Origin: a virus | DNA length: 42,863 bases | Reading direction: 5' to 3' (one strand) | Virus genome (UHGV): UHGV-0096616 | Shown here: piece by piece, positions 1 through 42,863 of the stretch | Layout of the letters: each line of letters starts with the position of its first letter | Numbering within the stretch: position 1 is the first letter of the stretch | The notes under the pieces: generated by a model | What the model was told of the DNA's origin: nothing | The model's database searches: none | What the model saw: the letters and a program-made list of their open reading frames with translations, nothing else | Position numbers and translations under genes: made by a program

Positions 1-219
1 ATATATCAAACAAAATAACCCTGATTAATGAATTATTACGTTTATCATGTTAACTCATCATTATTACATCATCATTGTAAATAATTAAATTAACTTCCAT
101 AACATTAAAATATGTATCCACTGACGCTTTTTTACATAACGAAGAATTGACCATTTTGTCCTGTTGTGCCTTAATGTAAGTACCGTCCACGGCGTGGGAC
201 ATACTTCAAGGAACCTTTT

Positions 220-411
220 GTGAGTCAGGCAACCAGTATGCGAAAACGACACCGATTTAACAGTCGCATGACCCGTATCGTACTGCTCATCAGCTTTATC
301 TTCTTCTTTGGCCGTTTTATCTACTCGTCCGTCGGTGCCTGGCAGCACCATCAGAGCAAAAAAGAAGCTCAGCAATCCACACTCTCCGTCGAATCACCGG
401 TACAACGTTAG
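220..411 (+). CDS. yfgG: small host protein, YfgG-like (63 aa, hydrophobic core)
   Basis: ORF track; size, sequence and position upstream of yfgH/yfgI match my recollection of the E. coli guaA-neighbour locus. Confidence 0.5.
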   Translation: MSQATSMRKRHRFNSRMTRIVLLISFIFFFGRFIYSSVGAWQHHQSKKEAQQSTLSVESPVQR

Positions 412-721
412 CGGTTACCTTCTCCACTCTCACAGAACATAACGGCACCTCGCTGTCGGATGCTTTTGCTCTTTGAGATTATCAAAGCGGCAGATATTCT
501 TTCATCTTAAATTTTACGTCTTTGTTCTGACTGAAGTTCATCCTGTTCGGCTGCGAAATAAATACATCATTAATACATATGTTGTGATGATGTATTTTTA
601 TAAATTATTTCCCGCATGAATTTTAATAAATTTAATCTATTCCTTTATACGCAATACATTTACTTTCCTCTTTTGATGATCTTAAATGTCTTATTTTTCG
701 TAATGTGTATAACAAGGAATA

Positions 722-1240
722 GTGATGAAATTTAAAAAATGTCTTCTGCCTGTGGCAATGTTAGCGTCATTCACTCTGGCAGGATGCCAGTCAAATGCTG
801 ATGATCATGCCGCCGATGTTTATCAAACCGATCAACTGAATACCAAACAAGAAACTAAAACCGTTAATATTATTTCCATTCTTCCCGCAAAAGTTGCCGT
901 AGACAACTCCCAAAATAAACGGAACGCACAAGCCTTCGGCGCGCTTATTGGTGCAGTCGCTGGCGGTGTAATCGGCCACAACGTGGGGTCTGGCAGCAAT
1001 TCCGGAACGACGGCAGGTGCAGTTGGCGGCGGAGCTGTTGGCGCGGCAGCGGGTTCTATGGTGAATGATAAAACCTTAGTGGAAGGTGTTTCTCTAACGT
1101 ATAAGGAAGGCACCAAAGTGTATACCTCCACCCAGGTGGGTAAAGAGTGCCAGTTTACGACAGGTTTAGCCGTTGTTATTACCACGACGTATAACGAAAC
1201 GCGTATTCAGCCAAATACGAAATGTCCTGAAAAGAGCTAA
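722..1240 (+). CDS. yfgH: outer-membrane lipoprotein YfgH-like (172 aa)
   Basis: Signal peptide ending in lipobox LAGC, Gly/Ala-rich glycine-zipper region; synteny with guaA. Confidence 0.6.
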   Translation: MMKFKKCLLPVAMLASFTLAGCQSNADDHAADVYQTDQLNTKQETKTVNIISILPAKVAVDNSQNKRNAQAFGALIGAVAGGVIGHNVGSGSNSGTTAGAVGGGAVGAAAGSMVNDKTLVEGVSLTYKEGTKVYTSTQVGKECQFTTGLAVVITTTYNETRIQPNTKCPEKS

Positions 1241-1255
1241 TGATCAGGAGGAGTC

Positions 1256-1795
1256 ATGAAGAAAGTTTTTCTTTGCGCCATCTTAGCCTCCTTAAGCTAT
1301 CCGGCTATCGCCTCATCATTGCAGGATCAACTCTCGGCTGTCGCAGAAGCGGAACAGCAAGGTAAAAATGAAGAGCAAAGGCAGCATGACGAATGGGTCG
1401 CGGAGCGCAACAGGGAAATCCAGCAAGAGAAGCAACGTCGCGCAAACGCCCAGGCCGCGGCTAATAAAAGAGCGGCAACGGCAGCGGCGAATAAGAAAGC
1501 TCGTCAGGATAAACTGGACGCCGAAGCCACTGCGGACAAAAAACGCGATCAAAGTTATGAAGATGAGCTACGCAGCTTAGAGATTCAGAAACAAAAACTG
1601 GCGCTGGCGAAAGAAGAAGCCCGCGTCAAGCGCGAAAACGAATTTATCGATCAGGAACTGAAGCACAAAGCTGCGCAAACCGATGTGGTGCAATCTGAAG
1701 CTGACGCAAACAGAAATATGACTGAAGGCGGTCGCGATCTGATGAAAAGCGTGGGCAAAGCAGAAGAGAACAAATCGGACAGCTGGTTTAACTAA
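1256..1795 (+). CDS. yfgI: YfgI-like secreted coiled-coil protein (179 aa)
   Basis: N-terminal signal peptide, charged K/E/Q/A-rich body; RBS AGGAGG upstream; synteny. Confidence 0.6.
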   Translation: MKKVFLCAILASLSYPAIASSLQDQLSAVAEAEQQGKNEEQRQHDEWVAERNREIQQEKQRRANAQAAANKRAATAAANKKARQDKLDAEATADKKRDQSYEDELRSLEIQKQKLALAKEEARVKRENEFIDQELKHKAAQTDVVQSEADANRNMTEGGRDLMKSVGKAEENKSDSWFN

Positions 1796-1831
1796 GCGAT
1801 GTCAGTAACTTCAAGCCTATGATTCGTGAGT

Positions 1832-1866
1832 ATAAAAAACCCTCTGTAGTAACAGAGGGTTTTGTT
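1832..1866. terminator. intrinsic terminator hairpin after yfgI (AACCCTCTGT-agta-ACAGAGGGTT then T-run), A-run on the other side
   Basis: Inverted repeat plus T-run read directly. Confidence 0.55.
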
Positions 1867-1886
1867 CATTCATAGTGCAGGGTTCA

Positions 1887-1903
1887 AATCATTCCCACTC
1901 AAT
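1887..1903 (+). repeat. attL core, AATCATTCCCACTCAAT
   Basis: Exact 17-bp copy of the sequence at 41234-41250. Confidence 0.7.
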
Positions 1904-2013
1904 TATTTACGGCATCCATAACCAATTGAGTGATAACATTTTTCCAAGACTTCATTTTTTTAGTACCGTTTTATATACCGTCACCGGAAATCAGTACCAT
2001 GAAAAATGCCATG

Positions 2014-2496
2014 CTATCTTGTCAGGGTGTCATACTGTTTTTCGCAGACTCTTCCGGCTTCGACTGCCCGGTCAGCATACTCTGCCAGTTGTCTGTTTCT
2101 CTCGAGAGATTTGCTGAGCACGTCGGCAAGCAAAACTCCGGTGTCTGCGGCTGACGACCCAGCGCCGACAATGGCGTTATAGTGCCTGAGCTGCTCACGG
2201 ATGGCAACGAGCTGTTGCTGCAACCGGCCAGCGCGAGCGGCAGCATCAAGAGCATCATTGCGCGCCTGGTCGATCCTCTGCTGCGCTTCACGTTCATTGA
2301 TCGATTTCTCCTGTTCGTAGTGCTGACGAACTCTCTCATCTTCGGTTTTGCGGTCTTCTTTCGCCTGTGCATACCCGGCGTCGTACTGACGACTGCCGTG
2401 TGCATTCCAGGCTACAACTCCTGATATGACCAGAACAGCAAACATCGCCATGATAACCAACTGTTTCCAGTATGCTTTTGCGAATGCCCAGATCAT
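2014..2496 (-). CDS. Rz-like i-spanin (160 aa; N-terminal TM helix, coiled-coil periplasmic domain)
   Basis: Immediately downstream of endolysin with ATGA start/stop overlap; TM plus coiled coil; contains an embedded lipoprotein ORF. Confidence 0.7.
2022..2258 (-). CDS. Rz1-like o-spanin lipoprotein embedded in the +1 frame of Rz
   Basis: ORF fully inside Rz in another frame; signal peptide [13 protein letters not shown] with lipobox; start could also be the upstream Met (to 2297). Confidence 0.55.
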   Translation of the reverse strand: MMLLMLPLALAGCSNSSLPSVSSSGTITPLSALGRQPQTPEFCLPTCSANLSRETDNWQSMLTGQSKPEESAKNSMTP

Positions 2497-3122
2497 GCCG
2501 CCAGCACCTTACTTGCAGTGATGTATCGCGCGCGCCGGTCATCAATGCCGTTCCGGCCACCATTGATAAGCAGAGTTACACGTGCAATATCTCCGGTATA
2601 CTTCATGCAGCCTTTGCTGGAGAAGAACCACGCCGCGCTACGAGCCGCGTATTCGTCCTGCGCCAGCAGTTCAGGACTCTCCAGCAGGTAAACCTTAAGA
2701 CCGTTTCCACAGTCACGATAGTTATTCAAACCGGTAATCTGGATAAGTCCGCGCCCACGGTAGTTCCAGCCATCGCCAGGAGCATTGTTACCCATGCGTT
2801 TGCTGTACACCAGATTTGCGATCGCACGCTGGCGCTCGAGTGGTAATGGCGGTTCACCAGCACGGCGACCCAGTGCGTTGGCTTGTCCCTGAGTGAGACG
2901 ACCAGCACGAACGAAGTTAGCCAGTCCGGTGACGCTGTAGTTGAAATTTTCCTGCAACCGGGTGAAGCCTCCAGACTCATGCCCGACCTGAGCAATAAAC
3001 ATTGCCTGATCTTCTGGTTTACTGATACCAAACTCTTTCATCGCAGAAGTTATATGCGAGAACCAGCGTGCGGCCAGCGCCTCGCTAATACCAGCAGCTC
3101 GCTGGAATTGTTTAATCTCCAT
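2493..3122 (-). CDS. Endolysin, glycoside hydrolase family 19 (chitinase-like) type
   Basis: Motifs VGHESGGF and [15 protein letters not shown]; start placed at internal ATG (MEIKQF) with GAGG RBS, not the longer track ORF. Confidence 0.85.
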
Positions 3123-3420
3123 GTTTAGACCTCGATACTTTGAAAATTTGAACGACGTTACCGCGCGTTTTAATAACCGCAGCGAGCATGACAGCGTTGA
3201 TAATGACCTCAGATAAATCCACAGCCATTGGCGTACGAAACCAGATTGCATAGGAGACACGAACCGGAATACTGGCCGCAGCAACAATCAGGAAATAAGC
3301 AAGCCACCCACCCCATCTTCGGTGTTGGGATCCGTTACGCCGGAATGTAACAACGCGAATTGCAATGCCAGTACAAATAACTGCATTGGTGATAAGCAAA
3401 AAAAGCTCATTAGTTACCAT
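3112..3420 (-). CDS. small membrane protein, holin/antiholin candidate (102 aa)
   Basis: 2-3 predicted TM helices; between the upstream holin-like gene and endolysin, overlapping both. Confidence 0.45.
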
Positions 3421-3811
3421 CGCCTTTTCTCCCAGGAATTAATTCGCGTGGATTGTCGGAACGGTGATAGAGCCATATACCAATGCGCACAGCGACAATT
3501 GCTGACACAAATGCGCCAGCAGAGAAAACAATCCCTTTTTCAAAAGAGTCCTGCGTGATAGTAGGGATCAGGCTGGCTATGCCGATAAGAATTGATGCTG
3601 CTGGTTTATAAAAAAGAAGGCCGCAGAGAAAGCTAAGCATCGACAAGAGTACACGACGACGAATGGGATACTCTACCGCAGAGGTAACAAAAATTACCGC
3701 TCCAGCCAAAGCCCCCAAAGCAACCTCAGGAGGAACTCCTGCTATCACCGCCGCCAGAGAACTCATGCTAAGCCACTGATTTAAAGTTTCACTGGTTAGT
3801 TGAGCTGACAT
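3410..3811 (-). CDS. putative holin (about 133 aa, multi-TM)
   Basis: Hydrophobic helices, charged C-terminus; first gene of the lysis cassette; start moved to ATG at 3811 with GGTGGA RBS. Confidence 0.5.
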   Translation of the reverse strand: MSAQLTSETLNQWLSMSSLAAVIAGVPPEVALGALAGAVIFVTSAVEYPIRRRVLLSMLSFLCGLLFYKPAASILIGIASLIPTITQDSFEKGIVFSAGAFVSAIVAVRIGIWLYHRSDNPRELIPGRKGDGN

Positions 3812-3956
3812 GTTTTCCACCGTTTATATGCATTACAACCTCCTAAATGGTAAGTCACAAAGCATAATAAACCATTTATGGTTTATTGTTACTTTCTTAC
3901 AGCAAAAATACTGTCATTGGTATTGGTAAAAGCCCACCCAAGGTGGTGATTTAGGG

Positions 3957-3989
3957 ATAACAGTAAAAGACCACCTCACTATGAGGTGG
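3957..3989 (-). terminator. intrinsic terminator downstream of the tail spike gene (CCACCTCA-tag-TGAGGTGG then U-rich tract on the - strand)
   Basis: Inverted repeat read from sequence. Confidence 0.45.
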
Positions 3990-4069
3990 CTGAGTTATAA
4001 ATAGATGATGTATTATCAATTTTTGGGATTCCCATCATTAATTAATGGGAAAAATTAAAATAGAATAGT

Positions 4070-6646
4070 CTATTTTAACACCCATCCTGTATTTCCTGTT
4101 CCTGTTTTCTTTTGATACCAATCACCATTATAATCAATGTACATTGACCCCTGAGGTGCGGTCACAACACCCTCAGGTGAACCGGAGCCTCTATAAATTC
4201 CAAAGAGAGTTGTACCTCTTACTTTCTCGTATGCAAACAACAAACCATCTGAAGCCCTTCTGATACGCAACGGTTCGTGCTCTGAGTCCGATGCAAATGT
4301 AGTGGTTCCGTTTGAATCTGTTTCCCTGGAAAAACTTCCATCTGTTCTTGTTCCTTCAATGATCGAATTTGGGTAGTTTGGATCATCAGATGAATGTAAC
4401 CTAATATAGGAACTATTTGATGCTGATACCCCCCTACCCCTTAAAATCAATCCCTTAAATGATGACGTAAATAGTGCCTGGATTGAGCCATAAACAGTGT
4501 TATCACTACCGTTTTGCTGATCGTATATTCTTAATCTTGAGCTATTATCATACATAATAGCTTTGAAGTACTCACCAAGACGTTCGCTAAATGCAACAAT
4601 ATTAAAAGCATTGCGCCATCTAAATGATATATTTCGCCCGCTTTCTCCGGCATCTGCACCTGCATTACTTGAAGCATTGGTTATGCCAGAATTAAGGTTC
4701 TGCTCATCGTTGTTACCAGTCGCTGGTCGTATAGAGTAAATTGTCTTTTTCTCAAGAGAATAGCTACTTCCCCATCCATAATCTATTTCAGGACTCCAGT
4801 CTCCAGAATTTGCATCCTTGGTTGTTTCTACCCAATAAGAGCCATTTGATGGAGGGACACCAATTATTCCAGAAGTCTCAATGGATGATGCAGCCCATCT
4901 TCTTCCACGCCAGTTTACAATATTAGCTCCTGCCCTCCATGTTTCTATGCAGCTTATAATTATTTCTTCACCACGAATAGTTAGACCTTCCGGCTCAAAT
5001 CTGGCTGGATTCCCAAGAGTTGGATGGTTAAGCAACCCATCGCGCCCATATTGCGACCTTGCATCATCGATATCTAATTTTCTTAGTAAATTACCTGTTA
5101 AATCATATGTAAAGATATGATGCTTTCCAAAAGCATTAGCCCCCCCCTTAAGTATATGTATATATCTTCCATCAGACGCAATACCTTGTACAGAGTAAGC
5201 GCCTTCAGAAGGTGAGTCGCTCATTTCCCAAACAAACATGGGGTTTGCTAATGTTTTATCTTCAAGTTTATCAATTGATATTTTATCGTATATAAATACA
5301 GTTCGTTTAGCGGCATCACTCTTTGGTGTATTAACCATTATTAAAAGACGACCGTCAGAAGAAATGGCAATTCCTGCACGATTGTAATCTTGAAATGGGT
5401 GACCGCTACCAGTAATCCCCCATACATTATAACTTTTTACGTCAGACTGAGTTGTTCCTGCCCCTCGCCAAGTTATTTTACTAAACCCTTTGCCTGCAGA
5501 CTCCCCATCTTCACCTGAATTGGTTACACTTGATGTATATAAATATACTTGACCATTCTCCACCATGGCAGAAATATCAAATCCGTGCCCAAGGTTTAAT
5601 TCTGGAGAATACGCAACATGGTTTACTACCCTTCCATCATCATAAAGATTAAACTCAACAATACGAACTCTTTCTTTATCTGACCAGGTTGGCCCAACAG
5701 GCCGTTGTGTGACAAATAGTTTTTCAATGCCATTAACACGGCAATATGCGATCCCCTGTAACGCATTTCTGGCATTAGGATAAATTTCTGTGTTTGTTTC
5801 TCCCTGAAAACCAAAAAAAGGTTCCATCATTTTTCTCTGCACAAGTTTGTCAGTTTCAAGTAGACGAGAAACTGAAATAAGAGATCCATTATCAGCAACA
5901 ATCCTCCCAATACCTTGAACAGAAGATACATCAACTTCGAGAGTATTTACTGCAAAATCGCCATTAGGAACAAACGCTCTGTGGCCTGCATTAGAGAACG
6001 CCTCCGTAGAATCAGTTATTCCATCTCCCTTTGCACCAAAATCGCTAACACTGACGATATCTCTCATCTTATCCTGGAACGTTCGGTATACTGCTCCAGA
6101 ACCATACTGAATAAACCAACCAAAACCACCAACAACCCCGGCGATTGCAGCATCGACATAATTACGCATTGAGCGATTATTTACAGCATCCTGCTCAAGT
6201 GATGGATCTGCAAGGTTAGAAATTCTGTTTTGCTTTGCATCGTAATATTTTGCAAGCAGAGAGGGCTTCATCAATGCACGTCTGAACCACCCAAAACATT
6301 GCTGGATCAGCATCGTCAGATAGTCAAAGGCATCCTCATGCACTTCGGGGAAAAACTTTCCCTGATTGCGAAGGTCTGTCTCCTGCACCACATCAAGCAC
6401 ACGATCTATCGTAATTCGCCAGCCAGCAGCAAGCGGCGACGGAAGAACCACAGAACCGCCACTATAAGTGCCCGCCCCAGTTACCGTATAACCGGTATCC
6501 AGAACCAATTCTGTTACGTTCCCGTTCAGGTCAGACACCTGAACAACCAGGTCGGATTTTTTGAAAATACGGAAGGTATACGGAAATGATGTCGTAACGC
6601 CGTTACCTGTGTATTCGTTGTGGTCAACTTCGGTTGAGACCGTCAT
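4070..6646 (-). CDS. Tail spike / tail fiber (858 aa): T7 gp17-like N-terminal adaptor domain plus beta-helix-like receptor-binding/depolymerase body
   Basis: N-terminal ~120 aa resemble podovirus tail-fiber adaptor domains; DFGAKGDGITD motif typical of tailspike beta-helices; visibly AT-rich; GGAG RBS. Confidence 0.75.
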   Translation of the reverse strand: MTVSTEVDHNEYTGNGVTTSFPYTFRIFKKSDLVVQVSDLNGNVTELVLDTGYTVTGAGTYSGGSVVLPSPLAAGWRITIDRVLDVVQETDLRNQGKFFPEVHEDAFDYLTMLIQQCFGWFRRALMKPSLLAKYYDAKQNRISNLADPSLEQDAVNNRSMRNYVDAAIAGVVGGFGWFIQYGSGAVYRTFQDKMRDIVSVSDFGAKGDGITDSTEAFSNAGHRAFVPNGDFAVNTLEVDVSSVQGIGRIVADNGSLISVSRLLETDKLVQRKMMEPFFGFQGETNTEIYPNARNALQGIAYCRVNGIEKLFVTQRPVGPTWSDKERVRIVEFNLYDDGRVVNHVAYSPELNLGHGFDISAMVENGQVYLYTSSVTNSGEDGESAGKGFSKITWRGAGTTQSDVKSYNVWGITGSGHPFQDYNRAGIAISSDGRLLIMVNTPKSDAAKRTVFIYDKISIDKLEDKTLANPMFVWEMSDSPSEGAYSVQGIASDGRYIHILKGGANAFGKHHIFTYDLTGNLLRKLDIDDARSQYGRDGLLNHPTLGNPARFEPEGLTIRGEEIIISCIETWRAGANIVNWRGRRWAASSIETSGIIGVPPSNGSYWVETTKDANSGDWSPEIDYGWGSSYSLEKKTIYSIRPATGNNDEQNLNSGITNASSNAGADAGESGRNISFRWRNAFNIVAFSERLGEYFKAIMYDNSSRLRIYDQQNGSDNTVYGSIQALFTSSFKGLILRGRGVSASNSSYIRLHSSDDPNYPNSIIEGTRTDGSFSRETDSNGTTTFASDSEHEPLRIRRASDGLLFAYEKVRGTTLFGIYRGSGSPEGVVTAPQGSMYIDYNGDWYQKKTGTGNTGWVLK

Positions 6647-6749
6647 GTTAAATCTCCAGATAGTCGCAGCACCCGTTGCGCCGCATATCTGGTTATTCTA
6701 TTACCCAAAAAACCACATATGGATAGAAAGACTGTAAATACGAATAGAT

Positions 6750-6766
6750 ATTACCTTTCGGGTAAT
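6750..6766. promoter_or_regulatory. palindrome ATTACCTTTCGGGTAAT (site 1 of 13), putative operator
   Basis: TTACC-N5-GGTAA dyad; between the tail spike start and the LexA-box gene. Confidence 0.5.
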
Positions 6767-6802
6767 TTGCAAAACGTGCTGGATAGCAAACAAATTATTT
6801 GA

Positions 6803-6822
6803 TACTGTATAAATATACAGTT
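6803..6822 (+). promoter_or_regulatory. LexA (SOS) box TACTGTATAAATATACAGTT
   Basis: CTGT-N8-ACAG with AT-rich spacer, 17/20 match to consensus TACTGTATATATATACAGTA as I recall it, ~20 bp upstream of the 6842 start. Confidence 0.7.
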
Positions 6823-6841
6823 ATTGCATGGAGAAGATAAG

Positions 6842-7099
6842 ATGCAGCAGTATCACTATCCACTGGAAGACGGATTTACCGAAAGGATTCACACGCCGGG
6901 AGGCGTCAGGTCACTGGTGGAGGGATCGCACTTGATGAAATTACTCCGGGATCTCGATAAGGATGGATTTAATGTCGATGGCCCACTTGCCGAACTGACT
7001 GCACTGATTAACTACGTCACCAGCTCACAGATGTCTATGCAGGATCTGCAAACACATCTCGACTATTGTGCCGAACAATTACGAAAACAAACCAGATAA
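6842..7099 (+). CDS. small SOS-controlled protein (85 aa), putative antirepressor; shares a C-terminal domain with the Bro-N protein
   Basis: ATG with GGAG RBS; LexA box upstream; C-terminal ~50 aa align by eye with the C-terminus of the 7415-8110 product. Confidence 0.45.
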   Translation: MQQYHYPLEDGFTERIHTPGGVRSLVEGSHLMKLLRDLDKDGFNVDGPLAELTALINYVTSSQMSMQDLQTHLDYCAEQLRKQTR

Positions 7100-7129
7100 G
7101 GTTTGCAATTACCAAATGGAGTGCTTATA

Positions 7130-7146
7130 TTTACCTTTGCGGTAAA
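7130..7146. promoter_or_regulatory. palindrome TTTACCTTTGCGGTAAA (site 2) overlapping a sigma70-like promoter (-35 TTGCAA 7103-7108, -10 TATATT 7126-7131)
   Basis: Dyad plus 17-bp-spaced promoter hexamers. Confidence 0.5.
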
Positions 7147-7149
7147 TTT

Positions 7150-7257
7150 ACATCGCACTCCTCTTGTGCCATAGTAATCGGGCACTGGCAAAATCCAGTG
7201 CCGGGATTGGCGTCCCGGATTACTAAAAGGCGCATTCACCGCGCAAGCGGTTTTTTT
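7150..7257 (+). ncRNA. candidate small RNA / attenuating leader: two stem-loops plus intrinsic terminator (ACCGC-gcaa-GCGGT then T7)
   Basis: Hairpins at 7181-7202 and 7201-7218, terminator at 7238-7257, no ORF; sits between the promoter/operator and the Bro-N gene. Confidence 0.35.
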
Positions 7258-7414
7258 ATGCGTATAGCACGGCCACATTCGTATTATGGTGGGCTGTGTG
7301 GGGGCACCGAAAGGTGCGCCGGGTCCTTTTAGCCGGTTACGCCAACCCTGCACAGCTCACCACCAACCGATTGGCGTCGGTAGTGGTGATTAACCAGACT
7401 AAAAGGTAACCACT

Positions 7415-8110
7415 ATGACAGCTACAAAAAGCACGTCCATTTTTTCTTTCGAATCCCAAGCCGATATACGAGTAATCGTCATTAATGGTGAGCCATGGTT
7501 TATCGCTTCAGATGTTTGTCGGGCTATAGGCATAGCAAACCATCGAGATGCTGTTCGAAAACTTGATGATGATGAGAAGGGCGTCGCTTCAACCGACACC
7601 CCTGGCGGTGAGCAAGAATCGATCATCATCTCCGAGTCAGGCCTCTACACACTGATCCTCCGCTGCCGCGACGCAGTGACACCAGGCACTATCCCATACC
7701 GCTTTCGTAAATGGGTTACAGGTGAGGTTCTTCCTCAGATCCGCCGCACCGGAAGTTACATTAAAAACTCGCTCCCGCAGGAAGAGCGCATAAAGATGGT
7801 TGCCGACCAGGTAGCCAACGCCACAGCATCAGCAGTGATGCAGGCGATGAAGATAGAGAACAAAACCTACAGTGCCCCACTGAAGCCCGGCTACCGCAGC
7901 CTGATTCATTCGCCGTCTGGTGTTCTCGGCCTGACGGAGAACTCACTGCTGATGAATCTGCTGAACCAGTTACAGGACGACGGGCACGACGTATCGGGCG
8001 CGGCGGCGGAGCTGACCACCATGTTCTGCTACATCGTCGGTGTGAGCAAATGCCTGCGTGATATCCAGACACACGCGGAGTACATCAACGACAAGGCTGG
8101 GTTCTTCTGA
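7415..8110 (+). CDS. Bro-N domain protein (231 aa), putative antirepressor
   Basis: N-terminal Bro-N-like domain; C-terminal domain homologous to the 6842-7099 product; RBS AAGG. Confidence 0.65.
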   Translation: MTATKSTSIFSFESQADIRVIVINGEPWFIASDVCRAIGIANHRDAVRKLDDDEKGVASTDTPGGEQESIIISESGLYTLILRCRDAVTPGTIPYRFRKWVTGEVLPQIRRTGSYIKNSLPQEERIKMVADQVANATASAVMQAMKIENKTYSAPLKPGYRSLIHSPSGVLGLTENSLLMNLLNQLQDDGHDVSGAAAELTTMFCYIVGVSKCLRDIQTHAEYINDKAGFF

Positions 8111-8180
8111 CGGCGGCGGCACAGGGACGTGCCTTTAAATAATTCTGTACAGATTGCAGACTGGGGGTGAATAGCGTACT

Positions 8181-8197
8181 ATTACCTTAAAGGTAAA
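8181..8197. promoter_or_regulatory. palindrome ATTACCTTAAAGGTAAA (site 3) just downstream of promoter (-35 TTGCAG 8154-8159, -10 TACTAT 8177-8182)
   Basis: Dyad overlapping -10/+1 and adjacent to the AAGGAGG RBS of the 8209 ORF. Confidence 0.5.
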
Positions 8198-8208
8198 GGA
8201 GGCGCGAT

Positions 8209-8376
8209 ATGACAGCGTTGAAAAATCGTACTCAGCACAATGAACAAGCCAAGCAATGCTGGGATGTCATTGGAAAAGTTATGCTTGGCCGCGCAAGCAA
8301 AGAGCGCGACAAGGATATGGTTTACCAGACAGGAACATCTTTCAGCGACTTCAAGGCGGCATTTCGCTCCAAATAG
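8209..8376 (+). CDS. small hypothetical protein (55 aa)
   Basis: Strong RBS AAGGAGG 7 nt upstream of ATG; first gene of a two-gene accessory unit. Confidence 0.4.
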   Translation: MTALKNRTQHNEQAKQCWDVIGKVMLGRASKERDKDMVYQTGTSFSDFKAAFRSK

Positions 8377-8396
8377 AAGCACATTAGGAGTTTGTC

Positions 8397-8837
8397 TTGA
8401 AGTTTAACATTAGAATATCTAATAGTTTTCTAAATGGGGAAAGCAACACCCATTTCGCTGTAGACGGACCTTTCCTTACTGACGATGAAATAAAAATCAT
8501 ACAAAGGTTTTTAGAAGATGTTGCCAATGGAAGGGCGCTTGTTGGAAAAAACAAGCCATCGTGGGTTGATGATAACCATGATAAAATTCCCGGCTCAGAC
8601 AATTATGAGCAAGAGAATTATTGGCATTATCATTGTGGGCCAACATGGTATCCAAACACATTTAAGAATTATACCATTAACTTAAATTTCAACCCTGGCG
8701 GAATGCATTCTAATGAATGCATTCATTATGCAAAAAATGATAATGAAATTGTCGTTGTTGGATTTTCAAGAGAACACATACCTTTCCTTTCATCAGATGG
8801 AAACGACAATCCGCTTTTTTATGATGAAGAAGAATAG
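8397..8837 (+). CDS. AT-rich accessory (moron) protein, 146 aa, acidic C-terminus, unknown function
   Basis: TTG start with AGGAG RBS; visibly much lower GC than neighbours; followed by intrinsic terminator; no family recognised. Confidence 0.5.
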   Translation: MKFNIRISNSFLNGESNTHFAVDGPFLTDDEIKIIQRFLEDVANGRALVGKNKPSWVDDNHDKIPGSDNYEQENYWHYHCGPTWYPNTFKNYTINLNFNPGGMHSNECIHYAKNDNEIVVVGFSREHIPFLSSDGNDNPLFYDEEE

Positions 8838-8859
8838 CCCGCGGCGCGGGCTTTTTTGT
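8838..8859 (+). terminator. intrinsic terminator (GCCCG-cggcg-CGGGC then TTTTTT)
   Basis: GC hairpin plus T-run immediately after the 8837 stop. Confidence 0.65.
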
Positions 8860-8892
8860 GTCTGCGGATTCCCACCCAGGCGGCGGTGACAT

Positions 8893-8921
8893 TCGTTAAA
8901 AACAAGGCCGCGAAAGCGGCC
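8893..8921 (-). terminator. intrinsic terminator on the - strand (GGCCGC-tttc-GCGGCC then TTGTTTTT)
   Basis: Hairpin plus U-tract downstream of the 8931 stop. Confidence 0.5.
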
Positions 8922-8930
8922 TGTGACATG

Positions 8931-9227
8931 TCACGTTCCTTTTCTGAATGATAGCCGTTCGAAAAATGATGACATTCCACCGCAGACAATAGCAAAGATG
9001 ATCCCACCAAAGAAGAGAAGGCCAGCCTGCCACCACTCCCACCGCCATACATCCACAGCACCAACCATACCAACAATCGCTCCAACAAATGGAATATAGC
9101 TCACGATGAAAGCAATGGGGGCTGCAATTATCCAGTGCAATCCCCACCATGATTCAAGCCCAGCCATAATTGCTGCCAACTGAAAAAGACCAACGACGAT
9201 ATAAACAATGAATCCTATCGCTTGCAT
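8931..9227 (-). CDS. small Trp-rich integral membrane protein (98 aa, ~3 TM helices)
   Basis: AGGTGA RBS; hydrophobic helices; lies between the structural operon and the moron island. Confidence 0.5.
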   Translation of the reverse strand: MQAIGFIVYIVVGLFQLAAIMAGLESWWGLHWIIAAPIAFIVSYIPFVGAIVGMVGAVDVWRWEWWQAGLLFFGGIIFAIVCGGMSSFFERLSFRKGT

Positions 9228-9239
9228 GTAGTCACCTAT

Positions 9240-9413
9240 TTACCCAGTAAAAATCAGAGGCCTCCCCTCAATAAGGCTTGCAACAAGAACTATTCCCTGC
9301 ACAACAAAGATGAACCAGCAAATAGCTTGAGTCTGAGGGTTAAGAAAATATTTGTAGCGGTCAATAAATAACAACCCACCAGAAATTATCACACTCAAAA
9401 TAATTAAAAACAC
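9240..9413 (-). CDS. small membrane protein (about 57 aa, GTG start), not in the ORF track
   Basis: Own translation; AAGGA RBS upstream of GTG; hydrophobic; ends 12 nt before the 9227 start. Confidence 0.3.
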   Translation of the reverse strand: MFLIILSVIISGGLLFIDRYKYFLNPQTQAICWFIFVVQGIVLVASLIEGRPLIFTG

Positions 9414-9422
9414 AACACTTCC

Positions 9423-11897
9423 TTATTGCGGAGTGACATCCTGAGGTCGCCACCAGTATGTCTGATTAAACTCTTTCTTCGAACGTTGCTCCATTTTACG
9501 CAAATAGCCTGGTGAAAAATACTCCTGCATCTGGTTAAAGATCATATGATCGAGAGCCGCCTTTAAGTACCAGAGATTCGCACCTGGCATCAAACCTTTC
9601 CCCAGCTTCACCAGATCACCACCAGTCTGCTCACTCTTCCCTTCCACAGCATTTAACGGTATGCCCTGAGCAATCTTCACTACGTCATCAACCAGACCAG
9701 CTACCGGGCCAAGCATCGACGCCAGCGCGCCGCTTCCGTACCTAGTGTGATCTGACAATAAAAAGTCACCGTAAAGGCCAAGACCACCACCTTTCAGTAG
9801 AGCACCAAGCCAAAATTTAGCAGCATCTTCTCCTGTCATCTCGCGAGGATTACGACCAGACGCAAGGTCGTTAAGTTGCTGCGACAAAGCGCCAAGAATG
9901 GTCGTACTGGCAATAAACGTCGCAATATATGCCGCACGCCCACCAGCAGACGGCATACCCATAGCGCGTGACCAGTGACGCATAACCACCGAGATAGGGA
10001 ACGATTTAAACAGGAAAACACTTCTCGTTAATTCACCTTTCCATGTTCCACGCTGAATACCAGAACCGGTTATCAGTTGCTCACGTGCTCCCGGTGTAAT
10101 AACAGCCATATCAACTTCTTCAGTTACGGCACCGAGCAGTTTACGCATTGCCTCAAATTTCACGCGTTCAGGCTCACCAAGATGTTTAACTGCTGAATCA
10201 GGGATACGCATAATGCTTTCCGGTGTCAGCATCGTATTATTACCGTTCCCCCAGTCCTCCTGTTGCGCCAGCTTCCATACGCTCCAGTCTGTGTCAGTAA
10301 TCCCTTTACTTTTCAGGATACGAAAATCAGAGTCATCGAGGCTACGAAGGTCTGGTGTCCGTGACACTACTTCTCCCAGGCTTCCCATCATGGTTACGCC
10401 ATAGGCGCGCTTGTGCGCATCTGACCATGCTGTAAGCCCACTGGCACGCATTACCGCCGTTGCCGCCCAACGAGACACAGACGGCCCCATATTATCCATC
10501 GCCCAGCGGTTAACGCTGCCAAGTAGAGATTCCATCGCCAGGCCAGCGCGGCGCGCCCGCGCAAGCTCAGTACGGTTCGTTGGGTCCATAGCTTCAAGCT
10601 GGTTGCGAAATAACTGGTTCATTGGAAGGTTGGTAACCTTCGCAGACAGATACATGGTTCCAAGATCAGAGAACGATGACAGCAACGCGGATCCGAGTCT
10701 GCTGGCAACCAGCCAGTTGCGGATATTGTCAGACCATCGCGCGATGTGCGGATTCGCTACAGGCTGTGTTTTTCCGGAAATAAAGTTGTACAAGTTCTCT
10801 GTTTTGTTCGCCAGACGCTCGACGCTACCGGTTTTACTCGGGTTAGCTGTTGCCGTTTCTGCCTTAACCTGATCAAGAAGGGAGCGGAAAACATGTTCGG
10901 GGTTTGGACCATATGTTTCCACCAGAGCAATATCTTTACTGATACCTTCCAGGTGACCGACCATGATTTCCCATAGAGAGCGATCACCATAAAGTTGTTG
11001 ATATTGGAGATAGGAATCTGCATCTTTGAAATGTATCTGTCGTGATGCATTACCACGGTTAGCACGTGCGCCGGAAATTCGCATTCCGGTATCAGTAAGC
11101 TTATTCAGCCCACCAGTAGCGATCGTGTTATAAGCCTCTCCAAGAAATTCAGACAACTCGGCATCGTTCATCAGTTGTCCATCGGCTCGGGTATAATATT
11201 TGCGATCCAGCTTACCTATAACATCGCTAACCCACTTATCCTTTGATACCGCCCCAACCTTTTCCATAGAATGATGTTGAGGGATCCCCCAGTTTTCGAG
11301 ATAGCCAATGTCACCACCAGCATCATTAAACCGGCGGCGCAGTAGCTCTGTCACTTCTCTCCACGCCTTAGCACCTTTTCTTGCTTTAGCATTGCCAGTA
11401 TTTTGCCCTCGCATTTCATATACCAGATCACGCACGCCCGCTTCATCTTCAAACAGGCCAAAAAAGCGAGGATCAACTGCTTCAAATGCCTCCTGCAATT
11501 GACTCAATGCATAATCACGGGTGGCTTTTGTTCTGGATTCAACAGAGAGGAAATTAGATTTACCGTCTGCATTAAAAGCTATAGTACGGTTAAGAGCGCC
11601 AAGTTTCCCATCAGCCCCTTGATAGCTATTGATAAATTTATCCAATCTCTGACGCGCGGCTATAGTGAGAGCCACACGACGTTTCTTTAATGCCGCTTCT
11701 CGCTGTAATTCTTCAGATGCCAATTGTGCTGCTCGATATAGCCGCTCTGATTCGGAAAGTTGTCGCCACGACATCGGGTCATCACGAGCAATGGAGCGCA
11801 TATTTCGATAAATGCGGTCTTCAATGTTCTGTATTTCTCGCGCCGTTAACGTGCGCTGCGCCGCCTGCTGGACCGCTTGTATACATTCCTGTCTCAT
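9423..11897 (-). CDS. internal virion / ejection (core) protein, 824 aa
   Basis: Large ORF at the end of the structural operon in the position of podovirus internal core proteins; no catalytic motif recognised. Confidence 0.55.
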   Translation of the reverse strand: MRQECIQAVQQAAQRTLTAREIQNIEDRIYRNMRSIARDDPMSWRQLSESERLYRAAQLASEELQREAALKKRRVALTIAARQRLDKFINSYQGADGKLGALNRTIAFNADGKSNFLSVESRTKATRDYALSQLQEAFEAVDPRFFGLFEDEAGVRDLVYEMRGQNTGNAKARKGAKAWREVTELLRRRFNDAGGDIGYLENWGIPQHHSMEKVGAVSKDKWVSDVIGKLDRKYYTRADGQLMNDAELSEFLGEAYNTIATGGLNKLTDTGMRISGARANRGNASRQIHFKDADSYLQYQQLYGDRSLWEIMVGHLEGISKDIALVETYGPNPEHVFRSLLDQVKAETATANPSKTGSVERLANKTENLYNFISGKTQPVANPHIARWSDNIRNWLVASRLGSALLSSFSDLGTMYLSAKVTNLPMNQLFRNQLEAMDPTNRTELARARRAGLAMESLLGSVNRWAMDNMGPSVSRWAATAVMRASGLTAWSDAHKRAYGVTMMGSLGEVVSRTPDLRSLDDSDFRILKSKGITDTDWSVWKLAQQEDWGNGNNTMLTPESIMRIPDSAVKHLGEPERVKFEAMRKLLGAVTEEVDMAVITPGAREQLITGSGIQRGTWKGELTRSVFLFKSFPISVVMRHWSRAMGMPSAGGRAAYIATFIASTTILGALSQQLNDLASGRNPREMTGEDAAKFWLGALLKGGGLGLYGDFLLSDHTRYGSGALASMLGPVAGLVDDVVKIAQGIPLNAVEGKSEQTGGDLVKLGKGLMPGANLWYLKAALDHMIFNQMQEYFSPGYLRKMEQRSKKEFNQTYWWRPQDVTPQ

Positions 11898-11902
11898 TTA
11901 AT

Positions 11903-13705
11903 TTAACCTCTCAAGAAACACGCCACAGCAACATCAAACAGGCTGGAATCCTGTATTGCCTGCTCACTTTCCCTGTTCGCTTCATCCAGTACTTCACGCG
12001 CACTGCGCGATTGTGGATTACCATCATCATCCAGCACGGTGATTATCATGTCCGGAGATTCAAGCAGCGAGTCTTCAGCTATACGCAGATCAATATCTCC
12101 TGCCGGATCTGCCATCATTTTTTGTTCTGTCTGTTGCAATATCTTACCGGGCTCAAAAGGAGCTACTTCGTCTGGCGTCCTGACCTCTGCTGTTTTATAG
12201 AATGAAACAGCCTGAGCATTAAGTTCACTTTCTGCCTGCTGTCGCCGTGCCAGTTCTGCTCGAGCTTCAAAAAACTGACCTCCAGGCTCGTGCGGCGCCA
12301 ACGCGTTACGGGAAAATTCCAGGCGTTCTTGTGCCTGCCGGATTCGTTGGTCAATATCGCGAAGTCTGACCTGTTTATCTGATCGAGCACGAGACAAAGA
12401 TTTACCGCTACCGGTTGGCTCTTCTGCAAGAATTTGTGCGCGCTGTTCAGTGAGATTTTCAATAATTCGTTGGCTATTAGCGATTTCAGACTGGTAAACC
12501 TGTCTATCGCCACGCGGCAAAAGCTGCGCGGCCTGTTCTTCAAGCAACCGATTTTCTATAGCGCGCGCCGTTACTCCATCATCTACAGATGACAGAGCCT
12601 CATTAACTGCCTGAGACAGCAGACTCTTGCGCCCAGGAATTTCACTGAAAGATGCAGACTCAACAATGCTGGCAACGTCTACAGGTCTCCCCTGGCTAAC
12701 ATCAGACATAGCTTTTCGCAGAGCCTGAATGTGAGAATTGCGCGAAAGCACGTTGATCGGCACGCCGGGCGCAATATCAATTTCAGCATGATGAGCGGCA
12801 TTCGCCGCCAGTGCAGCATCAACATCAACTGGTGAAAAATTTGGTGCGCTTGTAGACTCGCCGCGAGAGTTAATAAATCTGCCGACTCCACCAAAAGCCA
12901 CCCCAAGAACAGCATCAATAGCAATTGCCTGTCGATCCAACACATCATACTGGTTAGCCATTTCGCTATAGCCACCATCACGAAGCGTTTTTGCAGTAAG
13001 CCCGCGCTGTGCCATACCGAACGCAATATTTGTACCTGCGGCATAGGCAATATCTGGCGTTGCACGTACTGCTGTTGCCGCGGCGCGTCGCACTGAACTT
13101 TCACCCGTCCGCGCAAGCTGAGCCGCCACACCTTCCGCTAGCGCACCACCAGCACGTAACCCGAGACTCATAGGGATCAGTGTTCCGGCACCAGCAGTAA
13201 TACCCTGCACTAATCCCGCTTCCTGCGCCGTCCTGAAATCAACCCCCTGCGCTGTCAGTCGTTCAAACTCAGAAAAACCCTGTAGCGAAGTTACCGCCGC
13301 AGCACCTCCGACCGGACCACCGAGCGTTGTACCGACAACAGCCTGCCCGCCCATATCGAACAACCCATAAAGAACCTGCCCTGCGGTTCCGGTTGTCGCG
13401 GCATCAGGCGTCAGCCGCTTAACCTGCTGCTCTGCTAGTTTTCTCTGCTCGGCAATGTATGAAACTGAAGTGTCATTGAGCGAGGTGTTTTCGTTAACAA
13501 ACTGGGCAATCGGGGATACGATTTTATCCATCCCTGCCCATAGCAACTGATCTGGCTTTGCCACCAGCCCGGAGTACAAACCAGACAATGCCGCCCCTAC
13601 AGCATTGTCGAAAAAACCAACATCGCTGTTAAAGCCAGCTGGATTTGATGCTGCTTCGTCAAGCTGCTGATTCTGGTTTACTGGATTAAGGCCAAAGTAA
13701 CTCAT
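11903..13705 (-). CDS. internal virion / ejection protein, 600 aa (Ala/Gly-rich)
   Basis: Position in structural operon; ATGA overlap with the upstream gene. Confidence 0.5.
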   Translation of the reverse strand: MSYFGLNPVNQNQQLDEAASNPAGFNSDVGFFDNAVGAALSGLYSGLVAKPDQLLWAGMDKIVSPIAQFVNENTSLNDTSVSYIAEQRKLAEQQVKRLTPDAATTGTAGQVLYGLFDMGGQAVVGTTLGGPVGGAAAVTSLQGFSEFERLTAQGVDFRTAQEAGLVQGITAGAGTLIPMSLGLRAGGALAEGVAAQLARTGESSVRRAAATAVRATPDIAYAAGTNIAFGMAQRGLTAKTLRDGGYSEMANQYDVLDRQAIAIDAVLGVAFGGVGRFINSRGESTSAPNFSPVDVDAALAANAAHHAEIDIAPGVPINVLSRNSHIQALRKAMSDVSQGRPVDVASIVESASFSEIPGRKSLLSQAVNEALSSVDDGVTARAIENRLLEEQAAQLLPRGDRQVYQSEIANSQRIIENLTEQRAQILAEEPTGSGKSLSRARSDKQVRLRDIDQRIRQAQERLEFSRNALAPHEPGGQFFEARAELARRQQAESELNAQAVSFYKTAEVRTPDEVAPFEPGKILQQTEQKMMADPAGDIDLRIAEDSLLESPDMIITVLDDDGNPQSRSAREVLDEANRESEQAIQDSSLFDVAVACFLRG

Positions 13706-16215
13706 TGCGGAATATCTCCGGAGAATCTCTGACGCTTCTGTGTCAGATCAAGAACAACAGGAGAACCATCATCCTTCAGCAGATATCCAGTCCCAAGTTT
13801 TACCAGGTACTGACTATCGCCGTAACTTTGCAAACCATACTGACCAGGCGGTGTTTTTATCCCTGTGCCAACAACTTGTTCATTCCAAGCCTGATTAACC
13901 TGCTTATCGAATTGCTCTGCAGACATTCCCCACGGCAAAAGAACATTCCCCATTCCGTTATAGTCATGCACGCCACCTGTAGCTACGTTAACAGCCTGTT
14001 TCCAGATATCATTGTCAATTTCGCCTGATACCACGCCTTTTTTCGCCATCACACCAGCGTAATAGTCCTTTGCGATCTCGTATGCCATTGATGCCCCCTG
14101 AGCATCACCAGCAAATGCATCCTTCACCATGTCAGAAAACTCAAGGCGAAGATCAGCATCTTTAGGCATCGGAATACCTTTCGCGTCATCAGTACCTTTA
14201 CGAGCCGCCGCGCCAGCAAGAATTGTCTGCGCAGCGGTTTCTGGAGACACGGAAACATCCGGATTAAACCAGTTTTTTTCTGCCAAAATACCACCTGGCT
14301 TATCCATCAGTATCCCGGCAACGGCAGCAGATGGAGCGTTGGCACTGATCTGCTGTAGTGCTGACATATACACCTGCCCACCACCAGTGCTCTGCCTGAT
14401 GGTATCGAGATATGCTGCCTGTTGGGAAACGGGCGCATCACGAAAGAAAACACCGATCTGATTGGCCTCGTCTTTGGAAAAGAACGTCAGTGGAGTGCCA
14501 TATGACTTAGCAAGGTCACTGACCTGAGCAGCACGCAAGGCAACGCTCTGTCCAAAGTTATCCTTATTGCTCATGTCGATAGGCTTTGCCTGTCCGGCGG
14601 CAAGAGAGAACTGCACAGGATCCGATTGCCGCTGCTTTATCACCTGATTTGCAGCCGAAACAACGTTGTCATAAAGAGCTGCGCGTGCCGCATACCCCTC
14701 CCCTGTCTCACCAGTATCCGGGCGTAATTGCTCAACATATGCTGTAATGCTGCTTGTCGGCATATTGCGGAAAGAGCCTATATACTGTCCGGCGATCTGC
14801 GTATTTCTGAACTCGGTATATCGCAGGTTTCCTTCTCTGACGCCATAAGCTGCAATAAAATCAGCCTCACCAGGTGGGTTAGGAAATTCAACGCCACGCA
14901 TATACGCAGCCGTCGCATCGCGAACCTGGCTGTCAATCATCGTTTTATATTCAGCCTGCTGCTGCCGACGAAGTTGATCCGCCTGTCGCATAAAACTTGC
15001 CTGCGCCTCAGGAGATGCCGCATCGAATGCTGCATTACCGGTATAGCGTTTAGTGTTGGTTGGAATTGTTAATAAACCAAGTGCTGCACTGACACCAGCA
15101 GTTAACTGCTGATCACTGTATGGCTGGCTACCGTTCTCATGATGGATAATGGCTGCACAAAGCGCCTTCAGGGTATCAGGATTAGATGCATCGAGAGGCT
15201 CATCAGCAGAAACGCCAAGTTGTTCGCACACTGCTTTGATATACGACATAGTGTCATTTTTATCAGTAGGCGGTGCCCAGCGATTAATTATCTCGCTGAC
15301 GGTATCAATACCCTGCCTCTGATACGACATCAGGTTCCGCCCTAATGCACGAATCCCGTGTTCAGGTGTTTCGAATTTAGCAAATCGACCATCATCACCG
15401 GTCTGGCCTACCCACGGATTAGTTTTGCTGTATTCGAGATTTCCTGGGTTATTGTTGCGTATGCCACGGGCACGCTCGGAAGAGTCACTATCTGCTACAG
15501 CACGGCGAGCTCCAGCAGCAGTATCACTTAACTCGCCATTACTTTGGATGAATGCGGTCGCATTGTTTGCCGACCACTGGGACAATGCAGCATCAGCAAC
15601 CTTCTCTTTAAACTCGATTTTCTTGGCCTGGATTTGCTCGTCACTCCAGCCATGTGCAATGCCGTAATCCTCAATTTGCTGGAAAGTTTGCTTATTAGCC
15701 AATACGTATGCGGCGTTGTCGCCATACAATGCTGCGGCATTTTTACCATTGTTCAGCAGCGTAGCCTGAAACTGGCCTTCTTCGTAGGCATTTATTTGCC
15801 CTATCTCGTGCCGCCCTGCCTGCGTAGTGAACTGAATGCGCTGCTGCTGCGCCTGCTGCATGAAAGCATTACGAGCCTGTTCATCCGGCAGCGACATAGC
15901 CAGTTGTTCGACCTGAGCATCAAACTGCTGCGTATACTCATGGCCTTTTCCAATAGCATTTTTCCCTTTCAGGTTAAGCAATCCTGTTTCAGGATTATTC
16001 AGCAGATCACTGCTTATCTGACTGAGGTTAAGAGATGCCTCCTGAGCCAGAGCGATATTGGCACGCTGTTTTGCCTGACCAAAAACATCAATTGCCTCTG
16101 TCCCTGCCCGAACAAAAGCATCACCAATACCTGGCTGAGAAAACGTCTGCAAGCCTGCTGACTGAACTCCACGGCTCTGAACCTGACGGCCGGATACTGT
16201 TGGTACGACTGGCAT
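13702..16215 (-). CDS. internal virion protein, ~837 aa; contains an RNNNPGNL segment that may mark an enzymatic domain
   Basis: Start placed at ATG 16215 overlapping the upstream stop (TAATG); composition and position. Confidence 0.5.
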   Translation of the reverse strand: MPVVPTVSGRQVQSRGVQSAGLQTFSQPGIGDAFVRAGTEAIDVFGQAKQRANIALAQEASLNLSQISSDLLNNPETGLLNLKGKNAIGKGHEYTQQFDAQVEQLAMSLPDEQARNAFMQQAQQQRIQFTTQAGRHEIGQINAYEEGQFQATLLNNGKNAAALYGDNAAYVLANKQTFQQIEDYGIAHGWSDEQIQAKKIEFKEKVADAALSQWSANNATAFIQSNGELSDTAAGARRAVADSDSSERARGIRNNNPGNLEYSKTNPWVGQTGDDGRFAKFETPEHGIRALGRNLMSYQRQGIDTVSEIINRWAPPTDKNDTMSYIKAVCEQLGVSADEPLDASNPDTLKALCAAIIHHENGSQPYSDQQLTAGVSAALGLLTIPTNTKRYTGNAAFDAASPEAQASFMRQADQLRRQQQAEYKTMIDSQVRDATAAYMRGVEFPNPPGEADFIAAYGVREGNLRYTEFRNTQIAGQYIGSFRNMPTSSITAYVEQLRPDTGETGEGYAARAALYDNVVSAANQVIKQRQSDPVQFSLAAGQAKPIDMSNKDNFGQSVALRAAQVSDLAKSYGTPLTFFSKDEANQIGVFFRDAPVSQQAAYLDTIRQSTGGGQVYMSALQQISANAPSAAVAGILMDKPGGILAEKNWFNPDVSVSPETAAQTILAGAAARKGTDDAKGIPMPKDADLRLEFSDMVKDAFAGDAQGASMAYEIAKDYYAGVMAKKGVVSGEIDNDIWKQAVNVATGGVHDYNGMGNVLLPWGMSAEQFDKQVNQAWNEQVVGTGIKTPPGQYGLQSYGDSQYLVKLGTGYLLKDDGSPVVLDLTQKRQRFSGDIPQ

Positions 16216-16760
16216 TATAATCCTCCGGGTAATCTGGTTCCTGCTGCTGCCCCGATTGGCGCAGGAGTGCTTTGAGTAAACGGACTCCACGTCCCACCAA
16301 ACATCTGGTACGCACCGTATGCCTTCAGAGGCGCAGTGAGCAATGTTGTTGCTGCTCCCACATTCCCCTGTTTACGGGCTGAACTGGCTTCTGCTTTATA
16401 GTTGGCAGCCTGAACCTGATAACCGTAAGCCTCGCGTTGCGCGTTATTCACCGTCGTCAGCGAATCAAGAGCGCCAAACTGGGCAGTGTCGCCAAATATA
16501 TCCAGCGCGTTACCTGTAGATAAATCAGCGCCGGTAGCCCCCATTGTCGCCGCCTGTGTACCAAGCCGCTGTCGGGTCTCTCTGCGTCGTTGCTCAGCTT
16601 CAGCGTTACCTCTGTTTATTGCATCATTTGCCTGAGCTGTGGCTATATCTGCGTTCGCTTCCGCAACCTTCGAGGCATACTTTCCCTGTTGGTACTGGGT
16701 GTATGCCTGAATGCCACTCATGGCGAGCATTGCGCCACCAGCAATAACCGGATCGCACAT
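16215..16760 (-). CDS. internal virion protein (181 aa, Ala/Gln-rich)
   Basis: Position between gp13-like and large core proteins; overlapping start/stop. Confidence 0.45.
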   Translation of the reverse strand: MCDPVIAGGAMLAMSGIQAYTQYQQGKYASKVAEANADIATAQANDAINRGNAEAEQRRRETRQRLGTQAATMGATGADLSTGNALDIFGDTAQFGALDSLTTVNNAQREAYGYQVQAANYKAEASSARKQGNVGAATTLLTAPLKAYGAYQMFGGTWSPFTQSTPAPIGAAAGTRLPGGL

Positions 16761-17224
16761 TATTTTCTCTCCATGTGAAATCTGTGGAAATTAAGACCAA
16801 GAGCACCATAAGGCGCGGCTTCTTCAAGCCTGAATCCAAGCCAGTGCAGCCATGCTTTGGCAACATGGTTTCGCTCGTCGACGTAGTTTTCCAGGCGCGG
16901 ATAAACTGCCAGCATCTGCTGCAATACAGGTCGGCAGTGGCGAAGAAATGTCTTCTGATATTTTTCAATACGGCTGGTTCCGACCAGCCAGGGCGTACCA
17001 TTGCCACCGATCATTGACGCCGGAGATACACCAAACATGGTTACCAGTTCTCCGTTCGCGAACCCTGACCAGGCCATAGTCGCAGTGCGCAGACCAACAC
17101 GCAGCGCATCTTCGGTAGTCATCAGCGATACCGCATACAGTTCGTCAATATCAGCCTGACGAACATCCGGCAAAATCATCTGAAGATGCTCTTCGGTTGC
17201 GGGAATAATTTGAACATCGATCAT
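16760..17224 (-). CDS. structural/internal virion protein (154 aa)
   Basis: Translationally coupled between nozzle-like and core proteins. Confidence 0.45.
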   Translation of the reverse strand: MIDVQIIPATEEHLQMILPDVRQADIDELYAVSLMTTEDALRVGLRTATMAWSGFANGELVTMFGVSPASMIGGNGTPWLVGTSRIEKYQKTFLRHCRPVLQQMLAVYPRLENYVDERNHVAKAWLHWLGFRLEEAAPYGALGLNFHRFHMERK

Positions 17225-19689
17225 CAGAATCCCCCAACAGTAAGGCGAGGAATAACGGCAAGAACAGACAGCGGCAACGGATCAAGCTGACGGATTTTTA
17301 CACGCCCGTTTTTGCCCCAGTTACTGTCCAGTTTCACTTCTACTTTTCCGGTAGCATCATCAACAGGATCATCGTAGAACTCGAATTCACGCTGTGGATA
17401 TTCGTACCATTTACCGCCGGGCGTAGTCGCCCAGATGCCGCGACTGGCATTCACAACCAGAGTAACGGAGGGGATCACCTGTTTTTTGTCCAGCAGCGTT
17501 TCCTGTCCGTTAATGTTGATATCCAGTGTTTCGAATTCAGCAGTTATTGGCAGGCCGATGTGCACTACAGCCCCCGGAGATTCCAGCGTGACGGCACCTC
17601 CGGAAACCACTTTCTGTGGTTCCACGTTCGCATCAGAGAGAATGTTTACGGTCTGGCCTTCAAGATGAGACAGGCCTCCAAATGTCCGGCGCGCCATCTG
17701 CCAGTTCGTGGTGGCCACATTCCTGAGGGATGGCGGGACGTTCCTGTTAGCACGAACCACTACAGCGGTATTACTGGTTACAGAAATAATGTCGCAACGT
17801 AATTCTTTTGACACCTCATCGCCAGTATCAGGTCCGGTATAAGGGAACTGTAGTTGCGCGCCGACATCACTACTGGTGAAGTACGCACCACCAGAAACAC
17901 TGATTGTATATTCCGCGCGGTAATCCCATTCGCCAGAACCACCAGTGATGATCATCGTTCTGTCAGACGTATTTCTTCCATCATAGCTAAGGCCAGAATC
18001 AACAAAGAAAGCATCTTCATCGCTGGTAAATAAACGGCTGGACAGTCGCTCGATGTATCTCACTGTTTGCCCGTTAACGGTTCGGTTAACGACGAAATAC
18101 ACCGCATCTTCATTGCCTTCGCTGATACTGCATGTGCTTTCATATTTTCCGGTACTGGATTGTGGTGCCCATGCAAAAACCTGCTGATCACGCAAATAGG
18201 TCATCACCAGTAATTTACCGTCATCACGAATGCAGAAGGCACTGGAGTAAGGGACAATCGAGAAGCACCAGTCAACAATGCTGTGCTTCTGAAAAAGATG
18301 ATTGGCAAGGATGGTCAGGTCGTTCCCCTGATAGCCGTCAACATCGAATGAGTAGGCCAGATCACGGACAACGCTGCCTTTCTCCTGGACGAACAGAGCA
18401 ATATTCGCCACGGCAATTGGCGGGACGTTGCTTGAGCCATTTGATCCCTGAGAGCTGAATGCAAATGATGATGGGGTTAACACTTTGTTCTGGTCGCCGG
18501 TGATGACGTACTCACCTCCGGAAGTCAGCGCCACCAGAGAACCAACATCAATCAGGTGGCGGATCTCATTAACCTGACGTCCGGCATAGGTGTAGATAAT
18601 TCTGTCGTCATCCTGCGTAGGATTGCTTTTGCCAAAATCCTTATAATCCCCGGTACGGCTGGCCCAGATAGTCTGAGGAAACGCAGTCGATGCGGCGAAG
18701 TAAAGACGTTGTTGATAATAAACAACAGTGCCAGGATAACCATTAACACTGTTCCAGGCATATTTAGCCCATTTATAGCTGGCATTATCCTCGCCAACGA
18801 CCTGCGAAGGGATATAGGAAATCACCTCGGCAGTTGCAGTAGTTCCATTTGCAGCAGTGATACGGGCAATGCCAAAACCACTGTGCAGATATTCCCACTC
18901 AATGCCAGTATCATCATCACCGGATCCGCCCCAGCCATCCCATGATGTGCCTTCTGTATGCGAAGGGCGCAAAGTACCTGTTTTGCCTGCTGTAACGGCG
19001 CGATAGTAGTTACTGTCTGCACGGCGAATATCGCCAATCGACGTACTCTTACTGGTTTCCCATACCGGCACAGAATCCACTGCAGGCTGTTCCAGATAGA
19101 ACAATTTGCCTACCTGCTCCGCGCCAAAAATTGAGGCGCTTGCCGTTAACGTAATTGTCCCGGTGCTGGCGCTGGCATAAACCGTCACTGACTCGTCAAT
19201 ATTGATATCTTCAAATGGCCCGTTCTTCGTTACCACATCAACCAGTTGCCAGTTGTCATGCGCATAGCGGCGCAACTCTTTCGGCGGGTATGCCGGATGA
19301 ACCAGCGTAAGCACGTCTGCGCTTTGCGTGAATTTAATTCGGAACAGATCGGCTTCAGTATATGGCGTGGCAATTTCATAAATAACATTGCTGCTGTTCA
19401 GCACCAACGCACCATCTTTGATAACGCGCATGTACTGGTGTCCGAACTCCAGAGCATAAGTCTGAACCGTCGAGAACTGGAACGGGATCAGGCGGCATTT
19501 CCGATTTGGGTATTTGGCGGCACCGACAAAACGCGTACCAGGTCGATTCTCAACGCCGCCATACTGCCGCACGATAAAGTTATCGCACTTGCGCAATGCC
19601 ACCTGGTACTTCGCCATGTCGATACGACCGTACAAAGACGGTCCAATCTCACCACCGGCAAAGCTGGGCTGGATCCAACTGATAGCCAT
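17224..19689 (-). CDS. tail tubular protein B / nozzle (gp12-like), 821 aa
   Basis: Size and position directly after the gp11-like adaptor. Confidence 0.55.
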   Translation of the reverse strand: MAISWIQPSFAGGEIGPSLYGRIDMAKYQVALRKCDNFIVRQYGGVENRPGTRFVGAAKYPNRKCRLIPFQFSTVQTYALEFGHQYMRVIKDGALVLNSSNVIYEIATPYTEADLFRIKFTQSADVLTLVHPAYPPKELRRYAHDNWQLVDVVTKNGPFEDINIDESVTVYASASTGTITLTASASIFGAEQVGKLFYLEQPAVDSVPVWETSKSTSIGDIRRADSNYYRAVTAGKTGTLRPSHTEGTSWDGWGGSGDDDTGIEWEYLHSGFGIARITAANGTTATAEVISYIPSQVVGEDNASYKWAKYAWNSVNGYPGTVVYYQQRLYFAASTAFPQTIWASRTGDYKDFGKSNPTQDDDRIIYTYAGRQVNEIRHLIDVGSLVALTSGGEYVITGDQNKVLTPSSFAFSSQGSNGSSNVPPIAVANIALFVQEKGSVVRDLAYSFDVDGYQGNDLTILANHLFQKHSIVDWCFSIVPYSSAFCIRDDGKLLVMTYLRDQQVFAWAPQSSTGKYESTCSISEGNEDAVYFVVNRTVNGQTVRYIERLSSRLFTSDEDAFFVDSGLSYDGRNTSDRTMIITGGSGEWDYRAEYTISVSGGAYFTSSDVGAQLQFPYTGPDTGDEVSKELRCDIISVTSNTAVVVRANRNVPPSLRNVATTNWQMARRTFGGLSHLEGQTVNILSDANVEPQKVVSGGAVTLESPGAVVHIGLPITAEFETLDININGQETLLDKKQVIPSVTLVVNASRGIWATTPGGKWYEYPQREFEFYDDPVDDATGKVEVKLDSNWGKNGRVKIRQLDPLPLSVLAVIPRLTVGGF

Positions 19690-20297
19690 CAGGACAACCT
19701 CGCAATGGTAAACTCGTCAACCGGTGGCTGTGGTTCCTGTGATTCATTCTGGCTATGCGAGCCAGCACTAAGAATCACGCGATTGTACATATTGAGGGCA
19801 AACGTACCGAGGTCTGCATTCCCAGTCAGCGCCATGTTAATAGCTGCCGCAAGACGCCAGGCCAACGCCTCCATAAAAATGGCATCAAACATGTTCACAT
19901 CTGTAACGCGAGAGACATACTTGAGCCATGCCTGAGGCTGGTCTGTGTAGATCAACTTTCCTGTTCCGTTGGTGTCTGCACCAACTTCGTACTGAACGCG
20001 CATTGCTGCTGTTGGATTGCGTACACCAGGAAGCATAATTTCAGTAATGCGCAGACAATCTGACGGGTACTGGTACGCATATTCCCAGTCAGGCGGTGGA
20101 TTGCTCGTATCTGCAAGCGCCACGCGTTTGGTAGCAAAGTTCCAGTCAAAATCAGAAAGCACAGCATCACGGCAGGCCTCAAAGTGCAGCGAACATTCCC
20201 CCGCTTCCTTGCTGGCTTCCGTCAGGCTGTTAATGCTGCGGCTGTTGCCAATATTGGACAGCGCACGATTACAGATCTCTACTACAGAGGCCATCAC
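19689..20297 (-). CDS. tail tubular protein A / adaptor-gatekeeper (gp11-like), 202 aa
   Basis: Size, position and N-terminal resemblance to T7 gp11 as recalled. Confidence 0.5.
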   Translation of the reverse strand: MMASVVEICNRALSNIGNSRSINSLTEASKEAGECSLHFEACRDAVLSDFDWNFATKRVALADTSNPPPDWEYAYQYPSDCLRITEIMLPGVRNPTAAMRVQYEVGADTNGTGKLIYTDQPQAWLKYVSRVTDVNMFDAIFMEALAWRLAAAINMALTGNADLGTFALNMYNRVILSAGSHSQNESQEPQPPVDEFTIARLS

Positions 20298-20623
20298 TCA
20301 CCTCCGTTACCGTACAGAGTTTCAGCCGCTGATTTTTCTACATCCCCGGAAACAGGAGCGATCGCCATATCAGTGATCTGCAGATCGGCGCTGCGATTAA
20401 CACCATCGTCAGTTTCTCTGGCAGACAGGCCTCGAATAACAGCCTTTGCAGTTATCATCACTTCTGTTCCGACGCCCTGAGGTTGCGCCTTCAGCTTATT
20501 CAATGTGTCGTTATTCAGCGTGATGCACAGCCCCCACGGGTATTCATCGCGAGTTCTGGTTTCTCCGCTCTCATCCTGGTAGCTGTCAGTGCCGGTTTTG
20601 AGGTTTACGAGTTCCATATACAC
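20294..20623 (-). CDS. hypothetical structural protein (109 aa)
   Basis: In capsid-tail module; overlaps the downstream start. Confidence 0.4.
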   Translation of the reverse strand: MYMELVNLKTGTDSYQDESGETRTRDEYPWGLCITLNNDTLNKLKAQPQGVGTEVMITAKAVIRGLSARETDDGVNRSADLQITDMAIAPVSGDVEKSAAETLYGNGGE

Positions 20624-20667
20624 TCCTGCAATAAAGGGGCCGAAGCCCCTTGTCTGATCCGCGAGGC

Positions 20668-21012
20668 TTACACGCCCAGTTCTTTACGCTTATCTGCGAT
20701 CTTCTCGCGGAGCGTTTCGGCTTTGGCGTTATGGTGTGGCTTCTCGTTAAAGAGCAATTCGTACTCTTCACGGAGCTTATCCAGTTCACCATCATCTGAC
20801 ACATCGTTGATGATTTTGGTGCTGGTTGCTGCCATTGACACCTTTCCTGCAACTTTTGCTTTTGCCTGTCTGGCTGCATCGTTAACAGGTTCCAGTGCGC
20901 TACCAGGCTCACCTTCGTATTCGATTTCTGCCCCCTCCGGCCACAGAGTGTTATGGATATGAGAGAGGCGCAGAACGCGGTATCTTGGTTTCTCACCTGA
21001 CATCGATATCAC
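20668..21012 (-). CDS. hypothetical structural protein (114 aa)
   Basis: In capsid-tail module. Confidence 0.4.
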   Translation of the reverse strand: MISMSGEKPRYRVLRLSHIHNTLWPEGAEIEYEGEPGSALEPVNDAARQAKAKVAGKVSMAATSTKIINDVSDDGELDKLREEYELLFNEKPHHNAKAETLREKIADKRKELGV

Positions 21013-21013
21013 C

Positions 21014-21451
21014 TTAACCAGTTACTTTTGAGCGGATCGGATACGGCGTATTGGCATCAACATCAAGACTGATACCAGCAGTGAATTCGCCAGCCGTTAG
21101 TGGGCCAGTTGCGACGGAGTAGTTAACACGCAGATATCGCTGAACACCGGCAGGCACCTTTGCAGAAACAACTCGTTTACCTGCTGTCAGGGCGGTCTTT
21201 GCCAGTGCGCCACTATCATAAATAGTGGTCCATGAGCTGTTATCCTCACTCGTCTGCAACTGGATGTTTACAGTTGCATCACCGCTTGCCGCGGCGGCTG
21301 TGTTAACCAGCGCCCAAAACTCAAGCGGGTAACCCACGCCGATATCACGACGTCTTCCGTCAATTGGACCGAGATCGATTACGTCAGTAGAAGCCGCGGT
21401 ATTCGTAACCGCCTGAGCTTCGGAGAACATCAACAGTTTGTCGGTGATCAT
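21014..21451 (-). CDS. hypothetical head protein, possible capsid decoration protein (145 aa)
   Basis: Immediately downstream of the major capsid gene; Ala/Thr-rich. Confidence 0.4.
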   Translation of the reverse strand: MITDKLLMFSEAQAVTNTAASTDVIDLGPIDGRRRDIGVGYPLEFWALVNTAAAASGDATVNIQLQTSEDNSSWTTIYDSGALAKTALTAGKRVVSAKVPAGVQRYLRVNYSVATGPLTAGEFTAGISLDVDANTPYPIRSKVTG

Positions 21452-21502
21452 CTTCTTTCTCCATTAGTGGGTCTGTTACGACCCACAGGTTAATAACAGG
21501 CG

Positions 21503-22495
21503 TTACACCACGCGGGCTTCTGTTTCCAGAAGCGCATCAGTTTCACGGATTGGTACACCACGGAATGAAGTCCACCACTCGCCTTCAGTCTCTTTTACGC
21601 TGATAGCCAGAGATGTTTTCTCCAGAGATTGCAGATCAAGAGCCTGGCCTACAGTGCGGTTCATGTAGAACACCGGGCGGCCCATGCCACGGTTTGGAAT
21701 GCGATGCAGTGCTTTAACCATCAACTTCGCAATATTTGCGGCAGAGGAAGGTTCTGAAAGATTGCTGACATCGATGTTTGCAATGCGAACAACATAACGC
21801 CAGTCACGCAGAGCAAGTCCGTTATCCCATTTATAATGGGTGCGATAGCCTTCGTACTTGCCGCCATTAGCATCTTCCAGTGTCACCTGGCCTTTATCTT
21901 CCATCTGGATGCCAGCCTTCTGCCCTTTCGGGAAGATGCCATGCACGGTGTTTTCGCCCCACACCACTAACCAGATTGAGGTGTTATCTGTACCCGTGCC
22001 ACCAGCATCAATGATGTTCTGAGCATTACCCGCAGACAGGCTGGAATAGCGGGAGGACAGTCCCATAAACTGCTGAGGGTTAACGCTGGAATCACCATAA
22101 AACAGCGTCTGCGCCATCTGCTGATTCATCGCTTCAATAAATGCGCGGTCTTCAGACAGGCGGAATTCGGCGGTATTGCCGTTCAGATCAGCCAGTGACT
22201 TATCGACTTCAGCATAGGTTTCCAGCATGCCCACGGAATCGGTTACCTGCACTGTGGTTGATTTGCTTGGCTGTACGCCATAGTTCAGCAAACGCCAGGT
22301 AGCTGAAGGTAAACCAGAACGAATGGTGGTTCGGTGTCCGGTAGGAAGGTTCCCTTCGACAAAAGGCATATCCTGAAGGATCGGGTTAGTTTGACTGAGA
22401 AGCTCGATAATCTTATCGACTTTCCCGTTTGGATCGACGCGCTTACCCCAGTCAGCCAGCGTTAGCGCAGTTAAGCCTTTAACAGCCATTGTCAT
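21503..22495 (-). CDS. major capsid protein (330 aa)
   Basis: Follows scaffold and portal; size and composition fit an HK97-fold coat protein. Confidence 0.7.
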   Translation of the reverse strand: MTMAVKGLTALTLADWGKRVDPNGKVDKIIELLSQTNPILQDMPFVEGNLPTGHRTTIRSGLPSATWRLLNYGVQPSKSTTVQVTDSVGMLETYAEVDKSLADLNGNTAEFRLSEDRAFIEAMNQQMAQTLFYGDSSVNPQQFMGLSSRYSSLSAGNAQNIIDAGGTGTDNTSIWLVVWGENTVHGIFPKGQKAGIQMEDKGQVTLEDANGGKYEGYRTHYKWDNGLALRDWRYVVRIANIDVSNLSEPSSAANIAKLMVKALHRIPNRGMGRPVFYMNRTVGQALDLQSLEKTSLAISVKETEGEWWTSFRGVPIRETDALLETEARVV

Positions 22496-22503
22496 TTCCT
22501 CTC

Positions 22504-23205
22504 TTATTTGCCATAGAGCACTTCGGCCGCACTACGCTGGCCTTCATTACCACCGGTGACCATGCCATCTTCAGACATCGCCTTTCCGATTTTCACGAAC
22601 GTTTTGACCAGATCAGGGTGATTACCCAGCCCGGTGGTGTTCAGATATTCTTTGAGTTCAGGTGTCCCGAACTGGTCAAGCGCACGCTGTGCGGCGCTAA
22701 GGTTAGAAATCAACTTGTCGCCACCGATTTCTTTGTCAGCTTTTACATCCGCAGCCCACTGCTCGGTTGTTTTCTGCCAGGCTTCTGCCTGGCGCTGCTG
22801 AACACCTGCCAGAATCTTCGGATAAGCATCAACCAGCTTTTGCGCTTGCTCGTTGGTCAGGTTAAGTTCTCGCGCCACCGGCTCGAATTCCTTCAACGCT
22901 TCTGTATCCAGCTCTACGCCTTCGGCAGCCTGAAACTCGTACTTCTCAGGCGCACCCTCTGGTTTATCGCCGTCCTTTTTTTCATCCTGCTTATCGCTTT
23001 CAGGCTTTTTGTCATCAGCAGGTTTATCGCCATCAGCAACAGGTTGCGGCTTATCACCTTCTTGTTGTGATGGATCACCAACTGGAGCAGGGTTATCACC
23101 TGCAGGCGCTGACGGTTCTGACGCAGCCGGAGCTGCTCCACCATCGACTGGTTGCTCATTGCAAAGACGGCGATACAGCAAACGCTCAAATAAATTCATG
23201 ATCAC
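22504..23205 (-). CDS. scaffolding protein (233 aa, acidic, Pro/Ala/Lys-rich)
   Basis: Low-complexity acidic helical protein between portal and capsid. Confidence 0.6.
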   Translation of the reverse strand: MIMNLFERLLYRRLCNEQPVDGGAAPAASEPSAPAGDNPAPVGDPSQQEGDKPQPVADGDKPADDKKPESDKQDEKKDGDKPEGAPEKYEFQAAEGVELDTEALKEFEPVARELNLTNEQAQKLVDAYPKILAGVQQRQAEAWQKTTEQWAADVKADKEIGGDKLISNLSAAQRALDQFGTPELKEYLNTTGLGNHPDLVKTFVKIGKAMSEDGMVTGGNEGQRSAAEVLYGK

Positions 23206-23498
23206 TCCTGTTCACTGGCCTCTTTGGCCATCTTCAAATACTGTTCAGGGCAATGCGCCATAACGCGCTGAAACAGTTCCAGCGCCAGATTGCGTTGCCC
23301 CTCATTAAATGCCATTGCCATAGCGTCCATCGGTGAGATAGCGGAAAACACACGGCCTTTCTCCAGCACCGACCAGACAACGCGACGCCCCTGTTCACTG
23401 CTCATGACAAAGCGAATGTCATCAATTTCACGCTGTGCCATGTCACGTTGCTTACGGGCGTTTTCTTCTTTCAGTTGATCATCTTCGTAATCTGTCAT
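23202..23498 (-). CDS. small hypothetical head-morphogenesis protein (98 aa)
   Basis: Translationally coupled between portal and scaffold. Confidence 0.4.
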   Translation of the reverse strand: MTDYEDDQLKEENARKQRDMAQREIDDIRFVMSSEQGRRVVWSVLEKGRVFSAISPMDAMAMAFNEGQRNLALELFQRVMAHCPEQYLKMAKEASEQE

Positions 23499-25174
23499 TG
23501 TGATTGCCCACCCTGACCACTAACTGCATTCGCCATAGCTGACAAAACACTCGGATCCGAAGTTTTAGCTTCGCTTAGCGTCTTGGCACCCTGTGCCGCC
23601 GCCATCCCCATCGCCATCATTTGTTGCTGCTGTTGTTGCTGTGCCCGTTGCTGGCGAGCCTGCTCAACCTGTTCCTGCGGAACAATGACGGTTGGAGACA
23701 CTCCGGACATATCAGCGAATGCATCGATCGCCTGATCAACGTTGAGTTTGTCGAGAGCTTCTGGTTTCGCTTGCGCAAGTTGACCAATGAAGTTAACCGT
23801 GGACGCCAGACTGGACAGGCCGATAGACTTCTGCGCCTGAGCCATGACGGAAATGTATTCGACCTTCAGGGGCATACCTTCCATCGCGTGAGGCGGTGGC
23901 GGCAGCATGTTTTTACGCACCATCATCGAGAAAGCGCGGTCAATGAGAGGGTTAAGACATTCGTCGTTCAGACGCTCCAGAACCGGCCCCAACATCAGAA
24001 GTTTTTCTTCTTTCATTTCGATCACCGCTTCAACAGGCATCGAGCGGGTATTGATGTTCTGCAACATCATGAACAGATCGACAAAGTAGGCGCTGTTAAT
24101 GATTTGACGAGTGTCCTGAATGTCTGCCACCAAATCTGCTGTACTGGGGTTAACCAGATAAGCAGGCCTGAAGCCATCCTGACCAGTAATCTGATCGATA
24201 TACGTGATGTCGCCAGGAAGAAGGGAGGCGCGCTGATTCTTGAGGGAAGTCGGAGCAACCATCGGCGGATTGGTGGCTTTATCAATCAACTGCGACTTGC
24301 GCTTCTGGAGAAGCTGCAATGCCTTAACAGGTCCAAGCGCCAGCATACCCGGGCATGATGATCCATAAACATCTTCGCCGTTAACTTCCCAGCGCGGAGC
24401 CATAATTGGAAACTCATCGAATCCGGACTCACGCAACAACTTGTCGTTATCGCCACCAACCTCGTAATAAACCGATTTGAATGGCTTGTTCTTGCTATCC
24501 AGCTTCGATGTATCGCGGTCAATGTTCGGGTAAACCGAATGCATCACTTCAATCCACTTCTCGTAGGTGCCGCTTTCCCACATGCTTTTTACGGATTCGC
24601 TGACGTTATTTAGCCCGAACTCCTGAACAAGCTGACGAACAGTCATAGAGAACTTGCGAAAACAGGTGTCCACACTGCCACGAGGTGAGTTAGCCAGGTA
24701 GTAACTGCCTATCGGGAATGGCATTGTGCGAATGATGTCCTCGTCATCCTCCAGCACCGCCATTGCACCAGTGCTGTATGTGCCGAGGCTTCCGTATAAC
24801 TGCGGCAGCGACTGATAGAGATTCGACTTATTGAACATATCGTTCATGCGGTTCTGCACCGCCTCAAGCCACAACTTAACAGGGCCATAATCCATCATTT
24901 CAGGATCTGGCGTAGCCAGGCGAAACCACGGACGCGCGGGGCTTGTGATGCCTGACATCATGCCGCTGGCGAGAGTGCGCGCCGCCATAGTCCCGGTCGA
25001 ATCAATAATGCGTGTATTGCGTCGATCGTTACGGTTGACCTCAGAAGTCAGAAAGCGGGAACCACGTGGGTTGATGTAATCACTCAACTCGCGCCAGTGC
25101 GGCTCGAACGACTGACGCTCGCTTTCAAGTTGTGCGAACTGTTTGTTCAATCGCTCTTTAGTTGTTTCCGCCAT
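23495..25174 (-). CDS. portal (head-to-tail connector) protein, 559 aa
   Basis: Size, position after terminase, Q-rich C-terminal tail. Confidence 0.75.
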   Translation of the reverse strand: MAETTKERLNKQFAQLESERQSFEPHWRELSDYINPRGSRFLTSEVNRNDRRNTRIIDSTGTMAARTLASGMMSGITSPARPWFRLATPDPEMMDYGPVKLWLEAVQNRMNDMFNKSNLYQSLPQLYGSLGTYSTGAMAVLEDDEDIIRTMPFPIGSYYLANSPRGSVDTCFRKFSMTVRQLVQEFGLNNVSESVKSMWESGTYEKWIEVMHSVYPNIDRDTSKLDSKNKPFKSVYYEVGGDNDKLLRESGFDEFPIMAPRWEVNGEDVYGSSCPGMLALGPVKALQLLQKRKSQLIDKATNPPMVAPTSLKNQRASLLPGDITYIDQITGQDGFRPAYLVNPSTADLVADIQDTRQIINSAYFVDLFMMLQNINTRSMPVEAVIEMKEEKLLMLGPVLERLNDECLNPLIDRAFSMMVRKNMLPPPPHAMEGMPLKVEYISVMAQAQKSIGLSSLASTVNFIGQLAQAKPEALDKLNVDQAIDAFADMSGVSPTVIVPQEQVEQARQQRAQQQQQQQMMAMGMAAAQGAKTLSEAKTSDPSVLSAMANAVSGQGGQSQ

Positions 25175-25188
25175 TTCAATGACTCCGG

Positions 25189-25395
25189 TTACTGACCAAG
25201 CAGCGTTTTACCGCCGGTCTTAGCGGTTGATGTGTCGCCCTGAGAACCGGTAAGCAGCGTAGAACTACGACCAGCAGCAGCGCGACGGCGACGAGTTTCT
25301 TCGTCGCGGGCATCAACAACGGCGGCATCCTGCTCCTGTGGTGCTGCCTGAACTTCTGGTGTTGCAGGCACTGATGGTGAGCTACCCATGCACAT
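25189..25395 (-). CDS. small acidic hypothetical protein (68 aa)
   Basis: GGAG RBS; upstream of portal; an alternative overlapping frame exists. Confidence 0.3.
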   Translation of the reverse strand: MCMGSSPSVPATPEVQAAPQEQDAAVVDARDEETRRRRAAAGRSSTLLTGSQGDTSTAKTGGKTLLGQ

Positions 25396-25484
25396 ATCAA
25401 TGACTCCGTACGCAATTAAATTATTACCAATTTAACCACATATGATTTATTTATCGTAGATAGTTGACATTTAACGCACAAATT

Positions 25485-25501
25485 ATTACCTTTCAGGTAA
25501 C
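25485..25501. promoter_or_regulatory. palindrome ATTACCTTTCAGGTAAC (site 4) with -35 TTGACA at 25464-25469
   Basis: Dyad 17 bp downstream of a consensus -35; faces the noncoding leader and tRNA. Confidence 0.5.
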
Positions 25502-25822
25502 CAAAGAGTTCATTCCGGTTACTAACCTGACTGGCTTGTCGTTAAATTGAACAGGTGGAGTGAGCTTTTATTTTGAGCAGTACGGCGTATGGCACATGCG
25601 CCGATAGCGGTCTGGATACGTTTAAGGGGCACCCTCCCTTGCTCGGGCAAACGAACCAGGTAGCCGGAATGTGCAAGTCGAGCGGTTTTATTCCGCGCAC
25701 GGGGATTCACCATCCCGGCGATTCGGTGTGACGCCTCGGAAGAGACGAGGGTACAACGATGAGAGCATTTATGGAGCCGCGACAAAGTGTGGTGCCTTAA
25801 CAGGCTAAGTGCTCTCAGCGTT

Positions 25823-25899
25823 GTGGCATTAGCTCAGTTGGACAGACCAACCGCCTTCTAAGCGGTTGGTCGCAGGTTCGAATCCTGCATGCCACGCCA
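25823..25899 (+). tRNA. tRNA-Arg (anticodon UCU)
   Basis: Cloverleaf read by hand: acceptor stem GTGGCAT/ATGCCAC, T-arm GCAGG-TTCGAAT-CCTGC, anticodon loop CTTCTAA, 3-prime GCCA; one D-stem mismatch. Confidence 0.85.
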
Positions 25900-26062
25900 G
25901 AATCACGCCTAAGGACCGTGATGCCAGAAGTTCCAGGTGCTTGGCGGTGATGGTTTCCCTTGAAGGACTATCACCGCCCTTTTTACAGCAGGACGCCATT
26001 GCGATGACTTCATGCTGTAAACCAGTACAGCCACGGAAGGCATAACTCATTGCTTCCAGTTC

Positions 26063-26086
26063 GCCCGGTTCGCCGGGCATTTTTTT
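26063..26086 (+). terminator. intrinsic terminator (GCCCGG-ttcg-CCGGGC then A-TTTTTTT)
   Basis: Perfect hairpin plus T7 run after the tRNA. Confidence 0.7.
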
Positions 26087-26101
26087 GCTTGATGACCGCA
26101 A

Positions 26102-26118
26102 ATTACCTTAAAGGTATA
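26102..26118. promoter_or_regulatory. palindrome ATTACCTTAAAGGTATA (site 5) inside a promoter (-35 ATGACC 26092-26097, -10 TATAAT 26115-26120)
   Basis: Dyad between -35 and -10 with 17-bp spacing. Confidence 0.5.
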
Positions 26119-26145
26119 ATCATGAAAAACTTCAAGGTAATTAGC

Positions 26146-26940
26146 ATGTTTGAATCGTTTAAAGAGCTGTTTTTATCTACTGCCAATACTGCCGTGAATA
26201 GAGCCAAAAACCCTGTGCTTGGTGCTTTTGTTATGTCCTGGTGCGCCTTCAACTGGAAATCAATTCTTTATCTATTTTTTAGCAAATCAAACATAATAGA
26301 TAAAATTTCATATATCTCAGATAACAGCACATGGAAAACTGTTATGTTTTATCCATGCTTATCTGTAATTGCTATCTGCTGCCTATTACCATGGGTAAAC
26401 AATATCATTAACGTATGGCAAGCAAAGCCTCTTGATAATAATGACTCAATCGAAAATCACCTGAAGGCAAGAAAAATCCAGCGTGAAACAAGACTGCAGA
26501 GGTTATTGGCTAAAAAAGATGTTACATACGACAAAGTTAAGACTGGCGCGGAAAAAGACATCCAAGAGATGAAAGAAGAGATTATTCGATCAAAGAATAG
26601 TATGGGGGAATTGACTGCCGAGTTGAAAGCTAAAGATGACGAATTGAGATCCGCCAGTGCTCAGTTAGCAGCTCTAAATCATTCATTAAAAGAGATATCG
26701 GAAACTCTTGGAAGAATGAATGAGGCATATAATACCCTCCAAAATGATTTCGACGAATACAAACTCAAATACCCTGAAAAATCTCAAATAAAAAGCCTTG
26801 CACTTGGCAACGGCCAAACAATTAGCAACTTTTTGGAGCAACACAACTTATCCGGATTAAAATCTGGTAAGCCAAACGTTTTTAATAACTTTGGTGTTCT
26901 ATCTGGATTATCAGGTTTCGAGGATAAAAATAAAGACTAA
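26146..26940 (+). CDS. AT-rich accessory (moron) membrane protein with long C-terminal coiled coil (~264 aa); candidate superinfection-exclusion/abortive-infection factor
   Basis: Two predicted TM helices then coiled coil; visibly low GC; opposite strand to the late operon; own promoter and terminator; start set at ATG 26146 (AAGG RBS) because the track start at 26122 abuts the -10. Confidence 0.5.
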   Translation: MFESFKELFLSTANTAVNRAKNPVLGAFVMSWCAFNWKSILYLFFSKSNIIDKISYISDNSTWKTVMFYPCLSVIAICCLLPWVNNIINVWQAKPLDNNDSIENHLKARKIQRETRLQRLLAKKDVTYDKVKTGAEKDIQEMKEEIIRSKNSMGELTAELKAKDDELRSASAQLAALNHSLKEISETLGRMNEAYNTLQNDFDEYKLKYPEKSQIKSLALGNGQTISNFLEQHNLSGLKSGKPNVFNNFGVLSGLSGFEDKNKD

Positions 26941-28412
26941 GCATATGGATCGTACTCGGTAAGCGCCTTGCCTTGCTGGTTCTGCTGCCCGGGAAGTCGC
27001 AGGCGCTTTGACACCGGGAAAGCAAACGTCAGCAGTAGCGCATCGCCTTTACCCGGCGAACGCCCAAGCCGCTCCTTGATATCTTCCTTCGGTTCGATAA
27101 CGATTTTACCGTCCACTCGAACTTTGTACTCTGCCGCCGACAGGTCGTCCGCTGTTTCCTGGTCATCCAGCATGCCGCCCAGCCTCAGCCATGTCTTGCA
27201 TGCATTGAACATCTCCCCACGCTTGTTAAGCATCTGCGGGTCAGTGGACGCACCGCCGAACGGAACAAGTTGCCATGTACGTCCCCAGCCATCACCGATT
27301 GACTTCAAACCGGTTCCGTAACCGAAGTCGATGAACACCGCGTCAGCCTGGTACTGGTCTTCAAAGTCAGCGATACGCTTCGCCATAATCAGATCGTCGG
27401 TGGTCTTGTTGCCAGTCCACAACACCTTACTGTGCAGCCCCTGCCGCAGGTATATCACAGCGTCATCAACGCCGGAGTATGCAGGGTCAACGCCGATTAT
27501 CACCGGAGCATGTGCCACCTGCGCAGCAGTTACCACCCGTTTCATTGCCTCGTCAGTAAGACCGGTAGGGATAAACTGCAATTCAGATGCATCAGGGAAT
27601 ATGCCGCGCACACGGATTTTAACGAAGTCGCTGTCTTCCCCGTAGTCATCAACCCATTTCTGCAACTGCTGTTTGTTGGTGCCTTCCACCGTCCGGCTGT
27701 CAATCTGCGCAGTTTTCCAGCGGTGTTTATATTTGCGGAAACATTCGCGGAAACGCCCGGTATTACGCGTCGGGTTCCCGAACGCCACCCAGATGATTTC
27801 GGTGTCTTCGTCCGTCAGCGCACCCTCTGCTACCTCCCACACCAGATCGGCAATGTTGGATGCTTCGTCGAAAACCACGATGATGCGTTTGCGCTCGTTG
27901 TGTAGTCCGGCGAATGCCTCAGTGTTGTGCTCAGACCAGGGGATTGCGTCAGCTCGCCACCGCTTGTCGTGCCCAGGATCATTGCTGTACATCGCGGTAG
28001 CGGTACAGGTAAACCAGTCTTTCGTGATGGCAAGGTTCGACCACTTGATAATTTCCGGCCAGGTCTTCGTTCGTAGCTGGTTGTCGGTGTTGGCGGTCAC
28101 CACGACCTTACAATCCTCGCAAGTGGACATGCCCCAGTTGATCAGCATTGAGATGAATGCGGATTTACCAATACCGTGACCAGAAGCGCGTGCCAGCATA
28201 AGCGGCTGATATCGCGTCTCTGGATTCTGCAGGTGATCACGTATCTCTCGGAACGCATCGGCCTGCCACTGACGTGGACCGGTGGCATGTGCCAGTTCAG
28301 TACCCTCTTCCCCCCACGGGAACGCATAGAGGGCATAGCCAAGCGGATCGTGAGTGAACCCTGCAATATCCTCGATCAACTGCTCTTCAGGAGATAACGC
28401 TGTATCTGTCAC
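26937..28412 (-). CDS. terL: terminase large subunit (491 aa)
   Basis: Walker A-like ASGHGIGKS in the N-terminal ATPase, acidic nuclease-type C-terminal half, position after terS. Confidence 0.85.
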   Translation of the reverse strand: MTDTALSPEEQLIEDIAGFTHDPLGYALYAFPWGEEGTELAHATGPRQWQADAFREIRDHLQNPETRYQPLMLARASGHGIGKSAFISMLINWGMSTCEDCKVVVTANTDNQLRTKTWPEIIKWSNLAITKDWFTCTATAMYSNDPGHDKRWRADAIPWSEHNTEAFAGLHNERKRIIVVFDEASNIADLVWEVAEGALTDEDTEIIWVAFGNPTRNTGRFRECFRKYKHRWKTAQIDSRTVEGTNKQQLQKWVDDYGEDSDFVKIRVRGIFPDASELQFIPTGLTDEAMKRVVTAAQVAHAPVIIGVDPAYSGVDDAVIYLRQGLHSKVLWTGNKTTDDLIMAKRIADFEDQYQADAVFIDFGYGTGLKSIGDGWGRTWQLVPFGGASTDPQMLNKRGEMFNACKTWLRLGGMLDDQETADDLSAAEYKVRVDGKIVIEPKEDIKERLGRSPGKGDALLLTFAFPVSKRLRLPGQQNQQGKALTEYDPYA

Positions 28413-29005
28413 TGATTACCATCCTGACGTTCTTTGAGTCGCTTCCTGGCTGCTGCTATGCGATCAGCAATTGTCACATTCACATTAACATCCAGACGTT
28501 CTTTGAACGCGTTGACATCAACATGCTTACCAATCAGTTCTAGGTTCTTCACCTTGTCAGGCCATTTAATTTTTTTGAGGATTGTCTCTATCGAATCCTC
28601 GTTCATGTTCATGATGGTCGATGACAGATCAAAGCCACTAAGCGTAGTGCGCCAGATTTTCGGCCACTCACGGATTGGTTTAAGGCTCCCATCGTCGTTG
28701 AGGATATCGATCACGTCCATCTGGTCGATCTCCACCAAGCGCATGAGAACGTAATCAGCACTGACGCGCATTCGTTTGTTGCGCTCCTCCATCAACTCGG
28801 CAATCCGTTTTTGAATGCGTTCATCGCGCATCATGACACTGGCTTTAACTGCCGCTGTATTTGGGGAGAATCCTGCGTTAATCGCAGCCTGAGTCTGGTT
28901 TTCAGGCGTTTTGATGTATGACTGGCAATAAGCCTCCTGCATTGCTGTGAGCGGCTTAAATTGCGTTGATTTGCGTTTATAGGTTTTAGGTTCAGCAGGC
29001 ATCAT
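28409..29005 (-). CDS. terS: terminase small subunit (about 198 aa)
   Basis: Overlaps the terL start; start moved to MMPAEP because the longer track N-terminus is translated from operator-like repeats. Confidence 0.6.
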   Translation of the reverse strand: MMPAEPKTYKRKSTQFKPLTAMQEAYCQSYIKTPENQTQAAINAGFSPNTAAVKASVMMRDERIQKRIAELMEERNKRMRVSADYVLMRLVEIDQMDVIDILNDDGSLKPIREWPKIWRTTLSGFDLSSTIMNMNEDSIETILKKIKWPDKVKNLELIGKHVDVNAFKERLDVNVNVTIADRIAAARKRLKERQDGNQ

Positions 29006-29021
29006 AACCACCGTGGTAATA

Positions 29022-29038
29022 GTTACCGTTGTGGTAAT
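29022..29038. promoter_or_regulatory. palindrome GTTACCGTTGTGGTAAT (site 6) at the start of the late operon
   Basis: TTACC-N5-GGTAA dyad 17 bp upstream of the terS start, with extra GGTAAT half-sites nearby. Confidence 0.45.
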
Positions 29039-29044
29039 AGTACC

Positions 29045-29074
29045 ATGCAAAATAAAGCCGCCATAGTTGGCGGC
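29045..29074 (-). terminator. intrinsic terminator on the - strand upstream of terS (GCCGCC-aactat-GGCGGC then TTTATTTTG)
   Basis: Hairpin plus U-rich tract. Confidence 0.5.
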
Positions 29075-29123
29075 AGTATTCAAAACCCGTCAAATTCATC
29101 ATGCATAATCTACTCGTGACATG

Positions 29124-29471
29124 TCACACTATTAATTTCGTTTCATGCCAGCCTTTAGTCACCCAGCATTGCGAGTCACCATTACACGGGCATGAATTAA
29201 CTGGAACTCTCTCGCCGCACTTACCGCAACGTTTTCTGCTGATCGATTTTATACGCCCGCGCACACGTGCATCATCCTGGCGGATCAGCAGCGCGATGTA
29301 CTCGGCCATTTCATAGGGATCGCGACCAGGGCGCCGGGCGGCGCAGTTCCGCGCTAGCATTTCCTGCTCCTGCTTATCCAGCACCAGTTCAATTTTGCGC
29401 TCACCGGCGGCGGACTGCCGAGCGCGCTGCGCGGCTTTGCGTTCTGCGGGGGATTTAGCCACGAATCGCAC
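29124..29471 (-). CDS. hypothetical basic protein with C-terminal Cys-rich zinc-ribbon-like motif (115 aa); possible late-gene regulator
   Basis: Motif CGKCG...CPC; last gene before the late-operon control region. Confidence 0.4.
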   Translation of the reverse strand: MRFVAKSPAERKAAQRARQSAAGERKIELVLDKQEQEMLARNCAARRPGRDPYEMAEYIALLIRQDDARVRGRIKSISRKRCGKCGERVPVNSCPCNGDSQCWVTKGWHETKLIV

Positions 29472-29576
29472 TCCACGCCAGATTGATTAATGACTCCCAG
29501 GTAATATAAACCCGGATACCAGCAGCCAGGCCGAAACCAATCACCATGGCATAAAGCAGAGCGTTGCACTTGTTCA

Positions 29577-30368
29577 TCACTTCACCTCCTGCGGCGGTTC
29601 TGGTAGAGGCATCCAGTGGGTTACACCGCCAATTGGCTCATCGTCGTACTCCAATGCGGCTATATAGAACCCGTCACGACGAGAATAAGAAATCCCGGAC
29701 ATTACAATGCCATCCGAAACAACAATAATGTCACCCGTTTCTTTCGGCATTCGCTCACTACAGCTTATCCAACCATCCGGAGTCACCGGAAGCGAGAACG
29801 GCAGCACATCTCTGTGAACAAGTTTTTGCTGTGACAGGTTATCCAGAACTTTCTGTACTGCTGCATCACCGAATACACCAAGCGCATCTGCCATAACTCC
29901 TACAACCTGATAAGCCTCAGCGCATACCGTGGATAAACCATCCGGAATTACCGGAGAGTTGCCGGGTTCTTTAATGTGCAAGCGAGGCTCACCATCTTTT
30001 GGTTCAGGCCACTGGCGCTCCATGTTGATCTTCAATTTATCTTCCATAGCAGCGGTAATTTCAGCATCGCTGATGCCAGCACGGCGCTGTGCATCCCACA
30101 ACAGAAACTGCATATCAGCCCACTCGCTAAGATCGTCTGGTTCGGCTGCGGCTTCCAGTGCCTCTTTTGAGAGGTGTTTCAGTGGACCAATGGGGCCAAC
30201 GCAGCCAAATGTGGAGTCAGACCATTTGGCATGCTCGTGGCGAATCTGTTCGCGTTCCAGTGATGCCAGTGCAATTCGTGCCAGTTCCACTTGTTCGCCA
30301 CGAGTAAGCCCGTTTTCAAGCGGATTTTTAATGAATAATTCGATACGTTCTTTGGTAATAGTGGTCAT
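29577..30368 (-). CDS. hypothetical prophage protein (263 aa), possible DUF551-type C-terminal domain
   Basis: C-terminal HWMPLPEPP-like motif as recalled for DUF551. Confidence 0.4.
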   Translation of the reverse strand: MTTITKERIELFIKNPLENGLTRGEQVELARIALASLEREQIRHEHAKWSDSTFGCVGPIGPLKHLSKEALEAAAEPDDLSEWADMQFLLWDAQRRAGISDAEITAAMEDKLKINMERQWPEPKDGEPRLHIKEPGNSPVIPDGLSTVCAEAYQVVGVMADALGVFGDAAVQKVLDNLSQQKLVHRDVLPFSLPVTPDGWISCSERMPKETGDIIVVSDGIVMSGISYSRRDGFYIAALEYDDEPIGGVTHWMPLPEPPQEVK

Positions 30369-30574
30369 GTGTTAATCCTCAAAACTTTATGCCCGGGCGC
30401 AAAAGTACGTGTTTTGTCTTTGCTTATTCGCCACCCGTCTTTACGGGCCTCTTTTGCACAGCCAGCCCATGACGTACCGATATACTCACCGAAGTCTGGC
30501 ACTGGATATACACCTTCCGTACACTGGCGGCAGTCACAATAGAGATGCATGGTGTAACTTGCGGCAATAGACAT
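30365..30574 (-). CDS. small Cys-rich hypothetical protein (~69 aa)
   Basis: ATG with AAGGA RBS; the longer track ORF has no RBS. Confidence 0.3.
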   Translation of the reverse strand: MSIAASYTMHLYCDCRQCTEGVYPVPDFGEYIGTSWAGCAKEARKDGWRISKDKTRTFAPGHKVLRINT

Positions 30575-30763
30575 ATCAGGATCCTTTAGTGCGCAAGTGT
30601 TTTTTCCAGCGGTTTTGCGCCGCGCTGCGCTTCTCTTTGACTCCCTCTCTGGCAATTCCAGAATATAAGTACAACACCACACGGCGATTGCTAACTCTCA
30701 ACCACTGGCTGGGATGGCAACGTCTGTATACACGGGAAATAAGCATCTTTGCTTTACGGTTTT

Positions 30764-31948
30764 TCATCGTTTTGCTCTCCTGCGTTTCTTTGCTGCTCGT
30801 CTCGCCGCTGCAATACCGGTATGGCGGCGCTTTGGTGCCGGGATGATGTTGTCAGCCATCAGGACATACGGCTTTGCAATTAGCGCAGAATCCCAAACGG
30901 CGCGGATTGCAGCGATGACTTCAGAAACTTTGTATGCCATTACCGTTTGGTAATCATCGTGAAAATCTGTTCGATGAAGCATGCTGCTACGTTCCGGGAG
31001 CGTTATTTCCCGAGCATCCAGTTCCTTAACGCGTTCCTCCAGTTCGTAGACCCTGCATTGCTCTCTATCATCAATCAGATATAACCCAAGACATTCGCTT
31101 TCTACCCAACCGCCAAAATCATGATCGTAACGCTCACATGAAAACTCACCGTCACCGTCCTTTGTTGGAATGGTGTAACTGTCTAATGGGCCACCGTACG
31201 TCGGCACATTTCCTAATGTCGGATGCTCAATCCACATAAAAAATGCACGTCCGGTTATTGGGCAAATATCTGGCCGCCATTGGTTACGAACAGCGTTGGT
31301 TTCTGATAATTCTTCAGCGTGTTGTTTTACTTCCTCAAGCTCAACACGCAGCTTCCCTACCGTAAGCGCAATATCCTCGTTCTCCTGGTCGCGGCGTTTG
31401 ATGTATTGCTGGTTTCTTTCCAGTTCATCCAGCAGCGCCTGCACTACTTCAGGGTTGAAAGCTGCGATATAACGAGCGTTGTTCTCTGCGTTGTTCTGTC
31501 CATCAAAGCCGGTCCATTTGATAACGTCTTCACATCGTTTATCACCAGGTGTATGCACCGCATATGTACCAGTACCAGACGAAATAAATGCGACCCATTC
31601 ACCCTGTGTTGCCAGTTGCGCCGCTTCACGCAATGCCTGATAGTCAATCTTGTTCACTGGTGTCTCCCTTGCAGGGCTTTCGAATGTATCAAACTCAAAC
31701 AACTTAACCACGTCATCAAACAGGACATAATCGCCATCAGGATCTTCAGTCATGTCAGCGCCACAATCCTGACCGAACGAGTCACAACCATCCATATCAA
31801 GCTCGTATCGCTTCAGGTTTGCGATATTTGATAAATTCAGCGCCAGTACAGCTAGGGCATAAACCTCGTCAGCGGTATACCCTGCACCATGTCCATACAT
31901 TTCAATACGGGATATGATTTCTTCTACACGTTGTTTTGTGATCGTCAT
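30764..31948 (-). CDS. Ead/Ea22-like early protein (394 aa)
   Basis: NARYIAAFNPEVVQALLDELERN segment recalled as typical of enterobacterial prophage Ea22-like proteins. Confidence 0.45.
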   Translation of the reverse strand: MTITKQRVEEIISRIEMYGHGAGYTADEVYALAVLALNLSNIANLKRYELDMDGCDSFGQDCGADMTEDPDGDYVLFDDVVKLFEFDTFESPARETPVNKIDYQALREAAQLATQGEWVAFISSGTGTYAVHTPGDKRCEDVIKWTGFDGQNNAENNARYIAAFNPEVVQALLDELERNQQYIKRRDQENEDIALTVGKLRVELEEVKQHAEELSETNAVRNQWRPDICPITGRAFFMWIEHPTLGNVPTYGGPLDSYTIPTKDGDGEFSCERYDHDFGGWVESECLGLYLIDDREQCRVYELEERVKELDAREITLPERSSMLHRTDFHDDYQTVMAYKVSEVIAAIRAVWDSALIAKPYVLMADNIIPAPKRRHTGIAAARRAAKKRRRAKR

Positions 31949-32427
31949 TTTTGCTCATCTCCCTGTTCTTCCAGAAAAATACGCATAGCCTCAAGCATCT
32001 TTTCGGTGTCATACGGAGACAGCTTGTCACGCAGGATGTGTTCAATGCTGTTAATGAACTTGCGGATTGCTTTGCGTTCAATTTCAGCCAGGAAGGCGTC
32101 GGTGGCTGGGGTTTCTGGTGCGTGCATAATTGCTACCAGCATTGCGTCATGCATACAGTCAATGTTGCAACAACCAACTGCTTCTGCTGTTTTAAATTCA
32201 CGATACATGTTGCTGAACGCATCAGTTTTGCACCATGCGTTTATATCCTTAAATGTCGCATTCTCCGCTGCCAGCGCATTAGCACGTACCAGTTGCACTT
32301 CCAGTTGCGTTGCCAAATCGCTGATCAGCTTTGCCACACTGCGCATATCAACGGCACCACATTCTGCTTTCAGTTCCGAAGCCATCTCATGCCCGGCGGC
32401 AACTAACCATTTGATATTACTTTCCAT
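31945..32427 (-). CDS. hypothetical early protein (160 aa)
   Basis: ORF in early operon, overlapping the upstream stop. Confidence 0.45.
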   Translation of the reverse strand: MESNIKWLVAAGHEMASELKAECGAVDMRSVAKLISDLATQLEVQLVRANALAAENATFKDINAWCKTDAFSNMYREFKTAEAVGCCNIDCMHDAMLVAIMHAPETPATDAFLAEIERKAIRKFINSIEHILRDKLSPYDTEKMLEAMRIFLEEQGDEQK

Positions 32428-32488
32428 CTTTACCCTCGCTTATCCACATAACTTATTGATAACATTGATAACTAAAAAGATCGTCGAT

Positions 32489-32833
32489 TCAGAACTCTTC
32501 GATGATCCAGCCACCACCTGCTTTCTTTGGTTTAACAGTTACCCCGATGATTCGGAACGGATACTGATCTGCGGCGACTTTGGTTTTCACCCTGGCGTCG
32601 TCGGTCCAGAAACCTTTCACTTCGTGCAGTTCCATCTCGCCGGTGGCGAGCATCACAGCAAAATCGGGCGTATAGAACGTGTTGTCAGCTAACCGCAGCT
32701 TGATACCCTCAAATCGATACCAGACGATTTCTCCTGCACGTTTACGCAGCTCAAGGTGCTGGCAATACGCAGATTCTGTTTTGTTCATCTGACCTGTTTT
32801 GAGTCGACCAAGAGCCTGTATCTGTTTTCTCAT
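32489..32833 (-). CDS. small PD-(D/E)XK-like nuclease (DUF1064-like, 114 aa)
   Basis: YTPDF...ELHEVKG arrangement (D...E-x-K); operator half-site doubles as RBS. Confidence 0.45.
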   Translation of the reverse strand: MRKQIQALGRLKTGQMNKTESAYCQHLELRKRAGEIVWYRFEGIKLRLADNTFYTPDFAVMLATGEMELHEVKGFWTDDARVKTKVAADQYPFRIIGVTVKPKKAGGGWIIEEF

Positions 32834-32835
32834 GA

Positions 32836-32852
32836 TTTACCTCTGAGGTAAT
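32836..32852. promoter_or_regulatory. palindrome TTTACCTCTGAGGTAAT (site 7)
   Basis: Dyad immediately upstream of the 32833 start. Confidence 0.5.
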
Positions 32853-32897
32853 TAAAAACCACATAAGACACGAAATCAATAGATTTTAGAATATTTT

Positions 32898-32914
32898 ATT
32901 ACCTAACAGGTAAT
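32898..32914. promoter_or_regulatory. palindrome ATTACCTAACAGGTAAT (site 8)
   Basis: Perfect dyad 62 bp from site 7 in the same intergenic region. Confidence 0.5.
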
Positions 32915-32950
32915 TGTTGAGGCGTAAAAAAATGCGCTATCGCGCTGGTA

Positions 32951-33751
32951 TTACTTGATAAATCCTGCCGCCTTTCCTCGCCTGTATTCCTCCATCAGCC
33001 ACTGCGCCGGTGTTATTCCACCAAGGGTGGCGGCGTTAGGCATGCACCCGAAACTTCGCCCTGGTGGATGGTAAACGTCTCTCCCTGTGTCCGGAGGTGT
33101 ACTCATGGGTTCTGGCTTTGCCTGTATGCTGATCACCGGATCGGGTATCTGCTGTCCGGAAGCCACCTTTTTCGCCCAATCATCGAGCAGCCTGCGCGCG
33201 TGTTTCTCAACCTCAATCTCGCTAAGCTGGCGCTGATACATTGCACGGCGGGTATCACATACGACCCAGTACATAACCGGATGTCGCCACGGGAATCTTT
33301 CGGGACCACCAGGATATAAACTTTTTTCCTTGCTGTACCGGTTAAACTCCGCCATCACATCGTCAATGGTGACGCCAAGAACCATCTTGCTGTCTTTACA
33401 CCACTTGATGAATTGCCCAGGCGACGGCCAGAACGGAGATTCACTGGCGCGGGCGTGGCGCATACCAGCAGAAACCTGTTCACGGGTTCGGATCCCCCCT
33501 TCGGCAAACGCAGCAATCCACTGCTGTTTTGCAGCGACTTCCTGCTCTGGCGTCTTCAGGTTGGTTACCACTGCCGCCGGAAACAGTTGTTTCAGCTGTT
33601 TGAAAAGGGCATCAACAAGCCTCTCTGCTGACATGTTCACCACATTGTCATTGTTGACGTACTGATGCTCATAACCTGACATGCGAGAAAGGGCTTCTCC
33701 GTCACGGTTTTGTATCGCGGTAAAAACGTTGTTCACAAGAAATCCTCCCAT
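32951..33751 (-). CDS. replication protein P-like (helicase loader), 266 aa
   Basis: Strong resemblance to lambda P as recalled: AGMRHARASESPFWPSPGQFIKWC vs lambda AGMRVARRQNRPFLPSPGQFVAWC, plus flanking conserved blocks. Confidence 0.7.
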   Translation of the reverse strand: MGGFLVNNVFTAIQNRDGEALSRMSGYEHQYVNNDNVVNMSAERLVDALFKQLKQLFPAAVVTNLKTPEQEVAAKQQWIAAFAEGGIRTREQVSAGMRHARASESPFWPSPGQFIKWCKDSKMVLGVTIDDVMAEFNRYSKEKSLYPGGPERFPWRHPVMYWVVCDTRRAMYQRQLSEIEVEKHARRLLDDWAKKVASGQQIPDPVISIQAKPEPMSTPPDTGRDVYHPPGRSFGCMPNAATLGGITPAQWLMEEYRRGKAAGFIK

Positions 33752-34548
33752 GCTTCAGGGCTGTTCCAGTGCGGAACGTTGTTATCAGGTAATGTTGATT
33801 GCTTCTGTCTGCTAATCTGCAGCCGCCTTGCCAGCTTCTGCTCCCACTGTGCCTGATGGTATGCCTTACCCTCAGCCATCCAGTAAATTCTGAACTCTGC
33901 AAGTTCCTGTGCCGTTGGCAGACTGTCCAGGTAGATCCCCTGCAATGAGCTTTTCCGAAGAAAGTCATCTGATGGCTGCCATTGTTCATGCATGACAAAT
34001 TTGCCTAATTGCCCTGGCCCACCAGGAGGAACAAAGTTATTCATCACGGCGTTGTTTGCGCCGGGGTCATGAGGCACAGAACCTCGGGTTTTTGTCCTGC
34101 TCTCCCTCTCTTGGTTAAATGACTGGTTATATGACTGGTTCTGGATCCCGTTTTTGGGATCATTCAACATCCCGTTTTTGGGATCATTCAACATCCCGTT
34201 TTTGGGTATATTCCCGTTTTCGGTAACATTACCGTTTTCGGGTTCATTGCCCCCCTCCCGGTTGCCTTTAATGTTCCCGTTTTTGGTTATATTAAGAGAG
34301 AAAACCCGCACTCTTTTTGTCGCTCCCTTTCTCTCTCCGGTATCTGAAATAAGCCCCATTTTCATGAGCGATATAAGCCCGGCCTGCACGGTTTTTTTAT
34401 TCAGGCAAGTGTCTTTAACGAGGCGTTCTATGCTGGGGTAGCAGAGGTTATATTCATCGGCTCTGTCAGCCATCGAGAGCAGTATGAGCTTTAATGATGA
34501 GCTACCTGGATCTGTCTCCCAGGCCCAATCTGTTGCATGTCTGCTCAT
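33733..34548 (-). CDS. replication initiator O-like protein (271 aa): N-terminal winged-helix, Asn/Gly-rich repeat linker, DnaT-like C-terminal domain
   Basis: Immediately upstream of the P-like gene; contains DNA iterons; domain architecture. Confidence 0.6.
   Translation of the reverse strand: MSRHATDWAWETDPGSSSLKLILLSMADRADEYNLCYPSIERLVKDTCLNKKTVQAGLISLMKMGLISDTGERKGATKRVRVFSLNITKNGNIKGNREGGNEPENGNVTENGNIPKNGMLNDPKNGMLNDPKNGIQNQSYNQSFNQERESRTKTRGSVPHDPGANNAVMNNFVPPGGPGQLGKFVMHEQWQPSDDFLRKSSLQGIYLDSLPTAQELAEFRIYWMAEGKAYHQAQWEQKLARRLQISRQKQSTLPDNNVPHWNSPEAWEDFL
34147..34300. repeat. iteron array, putative origin of replication (about 6 copies of CCCGTTTT(T/C)GG.., two identical 24-bp units)
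   Basis: Tandem repeats with internal dyad (ATCCCgtttttGGGAT) inside the O-like gene, as in lambda ori. Confidence 0.5.
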
Positions 34549-34563
34549 GATTAATCTCCGCTA

Positions 34564-34764
34564 TCAGCTTGAATGTTGTGGGGAGGAATTAATCATGATC
34601 TGCTTAATCTCTGCCCTGATACGACGGTTTGATTCCATGGTGCACTCAACACAGTGTCCGTTGTAAACCCAGCGTTCACTGTCATGTCCGTGCTTACATG
34701 TTTTTCCGGTGTAGTAGCGTTTAAGTCCGCGCTTTGCGGCATCAATACGTGTAATGATTTCCAT
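34564..34764 (-). CDS. small Cys/His-rich hypothetical protein (~66 aa), possible zinc-finger regulator
   Basis: CKHGH...HCVEC motif; between the cro-like and O-like genes; start uncertain. Confidence 0.3.
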   Translation of the reverse strand: MEIITRIDAAKRGLKRYYTGKTCKHGHDSERWVYNGHCVECTMESNRRIRAEIKQIMINSSPQHSS

Positions 34765-34843
34765 GGTAAGCCCTGTTATTAGTATTGGGATTACGGTCAT
34801 TTTGTGCTGACACAAAAAAAAGATCAACCATATTTGGTTTTTT

Positions 34844-34860
34844 ATTACCTTTGAGGTACG
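34844..34860. promoter_or_regulatory. palindrome ATTACCTTTGAGGTACG (site 9, one mismatch)
   Basis: Dyad between the cro-like gene and the next early gene. Confidence 0.4.
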
Positions 34861-34914
34861 AATAGATATGAAAAGACCGCCGGGTGGCGGTCTACAGAGG
34901 GTTGTAGCTGGATA

Positions 34915-35145
34915 TCATGAGTAGAAGAAGTATGCCAGTTCTGCTTTTGAGCGCAGCCATTGTCTTGTTTTACAGGCTTTAAAAAGCCCATTCATCAATA
35001 CTTTACCTGGCATTTTGCGCTTACCTGTTAAGTGAGTCTGGATATAGTGACTCGTCGTTCCGGCTTCCTGTGCGAAGGCTTCACGCTCATCCGGAGTAAG
35101 TGCAAGCCAGTGCTTTTTGAAATCGAAATGTCCGTTATCGCTCAT
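34915..35145 (-). CDS. Cro-like small HTH regulator (76 aa)
   Basis: Small basic HTH protein, first gene of the leftward early operon, divergent from the repressor. Confidence 0.5.
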   Translation of the reverse strand: MSDNGHFDFKKHWLALTPDEREAFAQEAGTTSHYIQTHLTGKRKMPGKVLMNGLFKACKTRQWLRSKAELAYFFYS

Positions 35146-35228
35146 AGCTATTGCCTGATATTTATTTCAGATAATAAATATTCACCCATAAGGTAACAAA
35201 AATCAAGGATAGTTACCCATGAGGTGCA

Positions 35229-35245
35229 TTTACCTGTTGGGTAAT
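35229..35245. promoter_or_regulatory. palindrome TTTACCTGTTGGGTAAT (site 10) in the repressor/cro divergent region, with extra GGTAAC/GTTACC half-sites at 35192-35218
   Basis: Dyad in the 154-bp intergenic switch region. Confidence 0.5.
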
Positions 35246-35299
35246 ATTGCTTTAAATTGAATCATCTACTGATTCATATATGAGGCGATTTTCCAGAAA

Positions 35300-35884
35300 A
35301 TGAAAAGTATCCAGGACGTCCGCAGGCAAAATCTCAACGACTTGATCGACCGTGAATTCAATGGTGTTCAGACGCGGATGGCTGAAAAACTTGGAACTCA
35401 GGCAAATCTGGTAAACCGCTGGGCTCTTGGTAAGAAGGTTATCGGCGATCAGGTTGCGCGAAAAATTGAAGCTGCCGCCAATAAACCCCGTAACTGGCTT
35501 GATATCGATCGCTCGCTTTCTCAGGAAGGTTTTCAGCCTGTCGGCCCAAGCGACATTGGCCAGCTGGCGGCTCACAACCTGGAACGCTGGATGAGCGAAA
35601 GCCGCGACCTTTCAACACAGGGAAAACTTCACCGCGCATCCGGCGTAGCCCAGGTGACAATCAGCCGCCTGTTAAACAATGAGGTCAGCGTTTCCATTTC
35701 CACCCTGGAGAATGTTGCATCCGCATTCGGGCGTCACGGCTATGAATTACTGATTCACCCGCACGACCCTGCGACCATCAACTATGATCGCTCGCGCTAC
35801 GCATTGTTACCCGAAACCGAGAAAGCAAAGATCGAAAGTTACATTGAATTTGTCATCAACCAGAACGAAAAAAACAAACAATAA
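35300..35884 (+). CDS. CI-like prophage repressor with two HTH domains and no S24 peptidase domain (194 aa)
   Basis: Two XRE-type HTH segments; divergent from cro-like operon; followed by a terminator. Confidence 0.6.
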   Translation: MKSIQDVRRQNLNDLIDREFNGVQTRMAEKLGTQANLVNRWALGKKVIGDQVARKIEAAANKPRNWLDIDRSLSQEGFQPVGPSDIGQLAAHNLERWMSESRDLSTQGKLHRASGVAQVTISRLLNNEVSVSISTLENVASAFGRHGYELLIHPHDPATINYDRSRYALLPETEKAKIESYIEFVINQNEKNKQ

Positions 35885-35904
35885 AACCATATTTTTCAGT
35901 AAGT

Positions 35905-35930
35905 AAGCCGCCTTATGGCGGCTTTTTTAT
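35905..35930 (+). terminator. intrinsic terminator (AAGCCGCC-ttat-GGCGGCTT then TTTTTAT)
   Basis: Hairpin plus T-run after the repressor stop. Confidence 0.7.
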
Positions 35931-35940
35931 TGCCTATTCG

Positions 35941-35957
35941 ATTACCTAACGGGTAAT
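35941..35957. promoter_or_regulatory. palindrome ATTACCTAACGGGTAAT (site 11)
   Basis: Perfect dyad upstream of -35 TTGACA (35976-35981). Confidence 0.5.
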
Positions 35958-36002
35958 TTTTTTAACTCATATCTATTGACATCAAACCATATACGCATAA
36001 TT

Positions 36003-36019
36003 ATTACCTCAACGGTAAC
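36003..36019. promoter_or_regulatory. palindrome ATTACCTCAACGGTAAC (site 12) overlapping -10/+1 of the rightward promoter
   Basis: -35 TTGACA, 17-bp spacer, -10 AATTAT, dyad immediately following. Confidence 0.5.
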
Positions 36020-36037
36020 AGACCGAGGTAACAAGTT

Positions 36038-36190
36038 ATGCAGTGGAAAATCATCAACGGTTGGTACTGCGTTACTGCATGCGGATTCATGAGCTGGAAG
36101 TTCCGCACCTTACAGGAAGGCATTAAGTGGGCTTTCGTCAGCAAAGAAGCTCGCGATGTGGCCAACGATAACGAGATATGGGAGGGCTGA
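36038..36190 (+). CDS. small hypothetical protein (50 aa)
   Basis: Own translation; AGGT RBS; first ORF after the promoter. Confidence 0.3.
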   Translation: MQWKIINGWYCVTACGFMSWKFRTLQEGIKWAFVSKEARDVANDNEIWEG

Positions 36191-36192
36191 TA

Positions 36193-36492
36193 ATGAACGT
36201 TAATCAGCAGAAAAATCTTCAAAAAATCATGCTGGCATTCGACAAGGACTACCGTCTGTCAGAACAGCTATATGACCGACAAGTTGAACTGATTGAGAGT
36301 ATCCGGCTTCATCAACTGGCATCAACTTTCGACGTTGTAACAGTTAAAGGCGTTCGCCAGGAAGTACTGGAGGCCGCTAAAGACAGCCCTGAGTTCGAAG
36401 AACTAATGGATGCCTACCGGCGCGAGGCAATGGCAATTATCGCCCGCTGGGATCTGGCTGATCATCTTGATGGGCAGAGGGACGCGGCATGA
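36193..36492 (+). CDS. hypothetical protein (99 aa)
   Basis: GGAGGG RBS; translationally coupled to the exonuclease. Confidence 0.4.
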   Translation: MNVNQQKNLQKIMLAFDKDYRLSEQLYDRQVELIESIRLHQLASTFDVVTVKGVRQEVLEAAKDSPEFEELMDAYRREAMAIIARWDLADHLDGQRDAA

Positions 36493-37310
36493 AACCGGGA
36501 ATTTATTTCGACATCAGCAACGAAGACTACCACGCCGGTGACGGCGTGAGTAAGTCGCAACTGGACATGGTTGCCAAGAATCCGGCGCTTCTTAAATGGG
36601 TTCAGGCAGCACCAGAAGACGAAGAGAAAAAGTCTGCACTGGATATGGGAACCGCATTGCACTGTCTGCTTCTGGAGCCTGGAGAGTTCGACAAACGCTT
36701 CATTGTTTCACCGAAATTCGATCGTCGGACGAAACAAGGTAAAGCTGACGAAGAGGAATTTCTTCGTGATGTGGCGGATATGGGGATTACGGTACTTGAT
36801 GCCGAGCAGTGGCGGAAACTGGAGCTGATGCGTGATAGCGCAATGGCTCACCCGGCGGCACGCTGGATGCTGGAAGCACCTGGTTACTGCGAAGCATCAA
36901 TGTACTGGAACGATGAAGAGACGGGGGAGTTGTGCCGAATTCGTCCAGACAAATGGCTGAACGAGCACAACGTGATCGTCGACGTGAAAAAGGTTGCAGA
37001 TATGGACCGTTTTGCACGCCACATCGAGGAATTCCGCTACCACGTGCAGGACGCAATGTACCGCGAAGGCGCAATGAGGGTTACTGGTCAGCCGCATGGT
37101 TTTTTCTTTCTTGCCGTGAGCGAAAGCATTGATTGTGGTCGGTATCCGGTACGCGTGTTCGAGCTGGATGCGCAGGATGTCGATGCCGGGCACGCTCTGT
37201 TCCGCCGGGATCTGAATACCTATCACGAATGCCGCATCAATGATGAATGGGGCGGTGTGGAAATCATTAAACGCCCTGAGTGGGCACGCAAACAGGATAT
37301 GTACATATGA
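36489..37310 (+). CDS. PD-(D/E)XK family recombination exonuclease (RecE/YqaJ-like), 273 aa
   Basis: Nuclease-like motifs (RIRPD...VDVKK); ATGA-coupled to the downstream RecT-like gene. Confidence 0.55.
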   Translation: MKPGIYFDISNEDYHAGDGVSKSQLDMVAKNPALLKWVQAAPEDEEKKSALDMGTALHCLLLEPGEFDKRFIVSPKFDRRTKQGKADEEEFLRDVADMGITVLDAEQWRKLELMRDSAMAHPAARWMLEAPGYCEASMYWNDEETGELCRIRPDKWLNEHNVIVDVKKVADMDRFARHIEEFRYHVQDAMYREGAMRVTGQPHGFFFLAVSESIDCGRYPVRVFELDAQDVDAGHALFRRDLNTYHECRINDEWGGVEIIKRPEWARKQDMYI

Positions 37311-38248
37311 GCAACGACATCGCAAACATCAACGCACCAGTAGACACAGCAATCGCTGGAACTGCTGCAACTATTTTCAGCCCAGACGGCTTGAACCAAC
37401 TGATGAAATTCGCCGAGGTAATGGCGCAAAGCCGCGTAACGGTACCGGCGCACCTCGCCGGGAAACCAGCTGATTGCATGGCCGTGGCAATGCAGGCTGC
37501 GCAGTGGGGAATGAACCCGTTTGCCGTGGCTCAGAAAACCCATGTTGTGAACGGCACGCTAGGTTATGAAGCCCAATTAGTAAACGCAGTTATCTCAACG
37601 ATGTCGCCAACAAAAGATCGCATCAACTACGAGTGGTTCGGGCCGTGGGAACGCGTGATCGGTAAGTTTGTTGAGAAAACATCCAAAAACGGCAATCCAT
37701 ATATCGCACCAGGCTGGACTCTAAAAGACGAAGAAGGCTGCGGTGTTCGCGTATGGGCAACCATGAAGGGCGAGGATCAACCTCGAGTGCTTGAGTTAAT
37801 GCTGTCTCAAGCACAGGTAAGAAACTCCACACTTTGGGCCAGTGATCCGAAACAACAACTCGCATACCTTGCGACAAAACGCTGGTCTCGCCTGCACTGT
37901 CCTGACGTAATCATGGGCGTCTACACCCCAGACGAATTACAGGAAACGGCACCGCGCGTTGAGCGAGACATTACTCCGCAAACGACCACTGCTGCGGGAA
38001 TGAACAGTCTGATCAACGCTAAACCAGCGAAAAAGCCTGATGAGCAAACGCGTAAATCGGACAGCCGTGATCCAGAAGAAATGCTGATGGCCTTTACCAG
38101 CGCAGCGATGAATTACAGCACTGTCTCCGAACTGGATAAGGCTTACAAATACATTGCACAAAAACTTTCAGATGATGACGAACTGCTGGCAAAAGCCACC
38201 GACGTTTACAGCGTTCGTCGGGAAGAATTAAACGAAACATCTATGTAA
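37307..38248 (+). CDS. single-strand annealing protein, RecT/Red-beta family (about 313 aa)
   Basis: GMNPFAVAQKTHVVNG block resembles Bet/RecT core as recalled; paired with exonuclease. Confidence 0.55.
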   Translation: MSNDIANINAPVDTAIAGTAATIFSPDGLNQLMKFAEVMAQSRVTVPAHLAGKPADCMAVAMQAAQWGMNPFAVAQKTHVVNGTLGYEAQLVNAVISTMSPTKDRINYEWFGPWERVIGKFVEKTSKNGNPYIAPGWTLKDEEGCGVRVWATMKGEDQPRVLELMLSQAQVRNSTLWASDPKQQLAYLATKRWSRLHCPDVIMGVYTPDELQETAPRVERDITPQTTTAAGMNSLINAKPAKKPDEQTRKSDSRDPEEMLMAFTSAAMNYSTVSELDKAYKYIAQKLSDDDELLAKATDVYSVRREELNETSM

Positions 38249-38297
38249 CCACCACCGCGGCGCCACGCGCGCCGCACTGCAACCAAGAGAGGTATTT

Positions 38298-38546
38298 ATG
38301 AAAGGTGCATTAGGTAAGAAGGAACTCCTGGCGGTGGTTCCACTGTCATGGAGCACTATCGACCGTATGGAGCGCGCAGGGGAATTTCCTAAACGCTGGT
38401 ATATCACCGATAAACGCTGCGCATGGAACCGTGATGAAGTTGAGCGTTGGCTTGATGAACGTCAGGCAGCAAGCCCGGCAGAGTTCCAGGGTAAAAAACC
38501 TCCTGTTCAGCAACGTGTATATCGTCCCGTGAGCAACGCGGCATGA
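38298..38546 (+). CDS. xis: AlpA-family excisionase / small HTH regulator (82 aa)
   Basis: Pattern LLAVVPLSWSTIDRMERAGEFPKRWYI...WNRDEVERWL typical of AlpA/Xis HTH_17 proteins. Confidence 0.6.
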   Translation: MKGALGKKELLAVVPLSWSTIDRMERAGEFPKRWYITDKRCAWNRDEVERWLDERQAASPAEFQGKKPPVQQRVYRPVSNAA

Positions 38547-38655
38547 GTGTGCTGCTAAGGCACTGGAGCAAATGGTCAGGATGGTACTTATTCCTGGCCT
38601 CTGTTTCAGCATGGCTTTATCTGCTGGCATTAATTTTCAGAGAGGGTTGGATTAA

Positions 38656-38955
38656 GTGAGAAAGTTAAGCCGACTTGAAAAATATCACATGAATAAGGTT
38701 TCAATGCGCAGTCCGTCAAAGATTGTCGCCGTTACTCCTGCGGCGATAGAGATCGAAAAACGCGCGATTGAAAGAGAGAAAAAAGGGCAGTTCCGCATTG
38801 CCGCCCACCTTTGGCTTCAGTGTATGGATGTTGCTTCTGGTGATGTTGAACGTGCAAGGATCGCGATTCGCAGGGACCAATGTATCACAAAAGGTAACGG
38901 ACTTCGCCGTGGCGACTATAGCGGCATAGGATGTTGTGGGGTGGTTTATGACTAA
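38656..38955 (+). CDS. small hypothetical protein, possibly PerC-like regulator
   Basis: Weak resemblance only; start uncertain. Confidence 0.3.
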   Translation: MRKLSRLEKYHMNKVSMRSPSKIVAVTPAAIEIEKRAIEREKKGQFRIAAHLWLQCMDVASGDVERARIAIRRDQCITKGNGLRRGDYSGIGCCGVVYD

Positions 38956-39598
38956 GAAATACACACTAATCTATGCAGATCCACCCTGGGCATACCGGGA
39001 CAAAGCCACAGATGGTAATCGCGGTGCCGGTTTTAAATATCCGGTTATGAGTGTGCTGGATATCTGCCGCCTTCCTGTGTGGGATTTGGCCGGTGAAAAC
39101 TGTCTGTTGGCCATGTGGTGGGTGCCAACACAACCACTCGAAGCACTAAAAGTTGTTGAAGCCTGGGGATTCCGTCTGATGACCATGAAGGGCTTCACGT
39201 GGATAAAATGTGGTAGTCGACAACCAGATAAACTGGTTATGGGTATGGGACACATGACTCGCGCCAATAGTGAAGATTGCCTGTTTGCGGTAAAGGGAAA
39301 ACTACCTCCGCGCATTAATGCAGGTATCGTTCAGTCATTTACCGCACCGCGGCTTGAGCATTCAAGAAAACCAGATGTCGTTCGTGAAAAACTTGTGCAA
39401 TTATTAGGCGATGTTTCTCGCATTGAACTGTTCGCCCGCCAGACGTCTCATGGCTTCGATGTTTGGGGTAATCAGTGCGAAGACCCGGCAGTGCAACTAC
39501 ACCCTGGATACGCGTTGGATATTGGCGGATTAACAAATGCATTCAGCAATGCTCCGCTGTCACCAACAGACAACCAGGGGCGGGAGCGTGCTGCATGA
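38948..39598 (+). CDS. N6-adenine DNA methyltransferase, MT-A70 family (orphan, no cognate nuclease seen)
   Basis: Catalytic DPPW motif (YADPPWAY) near the N-terminus; start set at MTKKYTL. Confidence 0.75.
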   Translation: MTKKYTLIYADPPWAYRDKATDGNRGAGFKYPVMSVLDICRLPVWDLAGENCLLAMWWVPTQPLEALKVVEAWGFRLMTMKGFTWIKCGSRQPDKLVMGMGHMTRANSEDCLFAVKGKLPPRINAGIVQSFTAPRLEHSRKPDVVREKLVQLLGDVSRIELFARQTSHGFDVWGNQCEDPAVQLHPGYALDIGGLTNAFSNAPLSPTDNQGRERAA

Positions 39599-39789
39599 AC
39601 AGGGCATCACCAGCAGATTTAAGAAAATGCCTTGAAACTGCAAACATGCTTGCACACAGCGGGATCAGGTTTGTTCCAATTCCCGCTGTCACTGATGCTG
39701 AATTTGCAACACTGTCAGCAATATTCGAAAACAAAATTGAATCACTGGCAGCAGAAGCAGAGATGGAAGAAAATCAGCAGAACTATTAA
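39595..39789 (+). CDS. small hypothetical protein (64 aa, acidic C-terminus)
   Basis: ATGA-coupled to the methyltransferase stop. Confidence 0.35.
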   Translation: MNRASPADLRKCLETANMLAHSGIRFVPIPAVTDAEFATLSAIFENKIESLAAEAEMEENQQNY

Positions 39790-39792
39790 ACG

Positions 39793-41043
39793 TTATTCCC
39801 CCGCCATCCACTTCTCAAACTTCGACGGGGAGAACGGAATCAGATCCGTATGCTCCCCGTTAATCCAGGAATCAATCATATCGGACCACTGCTGCAACAT
39901 GTAGGCGCGCTGTCTGGCGTATTCCGCTTTGTTATATACGGCGCGCACACCTTTCTGCTCATGTGCCAGAGCCTTTTCAATCCAGTCTGAAGGATAACCA
40001 GCCTCATGCAACAACGTACTGGCTGTACGGCGCATATCGTGTACGGTGAAGTCCTGAATATGCTCACCATCTTCATTTATTATTTTCACCGTTCTGTCGA
40101 TCAGAGAGTTCAGCGCGGCATTAGATAATGGCTTCCTGAAATTGTAACGACCAGGAACCAGATATTCACTTCCACCAGCGCACATCTGCAACCCGACCAA
40201 TATATCCTGAGCCTGTTTAGGCAGGTAAATAACATGCGCCCGGCTTCCCTTCATGCGGTCTGAAGGAATTGTCCATGTCCATTTTTTAAAATCTATTTCA
40301 TCCCACGTTGCATTGGTGAATTCGCCTTTACGAACCATAGTGATAAGCACCAGCTTTAAAGCCATTTTCATAGTGCCCATAGCACCAATGGCATCCAGCG
40401 TGCGGAAGAACAGACCAATTTCTTCTGGTGTCAGTGTTCGCTCTCGTGGTTTAAATATGGCGATAGACGAAGGTTTAATGTCAGCAGCAGGATTAAACAA
40501 ACCATGACCACGGTCATTGGCGTGACGGTATACGCTGCTGATGATCTCCCTGGCCTGTACTGCTGTTGCCCGACCACCGCGTTCGACAATCCGGTCACAC
40601 AAATCACGAACCATCGATGTGGTAATTTCAGCCATCATTTTGTTGCCAAGAACCGGAAGTATGTCACGGTCGATCACCGCCTGCTTCATTGCGCGGGTAC
40701 TTTCAGCCAGGATGACGTGTTTCATATAACTGTCGGTATGTACCGCAAACGTCTCGGCACCACGAATCTTTTTGATACCGTCACGTTTAGCCGCAGCCGG
40801 CGACTGGCCTGCTTTAAGCAGCTTCTTTGCAGCAATCAGTTCTTCTCGCGCTTCTGCCAGGCTGATACCGTCACGCCCATACTGCCCGATTACCAGTGTT
40901 TCGCGGCGACCGTTGATACGGTAGTCATAGCGAAACGAGACCGTACCTGACGTAAGCACAGCTACATACAGCCCGTCACGATCGGAAACTTTGTACAGTT
41001 TGTCCTGTGGCTTGAGGTTTTTTAATTTTGTATCGGTAAGCAC
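39793..41043 (-). CDS. int: tyrosine integrase, P4-like family (416 aa)
   Basis: N-terminal Arm-type domain, C-terminal catalytic domain with conserved R...H..R...Y region; adjacent to attR. Confidence 0.9.
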   Translation of the reverse strand: MLTDTKLKNLKPQDKLYKVSDRDGLYVAVLTSGTVSFRYDYRINGRRETLVIGQYGRDGISLAEAREELIAAKKLLKAGQSPAAAKRDGIKKIRGAETFAVHTDSYMKHVILAESTRAMKQAVIDRDILPVLGNKMMAEITTSMVRDLCDRIVERGGRATAVQAREIISSVYRHANDRGHGLFNPAADIKPSSIAIFKPRERTLTPEEIGLFFRTLDAIGAMGTMKMALKLVLITMVRKGEFTNATWDEIDFKKWTWTIPSDRMKGSRAHVIYLPKQAQDILVGLQMCAGGSEYLVPGRYNFRKPLSNAALNSLIDRTVKIINEDGEHIQDFTVHDMRRTASTLLHEAGYPSDWIEKALAHEQKGVRAVYNKAEYARQRAYMLQQWSDMIDSWINGEHTDLIPFSPSKFEKWMAGE

Positions 41044-41084
41044 AATTCACCCGTATAGAAACCATTTTCATGACGGTATGAGAG

Positions 41085-41101
41085 TATACCTTTAAGGTAA
41101 T
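41085..41101. promoter_or_regulatory. palindrome TATACCTTTAAGGTAAT (site 13, one mismatch) upstream of int
   Basis: Dyad 42 bp upstream of the integrase start. Confidence 0.4.
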
Positions 41102-41159
41102 ACCGTCACCTGTACCGCCGAAAAATATGGTGTAGAGTGAATAGAAATGAATACGTAAA

Positions 41160-41192
41160 AACAAAAACCCTCTGCAAAAACAGAGGGTTGAG
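41160..41192 (-). terminator. intrinsic terminator downstream of guaA, encoded on the phage side of attR (CCCTCTG-ttttt-CAGAGGG then TTTTTGTTTTT)
   Basis: Hairpin plus U-run on the - strand; near-duplicate of the hairpin at 1832-1866. Confidence 0.6.
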
Positions 41193-41233
41193 TTGGCATC
41201 TGAATAGGAATGATTTGCTATGAGTTAGCTGTT

Positions 41234-41250
41234 AATCATTCCCACTCAAT
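41234..41250 (+). repeat. attR core, AATCATTCCCACTCAAT, overlapping the last 5 codons of guaA
   Basis: Exact 17-bp copy of 1887-1903; contains the guaA stop codon. Confidence 0.7.
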
Positions 41251-42813
41251 GGTAGCTGGCGGCTTGCCGCTGATGTCATACACCACGCGGGAAATACCGT
41301 TCACTTCATTGATAATACGGTTGGAAACGCGGCCGAGGAAGTCGTACGGCAGATGTGCCCAGTGTGCGGTCATAAAGTCGATGGTTTCGACAGCACGCAG
41401 AGAGACAACCCAGTCATACTTACGACCATCGCCCATTACGCCAACGGAACGTACTGGCAGGAAGACGGTGAACGCCTGGCTGACTTTGTCGTACAGATCC
41501 GCTTTACGCAGTTCTTCAATGAAGATGGCGTCAGCACGGCGCAGCAGGTCACAATACTCTTTCTTCACTTCTCCCAGAACACGAACGCCAAGGCCTGGTC
41601 CCGGGAACGGGTGACGGTACAACATGTCATACGGTAGGCCCAGCTCCAGACCAATCTTACGCACTTCGTCTTTGAACAGCTCTTTCAGCGGTTCAACCAG
41701 GCCCATCTTCATCTCTTTCGGCAGGCCACCCACGTTGTGGTGAGATTTGATGACGTGTGCTTTACCGGTTGCAGAAGCAGCAGATTCGATAACGTCAGGG
41801 TAGATGGTGCCCTGCGCCAGCCACTTCACGTCTTCCAGTTTCAGCGCTTCTTCATCGAATACTTCAACGAAAACGCGACCGATAATTTTACGTTTTGCTT
41901 CCGGATCGTTTTCGCCAGCCAGCGCTGACAAGAAGCGATCTTCTGCCGGTACGTGAACAATGTTCAGACCAAAGTGATCGCCAAACATATCCAGAACCTG
42001 CTCTGCTTCGTTGAGACGCAGCAGGCCGTTGTCGACGAATACGCAAGTCAGGTTTTTACCGATAGCGCGGTGCAACAGCATTGCGGTAACGGAGGAATCC
42101 ACGCCACCAGAGAGGCCGAGGATGACTTTATCGTCGCCCACTTGCTCGCGGATGCGGGCTACAGCGTCGTCGATAATTTTCGCTGGCGTCCACAGGGCTT
42201 CACACTGGCAGATATCACGCACAAAACGCTCCAGCATGCGCATACCCTGGCGGGTGTGAGTCACTTCCGGGTGGAACTGTACGCCATAGAAGCGTTTTTC
42301 TTCGTTGGCCATGATGGCAAACGGGCAGCTTTCGGTGCTGGCTACGGTGACGAAGTCGGACGGGATAGCGGTAACTTTATCGCCGTGGCTCATCCAGACG
42401 TCCAGCAGCGGTTTACCATCTGCGGTCAGCGCATCTTCGATACCGCGAACCAGTGCGCTGTCGTTTACGACTTCAACCTGCGCGTAGCCAAATTCACGTT
42501 CGTTAGAGGCTTCAACGTGACCGCCCAACTGCATTGCCATGGTCTGCATGCCATAGCAAACGCCGAATACCGGTACGCCTGCTTCAAAGACATACTGCGG
42601 CGCACGCGGGCTGTTTTCTTCGGTGGTGCTTTCCGGGCCGCCGGAAAGAATAATGCCGCTTGGATTGAAGTCACGAATTTGTGCTTCTGTCACATCCCAC
42701 GCCCACAGTTCGCAGTAAACACCCAGCTCACGCACGCGGCGCGCAACCAGTTGAGTGTACTGAGAACCGAAGTCCAGAATGAGGATGCGATGCTTATGAA
42801 TGTTTTCCGTCAT
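41236..42813 (-). CDS. guaA: GMP synthase (glutamine-hydrolysing), 525 aa
   Basis: Full-length ORF with glutamine amidotransferase N-domain and ATP-pyrophosphatase SGGVDSSV motif; matches E. coli GuaA as recalled. Confidence 0.95.
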
Positions 42814-42863
42814 TGACGCTTATTCCGAGGCAAGTGAAACAGATAATATAAATCGCCCGACAT

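What the first reader, a model, noticed from the sequence alone, without database searches (positions are those of the whole stretch)
8931..9413. Pair of small membrane proteins between the structural operon and the moron island
Two short translationally linked ORFs (57 aa with GTG start, not in the ORF track; 98 aa Trp-rich with 3 TM helices) follow the last internal virion protein and end at a terminator. Small membrane proteins near tail spike genes in serotype-converting podoviruses can be O-antigen polymerase inhibitors or exclusion factors. This is a speculative role.
Basis: inference. Interest (0 to 1): 0.4.

Follow-up and report, generated by a model that had tools for sequence, protein, structure and literature searches.

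The report
Swappable small membrane-protein genes after ejection gene
Two real genes for small inner-membrane proteins sit in a swappable accessory slot at the end of the virion operon of an epsilon15-like E. coli prophage; their function is unknown, and blocking DNA entry by rival phages is the best guess rather than changing the O-antigen.

Summary
On the minus strand, orfA (9413..9240, 57 aa, GTG start, 2 TM) and orfB (9227..8931, 98 aa, 7 Trp, 3 TM) follow the last internal-virion-protein gene (9423..11897, a T7 gp16/IVP-D homologue) and end at a terminator (8922..8905). Both are under purifying selection (dN/dS 0.15-0.28 and 0.03-0.19).

The window is a Uetakevirus (epsilon15/phiV10-like) prophage inserted beside guaA. 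Neither protein matches a characterised family. They show no significant similarity to holins (one sub-threshold hit), P22 SieA or the epsilon15 alpha-polymerase inhibitor. The window carries no wzy, oac or gtr gene.

The main finding is the slot itself. Among 79 prophages with a 96-100% identical ejection-protein C-terminus, 41 carry orfA+orfB, 30 carry a 46-aa 2-TM protein, and 8 carry a small TM ORF plus a lipoprotein. More distant relatives add further combinations. All are bounded by a conserved palindrome (GTGACATGTCAC) plus the terminator.

orfB stays directly downstream of IVP-D genes that are only 24-26% identical. Its family (745 cluster representatives) also occurs outside phages.

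Best reading: accessory envelope cassette, probably superinfection exclusion at DNA entry (about 0.35). The O-antigen reading is unsupported.

The parts
9423..11897 (-). Context: 824-aa last internal virion/ejection protein gene, homologous to epsilon15 gp17 and T7 IVP-D (gp16). The cassette begins at its stop codon.
   Evidence: ORF. phrog_684 'virion structural protein', E=0. epsilon15 gp17 assigned as IVP-D homologue in PMC4819975.
9418..9424 (-). Shine-Dalgarno AAGGAAG for orfA, overlapping the TAA stop of the upstream gene.
   Evidence: Read directly from the sequence.
9240..9413 (-). orfA: 57 aa, GTG start, predicted 2-TM hairpin with a conserved loop DRYKYFL. GC is 37%, against 49% for the window.
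   Evidence: dN/dS 0.15-0.28 and start codon GTG/TTG/ATG in homologues. No Pfam, NCBIfam or PADLOC match.
9232..9237 (-). Shine-Dalgarno AGGTGA for orfB, inside the 12-nt spacer between orfA and orfB.
   Evidence: Read directly from the sequence.
8931..9227 (-). orfB: 98 aa, 7 Trp, 3 TM. Predicted topology is N-terminus out and C-terminus in, with the Trp-rich loop DVWRWEWWQ on the periplasmic side. Conserved motif: Y-x-P-x2-G-x3-G-x2-GA-x3-W-x-W-x-W-x-QA.
   Evidence: phrog_3075, E=5e-54, unknown function. 52 homologues. Alignment A1. AlphaFold pLDDT 89. 745 cluster representatives. dN/dS 0.03-0.19.
8923..8934 (.). Perfect palindrome GTGACATGTCAC overlapping the orfB stop codon. It is the conserved right-hand boundary of every cassette variant examined in the close relatives.
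   Evidence: 3 sites in the window at up to 1 mismatch, 0.16 expected by chance. Exact copy found in 82 of 108 fetched loci, at the cassette end in every case I inspected, including epsilon15, phiV10 and a Cronobacter prophage.
8895..8922 (-). Rho-independent terminator of the late operon and cassette: stem-loop AGGCCGCTTTCGCGGCCT followed by TGTTTTTAAC.
   Evidence: The same element is annotated as a terminator in phiV10 and epsilon15.

Best explanation
orfA and orfB are two real genes for small inner-membrane proteins. They form one variant of an exchangeable accessory cassette at the very 3' end of the late (virion/ejectosome) operon of a Uetakevirus prophage.

Shown:
- They are transcribed with the ejection-protein genes. 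No separate promoter was found, and orfA starts 9 nt after the IVP-D stop codon.
- They are not part of the lysis cassette.
- They are dispensable for the virion, because phages with an identical IVP-D C-terminus carry other cassettes.
- The slot always holds small envelope proteins.

Inferred:
- The products sit in the inner membrane of the cell that carries or is producing the phage.
- They interfere with the step at which an incoming related podovirus assembles its IVP-D/gp16-type channel across the inner membrane. This would be superinfection exclusion at DNA entry, functionally like P22 SieA, T4 Imm or HK97 gp15.
- orfB would present its conserved Trp-rich loop at the periplasmic face of the membrane.
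- orfA is an independent 2-TM module that combines with different second genes in other prophages.
For: (1) Cassette polymorphism. Among 79 IMG/VR prophages with a 96-100% identical IVP-D C-terminus, 41 carry orfA+orfB, 30 carry a 46-aa 2-TM protein (PhiV10p21 type), and 8 carry a small TM ORF plus a 125-aa lipoprotein.

(2) More distant relatives add further combinations: orfA + 93-aa 2-TM + orfB; orfA + epsilon15-gp18-like 64-aa 2-TM; orfA + lipoprotein; orfA + 92-aa 2-TM.

(3) Cassette type assorts independently of the downstream flank. The cassette is always bounded by the IVP-D stop codon and the palindrome plus terminator.

(4) orfB homologues at 53-59% identity still lie directly after IVP-D genes that are only 24-26% identical, in Cronobacter, Kosakonia and a second Salmonella podovirus lineage.

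(5) The position matches that of P22 sieA, between the last ejection-protein gene and the antirepressor/tailspike region. SieA is a 3-TM inner-membrane protein that blocks injection, and escape mutations map to ejection proteins gp16 and gp20 (PMC10883804).

(6) Both genes are under purifying selection, and orfA has a low GC content (37%) typical of acquired accessory genes.

(7) The canonical lysis cassette (two holin-family genes, a GH19 endolysin and Rz) lies elsewhere, at 2014..3820.
Against: - No functional data exist for any member of either family.
- No sigma-70-like promoter was found upstream of the cassette on the coding strand, anywhere in 9380..11900. Expression from the repressed prophage, which classic exclusion requires, is therefore unproven. 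P22 sieA by contrast is on the opposite strand with its own promoter.
- There is no sequence or fold similarity to SieA or to any known exclusion or defence protein.
- The orfB family also occurs outside prophages (Microvirga, Desulfovibrio, Buttiauxella) and is fused to the DUF805 or RDD membrane domains. That points to a more general membrane activity.
- Tight linkage to the IVP-D gene across deep divergence could equally reflect a role in the phage's own infection cycle.
Confidence: 0.35

Rival explanations
1. General membrane-physiology factor. orfB (and perhaps orfA) belongs to a widespread bacterial small-membrane-domain family that alters an envelope property such as stress tolerance, ion or lipid homeostasis, or partner-protein stability. 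The prophage carries it as a host-fitness moron unrelated to phage entry.
For: There are 745 cluster representatives at E<=1e-3. Homologues lie in non-phage neighbourhoods: next to aconitase/TctC/GntR and MutS in Microvirga, and next to umuC and a sulfatase in Buttiauxella. The domain is fused to the DUF805 and RDD membrane domains and occurs as four tandem copies in one protein. The phiv142-3 prophage as a whole is reported to improve serum survival of its host (PMC7724020).
Against: In Enterobacterales the gene keeps its place directly after the IVP-D gene across lineages whose IVP-D is only 24-26% identical. No own promoter was found. The published phiv142-3 work implicates orf6 and orf10, not orf12, which is orfB.
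Confidence: 0.2
2. Late-phase lysis modulators. These would be holin-like, antiholin-like or lysis-timing membrane proteins made with the virion proteins.
For: They are small and 2-3 TM, and orfB has the N-out/C-in topology with a basic C-tail typical of class I holins. They are co-transcribed late. Pfam gives a weak Phage_holin_5_2 hit at E=0.027.
Against: The holin hit is below the cut-off (15 bits against 29) and is seen in only 4 of 28 family members. A complete lysis cassette with two holin-family genes, endolysin and Rz lies 5 kb away. Closely related phages lack orfB entirely. The family occurs in non-phage contexts and as fusions.
Confidence: 0.15
3. Factor for the phage's own ejection proteins. 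For example, a membrane chaperone, an immunity factor against the membrane-inserting IVP-D in the producer cell, or a minor ejectosome component.
For: orfA translation starts 9 nt after the IVP-D stop codon. epsilon15 gp18 overlaps the gp17 stop. A small 2-TM ORF is almost always the first gene after IVP-D. orfB is linked to IVP-D across deep divergence.
Against: Phages with an identical IVP-D C-terminal 300 aa carry three unrelated cassettes, one of them a lipoprotein. That is hard to reconcile with a specific structural or chaperone partner. The proteins are extremely hydrophobic. From my own recollection, not verified here, epsilon15 gp18 is not among the reported virion proteins.
Confidence: 0.1
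4. O-antigen polymerase (Wzy) inhibitor or other serotype-conversion factor.
For: Known inhibitors (epsilon15 gp21; D3 Iap, cited from my own knowledge) are small hydrophobic membrane peptides. The phage genus contains serotype converters.
Against: orfB has no similarity to epsilon15 gp21 (orfA was not compared). In epsilon15 the inhibitor and Wzy genes lie after the tailspike gene, not in this slot, which there holds the unrelated gp18. The window contains no wzy, oac or gtrABC. orfB homologues occur in Alpha- and Deltaproteobacteria away from any O-antigen genes.
Confidence: 0.04

Closest known systems
P22 SieA (superinfection exclusion A; PMC10883804)
   Same: It is a predicted 3-TM inner-membrane protein encoded between the last ejection-protein gene and the antirepressor/tailspike region of a temperate podovirus. 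It is present in only some relatives and exists as several types that are barely similar to one another.
   Different: There is no sequence similarity (BLASTP E=19), and orfB lacks the FxRYPxEAxxFNK motif. SieA is 162-164 aa, against 98 aa for orfB. sieA is on the opposite strand with its own promoter, whereas orfA/orfB are co-oriented with the late operon and no promoter was found. SieA is a single gene, not a pair.
epsilon15 gp18 and phiV10 PhiV10p21 (uncharacterised small 2-TM proteins)
   Same: They occupy exactly the same slot in the same genus: after gp17/IVP-D and before the same palindrome plus terminator. They are also small 2-TM proteins, like orfA.
   Different: They belong to different sequence families: phrog_29212 and phrog_7892, against phrog_3075 for orfB and only a weak phrog_17645 hit (E=0.064) for orfA. 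PhiV10p21 is only 24% identical to orfA in a forced alignment. These phages carry one gene in the slot rather than two.
T4 Imm and HK97 gp15 (inner-membrane blockers of DNA entry; cited from my own knowledge)
   Same: They are small phage-encoded inner-membrane proteins. HK97 gp15 is embedded in the virion-gene region as a moron.
   Different: No homology was tested or is known. T4 imm is an early gene, and HK97 gp15 has its own promoter and is expressed from the prophage.
epsilon15 gp21 alpha-polymerase inhibitor
   Same: It is a small 2-TM membrane peptide in the same phage genus.
   Different: There is no similarity to orfB. It lies at a different locus, next to the phage wzy gene after the tailspike gene. 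This window has no wzy partner.
Class I holins (for example lambda S)
   Same: They are about 100 aa with 3 TM, an N-out/C-in topology and a basic C-terminus.
   Different: Only a sub-threshold, inconsistent Pfam hit was found. orfB is not next to an endolysin gene. The phage already has two holin-family genes. orfB has no dual-start motif. The family also occurs outside phages.

Membership tests
PHROG 3075 (phage protein family, unknown function) | Full-length match to the family profile | tested here: met
   orfB residues 1-98 match profile positions 1-98, E=5.4e-54.
P22 SieA family | Sequence similarity to SieA, including the conserved cytoplasmic motif FxRYPxEAxxFNK | tested here: not met
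   BLASTP E=19. The motif is absent from the orfA and orfB sequences (motif taken).
P22 SieA family | Gene located between the last ejection-protein gene and the tailspike gene of a temperate podovirus prophage | tested here: met
   orfA/orfB lie between the IVP-D gene (9423..11897) and the tailspike gene (4070..6646).
P22 SieA family | Own promoter and expression from the repressed prophage | tested here: not met
   No sigma-70-like site was found on the coding strand in 9380..11900, and the genes share the strand of the late operon. P22 sieA is antisense with PsieA. A consensus scan cannot exclude a weak promoter.
P22 SieA family | Blocks DNA injection by related phages | not testable with these tools
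   This needs plating, K+ efflux or DNA-entry assays.
O-antigen polymerase inhibitors (epsilon15 gp21 type) | Similarity to a known inhibitor | tested here: not met
   hhalign of the orfB family profile against epsilon15 gp21 gives probability 0.5%. orfA was not compared.
O-antigen polymerase inhibitors (epsilon15 gp21 type) | Linked phage-encoded replacement polymerase (wzy) or other O-antigen-modifying genes | tested here: not met
   tblastn of epsilon15 gp22/gp21, phiV10 Oac and P22 GtrABC against the window gave no significant hit.
Holins | Match to a holin family above the curated threshold | tested here: not met
   Phage_holin_5_2 scores 15.1 bits against a cut-off of 29.2, and only 4 of 28 family members hit it at E>=0.027.
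Holins | Location in the lysis cassette next to the endolysin and spanin genes | tested here: not met
   The lysis cassette lies at 2014..3820: Phage_holin_8, Phage_holin_3_7, a GH19 endolysin and DUF2514 Rz.
Morons (accessory genes inserted in late operons) | Presence/absence polymorphism between otherwise near-identical phages | tested here: met
   Three cassette types occur behind a 96-100% identical IVP-D C-terminus, and they assort independently of the downstream flank.
Morons (accessory genes inserted in late operons) | Own promoter and terminator; deviant base composition | tested here: inconclusive
   A terminator is present. orfA has 37% GC against 49% for the window, while orfB has 46.5%. 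No promoter was found.

The most novel reading that the evidence does not exclude
The site directly after the IVP-D (T7 gp16-like) gene of epsilon15-like podoviruses is a dedicated diversification locus for anti-ejectosome exclusion proteins. At least eight unrelated small envelope proteins (2-TM, 3-TM, lipoprotein) would be swapped there between phages at a fixed boundary formed by the palindrome GTGACATGTCAC plus the terminator. orfB would represent a large uncharacterised membrane-domain family (745 clusters, not in Pfam) whose Trp-rich periplasmic loop blocks assembly of the incoming inner-membrane channel. The palindrome also occurs at the head of the late operon and after terL in relatives. 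It would be a regulator-binding or recombination site that defines the cassette.
Probability: 0.15. Interest if true: 0.6.

Novelty: new member of a known kind. Interest (0 to 1): 0.33.

Why it matters
If the exclusion reading is right, epsilon15-like phages would have a counterpart of P22 SieA. These phages include O157-specific phiV10 relatives and many E. coli, Salmonella and Klebsiella prophages. Their slot would supply a natural panel of alternative small proteins aimed at the T7-gp16-type DNA-entry channel. That panel could help in dissecting how podovirus ejectosomes cross the inner membrane and in predicting prophage-conferred resistance in phage typing or therapy.

Independently of function, orfB defines a sizeable, well-conserved membrane-domain family with no Pfam model. 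Even so, small hypothetical membrane proteins in accessory slots are common in phages, and nothing here contradicts existing ideas.

Tried and rejected
- Family searches. Pfam, NCBIfam, PADLOC and PHROGs gave no characterised family for orfA, orfB or the alternative cassette proteins.
- Holin membership. The sub-threshold holin hit proved inconsistent across the family.
- PDB sequence searches found nothing for orfB, and only one weak, insignificant match (NDUFB4, E=0.024) for orfA.
- Direct comparisons of orfB with P22 SieA and with epsilon15 gp21 were negative.
- Domain fusions of the orfB family were examined for clues. They gave only other uncharacterised membrane domains, DUF805 and RDD.
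- Promoter scans for independent expression found none on the coding strand, in the window or in two relatives.
- Rfam gave only a sub-threshold Trp_leader hit at 8898..9015(-), 19.5 bits against 41, E=0.66. I attribute it to the run of Trp codons followed by the terminator inside a conserved protein gene, and rejected it as an attenuator.
- The phiv142-3 paper has qRT-PCR on all prophage genes, but neither the text nor the held supplement mentions orf12, which is orfB.
- The epsilon15 genome paper (PMC2698709) is not held, so I could not check its virion proteome for gp18.
- One context look-up (P0022, Dickeya) found no record.

Full report
**What is there.**
The window is an integrated Uetakevirus (epsilon15/phiV10-like) prophage.
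- Its closest phage records are phiv142-3, HEMP4 and related E. coli phages.
- An integrase gene (39793..41043) lies beside the host guaA gene (41236..42813).
- On the minus strand, the 824-aa gene 9423..11897 matches phrog_684 'virion structural protein'. Its epsilon15 counterpart gp17 was identified as the homologue of T7 internal virion protein D (gp16) by Hardies et al. (PMC4819975).
- orfA begins nine bases after that gene's TAA: GTG at 9413, 57 aa, with Shine-Dalgarno AAGGAAG overlapping the stop codon.
- orfB begins twelve bases after the orfA stop: ATG at 9227, 98 aa, with Shine-Dalgarno AGGTGA.
- The orfB stop codon lies inside a perfect palindrome, GTGACATGTCAC (8923..8934). A GC-rich hairpin with a T-run (8922..8905) follows directly.

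**Are they genes?**
Yes, both.
- orfB has 52 database homologues down to 45% identity, all 'hypothetical'. Thirteen columns are invariant, and the motif Y-x-P-x2-G-x3-G-x2-GA-x3-W-x-W-x-W-x-QA is conserved.
- orfA has 13 homologues at 74-98% identity in E. coli, Citrobacter, Klebsiella, Salmonella and Enterobacter, with a conserved loop DRYKYFL.
- Against diverged homologues, dN/dS is 0.03-0.19 for orfB and 0.15-0.28 for orfA. The orfA start codon is GTG, TTG or ATG, always a valid start.
- Among very close relatives, the variable sites in orfB fall 10, 3 and 16 on codon positions 1, 2 and 3. orfA shows no such bias at that short distance (5, 6, 4), so its support comes from the more distant comparisons.
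- orfA has two hydrophobic segments.
- orfB has three hydrophobic segments, 7 Trp (7.1%) and a basic C-tail.
- The AlphaFold model of orfB is confident (pLDDT 89) and shows helices 2-28, 32-42, 46-59 and 65-97. I read this as three TM with a proline-kinked second one.
- By the positive-inside rule, the C-terminus is cytoplasmic and the Trp-rich loop DVWRWEWWQ is periplasmic. This is an inference.

**What they are not.**
- No Pfam, NCBIfam or PADLOC family matches either protein. orfB belongs to PHROG 3075, which has no known function.
- The single weak holin hit (Phage_holin_5_2, 15 bits against a cut-off of 29) recurs in only 4 of 28 family members.
- The prophage has a complete lysis cassette elsewhere: Phage_holin_8, Phage_holin_3_7, a GH19 endolysin and Rz at 2014..3820.
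- orfB has no similarity to P22 SieA or to the epsilon15 alpha-polymerase inhibitor gp21.
- In epsilon15, the inhibitor and its Wzy polymerase lie after the tailspike gene. The slot studied here is filled in epsilon15 by an unrelated 64-aa 2-TM protein, gp18.
- tblastn with epsilon15 gp21/gp22, phiV10 Oac and P22 GtrABC finds nothing in the window. This prophage is therefore not a recognisable serotype converter, and the O-antigen reading has no support.

**The slot is a cassette site.**
I fetched 80 IMG/VR prophage loci encoding an IVP-D C-terminus 96-100% identical to the window's. Of these, 79 could be typed:

| Cassette | Loci |
|---|---|
| orfA + orfB | 41 |
| Single 46-aa 2-TM protein, as in phiV10 (PhiV10p21) | 30 |
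| Small TM ORF plus a 125-aa lipoprotein (lipobox LLVGC) | 8 |

More distant prophages that keep orfA combine it with other second genes:
- a 93-aa 2-TM protein plus orfB (Salmonella);
- an epsilon15-gp18-like 64-aa protein (Salmonella);
- the lipoprotein (Citrobacter);
- a 92-aa 2-TM protein with a charged tail (Enterobacter, K. oxytoca).

A Yersinia prophage has a 147-aa secreted-protein gene inserted antisense before its orfB homologue. Every variant examined in these close relatives ends at the same palindrome plus terminator; an exact copy of the palindrome is present in 82 of 108 fetched loci. Cassette type assorts independently of the sequence beyond the terminator: orfA+orfB and the PhiV10p21 type each occur with both main flank types. 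orfA and orfB are thus separable modules within an exchangeable accessory cassette, and neither is needed to build a virion with this IVP-D.

**Linkage and breadth of orfB.**
- In Cronobacter, Kosakonia and a second Salmonella podovirus lineage, the orfB homologue (53-59% identical) lies directly after the IVP-D gene, with no orfA. Those IVP-D proteins are only 24-26% identical to the window's. orfB is therefore persistently associated with the end of the ejection-protein operon.
- An exhaustive profile search finds 745 cluster representatives, 318 of them at E<=1e-10.
- Members occur in environmental prophage-like islands next to integrase and Bro-N genes.
- They also occur in apparently non-phage neighbourhoods in Microvirga, Desulfovibrio, Mailhella and Buttiauxella.
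- Some are fused to the DUF805 or RDD membrane domains, or occur as four tandem copies.
- Among sequenced phage isolates, orfB is found only in seven E. coli and Klebsiella records, all Uetakevirus where a taxonomy was shown.

**Expression.**
No sigma-70-like promoter is detectable on the coding strand anywhere in the IVP-D gene or before the cassette, nor in two relatives. The cassette is therefore the 3' end of the late operon. This differs from P22 sieA, which occupies the analogous position between gene 16 and the antirepressor/tailspike region but is antisense and has its own promoter. SieA is a 3-TM inner-membrane protein that blocks injection. Escape mutations map to ejection proteins gp16 and gp20, and sieA is also up-regulated on induction (PMC10883804).

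**Interpretation.**
The best-supported statement is that orfA/orfB form an accessory, exchangeable envelope-protein cassette. For mechanism I commit, at about 0.35, to superinfection exclusion at the DNA-entry step. The grounds are:
- the positional analogy to sieA;
- the hypervariability typical of phage-phage conflict loci;
- the presence of a lipoprotein among the alternatives, a common type of exclusion protein (from my own knowledge);
- the persistent linkage of orfB to the inner-membrane channel protein gene.

Rivals:
- a general membrane-physiology moron (0.2), favoured by the non-phage distribution and the domain fusions;
- a late-phase lysis modulator (0.15);
- a factor for the phage's own ejection proteins (0.1), disfavoured by identical IVP-D sequences carrying unrelated cassettes;
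- a Wzy inhibitor (0.04).

All functional steps are inferred. Nothing has been tested experimentally, and the phiv142-3 study that profiled all prophage genes does not mention this gene.

**Verdict.**
The genes are already in databases as hypothetical proteins and belong to the familiar class of small accessory membrane proteins of temperate phages. The added value is the definition of a hypervariable slot behind the IVP-D gene and of a sizeable uncharacterised membrane-domain family. Interest is modest, at about 0.33.

Noticed in passing
window 8923..8934 and 29116..29127 (1-mismatch copy at 23435..23446); also L107:5518, L110:2142, L109:2262, L002:6236: The perfect palindrome GTGACATGTCAC occurs at the end of the late operon, overlapping the orfB stop codon. 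It occurs again at the head of the late operon, overlapping the stop of a 115-aa phrog_536 'transcriptional regulator' gene just upstream of terS and of a terminator-like hairpin. About 0.16 sites are expected by chance. In phiV10 and epsilon15 it also lies just after terL, beside a terminator. It may be a regulator-binding site or a recombination boundary.
   Followed up: partly
window 722..1240 (+) and 1256..1795 (+): A TraT-like / glycine-zipper lipoprotein gene and a DUF5384 gene lie beyond the lysis cassette near the prophage end. They are likely surface-exclusion or serum-resistance morons.
   Followed up: no
window 2014..3820 (-): The lysis cassette has two holin-family genes in tandem (Phage_holin_8, 136 aa, and Phage_holin_3_7, 102 aa) ahead of a GH19-type endolysin and a DUF2514 Rz. 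This suggests a holin/antiholin pair.
   Followed up: no
window 39793..42813: The prophage integrase gene lies directly beside the host guaA (GMP synthase) gene, so the window covers the prophage-chromosome junction.
   Followed up: no
whole window: Unlike epsilon15 (wzy plus inhibitor) and phiV10 (oac), this relative has no detectable O-antigen-modifying gene. The tailspike gene (4070..6646) abuts the lysis cassette.
   Followed up: partly
L001 (phiv142-3, MN187550) 6088..6571: The GenBank record does not annotate orfA and calls orfB as 118 aa (Orf12). A 1-nt difference in the orfA-orfB spacer opens the frame upstream, so the 98-aa form with the conserved ATG is probably the real one.
   Followed up: partly
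L034 and seven other IMG/VR loci; L105:4279..4659: An alternative cassette encodes a roughly 125-aa lipoprotein (phrog_3716, unknown function; lipobox LLVGC). In the IMG/VR loci it follows a small TM ORF that looks frameshifted, as two overlapping frames each carry one TM segment.
   Followed up: partly
L111:4539..4982 (Yersinia kristensenii prophage): A 147-aa protein gene with a signal peptide is inserted antisense between the last ejection-protein gene and the orfB homologue. This is the same orientation that sieA has in P22.
   Followed up: no
P0074 (427 aa), P0085/P0091 (DUF805 fusions), P0087 (RDD fusion), P0086/P0122/P0139: The orfB domain occurs as four tandem copies in one protein. 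It is also fused to DUF805, to RDD, and to a recurrent C-terminal membrane domain with a motif like (Y)GEYSLxKTFWxFG. All of these are uncharacterised.
   Followed up: partly
window 8898..9015 (-): A sub-threshold Rfam Trp_leader match (19.5 bits, E=0.66) covers the Trp-codon-rich end of orfB plus the terminator. I judged it a chance resemblance.
   Followed up: yes
window 8397..8837 (+): A 146-aa ORF with a TTG start (phrog_5954, unknown function, no Pfam match) converges on the cassette. It has its own terminator at 8836..8852 and lies downstream of a Bro-N antirepressor gene (7415..8110).
   Followed up: no

Follow-up and report, generated by a model that had tools for sequence, protein, structure and literature searches.

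Why should a phage place some 320 nt without a convincing gene between an operator-bearing promoter and a tRNA? The question is raised by a locus of UHGV-0096616, viral DNA of 42,863 nt; this whole stretch is called the window here, and the region examined runs from 25416 to 26086. A sequence-only reading had described the locus as a consensus -35 hexamer with an operator, a GC-rich non-coding stretch full of local inverted repeats, a tRNA-Arg(UCU) and a terminator, and had proposed that the leader could be a processed regulatory RNA. We recovered each of these features (Table 1). The leader encodes a structured RNA, very probably an independent product. Of the earlier proposal, the non-coding nature, the structured RNA and the operator-bearing promoter held up, while processing and regulation stay conjectural.

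Table 1. Features of the RNA unit in the window (positions of the whole stretch).
Feature	Position	Strand	Basis or remark
-35 hexamer TTGACA	25464-25469	+	read from sequence; putative early promoter
Prophage-repressor operator TTACCTTTCAGGTAA, palindrome	25486-25500		motif count and conservation
Non-conserved 5' leader	25500-25582	+	alignment A4; epsilon15 sequence and annotation
Conserved RNA core, ~169 nt, five helices and two proposed pseudoknots	25583-25751	+	alignment A3, covariation, model R1
Core P1	25583-25590 with 25596-25603	+	loop GGCAC
Core PK1 (proposed)	25592-25595 with 25671-25674	+	
Core P2	25611-25615 with 25656-25660	+	encloses variable arm; arm loop UCC(C)UUG
Core J2/3, near-invariant GGUAGCCGGAAUGUGCAAG	25659-25677	+	
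Core P3, variable hairpin	25682-25685 with 25693-25696	+	
Core P4	25702-25705 with 25713-25716	+	loop UUCACCA
Core PK2	CACC 25708-25711 with GGUG 25725-25728	+	
Core P5	25734-25738 with 25746-25750	+	loop GAAGAGA
P6 hairpin, CAACG-AU-GAGAGCA ... UGCUCUC-AG-CGUUG, variable apex	25754-25823	+	alignment A2
Possible mini-ORF inside P6, AUG AGA GCA ... UAA, 13 codons	25759-25800	+	read from sequence, status uncertain
tRNA-Arg(UCU), encoded CCA end	25823-25899	+	ARAGORN, Rfam, 29 relatives
3' sRNA-like module	25901-25984	+	terminator scan, graded alignment with K-12 RprA
Hairpin AUCACG-CCUAAGGAC-CGUGAU	25902-25922	+	in 3' sRNA-like module
Intrinsic terminator	25943-25978	+	U-tract 25980-25984
Second conserved non-coding module	25985-26086	+	terminator 26063-26078 and U-tract

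An operator-bearing promoter drives a non-coding leader

The operator overlaps both the sole possible -10 (TACCTT, 25487-25492, at a spacer of 17 nt from the -35) and the putative transcription start at ~25499-25501. A simple promoter scan of the window did not call the promoter at 25464-25492, which was overlooked because the -10 matches the consensus at only 3/6 positions. Five epsilon15-like phages with E. coli, Salmonella, Klebsiella and Enterobacter hosts have kept both promoter and operator almost unchanged, with TTGAC of the -35 invariant in 5/5, and the spacer between them and the RNA ranges from ~30 to 230 nt among those five. The motif TTACC-N5-GGTAA occurs at 16 sites in the window compared with 0.64 expected, with sites on either side of the HTH repressor gene (35300-35884). 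The operator at this locus is invariant in relatives, and the same site carries a repressor-binding-site annotation in epsilon15. These comparisons support a model in which the non-coding region 25500-25822 is driven by an operator-controlled promoter. The ORF downstream of the RNA unit has its own operator-bearing promoter, so the unit is self-contained.

The first part of the predicted transcript is not conserved. Alignment A4 together with epsilon15 identifies this 5' leader as a decayed copy of a P6-like hairpin module, which is intact in Tyrion, PAT1 and epsilon15. Leader bases 25508-25522 are complementary to core junction J2/3 in the window's lineage only, and a search of the window for targets complementary to J2/3 found this lineage-specific site in the transcript's own 5' leader as the single hit.

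A protein-coding reading of the leader was rejected. The ORF at 25522-25785 (87 aa, minus strand, TTG start) has no Pfam match, the longest open frame switches strand and frame among 30 homologues, and 320/470 indel runs (68%) are not a multiple of 3. The sequence-only reading was thus right that no convincing ORF is present, and right about the GC-rich composition, the core having a G+C content of 60%. If the structured-RNA reading holds, hypothetical proteins annotated over these RNAs in other phages (mEp460_037, Tyrion gp54 and SopranoGao_1, for example) would be mis-annotations.

The core folds into covarying helices with a supported pseudoknot

Within the leader lies a conserved core whose predicted fold and RNA strand are shown by covariation. 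In alignment A3, which holds 50 non-redundant core homologues, 94.7% of cells pair and 13 pairs have changed on both sides, counts that overstate the number of independent events as the loci are mutually related. None of 500 shuffles reached the observed values, and sliding the structure along the alignment reduced pairing to 25-47%. The local inverted repeats noticed earlier in the leader are genuine helices, backed by covariation. Of the two proposed pseudoknots, PK2 is supported by covariation, with a C-G to A-U switch in sequences resembling at least three separate lineages. At the G-U pairs of the core, U-G is found in 47-50 of the 50 rows, which identifies the plus strand as the RNA strand. 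About 45 bases are invariant, and J2/3 is still near-invariant in loci fetched by an independent pattern. Model R1 scores 141 bits at the core, its sole copy in the window.

Rfam 15 returned no family for the leader (25416-25822) at gathering score or E<=10, and no relevant family for the core at ten homologous loci. Such a null result had been offered as a test against a structured RNA; here it would misreject one, since covariation shows a fold for which Rfam 15 holds no family. Searches of the full-text literature on the invariant sequence, put and antitermination, phage structured RNAs, P1 ban, RprA-like RNAs and mEp phages gave no description of the core RNA. Three further candidates were rejected: the Pas sRNAs (Storz laboratory) are unrelated and sit in the Q/lysis region, resemblance to rRNA is limited to short chance-level matches to the K-12 rrnH operon, partly in variable parts of the RNA, and a type III toxin-antitoxin antitoxin RNA does not fit a core without tandem repeats whose downstream genes vary by context.

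The core is followed by P6, the last base of which is base +1 of the tRNA. Alignment A2 shows 89% pairing in P6 with 5 pairs changed on both sides, and the exact junction GUUG/UGG (the slash marks the boundary) is found in 78/105 distinct loci.

The tRNA is often replaced by a tRNA-like element

The tRNA-Arg(UCU) was confirmed by the Rfam covariance model (RF00005, 62.5 bits versus a threshold of 29) and by ARAGORN, which reports tRNA-Arg(tct). Its D-stem contains a unique C11:C24 mismatch (GACC versus GAGC in 29 relatives), which makes its own function less certain than first assumed. This affects the suggestion that it reads rare AGA codons in support of late or moron genes. The codon use behind that suggestion is borne out: the phage uses 7.2 AGA and 3.9 AGG per 1000 codons (31 ORFs), compared with ~2 and ~1 in E. 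coli K-12. They cluster in two genes: of the 52 Arg codons of the tailspike gene (4070-6646), 19 are AGA and 9 are AGG, and of the 8 in the moron ORF (26092-26940), 5 are AGA.

Across ~150 loci, tRNA-Arg follows the module in 27 and a tRNA-like element or something else in 71. After GUUG/UGG comes either tRNA-Arg or an element with a cloverleaf fold, whose acceptor-like stem is GUGGUG/CACCAC; canonical T- or D-arms are present in some copies, and the tRNA-like elements end in AAC, not CCA. Where the tRNA is absent, such a cloverleaf takes its place and is followed by an RprA-related sRNA and a terminator. ARAGORN found no tmRNA in the window, and the core lies outside the tRNA-like element. 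Most loci with the core carry no tRNA, and in P1 the tRNA stands before the core rather than after it; the RNA is an independent mobile module and not the tRNA's own leader.

Small RNA-like modules follow the tRNA

The terminator expected after the tRNA is present with its U-tract, as part of a 3' sRNA-like module. On graded alignment only, this module is related to RprA: it stands at the diverged end of a series whose other end is formed by RprA-like sRNAs, and it lacks the GCUGUGUGUAGUC seed. The modules of loci L008 and L099 align across the whole RprA model, including AAUUGCUGUGUGUAGUCUU and the terminator. RprA (RF00034) scores 50.2 bits (E=2e-5) at the homologous module of L008, below the gathering threshold of 70, and Rfam gives no RprA match at E<=10 for the window copy. 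The second conserved module, which may be another small RNA, has chance-level matches only in Rfam; its sequence is also found downstream in L005, L006, L046, L087, L103, L153 and epsilon15. Further on, 26122-26940 has a sub-threshold Pfam UPF0242 match only, and the counterpart position in a Klebsiella phage holds a DUF2829 gene.

The module is shared by unrelated phages of Enterobacterales

Unrelated phages carry homologues of the module that share 70-84% identity, in every case on the transcribed strand of an early unit, with a repressor-controlled or early promoter shown for the epsilon15-like, lambdoid and P1 settings only. Epsilon15-like phages have the module flanked by the portal and terminase genes. 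Its place in lambdoid and Stx2 phages is on the PL transcript, just past OL/PL operators of the type TTGC-N7-GCAA. P1, P7, D6 and SJ46 carry it between tRNA-Ile and ban, which in P1 and P7 places it in the C1-controlled ban operon, and in Klebsiella phage SopranoGao the module has its own TG-extended promoter with a start 0-2 nt before helix P1. Carriers include P1/P7, Stx2a, Stx2c and Stx2k converting phages and phiV10-type O157 typing phages. The core alone is present in 1836/5426 complete E. coli genomes (about a third), and no annotated feature lies beneath it among the matches listed. The family was seen in phages of Enterobacterales only, plus one phage labelled Stenotrophomonas. We discounted 17-mer matches in species genomes outside the order because the rest of the RNA is absent; they reflect chance or a Bacteroidales gene.

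Each genome region scanned contains one copy of the core, with none further in the scanned stretches of the rightward operon, and K-12 CPS-53 has no copy of the module. Two phages go without the core. Lys8385Vzw shares the tRNA-like element, the terminator and the early genes, and its PL leads directly into the first of these; in epsilon15 a deletion between two 13-nt repeats has removed most of the unit. Genome comparison thus shows the core to be optional.

A proposed operon of non-coding RNAs

The explanation we favor, at a probability of roughly 0.45, is that the non-coding RNAs form an early lytic operon whose transcript is cut at the tRNA or tRNA-like element, releasing an accessory, trans-acting RNA. 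It builds on what the comparisons show: homology across unrelated phages, an operator-bearing promoter, an exact P6/tRNA junction and replacement of the tRNA by a tRNA-like element. In a lysogen, the prophage repressor would occupy the operator across the -10 and +1. Upon induction, sigma-70 RNA polymerase would transcribe the leader, core, P6, tRNA-Arg(UCU) and the RprA-related hairpin-terminator module in this order. The tRNA, or the tRNA-shaped element in most other phages, would act as punctuation: an RNase P cut at tRNA base +1 would set the 3' end of a core and P6 product of ~240 nt (~320 nt including the leader), and 3' maturation of the tRNA would release the downstream sRNA-like piece. 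The freed core RNA would be an accessory and horizontally mobile phage product, and its target in trans would be some component that is conserved throughout Enterobacterales. Transcription, cleavage, stability of the released RNA and its action in trans are steps that we infer.

There is precedent for such punctuation. RNase P matures the phage regulatory RNA C4 of P1/P7, and tRNA or tRNA-like punctuation is also known from P4 CI (RNase P), from MALAT1-mascRNA and from the stable RNAs C and D in the tRNA cluster of T4. Like these systems, our locus has a structured phage non-coding RNA directly 5' of a tRNA or tRNA-shaped element and predicted to be co-transcribed with it, and from this position RNase P would create the 3' end of the core RNA. 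Unlike in these systems, cleavage is predicted from the arrangement and the tRNA-like elements end in AAC, not CCA. Rfam detects a C4 family RNA in the window, though C4 has no sequence relation to the core.

Some contexts count against the early-operon reading. The P1 core is not followed by P6, a tRNA-like element or a terminator; directly next to it is a short upstream ORF, itself coupled to ban, and the arrangement looks more like a cis element. At locus L072, the core directly precedes a ribosome-binding site and an ORF. Its site in lambdoid phages corresponds to that of nutL/N or putL, and early-left transcription has to get through a terminator further downstream; P6-like modules are also found beyond that terminator, so read-through matters there.

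Alternative roles for the core

These lambdoid observations lead to the most serious competitor, which we nevertheless consider unlikely: the core, alone or with the boxA-like strand of P6 and host Nus factors, could be a put- or nut-like cis element of transcription elongation, altering the very polymerase that transcribes it so that untranslated RNA and terminators further on are read through or Rho is kept out. It would explain why the core is promoter-proximal on early transcripts, before intrinsic terminators and protein genes, in 3/3 main contexts, and why annotated PL operons with the core have no N gene. RNA polymerase, for example, would be a target in keeping with the strong conservation across host genera. 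The 3' strand of P6 is boxA-like (UGCUCU), reading UGCUCUUU or UGCUCUC, and ~14 nt after UGCUCUUU comes a conserved hairpin, GCGCA-GGCUGA-UGCGC, in a layout resembling the boxB-boxA elements of nut and rrn; locus L091 has a perfect rrn-type boxA, UGCUCUUUAACAA, past the core, and P5 and many downstream hairpins have boxB-like GAAGAGA or GAAAGA loops. The mEp phage collection was isolated as Nus-dependent (PMC11893012), although mEp460 and mEp390 themselves are not mentioned in that paper.

Several observations speak against this reading, the first two weakening an essential role in particular. In Lys8385Vzw, which has neither core nor P6, transcription gets past the same terminator to early genes that are 100% identical, and epsilon15 is viable without the core. 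Processive read-through in epsilon15-like phages would enter the terminase gene in antisense direction, and the single copy per scanned region, with none in the scanned rightward-operon stretches, also counts against it. The boxA-like strand is tied up by pairing in P6 and is not universal, some members having CGCCGUUUCC instead. In contrast to lambda nut, no N-like gene was found in the PL operons, and covariation in the hairpin does not preserve the arginine-rich frame that spans it. The putL and putR elements of HK022, a lambdoid phage without N, are similar in being RNA-only, and the left one opens the PL transcript, before terminators. Yet put RNA is ~70 nt long with two stem-loops and is present in two copies per genome, past PL and PR (PMC9378689), while the core has 169 nt, two proposed pseudoknots and one copy per region scanned, and is optional in near-identical phages. 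Model R1 gave no match in the 27.6-33 kb region of HK022, which spans its immunity region. On architecture, copy number and this null result, homology to put was rejected.

A ligand- or factor-sensing 5'-UTR element of the riboswitch type, controlling the next gene, is improbable. A multi-helix junction with two pseudoknots and its set of invariant bases would suit a sensor, as would the position directly before coding sequence in P1 (the short upstream ORF and ban) and in L072. In most loci, however, the next element is a tRNA, a tRNA-like RNA or a further structured RNA and not an ORF, and the downstream genes are unrelated between contexts. There is no conserved expression platform after P5, neither a terminator/antiterminator switch nor sequestration of a ribosome-binding site, and Rfam gave no riboswitch match.

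Still less credible is a mere pre-tRNA leader, a scaffold for processing by RNase III and RNase P without a role beyond the tRNA. P6 does adjoin tRNA base +1 and a P6-like hairpin is labelled as an RNase III site in the epsilon15 annotation, but the core lacks any tRNA in most loci and lies downstream of it in P1, and a scaffold would not need such invariance and two pseudoknots maintained at this identity across unrelated phage families.

We give the least credence to a sensor of tRNA-Arg(UCU) supply, in which stalling on an AUG-AGA mini-ORF when AGA-reading tRNA is scarce would remodel P6 together with the tRNA junction: AUG AGA (25759-25764) has GAGG 8 nt upstream and is present in 26/28 tRNA-Arg loci, with AUG-AGG in the mEp460 type, but this association is confounded by phage lineage, the putative ribosome-binding sequence is paired in P5, the AUG lies within a helix kept by covariation, is missing in the AGGUAAGAGCA variant of P6 and is absent altogether from 34 loci, and the peptide varies from 5 to 53 codons with no conserved sequence.

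Implications for phage RNA biology

A bolder reading is less probable than the favored explanation: the core may be a new class of protein-free, early, mobile phage RNA effector that disables or reprograms a conserved host component, in an array whose tRNA-like units would serve as cleavage signals or decoys. The target might, for example, be the ribosome, RNA polymerase together with Nus factors, or a defence enzyme that senses RNA or attacks tRNA. The closest parallels in kind are GOLLD and ROOL, which occur mainly outside Enterobacterales. Both are encoded by phages or prophages, often next to tRNA genes, and contain multiple pseudoknots; in GOLLD, tRNAs are sometimes covalently linked within the RNA, and expression is tied to lytic growth (PMC12286853). 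The core is likewise phage-encoded and tRNA-adjacent. It differs in size (~170-250 nt versus ~580-800+ nt) and matches neither family, although Rfam 15 contains both.

If our account is true, a covariation-supported pseudoknotted RNA has been overlooked in much-studied phages and in the 1836 E. coli genomes that carry it. P1 and E. coli genetics would offer a tractable entry to the role of large structured tRNA-linked phage RNAs. The modular non-coding architecture of core, P6 hairpins, tRNA or tRNA-like units and RprA-related sRNA could explain the long "empty" PL leaders of N-less lambdoid phages. Should the effector reading also prove true, P1, Stx2 and epsilon15-like phages and a third of E. 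coli genomes would hold an unrecognised RNA-based host-manipulation module, which could be the proteobacterial counterpart of GOLLD and ROOL.

A conserved RNA module shared by unrelated phages

With the leader of the tRNA-Arg gene alone as query, BLAST returned matches of 70-84% identity in unrelated phages; judged by its sequence, the leader is a conserved module and not private to the tRNA. The sequence-only reading had proposed a structured leader belonging to the phage tRNA-Arg(UCU): the structured RNA stands, but the tie to one tRNA is too narrow. The lambdoid and Stx2 carriers are mEp460, cdtI, 2H10, Ayreon, mEp390 and the Stx2a, Stx2c and Stx2k phages. Here the module shares its strand with a cI-type repressor gene and lies directly downstream of it, preceded by the terminator of that gene and an OL-type operator pair also seen at OR, a location that makes it the first element of the PL transcript. 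In P1, P7, D6, SJ46 and RCS47, and in 591 plasmids that are mostly P1-sized and non-mobilizable, it sits inside the C1-controlled ban operon, with tRNA-Ile on one side and ban on the other. Epsilon15-like phages of Klebsiella, Salmonella and Enterobacter hold it at the same portal/terminase position, and in Klebsiella phage SopranoGao a TG-extended promoter sets the start 0-2 nt before the first helix. An exact 17-mer of the RNA matches more than 120 IMG/VR contigs and about 20 contigs in genomes of Enterobacterales species. The core alone, comprising helices P1 to P5, occurs in 1836 of 5426 complete E. coli genomes (2467 places, 554 on plasmids). No annotated feature lay under the core among the E. 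coli matches listed, and the PGAP annotation of the one fully inspected prophage marks only the tRNA.

Core and RprA-like module of Stenotrophomonas phage BUCT708 (L008) hardly differ from those of Klebsiella and Enterobacter; the host may be mislabelled or the transfer recent. The ban operon of P7 (L004) also contains an unannotated tRNA-Ser/Sec-like gene at 1352-1439 (ARAGORN tRNA-Ser(tga); Rfam tRNA-Sec, 46.6 bits) and, at 1549-1664, a sub-threshold STnc100-like RNA (43 bits).

Fold of the core and covariation

From the alignment of 50 non-redundant cores (A3) we propose the following fold. P1 has a GGCAC loop that could kiss AUGUGC of junction J2/3 (PK1); A3 is silent for or against this contact because its pairs never vary. 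P2 encloses a variable arm, J2/3 is the near-invariant GGUAGCCGGAAUGUGCAAG, P3 is a variable hairpin, the P4 loop UUCACCA forms pseudoknot PK2 with a GGUG further downstream, and P5 carries the loop GAAGAGA. Standard pairs fill 94.7% of core cells, compared with 25-47% once partners are slid. Both sides change in 13 of 30 core pairs (123 cells) and in five pairs of P6, the 89% paired hairpin that follows, although the sequences are related and cell counts overstate independent events. None of 500 shuffles reached the core values. In PK2, C-G changes to A-U in at least three apparent lineages (mEp460 type, Kosakonia and Buttiauxella). Constant U-G and G-U pairs would be A-C mismatches on the opposite strand, which identifies the plus strand as the RNA. 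Since many loci were retrieved via the J2/3 17-mer, its invariance was rechecked with the independent P4/PK2 pattern: 14 new full-length members had at most one substitution in J2/3, except for one member with two, and the exact 17-mer is present in all 12 BLAST-found loci.

The P2 arm (A3 columns 38-93) carries UCC(C)UUG in its apical loop in 41 of the 50 representatives, and the window terminator has this motif in its loop; similar to an anti-Shine-Dalgarno sequence, it may serve as a seed for pairing. The window leader also holds GUUCAUUCCGGUUAC, complementary to the invariant junction GUAGCCGGAAUGUGC at 14 of 15 positions, two of them G-U pairs; this complement is not conserved in other epsilon15-like phages.

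The closest kind of RNA is the "ornate" GOLLD and ROOL class of phages and prophages, which lie beside tRNAs or are joined to them, contain pseudoknots and have no known function (PMC12286853), but the core is much smaller and matches neither model. Kinship with put RNA was rejected, as put has only about 70 nt and two hairpins (PMC9378689). No description of the core was found in Rfam 15 or the searchable literature, an absence of record that is no proof.

The RNA unit and its tRNA in the window

In this region the prophage is about 99% identical to the epsilon15-like phages phiV10 and TL-2011b (genus Uetakevirus). As first read from the sequence, TTGACA with an operator, a leader without a credible ORF, a genuine tRNA-Arg(UCU) and a terminator are all present in the window. 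The motif TTACC-N5-GGTAA occurs at 16 sites in the window against 0.64 expected, some of them flanking the HTH repressor gene and others preceding the C4/isrK region. This number and placement identify the palindrome as the prophage operator; if so, the promoter of the RNA unit is expected to be off in the lysogen and to switch on upon induction. Promoter and operator are near-invariant in five epsilon15-like phages from four host genera, with a spacing to the conserved RNA of about 30 to 230 nt, and the equivalent site is annotated as a repressor binding site in epsilon15.

Features of the RNA unit and of related elements in the window
Feature	Position	Strand	Remark
Operator sites	6751, 7131		one before each of isrK and C4
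isrK	7182-7257		Hfq-binding RNA, 77.9 bits; directly upstream of C4
C4 antisense RNA	7282-7367		79.2 bits
Small gene ahead of portal	25189-25395	minus	left neighbour of the unit
TTGACA	25464-25469	+	opens the unit; read from sequence
Operator palindrome TTACCTTTCAGGTAA	25486-25500		contains TACCTT
TACCTT	25487-25492	+	17 bases downstream of TTGACA
GUUCAUUCCGGUUAC	25508-25522		5' leader
Core	25583-25751	+	
GUAGCCGGAAUGUGC	25660-25674		invariant junction
P6	25754-25823	+	last base is tRNA base +1
Mini-ORF (AUG AGA GCA ... UAA)	25759-25800		inside P6, immediately 5' of the AGA-reading tRNA
tRNA-Arg(UCU)	25823-25899	+	genuine tRNA gene
Hairpin-plus-terminator module	25901-25984		other members of its family align with RprA
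First intrinsic terminator	25943-25978	+	UCC(C)UUG loop, 25955-25965
Non-coding stretch (CAGCAGGACGCCAUUGCGAUGAC...)	25985-26086		strong terminator at its end
Second terminator	26063-26078	+	
Large terminase gene	26937-28412	minus	right neighbour of the unit
HTH repressor gene	35300-35884		operator-type sites on either side

AGA and AGG are used by the phage about three times as often as by E. coli K-12 and are concentrated in tailspike and moron genes, not in capsid, portal or terminase. This distribution fits the suggestion that the tRNA may support translation of late or moron genes. The window copy itself may be impaired: its position 24 (25846) is C, against G in all 29 related phage tRNAs, which gives its D-stem a C11:C24 mismatch seen in none of them, and it scores 62.5 bits in Rfam versus 68-71 in relatives.

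The mini-ORF in P6 recurs in 26 of 28 loci with tRNA-Arg, an association that tracks lineage. SPN1S, epsilon15 and Klebsiella phages share the non-coding stretch behind the first terminator, a candidate for a further small RNA. With its operators, the isrK and C4 pair resembles the immI module of P1; mEp460 and Stx2a_1447, both core carriers, have the pair in their rightward operon.

tRNA, tRNA-like and sRNA-like elements behind the core

P6 ends in GUUG|UGG in 78 of 105 distinct loci. When all loci were classified, tRNA-Arg(UCU) began right after the bar in 27, and in most others the element there folds as a cloverleaf by minimum energy. Its acceptor-like stem GUGGUG/CACCAC is followed by a first hairpin (e.g. 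GCGCA-GGCUGA-UGCGC, with compensatory variants GCACA/UGUGC and GGCGG/CCGCC), variable middle arms and a last hairpin adjoining the 3' acceptor strand; some copies retain a canonical T-arm (GGUUCGAUUCC) or D-arm. SopranoGao (L009, 2439-3210) has the core and then three units of P6 plus tRNA-like element, about 800 nt of back-to-back RNA modules, with a canonical D-arm in the last; the annotated overlying protein SopranoGao_1 is probably spurious.

Further 3' lies a conserved hairpin, AAUCACG...CGUGAU, with a terminator. In BUCT708 (L008, 2631-2750) it fits the Rfam RprA model over its full length at 50.2 bits (E=2e-5), under the gathering score; other members also align with the host sRNA (AAUUGCUGUGUGUAGUCUU plus terminator), and in the alignment K-12 RprA grades stepwise into the window copy, where the GCUGUGUGUAGUC segment has been lost. 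Either the phages carry RprA-like sRNAs or RprA may derive from such a module.

These elements define a unit of promoter, core with P6, tRNA or tRNA-like element and sRNA-like terminator. Because P6 exactly abuts tRNA base +1, RNase P is the obvious candidate to make the 3' end of the core+P6 RNA, which it would do by cutting there. Maturation of an RNA at a tRNA-like structure has precedents in the C4 and CI RNAs and in MALAT1/mascRNA.

Runs of GAAAGA-loop hairpins (CCGG-GAAAGA-CCGG and similar) occur downstream of the core in L008, L099, L136 and L138, at least six per locus and within early-left leaders that are not translated; they look like an array of sites at which some factor binds.

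Cis or trans action of the core

We favour, tentatively and at a probability of roughly 45%, a core that would be released as a trans-acting RNA. The principal rival, a put- or nut-like antiterminator acting in cis on elongation, we regard as unlikely. In its favour, the core is promoter-proximal with terminators downstream, the 3' strand of P6 is boxA-like, and L091 has a perfect boxA after the core; the best argument for a role in cis comes from P1, whose core directly adjoins a short upstream ORF coupled to ban. Downstream of the core, L091 (about 3350-3420) and also L035 have a hairpin and a perfect rrn-type boxA, UGCUCUUUAACAA, in the boxB-boxA order of rRNA operon leaders. An essential role in cis is opposed by Lys8385Vzw, whose PL feeds straight into the tRNA-like element without a core although the terminator is the same and the early genes are 100% identical. 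Epsilon15 lives without most of the core, P6, the tRNA and the sRNA module: it retains promoter, operator, a P6-like leader and P1 (L243, 2633-2725, minus), with the deletion between two 13-nt UUCCCUUGAUGCU repeats, at the P2 apex and the terminator loop. Its leader hairpin is annotated as an RNase III site. The ORF that follows in the window has a separate promoter with an operator site, and a polymerase reading through processively would transcribe the terminase gene antisense.

A riboswitch is improbable, a leader that is a mere processing scaffold more so, and an AGA-sensing attenuator the least probable; the remainder is left to other mechanisms. Given Lys8385Vzw, epsilon15 and the window ORF, the core behaves as an optional, mobile, early-expressed module. 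The family of structured RNAs to which it belongs is real, widespread in temperate enterobacterial phages and apparently uncatalogued; its function is probably accessory.

What the first reader, a model, noticed from the sequence alone, without database searches (positions are those of the whole stretch)
26092..26940. Moron between terL and portal: membrane-anchored coiled-coil protein with its own repressible promoter and terminators
The gene is on the opposite strand to the late operon that surrounds it and is visibly AT-rich. The protein has two N-terminal TM helices and a ~150-aa coiled coil with a Gly/Ser-rich tail. Its promoter (-35 ATGACC, -10 TATAAT) contains operator site 5, and the upstream terminator isolates it from the tRNA transcript. 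Membrane plus coiled-coil architecture at a moron site is typical of superinfection-exclusion or abortive-infection proteins, but no specific family is recognised.
Basis: partly seen in the sequence, partly recalled or inferred. Interest (0 to 1): 0.7.

Follow-up and report, generated by a model that had tools for sequence, protein, structure and literature searches.

The report
Repressor-controlled prophage membrane coiled-coil gene
A real accessory gene sits backwards between the DNA-packaging and portal genes of a phiV10-like E. coli prophage. It encodes an uncharacterised inner-membrane protein with a long coiled-coil stalk, its promoter carries the prophage repressor's binding site, and its function (perhaps excluding rival phages) is still untested.

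Summary
An AT-rich (36% GC) + strand gene lies between terL and tRNA-Arg/portal of a Uetakevirus (phiV10/epsilon15-like) prophage. It is a replaceable cassette, 26087-26936: phiV10 carries an unrelated gp49/66-family gene at the same junctions.

Corrections:
- The true start is ATG 26146 (264 aa), not 26122.
- Two + strand terminators lie upstream. None lies downstream, and the stop codon overlaps the terL stop.

The promoter (ATGACC-17-TATAAT) contains a perfect 13-bp palindrome, TACCTTAAAGGTA. This motif occurs 14 times in the window (0.24 expected), including the cI-cro region, so it is inferred to be the immunity operator. Four diverged alleles in Uetakeviruses keep it at the same promoter position. 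The gene is therefore predicted to be off in lysogens and on after infection or induction.

The protein has two TM helices (N-in/C-in), a roughly 116-residue cytoplasmic helical stalk and a disordered Gly/Ser/Asn-rich tail. The N-terminal 160 aa are under strong purifying selection; the C-terminal part is mosaic. The family is large (PHROG 4780 and relatives; about 1400 clusters) and found here only in temperate phages. It has no Pfam, PADLOC, PDB or BFVD match and no literature.

Superinfection exclusion or abortive infection is the best guess (about 0.35) but is untested. This is a new member of a known kind, of moderate interest.

The parts
25823..25899 (+). tRNA-Arg (anticodon UCU), the upstream neighbour on the same strand. 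Its own promoter region carries operator site 25487-25499.
   Evidence: ARAGORN; Rfam tRNA, 62.5 bits; operator and promoter context.
25943..25988 (+). Terminator 1: a 14-bp stem followed by CTTTTT. The U-tract is on the + strand only.
   Evidence: Scan. RNA fold -23 kcal/mol, z = -4.6; the reverse strand has no U-tract.
25991..26022 (+). 32-nt near-invariant non-coding block (GACGCCATTGCGATGACTTCATGCTGTAAACC) between the two terminators. It travels with the cassette into other phages. Function unknown.
   Evidence: DNA alignments. Support for a conserved structure is weak.
26063..26086 (+). Terminator 2 (GCCCGG-TTCG-CCGGGC followed by AT7). The end of its T-run is the left junction of the replaceable cassette.
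   Evidence: Scan; fold -12.7 kcal/mol. Identity to phiV10 ends at 26086.
26087..26936 (+). Replaceable cassette (promoter, operator, leader and coding sequence). It is absent from phiV10, which has a Phage_gp49_66 gene between the same junctions.
   Evidence: blastn junctions at 26086 and 26935; phiV10 annotation; Pfam PF13876 on PhiV10p03.
26092..26120 (+). Sigma-70-type promoter: -35 ATGACC (26092-26097), 17-bp spacer, -10 TATAAT (26115-26120).
   Evidence: 10/12 match. The promoter core is conserved in E. coli, Klebsiella and Cronobacter homologues.
26104..26116 (.). Operator: the perfect palindrome TACCTTAAAGGTA, lying in the spacer and overlapping the -10 by 2 bp.
   Evidence: 14 TACC-N5-GGTA sites in the window against 0.24 expected. 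Three sites lie in the cI-cro intergenic region. Symmetric consensus. The same promoter position is kept in the P0110 allele, EC.W1-9 and BUCT711.
26134..26137 (+). Shine-Dalgarno AAGG, 8 nt before ATG 26146.
   Evidence: Read from the sequence. Equivalent purine-rich leaders occur in homologues.
26146..26940 (+). Coding sequence, 264 aa plus stop (true start). The TAA at 26938-26940 overlaps the terL stop on the opposite strand.
   Evidence: Homologues begin at the equivalent Met. The PHROG 4780 alignment starts at residue 9 of the 272-aa ORF. dN/dS 0.07.
26212..26280 (+). TM1 (residues 23-45), weakly hydrophobic. N36 and W37 are conserved in at least 90% of 109 diverse members.
   Evidence: Hydropathy; family statistics; conservation; AF2 helices 23-35 and 37-45.
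26332..26421 (+). TM2 (residues 63-92), strongly hydrophobic, with conserved P70 and P82.
   Evidence: Kyte-Doolittle 2.15; conservation; AF2.
26422..26769 (+). Cytoplasmic helical stalk (residues 93-208). The basic juxtamembrane part up to about residue 160 is conserved; the distal coiled coil is variable.
   Evidence: AF2 predicts a single helix 63-208 at pLDDT 94-98. Heptad score. Charge distribution favours N-in/C-in. Alignment A1.
26770..26937 (+). Disordered Gly/Ser/Asn/Leu-rich C-terminal tail (residues 209-264), ending KNKD. It is hypervariable between alleles.
   Evidence: pLDDT below 50; composition; mosaic C-termini.
26937..28412 (-). terL (491 aa), the convergent neighbour. Its stop overlaps the stop of the cassette gene.
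   Evidence: ORF list; PGAP annotates it as 'terminase'; synteny with phiV10 terL.

Best explanation
**What is shown**
The region is an autonomous accessory-gene cassette (promoter, operator, leader, coding sequence) in the variable slot between terL and tRNA-Arg/portal of a Uetakevirus prophage. It encodes a 264-aa protein. Both ends of a two-TM hairpin are predicted to lie in the cytoplasm. TM2 continues without a break into a helix of about 17 nm (my calculation: 116 residues at 1.5 Å each), probably a homo-oligomeric coiled coil. The helix ends in a disordered, allele-specific tail.

**What is inferred from sequence**
A perfect copy of the operator overlaps the -10 element. The prophage's 194-aa two-HTH repressor, and probably its Cro, should therefore shut the promoter off. 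The gene would be silent in an established lysogen, transcribed in a burst after infection or induction, and shut off again before convergent late transcription has to cross it. Copies that have moved into lambdoid phages, or that sit in prophage remnants lacking this repressor, would be expressed constitutively.

**Function (inference only)**
The conserved membrane domain is the working part: a small pore, or a binder of a conserved inner-membrane host component. The variable stalk end and tail give specificity. The most likely role is phage-against-phage exclusion at the inner membrane, by blocking DNA entry or by abortive membrane damage. This would protect the infected or induced cell, and would protect the host outright wherever the gene is derepressed.
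For: **Cassette and regulation**
- Junctions, base composition and alternative cargo.
- Promoter and operator.
- Three operator sites lie between cI and cro; others sit at ant, int, tRNA-Arg and the recombination operon.
- The operator stays at the same promoter position in four diverged alleles, down to 43% protein identity, in phages whose genomes carry 12-15 such sites.
- It decays in Cronobacter and KO-TP1 and is a lone copy in a Klebsiella lambdoid prophage.

**Protein**
- Hydropathy, and family-wide charge bias: N-terminus +0.96, loop -0.90, post-TM2 segment +2.19.
- AF2 model with mean pLDDT 85 and a single helix 63-208.

**Pointers towards an exclusion or defence role**
- The gene is dispensable and replaceable.
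- Among 50,697 phage records only five carry a homologue. These are two Uetakeviruses, phages induced from or named after lysogens, and an inovirus, so temperate or chronic types. All other contexts examined are prophages.
- The gene is always solitary and opposite in strand to its neighbours.
- It is intact in a decayed prophage (ETEC4075) and in a Cronobacter remnant.
- The N-terminal 160 aa are strongly conserved (dN/dS 0.07), with polar and proline residues inside the TM helices conserved in at least 90% of 109 diverse members. The C-terminal ~100 aa are swapped between unrelated coiled-coil and tail types.
Against: - No experiment and no homology link the family to exclusion or defence. 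PADLOC matches only the coiled coils of SMC-like proteins. Pfam, NCBIfam, PDB and BFVD give nothing.
- All matching PHROGs are labelled 'unknown function'.
- A promoter repressed in the lysogen argues against the classic role of protecting a lysogen.
- Repressor binding to this motif is inferred from its distribution and has not been shown. No published description of the operators was found.
- One distant same-site member (L023) keeps only a half-site, so repressor control is not universal.
- C-terminal variability could simply reflect weak constraint on a spacer. Where it can be measured, dN/dS there is 0.22, which is still purifying.
- The topology is predicted, not measured.
Confidence: 0.35

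Rival explanations
1. An early-lytic modulator of host physiology rather than a defence. The membrane domain would bind a conserved host inner-membrane machine (division, envelope synthesis, transport or stress signalling) just after infection or induction, as λ Kil or Qin DicB do. Any benefit would go to the phage's own cycle.
For: - The operator-controlled promoter places the gene in the same regulon as ant, int, the recombination and replication genes and the tRNA.
- The membrane and juxtamembrane part is highly conserved across host genera, which suits a conserved host target.
- There is no hit to any defence model.
Against: - Homologues were found only in temperate or chronic phages and prophage remnants, never in the virulent phages of a 50,697-record collection.
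- The gene is retained intact where the rest of the prophage has decayed.
- A hypervariable C-terminus is not expected for a pure host-target binder.
- The gene is dispensable in phiV10-type relatives.
Confidence: 0.25
2. A lysis-timing protein: holin-like, antiholin-like or spanin-like. The topology is that of class II holins (two TMs, N-in/C-in, charged C-terminus), and TM1 is weakly hydrophobic and Gly/Ala/Ser-rich, rather like a SAR domain. Alternatively it could be an Rz-like TM-plus-coiled-coil protein.
For: - Predicted topology and the weak hydrophobicity of TM1.
- The combination of TM helix and coiled coil resembles i-spanins. This comparison rests on my own knowledge of those proteins.
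Against: - The prophage already has a complete lysis cassette 22 kb away: two holin-family genes, a GH19 endolysin and a DUF2514 Rz-like spanin.
- No holin or spanin Pfam or PHROG family matches, even at E = 10, for five diverse N-terminal domains.
- The predicted promoter is of the early, repressor-controlled type, not late.
- The stalk is predicted to be cytoplasmic.
- There is no partner lipoprotein gene.
Confidence: 0.07
3. A virion-assembly or packaging accessory protein, for example one that tethers packaging to the membrane. This is suggested by its position between terL and portal.
For: Position only.
Against: - Opposite strand, foreign composition and its own early-type promoter.
- It is replaced by an unrelated gene in phiV10 and in 143 E. 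coli genomes.
- Homologues sit in the nin region of lambdoid phages, next to parA in another phage, and in an inovirus.
Confidence: 0.02
4. Not a functional gene: a chance ORF or a decaying remnant.
For: None beyond the absence of any annotation.
Against: - 264 stop-free codons in 36% GC DNA.
- dN/dS 0.07 in the N-terminal half.
- 177 close homologues, and about 1400 clusters at 50% identity with E below 1e-3.
- A confident AF2 model once the alignment is deep.
Confidence: 0.01

Closest known systems
Phage 'morons' (HK97/λ-type autonomous promoter-gene-terminator cassettes inserted between late genes; concept cited from my own knowledge)
   Same: An extra gene between two late genes, with foreign (AT-rich) composition and its own sigma-70 promoter. 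It is absent from or replaced in close relatives at exact junctions, and it moves between unrelated temperate phages together with its promoter.
   Different: - There is no downstream terminator; the stop overlaps that of terL.
- The promoter carries the resident immunity operator, so the gene is predicted to be off in the lysogen, whereas classic morons are prophage-expressed.
- The slot has been occupied by this family over deep divergence, down to 28% identity. It is therefore more a long-standing variable accessory gene than a recent insertion.
Inner-membrane superinfection-exclusion proteins (T4 Imm, P22 SieA, HK97 gp15)
   Same: Small phage-encoded inner-membrane proteins, each a single solitary gene in an accessory position. 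T4 Imm is also an early-lytic exclusion gene. These properties are cited from my own knowledge.
   Different: - No sequence or profile similarity was detected.
- Those proteins have no 17-nm cytoplasmic coiled-coil stalk or variable tail.
- No phenotype is known for this family.
Two-TM abortive-infection effectors and class II holins/pinholins (SLATT-type 2TM effectors, RexB-like channels, S21 pinholin)
   Same: A two-TM hairpin predicted N-in/C-in, polar residues conserved inside the TM helices, and a weakly hydrophobic TM1. A conserved membrane module joined to a variable cytoplasmic module would suit a trigger-and-effector design.
   Different: - No Pfam, PADLOC or PHROG match to SLATT, holin or Rex families, even at E = 10.
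- No associated sensor or enzyme gene; the gene is always solitary.
- It is not in the lysis cassette.
PHROG families 4780, 13369, 35327, 22645 and 24478 (phage protein clusters of unknown function)
   Same: This protein is a full-length member of phrog_4780 (E = 5e-137). All 109 diverse relatives hit phrog_4780 and phrog_13369.
   Different: These clusters carry no functional annotation, so membership names the protein but does not explain it.
Scattered single-repressor regulons of temperate phages (P1 C1 operators; compared from my own knowledge)
   Same: One operator sequence is dispersed over the genome at many early or accessory promoters, including that of a tRNA gene.
   Different: A different repressor type (two HTH domains, 194 aa), a different operator sequence and a different phage lineage. 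Binding has not been shown experimentally.

Membership tests
Phage moron | Present between two adjacent genes that are contiguous, or differently filled, in related phages | tested here: met
   Identity to phiV10 stops at 26086 and resumes at 26935. phiV10 and 143 E. coli genomes carry a gp49/66-family gene there instead.
Phage moron | Base composition different from the flanking phage DNA | tested here: met
   GC 0.36 against 0.52-0.57; GC3 0.36 against 0.52-0.63.
Phage moron | Own promoter upstream | tested here: met
   ATGACC-17-TATAAT, 10/12, conserved with the gene across genera. Sequence evidence only.
Phage moron | Own factor-independent terminator downstream | tested here: not met
   No + strand terminator between the stop and 28887. 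The stop overlaps the terL stop, and the downstream RNA fold has z = +0.43.
Phage moron | Expressed from the repressed prophage | not testable with these tools
   An operator overlapping the -10 predicts the opposite in the native phage. RNA-seq or a reporter assay is needed.
Known superinfection-exclusion / Abi / defence protein families (PADLOC-DB v2, Pfam, NCBIfam) | Significant profile match outside the coiled-coil region | tested here: not met
   The only hits are to the coiled-coil arms of DndD, LmuB, JetC and SMC models. Nothing covers the N-terminal domain, either for this protein or for 109 relatives.
Known superinfection-exclusion / Abi / defence protein families | Reduces infection by a challenging phage when expressed | not testable with these tools
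   No experimental data were found in the literature searches.
Class II holin / pinholin | Two TM helices, N-in/C-in, small size (about 70-100 aa), encoded in the lysis cassette | tested here: not met
   The predicted topology is compatible. However, the protein is 264 aa, lies 22 kb from the complete lysis cassette, and matches no holin family.
i-spanin (Rz-like) | A single N-terminal TM, a periplasmic coiled coil, a partner o-spanin lipoprotein, and location in the lysis cassette | tested here: not met
   Two TM helices with a predicted cytoplasmic C-terminus. The window has its own DUF2514 Rz-like gene at 2014-2496. There is no adjacent lipoprotein ORF.
SLATT / 2TM effector domains | Profile match to the SLATT or DUF4231 families, and linkage to nucleotide-signalling or sensor genes | tested here: not met
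   No Pfam hit at E up to 10 for five diverse N-terminal domains. The gene is solitary in every context examined.
PHROG 4780 | Full-length profile match | tested here: met
   E = 4.8e-137, covering residues 9-272 of the long ORF against profile positions 1-267 of 275.

The most novel reading that the evidence does not exclude
The family's conserved two-TM domain would be a previously unrecognised membrane effector: a pore, or a blocker of a DNA-entry route. A long coiled-coil stalk would hold it in check or aim it, and a hypervariable tail would recognise incoming phage components. Uetakeviruses would have wired it to the immunity repressor, so that it fires only during infection or induction. 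That would make it a lytic-phase-specific exclusion or abortive module of temperate phages, which becomes a constitutive host defence when it escapes to phages or remnants lacking the repressor.
Probability: 0.2. Interest if true: 0.6.

Novelty: new member of a known kind. Interest (0 to 1): 0.4.

Why it matters
If the exclusion reading is right, this names a large, unannotated family of single-gene phage-borne membrane proteins: about 1400 clusters at 50% identity, found in temperate podoviruses and siphoviruses and an inovirus (a chronic filamentous phage) of enteric bacteria and Vibrio. It would be a defence or exclusion candidate that current defence catalogues miss.

It would also give an example of an accessory gene whose promoter has been captured by the immunity repressor. 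Independently of function, two things are directly useful for annotating and engineering phiV10/epsilon15-like phages, which are used for O157 detection and typing:
- the dispersed operator TACCTTwAAGGTA, which defines the early regulon of these phages;
- the corrected start codon, since PGAP annotates this gene as 272 aa from the upstream ATG.

If the gene turns out to have no phage-related phenotype, it is an ordinary conserved hypothetical.

Tried and rejected
**Searches that found nothing**
- Pfam, NCBIfam and PADLOC on the protein gave only coiled-coil noise.
- The same libraries on 109 diverse relatives, and on isolated N-terminal domains at E = 10, gave no family for the membrane domain.
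- The PDB sequence profile search found nothing.
- The second AF2 model, from the deep alignment, was good (pLDDT 85). Foldseek against PDB and BFVD still gave nothing below E = 1.
- The afdb50 fold library was unavailable.
- A search with the C-terminal 85 aa alone returned only two fragments, so there is no evidence that the tail is shared with other protein families.
- Rfam found only the tRNA in 25300-27100.
- A consensus fold of the conserved 32-nt block plus terminator 2 had weak covariation support.
- Literature searches by accession, Uetakevirus, epsilon15 operator, phiV10 moron and membrane coiled-coil exclusion found nothing on this gene or on the operators.

**Ideas rejected**
- ATG 26122 as the start codon.
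- A downstream terminator.
- The palindrome as part of the resident phage's operator network everywhere: in Klebsiella prophage L009 it is the only such site in 16.7 kb.
- A frameshift in the ORFs after operator 8183: the cargo there is simply different from that in strain 20AR0300.
Full report
**Setting.** The window is a phiV10/epsilon15-like (Uetakevirus) prophage of E. coli integrated beside guaA. PGAP annotation of a 98.9%-identical region in strain 20AR0300 and synteny with phiV10 both show this. The late operon runs on the - strand: terS 28409-29083, terL 26937-28412, a 68-aa gene 25189-25395, portal 23495-25174, then the scaffold/protease and major capsid genes. Between terL and the 68-aa gene, two + strand elements interrupt it: tRNA-Arg(UCU) at 25823-25899 and the ORF of the finding.

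- GC falls to 0.36 over 26050-26950, against 0.52-0.57 on either side.
- The ORF is under strong purifying selection: dN/dS is 0.07 over codons 1-150 against the ETEC4075 allele.
- It has 177 close homologues in Enterobacteriaceae.
- Its N-terminal 160 residues match about 1400 cluster representatives at E below 1e-3, 139 of them below 1e-10, in a library of 1.84 billion proteins.
- Two hairpin-plus-U-tract terminators follow the tRNA on the + strand (25943-25978 and 26063-26078). Their reverse complements lack U-tracts, so late - strand transcription can pass through them.

**Corrections.**
1. The start codon is ATG 26146, not 26122. The -10 hexamer ends at 26120, so a transcript would begin near 26127, downstream of the first ATG. 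Nearly all homologues begin MLESLKEY..., aligned with M9, and the PHROG 4780 profile aligns from residue 9. Other copies have the leader 'aatcaGaaaaaa' where the window has 'aatcaTgaaaaa', so the upstream ATG is a point-mutation artefact. PGAP's 272-aa call is therefore eight residues too long.
2. There is no downstream terminator. TAA 26938-26940 overlaps the terL stop (CTA 26937-26939 on the + strand). No + strand terminator-like site occurs before 28887, and the RNA after the stop folds no better than shuffles.

**The cassette and the slot.** Against phiV10, identity (99%) ends at 26086, the last T of terminator 2, and resumes at 26935, the terL stop. In between, phiV10 has a 123-aa gene of the Phage_gp49_66 family (PF13876) with no promoter of its own. 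The unit 26087-26936 is thus a replaceable cassette. Among 5,426 complete E. coli genomes:
- 37 carry this allele over at least 80% of its length;
- about 19 more match only the N-terminal 60%, so they have other C-termini;
- 5 carry the 246-aa P0110 allele in full;
- 143 carry the gp49/66 alternative.

The slot has nevertheless been held by this family for a long time. The Klebsiella Uetakevirus BUCT711 has a 263-aa member (65% identity in the N-terminal domain) that also overlaps the terL end by 4 bp. E. coli phage EC.W1-9 has a 201-aa member (43% identity). A distant Uetakevirus-like prophage (L023) has a 273-aa member with only 28% identity. All three sit between terL and the portal-side genes on the opposite strand.

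**Mobility.** The gene also lies, always alone and always opposite in strand to its neighbours:
- in the replication/nin region of Klebsiella lambdoid prophages;
- next to parA in another phage;
- in a Cronobacter prophage remnant;
- at 25% identity, in the variable region of a Vibrio inovirus.

The Klebsiella copies carry about 115 bp of the Uetakevirus sequence upstream of the promoter. KO-TP1 also keeps about 150 bp homologous to the 3' end of terL downstream of the gene. Transfer therefore went from a Uetakevirus context outwards, promoter included.

**The operator.** The promoter spacer contains TACCTTAAAGGTA (26104-26116), overlapping the -10 by 2 bp.
- TACC-N5-GGTA occurs 14 times in the window where 0.24 are expected; none of 100 shuffles reached 14.
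- The symmetrised consensus is tTACCTTwAAGGTAa.
- Three sites, two of them slightly degenerate, lie in the 154-bp gap between the divergent cro-like gene (34915-35145, -) and the 194-aa two-HTH repressor gene (35300-35884, +).
- Other sites sit immediately after the -10 of promoters for ant (7132), tRNA-Arg (25487) and the recombination operon (36005; TTGACA-17-AATTAT). One overlaps the -10 of the int promoter (41087), and two lie in the replication region (32838, 32900).

I infer that this is the immunity operator of a dispersed early regulon. No published description was found.

For the finding, the key point is positional conservation. The operator holds the same promoter position in the window allele, the P0110 allele (TACCTTAAAGGTAgaat), EC.W1-9 (TACCTTGAAGGTAagat) and BUCT711 (TACCATAACGGTAtact). 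These coding sequences have diverged down to 43% identity. The BUCT711 repressor is only 52% identical to the window's, yet its genome has 12 such sites. Outside this lineage the operator is an orphan (Klebsiella L009: the only site in 16.7 kb) or decaying (Cronobacter TGCCTAAAAGGTA; KO-TP1 TACCATAAGATAC; L023 a half-site).

Its consequence is that the gene should be off in a lysogen and on after infection or induction. A shut-off by Cro would also remove head-on transcription against the late operon, which has to read through the cassette. That last point is my inference.

**The protein.**
- Hydropathy gives TM1 at 23-45 (weak in this allele, Kyte-Doolittle about 1.2; family mean 1.55) and TM2 at 63-92 (2.15; family mean 2.10).
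- Over 109 diverse members the net charge is +0.96 for the N-terminus, -0.90 for the inter-TM loop and +2.19 for the 33 residues after TM2. This favours N-in/C-in with a short periplasmic loop.
- With the deep alignment, AlphaFold2 gives mean pLDDT 85: helices 2-20, 23-35, 37-45 and 50-60, then one continuous helix 63-208 (pLDDT 94-98), then a tail below 50. The shallow-alignment model had been poor.
- The cytoplasmic part of the long helix is 116 residues, about 17 nm by my calculation. It shows a heptad pattern that is strongest over roughly residues 150-190.
- The tail (209-264) is rich in Gly, Ser, Asn and Leu.
- R19, P23, G26, N36, W37, P70 and P82 are at least 90% conserved across the whole family. 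Among enteric members the first 160 residues are 50-75% identical, and after about residue 160 the sequences switch to unrelated coiled-coil and tail types.
- No Pfam, NCBIfam or PADLOC family, PDB sequence, PDB fold or BFVD fold matches the membrane domain.
- The matching PHROGs (4780, 13369, 35327, 22645, 24478) all have unknown function.

**What it most likely does.** Shown: a functional, mobile, single-gene accessory cassette for a bitopic membrane protein, with a promoter that overlaps the phage's operator. Inferred: cytoplasmic stalk, oligomerisation, repressor control. The function rests on indirect evidence only:
- the gene is dispensable and replaceable;
- it was found only in temperate or chronic phages and their remnants, just five of 50,697 phage records, none of them an evidently virulent phage;
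- it is kept intact in a decayed prophage and in a remnant where the operator has eroded;
- the TM helices carry conserved polar and proline residues, so they are more than an anchor;
- the distal module is hypervariable.

Together these fit a phage-against-phage exclusion or abortive module best, and I give that 0.35. An early-lytic modulator of a host membrane process (Kil- or DicB-like) is the main rival at 0.25. A lysis-timing role is unlikely because the phage has a complete lysis cassette at 2014-3820 and no holin or spanin family matches. A virion or packaging role is very unlikely. A non-gene is excluded.

**Novelty and score.** The kind is familiar: an accessory membrane-protein gene of unknown function in a variable slot of a temperate phage. 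Three features are unusual. The immunity operator is embedded in the promoter and travels with the gene. There is no terminator of the gene's own. The family's residence in the terL/portal slot is old. No function is demonstrated. I rate it a new member of a known kind, interest 0.4.

Noticed in passing
window 3674, 6752, 7132, 8183, 25487, 26104, 29024, 32838, 32900, 34846, 35183, 35214, 35231, 35943, 36005, 41087: A dispersed operator, tTACCTTwAAGGTAa: 14 exact TACC-N5-GGTA sites where 0.24 are expected, plus two degenerate sites. It marks the cI-cro region and the promoters of ant, tRNA-Arg, int, the recombination operon and the replication region. This is a scattered single-repressor regulon in a Uetakevirus, conserved in EC.W1-9 (15 sites) and BUCT711 (12 sites). 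I found no published description.
   Followed up: partly
window 25991-26022: A 32-nt non-coding block (GACGCCATTGCGATGACTTCATGCTGTAAACC) between the two + strand terminators. It is identical or nearly so in phiV10, EC.W1-9, BUCT711 and a Klebsiella lambdoid prophage, and recognisable in KO-TP1, although the adjacent coding sequences have diverged. Rfam finds nothing and a consensus fold is weakly supported. It could be an sRNA, a processing signal, or a recombination junction carried along passively.
   Followed up: partly
window 25823-25899, 4070-6646 and 26146-26937: The phage tRNA-Arg(UCU) has its own operator-bearing promoter. The tailspike gene uses 28 AGA/AGG codons, and the cassette gene uses AGA or AGG for 6 of its 8 Arg codons. 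terL, portal and the capsid gene use almost none. The tRNA probably serves the AT-rich, horizontally acquired genes.
   Followed up: partly
window 8183-8837, against L003 3085-3720: A second variable accessory slot lies downstream of ant. A perfect operator (8183) directly precedes a ribosome-binding site, and the cargo differs between this window (55-aa and 146-aa ORFs) and strain 20AR0300 (an unrelated 211-aa ORF). None has a Pfam match.
   Followed up: partly
L002 (Klebsiella phage KO-TP1) 5424-5574, against window 26941-27092: KO-TP1, a lambdoid phage, keeps a roughly 150-bp non-coding remnant homologous to the 3' end of Uetakevirus terL just downstream of its copy of the gene. This shows the direction of horizontal transfer of the cassette.
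   Followed up: yes
window 35300-35884 and 7415-8110: The repressor has two HTH domains and no S24 peptidase domain. An Ant protein (Bro-N domain) is encoded in the late region behind an operator-bearing promoter. Induction is probably by anti-repression rather than RecA-mediated cleavage. What releases ant from repression is unclear.
   Followed up: no
L012 (E. coli ETEC4075) 1-5517: In a decayed Uetakevirus prophage (portal and capsid are pseudogenes and the terminase is deleted), the tRNA-Arg and a 283-aa variant of the membrane coiled-coil gene remain intact.
   Followed up: no
window 26122; L003 20723-21541: RefSeq/PGAP annotates this gene (WP_000787773.1) as 272 aa from an ATG that lies 1 bp after the -10 hexamer. 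Other gene callers extend it to 293-322 aa. The conserved start gives 264 aa.
   Followed up: yes
L001 (phiV10) 3038-3513: The alternative cargo at this slot is PhiV10p03, of the N4 gp49 / Sf6 gene 66 family (PF13876). It follows terminator 2 directly, with a ribosome-binding site but no recognisable promoter. It is therefore probably expressed only by read-through from the tRNA promoter. Its function is also unknown.
   Followed up: no

Follow-up and report, generated by a model that had tools for sequence, protein, structure and literature searches.

Upstream of the small terminase gene terS, the prophage studied here carries an intrinsic terminator, followed by a predicted promoter overlaid by two candidate repressor operators. 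Our preferred model, in which we have moderate confidence, is that the terminator ends the early operon and that a separate promoter, repressed by the prophage repressor Rep, drives terS and terL. Promoter activity, the transcription start site, terminator efficiency and the binding of Rep to the two operators (O1 and O2) are the parts of this model that we infer from the DNA. As the first-pass annotation had proposed, this is the control region of the first late (packaging) operon, combining a terminator, operators and the terS start, and all of the elements it had placed on the - strand (terminator, operator repeats, upstream open reading frame and terS start) are present. This terminator-promoter-operator layout is one that the epsilon15 record already annotates, and it agrees with the published Rep/Ant system; it is an ordinary arrangement and not a new antitermination switch. 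The value of the model for annotation is that the packaging operon of a very common E. coli prophage type would have its own promoter directly under the prophage repressor. The late genes would therefore be silenced at the source and not only through the early-to-late cascade, which bears on leaky expression, spontaneous induction and the design of phiV10-based reporter phages.

Gene order and features of the terS upstream region

The window (the whole stretch of DNA that was analysed, 42,863 nucleotides) is a segment of an E. coli chromosome with a phiV10/epsilon15-like (Uetakevirus) prophage, whose late genes lie on the - strand. Approximately 1.4 kb around the terS control region is 93-99% identical to phiv142-3, TL-2011b, EC.W1-9 and phiV10, and 502 of 5,426 complete E. 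coli genomes contain the 156-bp control region. In both the phiV10 and the phiv142-3 records, a cro-side early operon (replication genes, nin-like genes and a small regulator-like gene) leads to the terminase genes terS and terL and, behind them, to the structural and lysis genes, with cro through lysis in a single orientation. The features of the region, in the order in which the - strand is read, are as follows.

29124..29471, - strand: 115-aa open reading frame (PHROG 536, 'transcriptional regulator'), TGA stop at 29126-29124
29116..29127, no strand: perfect palindrome of 12 bp, GTGACATGTCAC, sharing bases with the TGA stop of the 115-aa frame
29080..29106, - strand: eight-codon remnant (MHDEFDGF*) of a 77-aa open reading frame, from the alignment of relatives
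29049..29074, - strand: intrinsic terminator, hairpin GCCGCCA-ACTA-TGGCGGC at 29074-29057, then the U-tract TTTATTTT at 29056-29049
29037..29045, - strand: predicted extended -10 element TG-g-TACTAT, from conservation in 50 relatives
29022..29038, no strand: candidate operator O1, ATTACC-acaac-GGTAAC, 0 core mismatches
29004..29020, no strand: candidate operator O2, ATTACC-acggt-GGTTAT, 1 core mismatch
28409..29002, - strand: terS, small terminase subunit (Pfam Terminase_2, E=1e-29; phrog_51)
28412-26937, - strand: terL, next after terS

The terS start lies within the region, as had been claimed, at a slightly different position: the start codon is the ATG at 29002-29000, which is invariant across relatives, and not the ATG at 29005, which varies. 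We also considered and rejected a physical genome end (cos or pac) here. The records of phiV10, Tyrion, epsilon15 and SPN1S all start inside the terS upstream region, at window positions 29123, 29121, 29048 and about 29077, respectively. The idea was dropped because these starts differ, because the phiV10 record is simply cut behind the stop codon of its last gene, and because Tyrion is reported to be circularly permuted (PMC5754475).

Conservation was scored column by column in an alignment of 50 distinct sequences upstream of terS, taken from phage records and IMG/VR relatives. The terminator stem has seven pairs, six of them G-C, with a 4-nt loop and 7 U in the 8-nt tract, and the hairpin appears in both the MFE and centroid folds. 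Terminator-like hairpins are not rare as a class (seven found in the window vs 3.4 expected), and the one upstream of terS is the strongest of the seven. It is annotated independently in the phiV10 and epsilon15 records and is kept in 47 of the 50 relatives; in the remaining three (L067, L087 and L088) a different upstream gene runs straight into terS without a terminator. The sole stem change among relatives, from A-U to G-U, gives no compensatory evidence. That sequence conservation begins at GATGAATTTGA is explained by the eight-codon remnant, which represents the final codons of the 77-aa frame; this frame is intact in approximately 24 relatives (e.g., L009, 737-970).

Small genes have been inserted repeatedly between the PHROG 536 gene and the terS terminator, which makes this junction a hot spot. 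They include the 77-aa frame, an 85-aa frame that has a LexA box and a promoter of its own, TTGAC(G/T)-17-TACTGT, and a 109-aa frame; further examples are at L078 866-1123, L197 2238-2495 and L087 815-1144.

Behind the terminator lies gcaTGgTACTAT, with TG at 29045-44 and a hexamer at 29042-37. The TG is invariant in all 50 relatives, including the three without a terminator, as are T-12 and the A and T at 29038-37 (T-7 included), and A-11 is present in 49. The base after TG is free (G32/T13/A5), and the mid-hexamer positions vary (C, G or T). This column pattern, TGnTAnnAT, is that expected of an extended -10 promoter, and the transcription start predicted from it is near 29030 on the - strand. 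Extended -10 promoters can do without a -35 element. None is found at the expected position, where TATGGC (29065-29060) matches at 1 of 6 bases, and a consensus scanner, which demands a -35, makes no promoter call at terS. In phiv142-3 the hexamer is TGCTAT, a weaker -10, and overlap with the operator flank could be the source of part of the -10 conservation. A second, weak promoter match (9/12, GTGACA-18-CATGAT) lies between the 115-aa gene and the terminator, where it overlaps the 12-bp palindrome; this stretch is replaced or interrupted in relatives.

The -10 element and the operator stand in the same register at three other promoters of the window, each of which has a -35 at 17 bp. At all of them the last T of the -10 is the first T of TTACC.

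36004: control promoter, TTGACA-17-AATTAT
32837, - strand: control promoter, TTGATT-17-TTTAAT
8154..8197, + strand: control (sister) promoter, the '8177 promoter', TTGCAG at 8154-8159, 17 nt, TACTAT at 8177-8182

The sister promoter is fused to ATTACC-ttaaa-GGTAAA (8181-8197) and is followed by a 55-aa open reading frame at 8209-8376. The reported recurrence of TACTATTACC at this promoter is borne out, with exactly two copies in the window, at 29033-29042 (-) and 8177-8186 (+). The two loci share it because this 10-mer consists of the -10 hexamer TACTAT and the left half of the operator, fused together. The three relatives without a terminator retain TGnTAnTAT and both operators. Because of this, we regard the promoter and operators as the probable conserved core and the terminator as a putative accessory insulator.

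Operators and the Rep/Ant switch

Upstream of terS, the - strand reads GGTACTATTACCAC aac GGTAACTATTACCAC at 29044-29013. The repeats, previously described as a direct repeat with GGTAAT half-sites, are indeed there, but they are two tandem 17-bp palindromes, ATTACC-N5-GGTAAT, with centres 18 bp apart. O1 overlaps the final 2 nt of the -10 element and the predicted +1, and O2 takes in the Shine-Dalgarno sequence GGTGG (29012-29008) and reaches to within 1 nt of the terS ATG. In the alignment the operator half-site bases are invariant (50/50) and the spacers are variable; every relative retrieved keeps identical TTACC/GGTAA half-sites, and the right half of O2 is a perfect GGTAA in 12 of the 50.

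The same palindrome occurs throughout the prophage. With at most one mismatch, the core TTACC-N5-GGTAA has 16 sites in the window vs 0.64 expected, a number reached in none of 100 shuffles, and ATTACC-N5-GGTAAT with at most three mismatches has 42 matches vs 14.5 expected. The good copies are almost all intergenic.

35182/35230 and 35942/36004: operator copies flanking rep on both sides
32837/32899: operator copies between the replication genes and the nin-like genes, 62 bp apart
41086: operator copy upstream of int
25486 and 26103: operator copies in the terL-portal gap
6751, 7131 and 8182: operator copies in the antirepressor region
29023 and 29005: operator copies upstream of terS

phiV10, epsilon15 and Tyrion have the same operator set at orthologous places, and in the epsilon15 GenBank record seven copies are labelled 'protein_bind: repressor', including one at 12..27 directly before terS. 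Three lines of evidence, namely the palindrome in the immunity region, the cognate rep gene in the same genome and the label at the orthologous epsilon15 site, suggest that O1 and O2 are members of the Uetakevirus Rep operator class and that Rep is the protein that would bind them.

The spacing of the operators follows two patterns. At two early promoters, the flanking pairs have an invariable centre-to-centre distance of exactly 62 bp: 35942/36004 and 32837/32899 in the window, 31953/32015 and 35070/35132 in phiV10, 32555/32617 and 35907/35969 in epsilon15, and 34195/34257 and 37265/37327 in Tyrion. This spacing would fit DNA looping by a tetrameric Rep. The terS pair is instead adjacent, at 18 bp, and operators 17-18 bp apart also occur in a cluster beside the epsilon15 repressor gene (33341, 33358).

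The components of the switch that would act on these operators are encoded in the window.

35300..35884, + strand: rep, prophage repressor, 194 aa, homologue of the SPC32H repressor (PDB 5D50_A, E=4e-42)
6803-6822, + strand: LexA box TACTGTATAAATATACAGTT, a match to CTGT-N8-ACAG
6842-7099, + strand: ant, small antirepressor, 85 aa, homologue of PDB 5D50_E (E=4.1e-47), behind the LexA box

A larger Bro-N protein, labelled anti-repressor in relatives, is encoded nearby at 7415-8110. In SPC32H, ant is under LexA control. Because the window has close homologues of the SPC32H Rep and Ant (PDB 5D50, 5D4Z) and a LexA box before ant, we conclude from these matches that the prophage carries an SPC32H-type switch. 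The SPC32H Rep is described in outline as a tetramer on palindromic sites that is taken off DNA by Ant (PMC9638917, PMC9986798). The Rep of the window differs in being of the phiV10 type, which is reported to be 42% identical to the epsilon15 type (PMC9782041). In ZX5, a close relative whose repressor has the same sequence as that of phiV10, overexpression of the repressor lowered holin and endolysin transcripts by >99.9% (PMC9782041), a result in keeping with a direct action on late promoters, though no proof of it.

The closest described counterpart of the control region is the orthologous locus of epsilon15 (AY150271.2), where the annotators' predictions, which is what these features are, comprise a rho-independent terminator at 39646-39672 and the 'repressor' site before terS. 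Like the window, epsilon15 has this same hairpin (GCCGCCGACTATGGCGGC followed by TTTGTTTT), TGtTACTAT, an ATTACC-N5-GGTAAT operator and then a second copy, and a gp49-family gene with GTGACATGTCAC at its stop. It differs in that the spacing from the gp49 stop to the terminator is approximately 14 nt shorter, whereas the window has the extra-frame remnant. A wider parallel is provided by the stoperators of mycobacteriophage L5 and the C1 operators of phage P1, in which one repressor acts at many dispersed sites, including late regions. As proposed here, late genes are silenced directly in those phages and not only by a cascade. Stoperators in L5 lack symmetry, depend on orientation and affect elongation, whereas the sites in the window are palindromic and mostly overlap promoters.

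The 115-aa protein and its palindrome

The open reading frame upstream of the terminator is the orthologue of PhiV10p55, epsilon15 gp49 and N15 gp46. Its start is probably the GTG at 29462, which gives 112 aa as in most homologues. The family has four invariant cysteines (CxxC-N8-C-N7-C). There was no sequence match to the protein in Pfam, NCBIfam, PADLOC or the PDB, and a Foldseek search of the PDB gave nothing significant (E values of at least 1.4). In an AlphaFold2 model (pLDDT 73.7), residues 33-78 form a helix-helix core that is predicted with confidence, and the predicted fold resembles ribbon-helix-helix (RHH) proteins. From these features, it is probably a DNA-binding protein whose ribbon-helix-helix-like core is followed by a Cys4 tail.

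The palindrome GTGACATGTCAC at its stop codon is a candidate cognate site of this protein and lies outside the terS promoter. A second exact copy in the window, at 8923-8934, adjoins the terminator at the end of the structural operon. Among 105 distant homologue loci, retrieved from IMG/VR with the N15 and Yersinia proteins, GTGAC-NN-GTCAC is at the stop or within about 10 nt of it in 100, and the five exceptions are truncated hits. Homologues with only 33-63% identity (N15 gp46, ZF40 gp22 and Yersinia gp13) also have it, at the stop codon or immediately behind it. The linkage of the palindrome to the stop codon of PHROG 536 genes spans four unrelated phage types: phiV10/epsilon15-like podoviruses, N15-like siphoviruses, P2-like Yersinia myoviruses and ZF40. 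Coding constraint does not explain it, because the C-terminal residues differ and some copies lie 3-9 nt past the stop.

At operon junctions, Uetakevirus genomes have two further copies, one 1-3 nt ahead of the structural-operon terminator and one next to the bidirectional terminator after terL; the latter is missing from the window, in which a 272-aa opposite-strand frame replaces the region. The epsilon15 copies (L089) are at 2142, 19517 and 39612. N15 (L199) has three exact copies, at 28550, 33237 and 39269, one of them located 24 nt before the -35 of the promoter that serves the antirepressor operon, and in Salmonella and Klebsiella relatives a LexA-box promoter has its -35 6-7 nt downstream of the stop-codon copy. 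In Vibrio phage K233 (L008), which also carries PHROG 536, a copy (GTGACACGTCAC, 6714-6725) lies approximately 20 nt upstream of the terS start codon.

The MatP site matS is the 13-bp GTGACRNYGTCAC. It has the same half-site as the palindrome but, in E. coli, a 3-bp spacer as compared with 2 bp here. We rejected an analogy to MatP/matS: no 13-bp version is present in the window, N15, epsilon15 or the Yersinia phage, and hhalign against E. coli MatP gives a probability of 0.2%. A literature search for GTGAC-NN-GTCAC in a phage context turned up no report, nor any known binding protein or function. The widespread RHH/Cys4 family with its strictly linked 12-bp palindrome is possibly a new lead that deserves a separate look. 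That the two form a conserved, undescribed gene-plus-site module is a long shot at present. If it is real, the module could represent a novel class of regulator that acts on terminators or the borders of operons, and the idea of the first-pass annotation would then be restored in part; alternatively, it could regulate SOS-linked promoters.

Proposed mechanism and alternative readings

In the proposed mechanism, the hairpin and U-tract (29074-29049, -) would stop transcripts of the early-right operon, and the extended -10 promoter TGgTACTAT (29045-37), without a -35, would initiate the terS-terL transcript near 29030. O1 and O2 (29038-22 and 29020-04) would cover the region from +1 through the ribosome-binding site. 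In the lysogen, Rep on O1 and O2 would block initiation, either at open-complex formation or at promoter escape, and bound Rep would also act as a roadblock to any read-through. Upon DNA damage, LexA would be cleaved, Ant would be made and Rep would be stripped from all operators, such that the packaging operon would be derepressed along with the other phage promoters. Simultaneous derepression of every promoter would leave early-versus-late timing unexplained, and an extra activator or antiterminator may contribute.

The main competitor to the Rep-repressed promoter, though one we judge unlikely, is that there is no working promoter at terS. Instead, transcription of terS-terL would start at the early-right promoter and pass a terminator that is leaky or antiterminated, and O1 and O2 would serve solely as stoperator-like Rep roadblocks that keep read-through silent in the lysogen. 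Several observations are consistent with this reading: (i) There is no -35 and no promoter call by the scanner. (ii) In L067, L087 and L088 the upstream gene reads directly into terS without a terminator. (iii) The operators lie within the transcribed leader. (iv) The genes from cro to lysis all have one orientation. However, in 50 relatives the TG and the key -10 positions are invariant and the bases around them are not, the -10/operator register is exactly the one seen at three canonical promoters, and the terminator is strong (6 G-C pairs, 7/8 U). These observations argue against the roadblock reading.

The first-pass annotation had suggested a different role for the terminator, namely that it gates the late genes and that the 115-aa RHH/Cys4 protein, then described as a zinc-ribbon protein, is a late regulator acting by antitermination or by operator-dependent activation. 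Its attraction is that the terminator lies directly before terS and that a probable DNA binder is encoded at the end of the early operon, with the palindrome GTGACATGTCAC 41 nt upstream of the terminator. Further copies of the palindrome adjoin two other terminators in epsilon15, phiV10, Tyrion and phiv142-3, and the timing of late expression is otherwise without explanation. The layout also recalls the lambda Q/pR'/tR' module, in which a small regulator gene ends the early operon and a terminator precedes the late genes.

Several observations count against this reading. A conserved promoter is predicted downstream of the terminator, and with the promoter placed there, read-through or antitermination is unnecessary, nor does our model call for operator-dependent activation; moreover, the three relatives that lack the terminator keep the -10 and operators. 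The operators match the sites of the repressor, being copies of a phage-wide operator, and lie over the end of the -10, the +1, the leader and the Shine-Dalgarno sequence. They would therefore be repressing sites and not class I or II activator sites. GTGAC-NN-GTCAC differs from the operator and has no fixed position relative to the terS promoter: its distance to the terminator is approximately 27-41 nt in Uetakeviruses without inserted genes (about 27 nt in some, 41 nt in others) and >240 nt with them, genes of 77-109 aa being inserted between the 115-aa gene and terS in many relatives. The protein has no homology to the Q, N, Ogr or RfaH families. Unlike lambda, the window has no Q-family protein, its promoter follows the terminator and the gene adjacency is not conserved. 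In N15, which has both a Q-like gene and a 115-aa homologue, the latter lies behind the Q-like late regulator and not beside the late genes. The P2-like Yersinia phage with a homologue has its own 72-aa regulator gene after gpD, where ogr lies in P2, and homologues in ZF40 and Vibrio phages occur in other contexts. A late-regulator role for the 115-aa protein is therefore doubtful, and more so than the roadblock reading; the palindrome is the sole element here that is able to revive terminator control, which we consider an outside chance.

Small terminases commonly recognise repeats within or close to the terS gene itself, so the tandem repeats by terS could be a pac site bound by the small terminase. 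Tyrion is reported to be circularly permuted (PMC5754475), which implies headful packaging and hence a pac site somewhere. This explanation is very improbable, as the same palindrome is present at about 14 other intergenic sites, including both flanks of rep, whereas a pac site should be unique, and the epsilon15 authors label the site as a repressor site. Equally remote is control at the RNA level, in which the inverted repeats would fold within the 5' leader and thereby mask the Shine-Dalgarno sequence: a nested hairpin that takes in GGUGG is possible for the leader (-10.4 kcal/mol), but the fold is no better than that of shuffled sequence (z=-1.24; 24 of 200 shuffles as good), no Rfam match is above threshold, and invariant half-sites with variable spacers and no compensatory changes are the signature of a protein-DNA site. 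An RNA family or riboswitch at the leader was likewise rejected, the sole candidate being a sub-threshold rseX match (27 bits vs a cut-off of 50, E=0.35).

Two further observations concern the terL-portal operon gap. A conserved candidate promoter, TTGACA-17-TACCTT, with TTGACA at about 25460 (+), overlaps the operator at 25486-25500 and points against the late genes. From its epsilon15 counterpart (2932-2975) the transcript would be approximately 350 nt and would end at the annotated terminator at 2559-2582; it could be a regulatory or antisense RNA. In the same gap, in place of the phiV10 p03 region, the window has the 272-aa opposite-strand frame (26103-26940, +; ATG at 26122). The encoded protein has an N-terminal hydrophobic segment and a coiled coil, with PADLOC and Pfam matches that are weak and to the coiled coil only, and just before its start (TTACCTTAAAGGTATAATCATG) a candidate repressor operator overlaps a perfect TATAAT.

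Follow-up and report, generated by a model that had tools for sequence, protein, structure and literature searches.

In-gene iterons mark the probable replication origin of a phiV10-like Escherichia coli prophage

The DNA analysed here, referred to as the window, is a stretch of 42,863 nucleotides (42.9 kb) and is a phiV10-like E. coli prophage, the genome of a temperate phage. Two overlapping genes on its minus strand encode a replication initiator and a protein of the lambda P family (Table 1). The initiator is 97–100% identical to the phiV10 protein annotated as "replication initiation protein", and of 5426 complete E. coli genomes, 424 (~8%) have the gene at the same level of identity. phiV10 itself is an O157 phage and belongs to the same prophage group; terminators are annotated in its record and an origin is absent from it. 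An earlier account of the phiV10 or epsilon15 origin was not found in the literature searched, although prior mention is possible, nor did that literature yield a published experiment on binding, opening or origin activity for this phage or its family members. The protein encoded next to the initiator matched Pfam PF06992 (E = 2.2e-56) and aligned with lambda P across 203 aa at 31% identity (E = 1e-34); by this similarity it is presumed to be a DnaB-recruiting helicase loader.

Table 1. Coordinates of genes, repeats and flanking elements at the initiator locus (window numbering)
Feature	Position	Strand	Basis or remark
Lambda P-family gene, 266 aa, overlaps initiator stop	32951..33751	-	Pfam; similarity to lambda P
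Replication initiator gene, 271 aa	33733..34548	-	ORF list; Pfam; phiV10 identity
DnaT-like C-domain coding region, aa 180-265	33754..34011	-	phmmer against PDB; Pfam PF17948
Purine-rich tract, coding strand, AACCAAGAGAGGGAGAGCAGGACAAAAA	34089..34116	-	90% purine in last 20 nt
12-bp tandem repeats, minus strand AACCAGTCATAT / AACCAGTCATTT / AACC...	34112..34140	-	Tandem Repeats Finder
Iteron 6, ATCCCAAAAACGGGAT	34145..34160	-	Perfect dyad; last copy, adjoins 12-mer repeats
Iteron 5, ATCCCAAAAACGGGAT	34169..34184	-	Perfect 5+5 dyad; within exact 24-bp unit
Iteron 4, ATACCCAAAAACGGGAT	34193..34208	-	Near-perfect dyad
Iteron 3, TTACCGAAAACGGGAA	34211..34226	-	15/16 bases identical to phi80 iteron TTCCCGAAAACGGGAA
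Iteron 2, AACCCGAAAACGGTAA	34229..34244	-	
Decayed iteron in 45-bp gap; right half-site AACCGGGA alone kept	34253..34268	-	Sequence reading
Iteron 1, minus strand TAACCAAAAACGGGAA	34274..34289	-	Most upstream copy; within gene's least stable duplex
Gene's least stable duplex	34265..34308		Nearest-neighbour calculation; GC 0.33-0.35
HTH_36 winged-helix N-domain coding region, aa 1-86	34291..34548	-	Pfam; alignments

For domain assignment of the initiator, Pfam profiles and phmmer searches of the PDB were used. The N-terminal part matched HTH_36 (PF13730; aa 18–67, E = 1.8e-10, 40.9 bits, cut-off 25), as did all 66 of 66 family members. At the other end, the DnaT DNA-binding domain (PF17948) was matched at aa 184–252 (E = 1.1e-15, 57.6 bits, cut-off 25), and phmmer with the C-domain returned E. 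coli DnaT entries 9zbt_D (E = 6.8e-21) and 4ou6 (E = 4e-20), the DnaT C-domain structures 9zbt, 6aep and 4ou6 together scoring between 1e-19 and 1e-21. The Pfam profile Phage_rep_O (PF04492), which matches lambda O at E = 6e-36 and phi80 gp15 at E = 6e-25, gave no match to the window protein. The term "O-like" of the original prediction thus holds for architecture and probable function but not for protein family, and the initiator is probably a functional analogue of lambda O with a candidate origin in the middle of its gene. Direct homology to lambda O or phi80 gp15 was considered and rejected: BLASTP found no significant pairwise similarity of the N-domain to either protein (gp15, E = 23), and hhalign of a profile built from 61 family sequences against lambda O plus gp15 returned P = 6e-4 at a probability of 29%, pairing aa 42–85 with lambda O 74–117, which in each case directly precede the iterons. 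For the winged-helix region, the signal of remote homology is therefore only suggestive at the sequence level. Scans of viral contigs with the N-domains of lambda O and phi80 gp15 recovered near-identical copies only, and a single-sequence AlphaFold model of the initiator had a pLDDT of 38.

Mid-gene, the 16-bp core (A/T)TCCC(A/G)AAAACGG(G/T)A(T/A) occurs six times between 34145 and 34289. About six tandem copies of a 20–24-bp unit had been proposed; the number was borne out, while the units proved to be 24 and 18 bp long. Tandem Repeats Finder, suggested as a check, detected arrays at 34145–34206 (period 24, 2.6 copies, 100% matches) and 34194–34248 (period 18, 3.1 copies). Copies start at 34145, 34169, 34193, 34211, 34229 and 34274, giving spacings of 24, 24, 18, 18 and 45, and the two adjacent 24-mers from 34145 and 34169 are identical, as had been stated. 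A dyad had also been placed in the units. It is perfect (ATCCC-N6-GGGAT) only in the copies at 34145 and 34169, one base off in the third and partial in the remaining three; the three copies spaced by 24 bp are those closest to consensus. When the core CCCAAAAACGGGA was searched with up to 2 mismatches, the 42.9-kb window gave 8 matches where 0.94 would be expected, a number reached in 0 of 100 shuffles, and 6 of the 8 fall in 34146–34287. This clustering is not a product of chance, and neither a second cluster of the motif nor any other substantial tandem array was found in the whole 42.9-kb window. The stretch that holds the decayed iteron is the most variable one among E. coli relatives, reading GNREGG, GNLDGC or GNRKGS. 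Intrinsic terminators predicted at 34155–34198 on the plus strand were rejected, as they are hairpins that adjacent iteron half-sites form on the strand that is not transcribed.

At the protein level the array encodes aa 87–136 (...ITKNGNIKGNREGGNEPENGNVTENGNIPKNGMLNDPKNGMLNDPKNGIQ...) of the 271 residues, between HTH_36 (18–67) and the DnaT-like domain (180–265), and this segment is the Asn/Gly-rich linker that had been predicted. Slippage in such a low-complexity linker of PKNG type could by itself give rise to repeats, with no role for them as DNA and with the origin lying elsewhere. All six window copies share one reading frame, their spacings being multiples of 3, and encode xPKNGxL-type peptides; the PKNG, PENG or PKIG motif recurs in relatives, and copy number among E. 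coli relatives is polymorphic by whole units (5–8 iterons and 2–3 of the 12-mers described below), as slippage would produce. Because the window copies all lie in one frame, the reading-frame argument rests on relatives.

Related loci were retrieved with a 4-sequence alignment, and loci of ~5 kb encoding the N-domain (n = 65; Enterobacterales, Vibrio, Pseudoalteromonas, Marinomonas, Acinetobacter, Desulfovibrionaceae and sphingomonads) were scanned without bias for the top 12-mer cluster. The same scan picked up the four iterons known from lambda. In 55 of the 65, the strongest cluster of the locus fell between +240 and +480 nt of the gene, where ~5.6% would be expected (nominal binomial P = 2e-58, for loci that are phylogenetically clustered, with many from Acinetobacter, and hence not independent). 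Related repeats at the same gene position were likewise seen in every N-domain phage homologue examined, namely GF-2, H20, PPompW, AP22, Ab105-2phi, Bcep176 and an EBPR podovirus. Absence of the repeats from homologous genes had been named as an outcome that would speak against the original prediction, and the opposite was found in all of these phages and in 55 of 65 bacterial loci.

Adjacent spacings in the relatives peak at 17–18 and 22–24 bp (for Bcep176, 17, 17, 17, 22, 22 and 22); 100 of 197 cannot be divided by 3, and in 40 of 55 arrays the copies fall in more than one frame. Because of these spacings and the several frames, the repeats are, as judged by sequence comparison, DNA elements and not peptide repeats. 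Half-sites also covary between lineages by compensatory changes in both arms, which read TCCCAAA/TTTGGGA in Bcep176 and one Acinetobacter locus (L022), GTACC/GGTAC in L024, GTCGGA/TCCGAC in a Sphingobium (L051) and CCCCGAA/TTCGGGG in a member of the Desulfovibrionaceae (L068). Dyad analysis counted 327 perfect dyads against 133 expected. Spacing classes and dyad symmetry are thus retained while both arms change, and in Edwardsiella phage GF-2 Asn is replaced by Ile and the dyad arms lengthen from 5+5 to 7+7. Slippage in the linker is on these grounds a very unlikely source of the array.

GF-2 also bears on which domain the repeats accompany. Over aa 1–128 its initiator and the window protein share 52% identity, its C-terminal 144 aa are 62% identical to lambda O, and iterons (ATCCCAAAATTGGGAT) sit at the junction of the N-domain and the lambda-O C-domain. 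Conversely, SPN1S and Tyrion, in which only the DnaT-like C-domain is common with the window protein, have no such array; the same C-domain and linker joined to another N-domain come without such repeats, which also counts against slippage. A DnaT domain is present in only 3 of 66 family members, and the downstream partners in the family include lambda P, DnaB and IstB/DnaC-like proteins. These comparisons indicate that the repeats travel with the DNA-binding N-domain and not with the C-domain. Since iteron presence tracks the HTH_36 N-domain, this domain is presumed to be the iteron-binding module. The GF-2 chimera, with its junction at the array, and the high variety of C-domains and downstream partners would also fit an array that is mainly a recombination junction at the domain boundary, shuffling N- and C-modules between phages without origin function. 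A role as junction would leave the conserved dyad structure, the spacing classes and the strict linkage to the N-domain unexplained, and module exchange at an origin is a known consequence of the lambda design rather than an alternative to it; we regard a pure junction as extremely improbable.

Comparison with characterized phages points in the same direction as the linkage to the N-domain. In phi80, four sites (TTCCCGAAAACGGGAA, TTCCCGAAATCAGGAA, TTCCCGAAAACGGTAG and AACCGGAAACGGGAAG) are annotated as gp15-binding; they lie inside gene 15 just past the part for the N-domain, have the same 16-bp core as the window, and are matched by the window iterons at 13–15 of 16 bases. An E. coli variant (L079) carries TTCCCGAAAACGGGAAT. 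As in the window, a P-family gene comes next in phi80, gp15 and gp14 being the O and P analogues, and the phi80 sites are followed by an AT-rich tract. The two differ in that the phi80 sites number four at 20–21-bp spacing rather than six at 18 and 24 bp, and in that gp15 combines Phage_rep_O with a lambda-O-type C-domain, unlike the window protein. Lambda, whose ori architecture and mechanism are described (PMC5043065, PMC7466680), likewise has its origin mid-initiator gene with the P gene directly next. Its iterons (ATCCCTCAAAACGAGGGA) are dyad-symmetric, lie 20–24 bp apart and share the TCCC...AAAAC...GGGA core with those of the window, and purine-rich coding-strand DNA follows the iterons in both. 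Lambda iterons are 18–19 bp long, against 16 bp (2–3 bp shorter) in the window, and lambda O consists of Phage_rep_O and its own C-domain, whereas the window protein has HTH_36 and the DnaT-like C-domain. The comparison with lambda iterons that had been called for therefore gave a core resembling lambda's and nearly that of the phi80 gp15-binding sites.

Given their behaviour as DNA elements, their linkage to the N-domain, the phi80-like core and the neighbouring P homologue, it is very probable that the repeats at 34145–34289 are the initiator-binding iterons of the vegetative origin of this phiV10-like phage, located inside the initiator gene between its domain-encoding parts; the origin proposed in the original prediction is to this extent supported by sequence comparison. 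Six dyad-type copies at spacings of 18–45 bp agree with the lambdoid class, which has four or more about two helical turns apart. The likeness to lambda ori that had been claimed extends to the in-gene iterons and the P gene next to them; a lambda-style AT-rich tract of 40 bp, clear in lambda, is not obvious in the window, where DNA past the last iteron is 55–65% AT and holds 12-mers and a purine tract. A lambda-style in-gene origin is a known design, of which this probable origin is a solid and unsurprising example.

The 12-mer TGGTTAWATGAC, which the original prediction had not mentioned, is repeated 2.4 times directly past the last iteron, and may serve either in DNA unwinding or as a second element for binding. 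In phiV10 there is one 12-mer copy more than in the window, and in most relatives a 12-mer repeat containing ACAGAAYC is found past the last iteron. The position of the purine tract resembles that of the purine-rich AT tract in lambda ori. The least stable DNA of the gene lies on the opposite side of the array from the 12-mers, at its upstream edge, and forms an alternative site of first opening; 30-mers there have values of -33.5 to -34.8 kcal/mol, while the average over the gene is -40.4 (sd 2.8). Across the family, AT content peaks at 0.70 between +40 and +60 nt past the last iteron, over a background of 0.55–0.58. In the window phage the AT-rich unwinding element is weak.

This weakness would suit repeats that serve the initiator in autoregulation, in copy control by titration or handcuffing, or as an operon roadblock, with initiation elsewhere, and plasmid iterons do serve initiation and control alike. 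Against such a purely regulatory role, the window offers no second motif cluster and no other tandem array, position and layout copy those of lambda and phi80, whose in-gene iterons are the origin, and the relatives have their AT-rich peak just past the last iteron; we judge it unlikely. The GC skew minimum of the window, at ~34–36 kb, is not independent evidence, because it coincides with the switch in gene orientation.

By analogy with lambda, initiation at the in-gene origin would begin with transcription of the early operon on the minus strand through the origin, supplying the initiator and the P-like protein. Dimers of the HTH_36 N-domain would bind the dyad-symmetric iterons, and the resulting multi-protein complex would distort the DNA and open an adjacent easily melted segment, most likely the 12-mers and purine tract at 34089–34140, as in relatives, or alternatively the AT-rich upstream edge. 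DnaT-like C-domains concentrated by the array could then bind the exposed single strand or form filaments on it and designate the site of loading, to which the lambda P homologue would deliver host DnaB helicase. The part given here to the C-domain is suggested by E. coli DnaT (primosomal protein i), whose residues 85–170 align with window aa 180–265 (E = 7e-21) and whose C-domain filaments on single-stranded DNA and marks a helicase loading site (PMC13377028). DnaT itself lacks any domain for sequence-specific DNA binding and depends on PriA and PriB to reach forks; its role is in replication restart rather than at origins, and the window protein lacks its N-domain.

Iteron plasmids (Rep_3-type RepA, pi and RepE) also have arrays of 17–22-bp initiator-binding repeats beside an AT-rich element, and their initiators are winged-helix proteins, as is the window N-domain. 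Plasmid iterons lie outside the rep gene, however, are direct and not dyad repeats and are usually accompanied by DnaA boxes. A plasmid-type origin was rejected here, as Pfam showed no Rep_3 domain, the array is in-gene and no DnaA box is near it, the nearest being ~1.7 kb away and the total in the window being at chance level.

A likely origin can thus be pinpointed for a prophage type found in ~8% of complete E. coli genomes, and a simple rule for annotation follows, in that a phage initiator with this HTH_36 N-domain is expected to carry iterons 260–460 nt into its gene, whatever C-domain or helicase partner comes after. HTH_36-type initiators are widespread across Proteobacteria, and those of Phage_rep_O type are found in lambda and phi80. 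Since the window sites nearly equal those of phi80, prophages may interfere with one another in replication. The accepted view of how lambdoid phages replicate is not altered by these points. A bolder proposal, whose two parts taken together we consider doubtful, is that both types of initiator, which look unrelated in sequence, read practically the same code, TCCC-(N)AAAAC(N)-GGGA, and that the DnaT-like C-domain makes the window protein work in a DnaA-like manner. If the code is shared, both families would trace back to a single ancestral origin module, and where phi80-type and phiV10-type replicons reside together, each could bind or titrate the origin of the other. If the second part is true, the array bound to the iterons would supply a filament along single-stranded DNA, holding the origin open and marking the DnaB loading site; to our knowledge, no phage O-type protein has been reported to work by such a filament mechanism.

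Variation in iteron number has a parallel in the Stx phages. 933W and P27 have lambda-type origins with six iterons, close relatives differ in having four or six, and the extra, weakly bound iterons are still required for replication (PMC7466680). The O proteins and iterons of these phages are of lambda type, unlike those of the window, and their range of 4 versus 6 compares with 5–8 among the E. coli relatives of the window phage.

For characterization of the repeats within the initiator gene, Tandem Repeats Finder was combined with a search for in-register copies. The original prediction had placed about six copies of a ~20-24 bp, dyad-containing unit at 34147-34300; the array of six is present, in units of 24 bp (2.6 copies, 100% matches) and 18 bp (3.1 copies), and the ATCCC-N6-GGGAT dyad is perfect in only two of them. 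A decayed half-site lies inside the 45-bp gap of the array, and a 12-bp unit (2.4 copies) had not been mentioned. Allowing up to two mismatches, the 13-mer core occurs 8 times in the window (0.94 expected), 6 of these within the array, a count matched in none of 100 shuffles; no further genuine tandem array was found across the 42.9-kb window. As predicted, the array encodes an Asn/Gly-rich linker (aa 87-136).

Features of the initiator region (iteron cores are given on the coding strand)
Feature	Position	Strand	Detail
Initiator gene	33733-34548	-	271 aa
Iteron 1	34274-34289		TAACCAAAAACGGGAA
Iteron 2	34229 (start)		AACCCGAAAACGGTAA
Iteron 3	34211-34226		TTACCGAAAACGGGAA
Iteron 4	34193 (start)		ATACCCAAAAACGGGAT
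Iteron 5	34169 (start)		ATCCCAAAAACGGGAT
Iteron 6	34145-34160		ATCCCAAAAACGGGAT, same as iteron 5
24-bp unit	34145-34206
18-bp unit	34194-34248
12-bp unit	34112-34140
Lambda P homologue, next gene	32951-33751		PF06992, E 2e-56; 31% identity to lambda P, E 1e-34
ORF	31945-32427	-
DnaA box	32440-32448	+	TTATCCACA
DUF1064 gene	32489-32833	-
Small ORF	34564-34827	-	66 aa from ATG (phiV10p42 start); 87 aa from upstream TTG
Hairpin	34874-34893	-	8 pairs, 6 G-C, T-run
Cro-like gene	34915-35145	-
Repressor	35300-35884	+

In Escherichia phage phiV10 (genus Uetakevirus) and its relatives, the "replication initiation protein" gene is 97-100% identical to this initiator gene, and 424 of the 5426 complete E. 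coli genomes contain a match. Pfam searches placed HTH_36, a winged-helix domain, at aa 18-67 and the DnaT DNA-binding domain at aa 184-252; the latter region matches the solved E. coli DnaT C-domain (E 7e-21), and a Phage_rep_O domain was not found. On its profile and pairwise matches, the next gene is a true lambda P homologue. The replication module is thus O/P-like in layout, with an initiator drawn from families other than that of lambda O. The small ORF directly upstream carries a CKHGH...CVEC motif resembling a zinc-binding site in a Cys/His-rich product, with no Pfam match.

Three lines of comparison indicate that the repeats belong with the N-terminal DNA-binding domain. SPN1S and Tyrion, of the same phage genus, share the DnaT-like C-domain with the window protein but carry other N-domains, and neither has an array of this type. 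In the protein of Edwardsiella phage GF-2, identity to the window protein is 52% across aa 1-128, and the last 144 aa share 62% identity with lambda O; the GF-2 iterons lie at the junction, and a P gene comes next. Among 66 proteins sharing the N-domain, HTH_36 was found in all and the DnaT domain in only 3, and the downstream partner varies between lambda P, a DnaB helicase and an IstB/DnaC-like ATPase. Such pairing is the modularity classically seen in lambdoid O proteins (PMC5043065). In Salmonella phage SPN1S (L076, 1530-2345), a purine (GAAGA)n tract stands in the linker in place of the window's iterons, and no P-family gene follows the initiator; its origin must have another organisation.

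Retention of the repeats in homologous genes was borne out. Related repeats directly follow the N-domain in all seven phage homologues examined (35-53% identity): Edwardsiella GF-2, Vibrio H20, E. coli PPompW, Acinetobacter AP22 and Ab105-2phi, Burkholderia Bcep176 and an EBPR podovirus. For 65 bacterial loci, taken whole (~5 kb each) from one-genome-per-species contigs, a motif-blind scan sought the 12-mer with most copies within 260 nt, two mismatches being allowed. The top cluster fell between +240 and +480 nt in the gene, an interval covering 5.6% of a locus, in 55 of the 65 (nominal binomial P 2e-58, the loci not being independent). The ten exceptions comprise four short ORFs of 104-161 aa (L026, L039, L069, L073), a gene running past its contig end (L066) and five with more degenerate copies, four of which were checked by eye (L040, L041, L043, L063). 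The same scan also recovers lambda's four annotated iterons. In Ab105-2phi (L007, 2292-2345), four exact 18-bp units, ACCGAAATTGGTACTGGT, encode TEIGTG repeats; this linker also has two CCCAAAAATGG-type sites, the 18-bp units being a second repeat kind there.

Because spacings in the window are all multiples of three, the window by itself is equally readable as a DNA element or a peptide repeat. The relatives distinguish the two: three does not divide 100 of their 197 spacings, and in 40 of 55 arrays the copies fall in more than one reading frame. Half-sites covary between lineages: GTCCCAAATTTGGGAC, a perfect 16-bp palindrome, in Bcep176 and Acinetobacter (L022), GTACC...GGTAC in a second Acinetobacter (L024), GTCGGAAAAATCCGAC in Sphingobium (L051) and CCCCGAA...TTCGGGG in Desulfovibrionaceae (L068). 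Shuffles would give 133 perfect 5+5 dyads; 327 were counted. In GF-2, AAAAAC to AAAATT swaps Asn for Ile and extends the dyad arms from 5+5 to 7+7 (ATCCCAA-AA-TTGGGAT). The covariation, dyad excess and GF-2 change are features of a target for a dimeric DNA-binding protein rather than of a constraint on coding. Adjacent spacings in the relatives peak at 17-18 and 22-24 bp (17, 17, 17, 22, 22, 22 in Bcep176 and one Desulfovibrionaceae locus), and they keep one order, short first and 22-24 bp beside the downstream flank, which the window shares (18, 18, 24, 24). Throughout the family (L010-L074, between +240 and +480 nt in each gene), 2-4 sites 17-18 bp apart precede 2-4 sites 22-24 bp apart, always running towards the AT-rich flank; how the initiator-DNA complex is built may account for this conserved two-tier spacing.

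Lambda has four sites, ATCCCTCAAAACGAGGGA and variants, 20-24 bp apart. Closer in sequence are the four gp15-binding sites annotated in phi80 gene 15 (TTCCCGAAAACGGGAA, TTCCCGAAATCAGGAA, TTCCCGAAAACGGTAG, AACCGGAAACGGGAAG): iteron 3 differs from TTCCCGAAAACGGGAA by one base, and E. coli variant L079 contains that site exactly. However, gp15 is a Phage_rep_O protein, which the window protein is not, and no pairwise similarity between them was found. Profile comparison brought the recognition helix and wing of the two families into alignment, immediately ahead of their iterons (P 6e-4, probability only 29%), suggestive of a possible common ancestry of the two N-domains.

The origin reading is weakest at the unwinding element. 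Lambda has a 40-bp AT-rich, purine-skewed tract after iteron 4 (PMC7466680). Family AT content peaks at 0.70, 40-60 nt past the start of the last iteron (0.55-0.58 elsewhere), where a 12-mer containing AGAAYC occurs in 2-3 copies in most members. In the window, AACCAGTCATAT / AACCAGTCATTT followed by a purine tract occupy the equivalent place (34089-34140), at only 55-65% AT, and the gene reaches its lowest 30-mer stability at the array's upstream edge (34265-34308). No DnaA box was found near the array; the sole perfect one in the window lies ~1.7 kb away, just downstream of the DUF1064 gene and within the 3' end of the ORF listed at 31945-32427, and near-matches total no more than chance.

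The homologue repeats, dyad covariation, phi80-like sites and P gene uphold the predicted lambda-like origin within the initiator gene as the probable reading. Early minus-strand transcription would traverse the origin, and winged-helix-domain dimers would occupy the iterons; the complex would strain the DNA and open one flank, DnaT-like C-domains would next hold on to the single-stranded DNA and flag the site of loading, and the P homologue would bring host DnaB. The array is a candidate origin and another putative member of the lambdoid "origin inside initiator gene" design, distinguished by iterons of phi80 type, an initiator with a different set of domains and, behind it, a wide family that had not been annotated before. 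No earlier description was found in the searchable literature, whose coverage of key older papers is incomplete. The original observation holds, as does its interpretation; the significance is modest.

Cumulative GC skew has its minimum and sign change at ~34000-36000, at the candidate origin and the divergent early operons (repressor; cro-like and replication genes), a signal confounded with gene orientation. The strong terminator-like hairpin separates the cro-like gene from the small ORF, at a place where the phiV10 record annotates a terminator, so replication-gene expression and origin transcription may need read-through or antitermination.

Among E. coli relatives, the initiator gene varies from 792 to 864 bp, always by whole units (24-bp x2-5, 18-bp x2-3, 12-mer x2-3), giving 5-8 iterons. 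This recalls the four iterons of lambda versus six in Stx phages (PMC7466680). The longest array observed, 8 iterons in an 864-bp gene, is that of L082 (NZ_CP076267.1, "pNADC1036guaAphage"), the same phiV10-like phage genome deposited as a 38,709-bp circular plasmid of E. coli NADC1036; the assembly may have picked up phage DNA that was excised or replicating.
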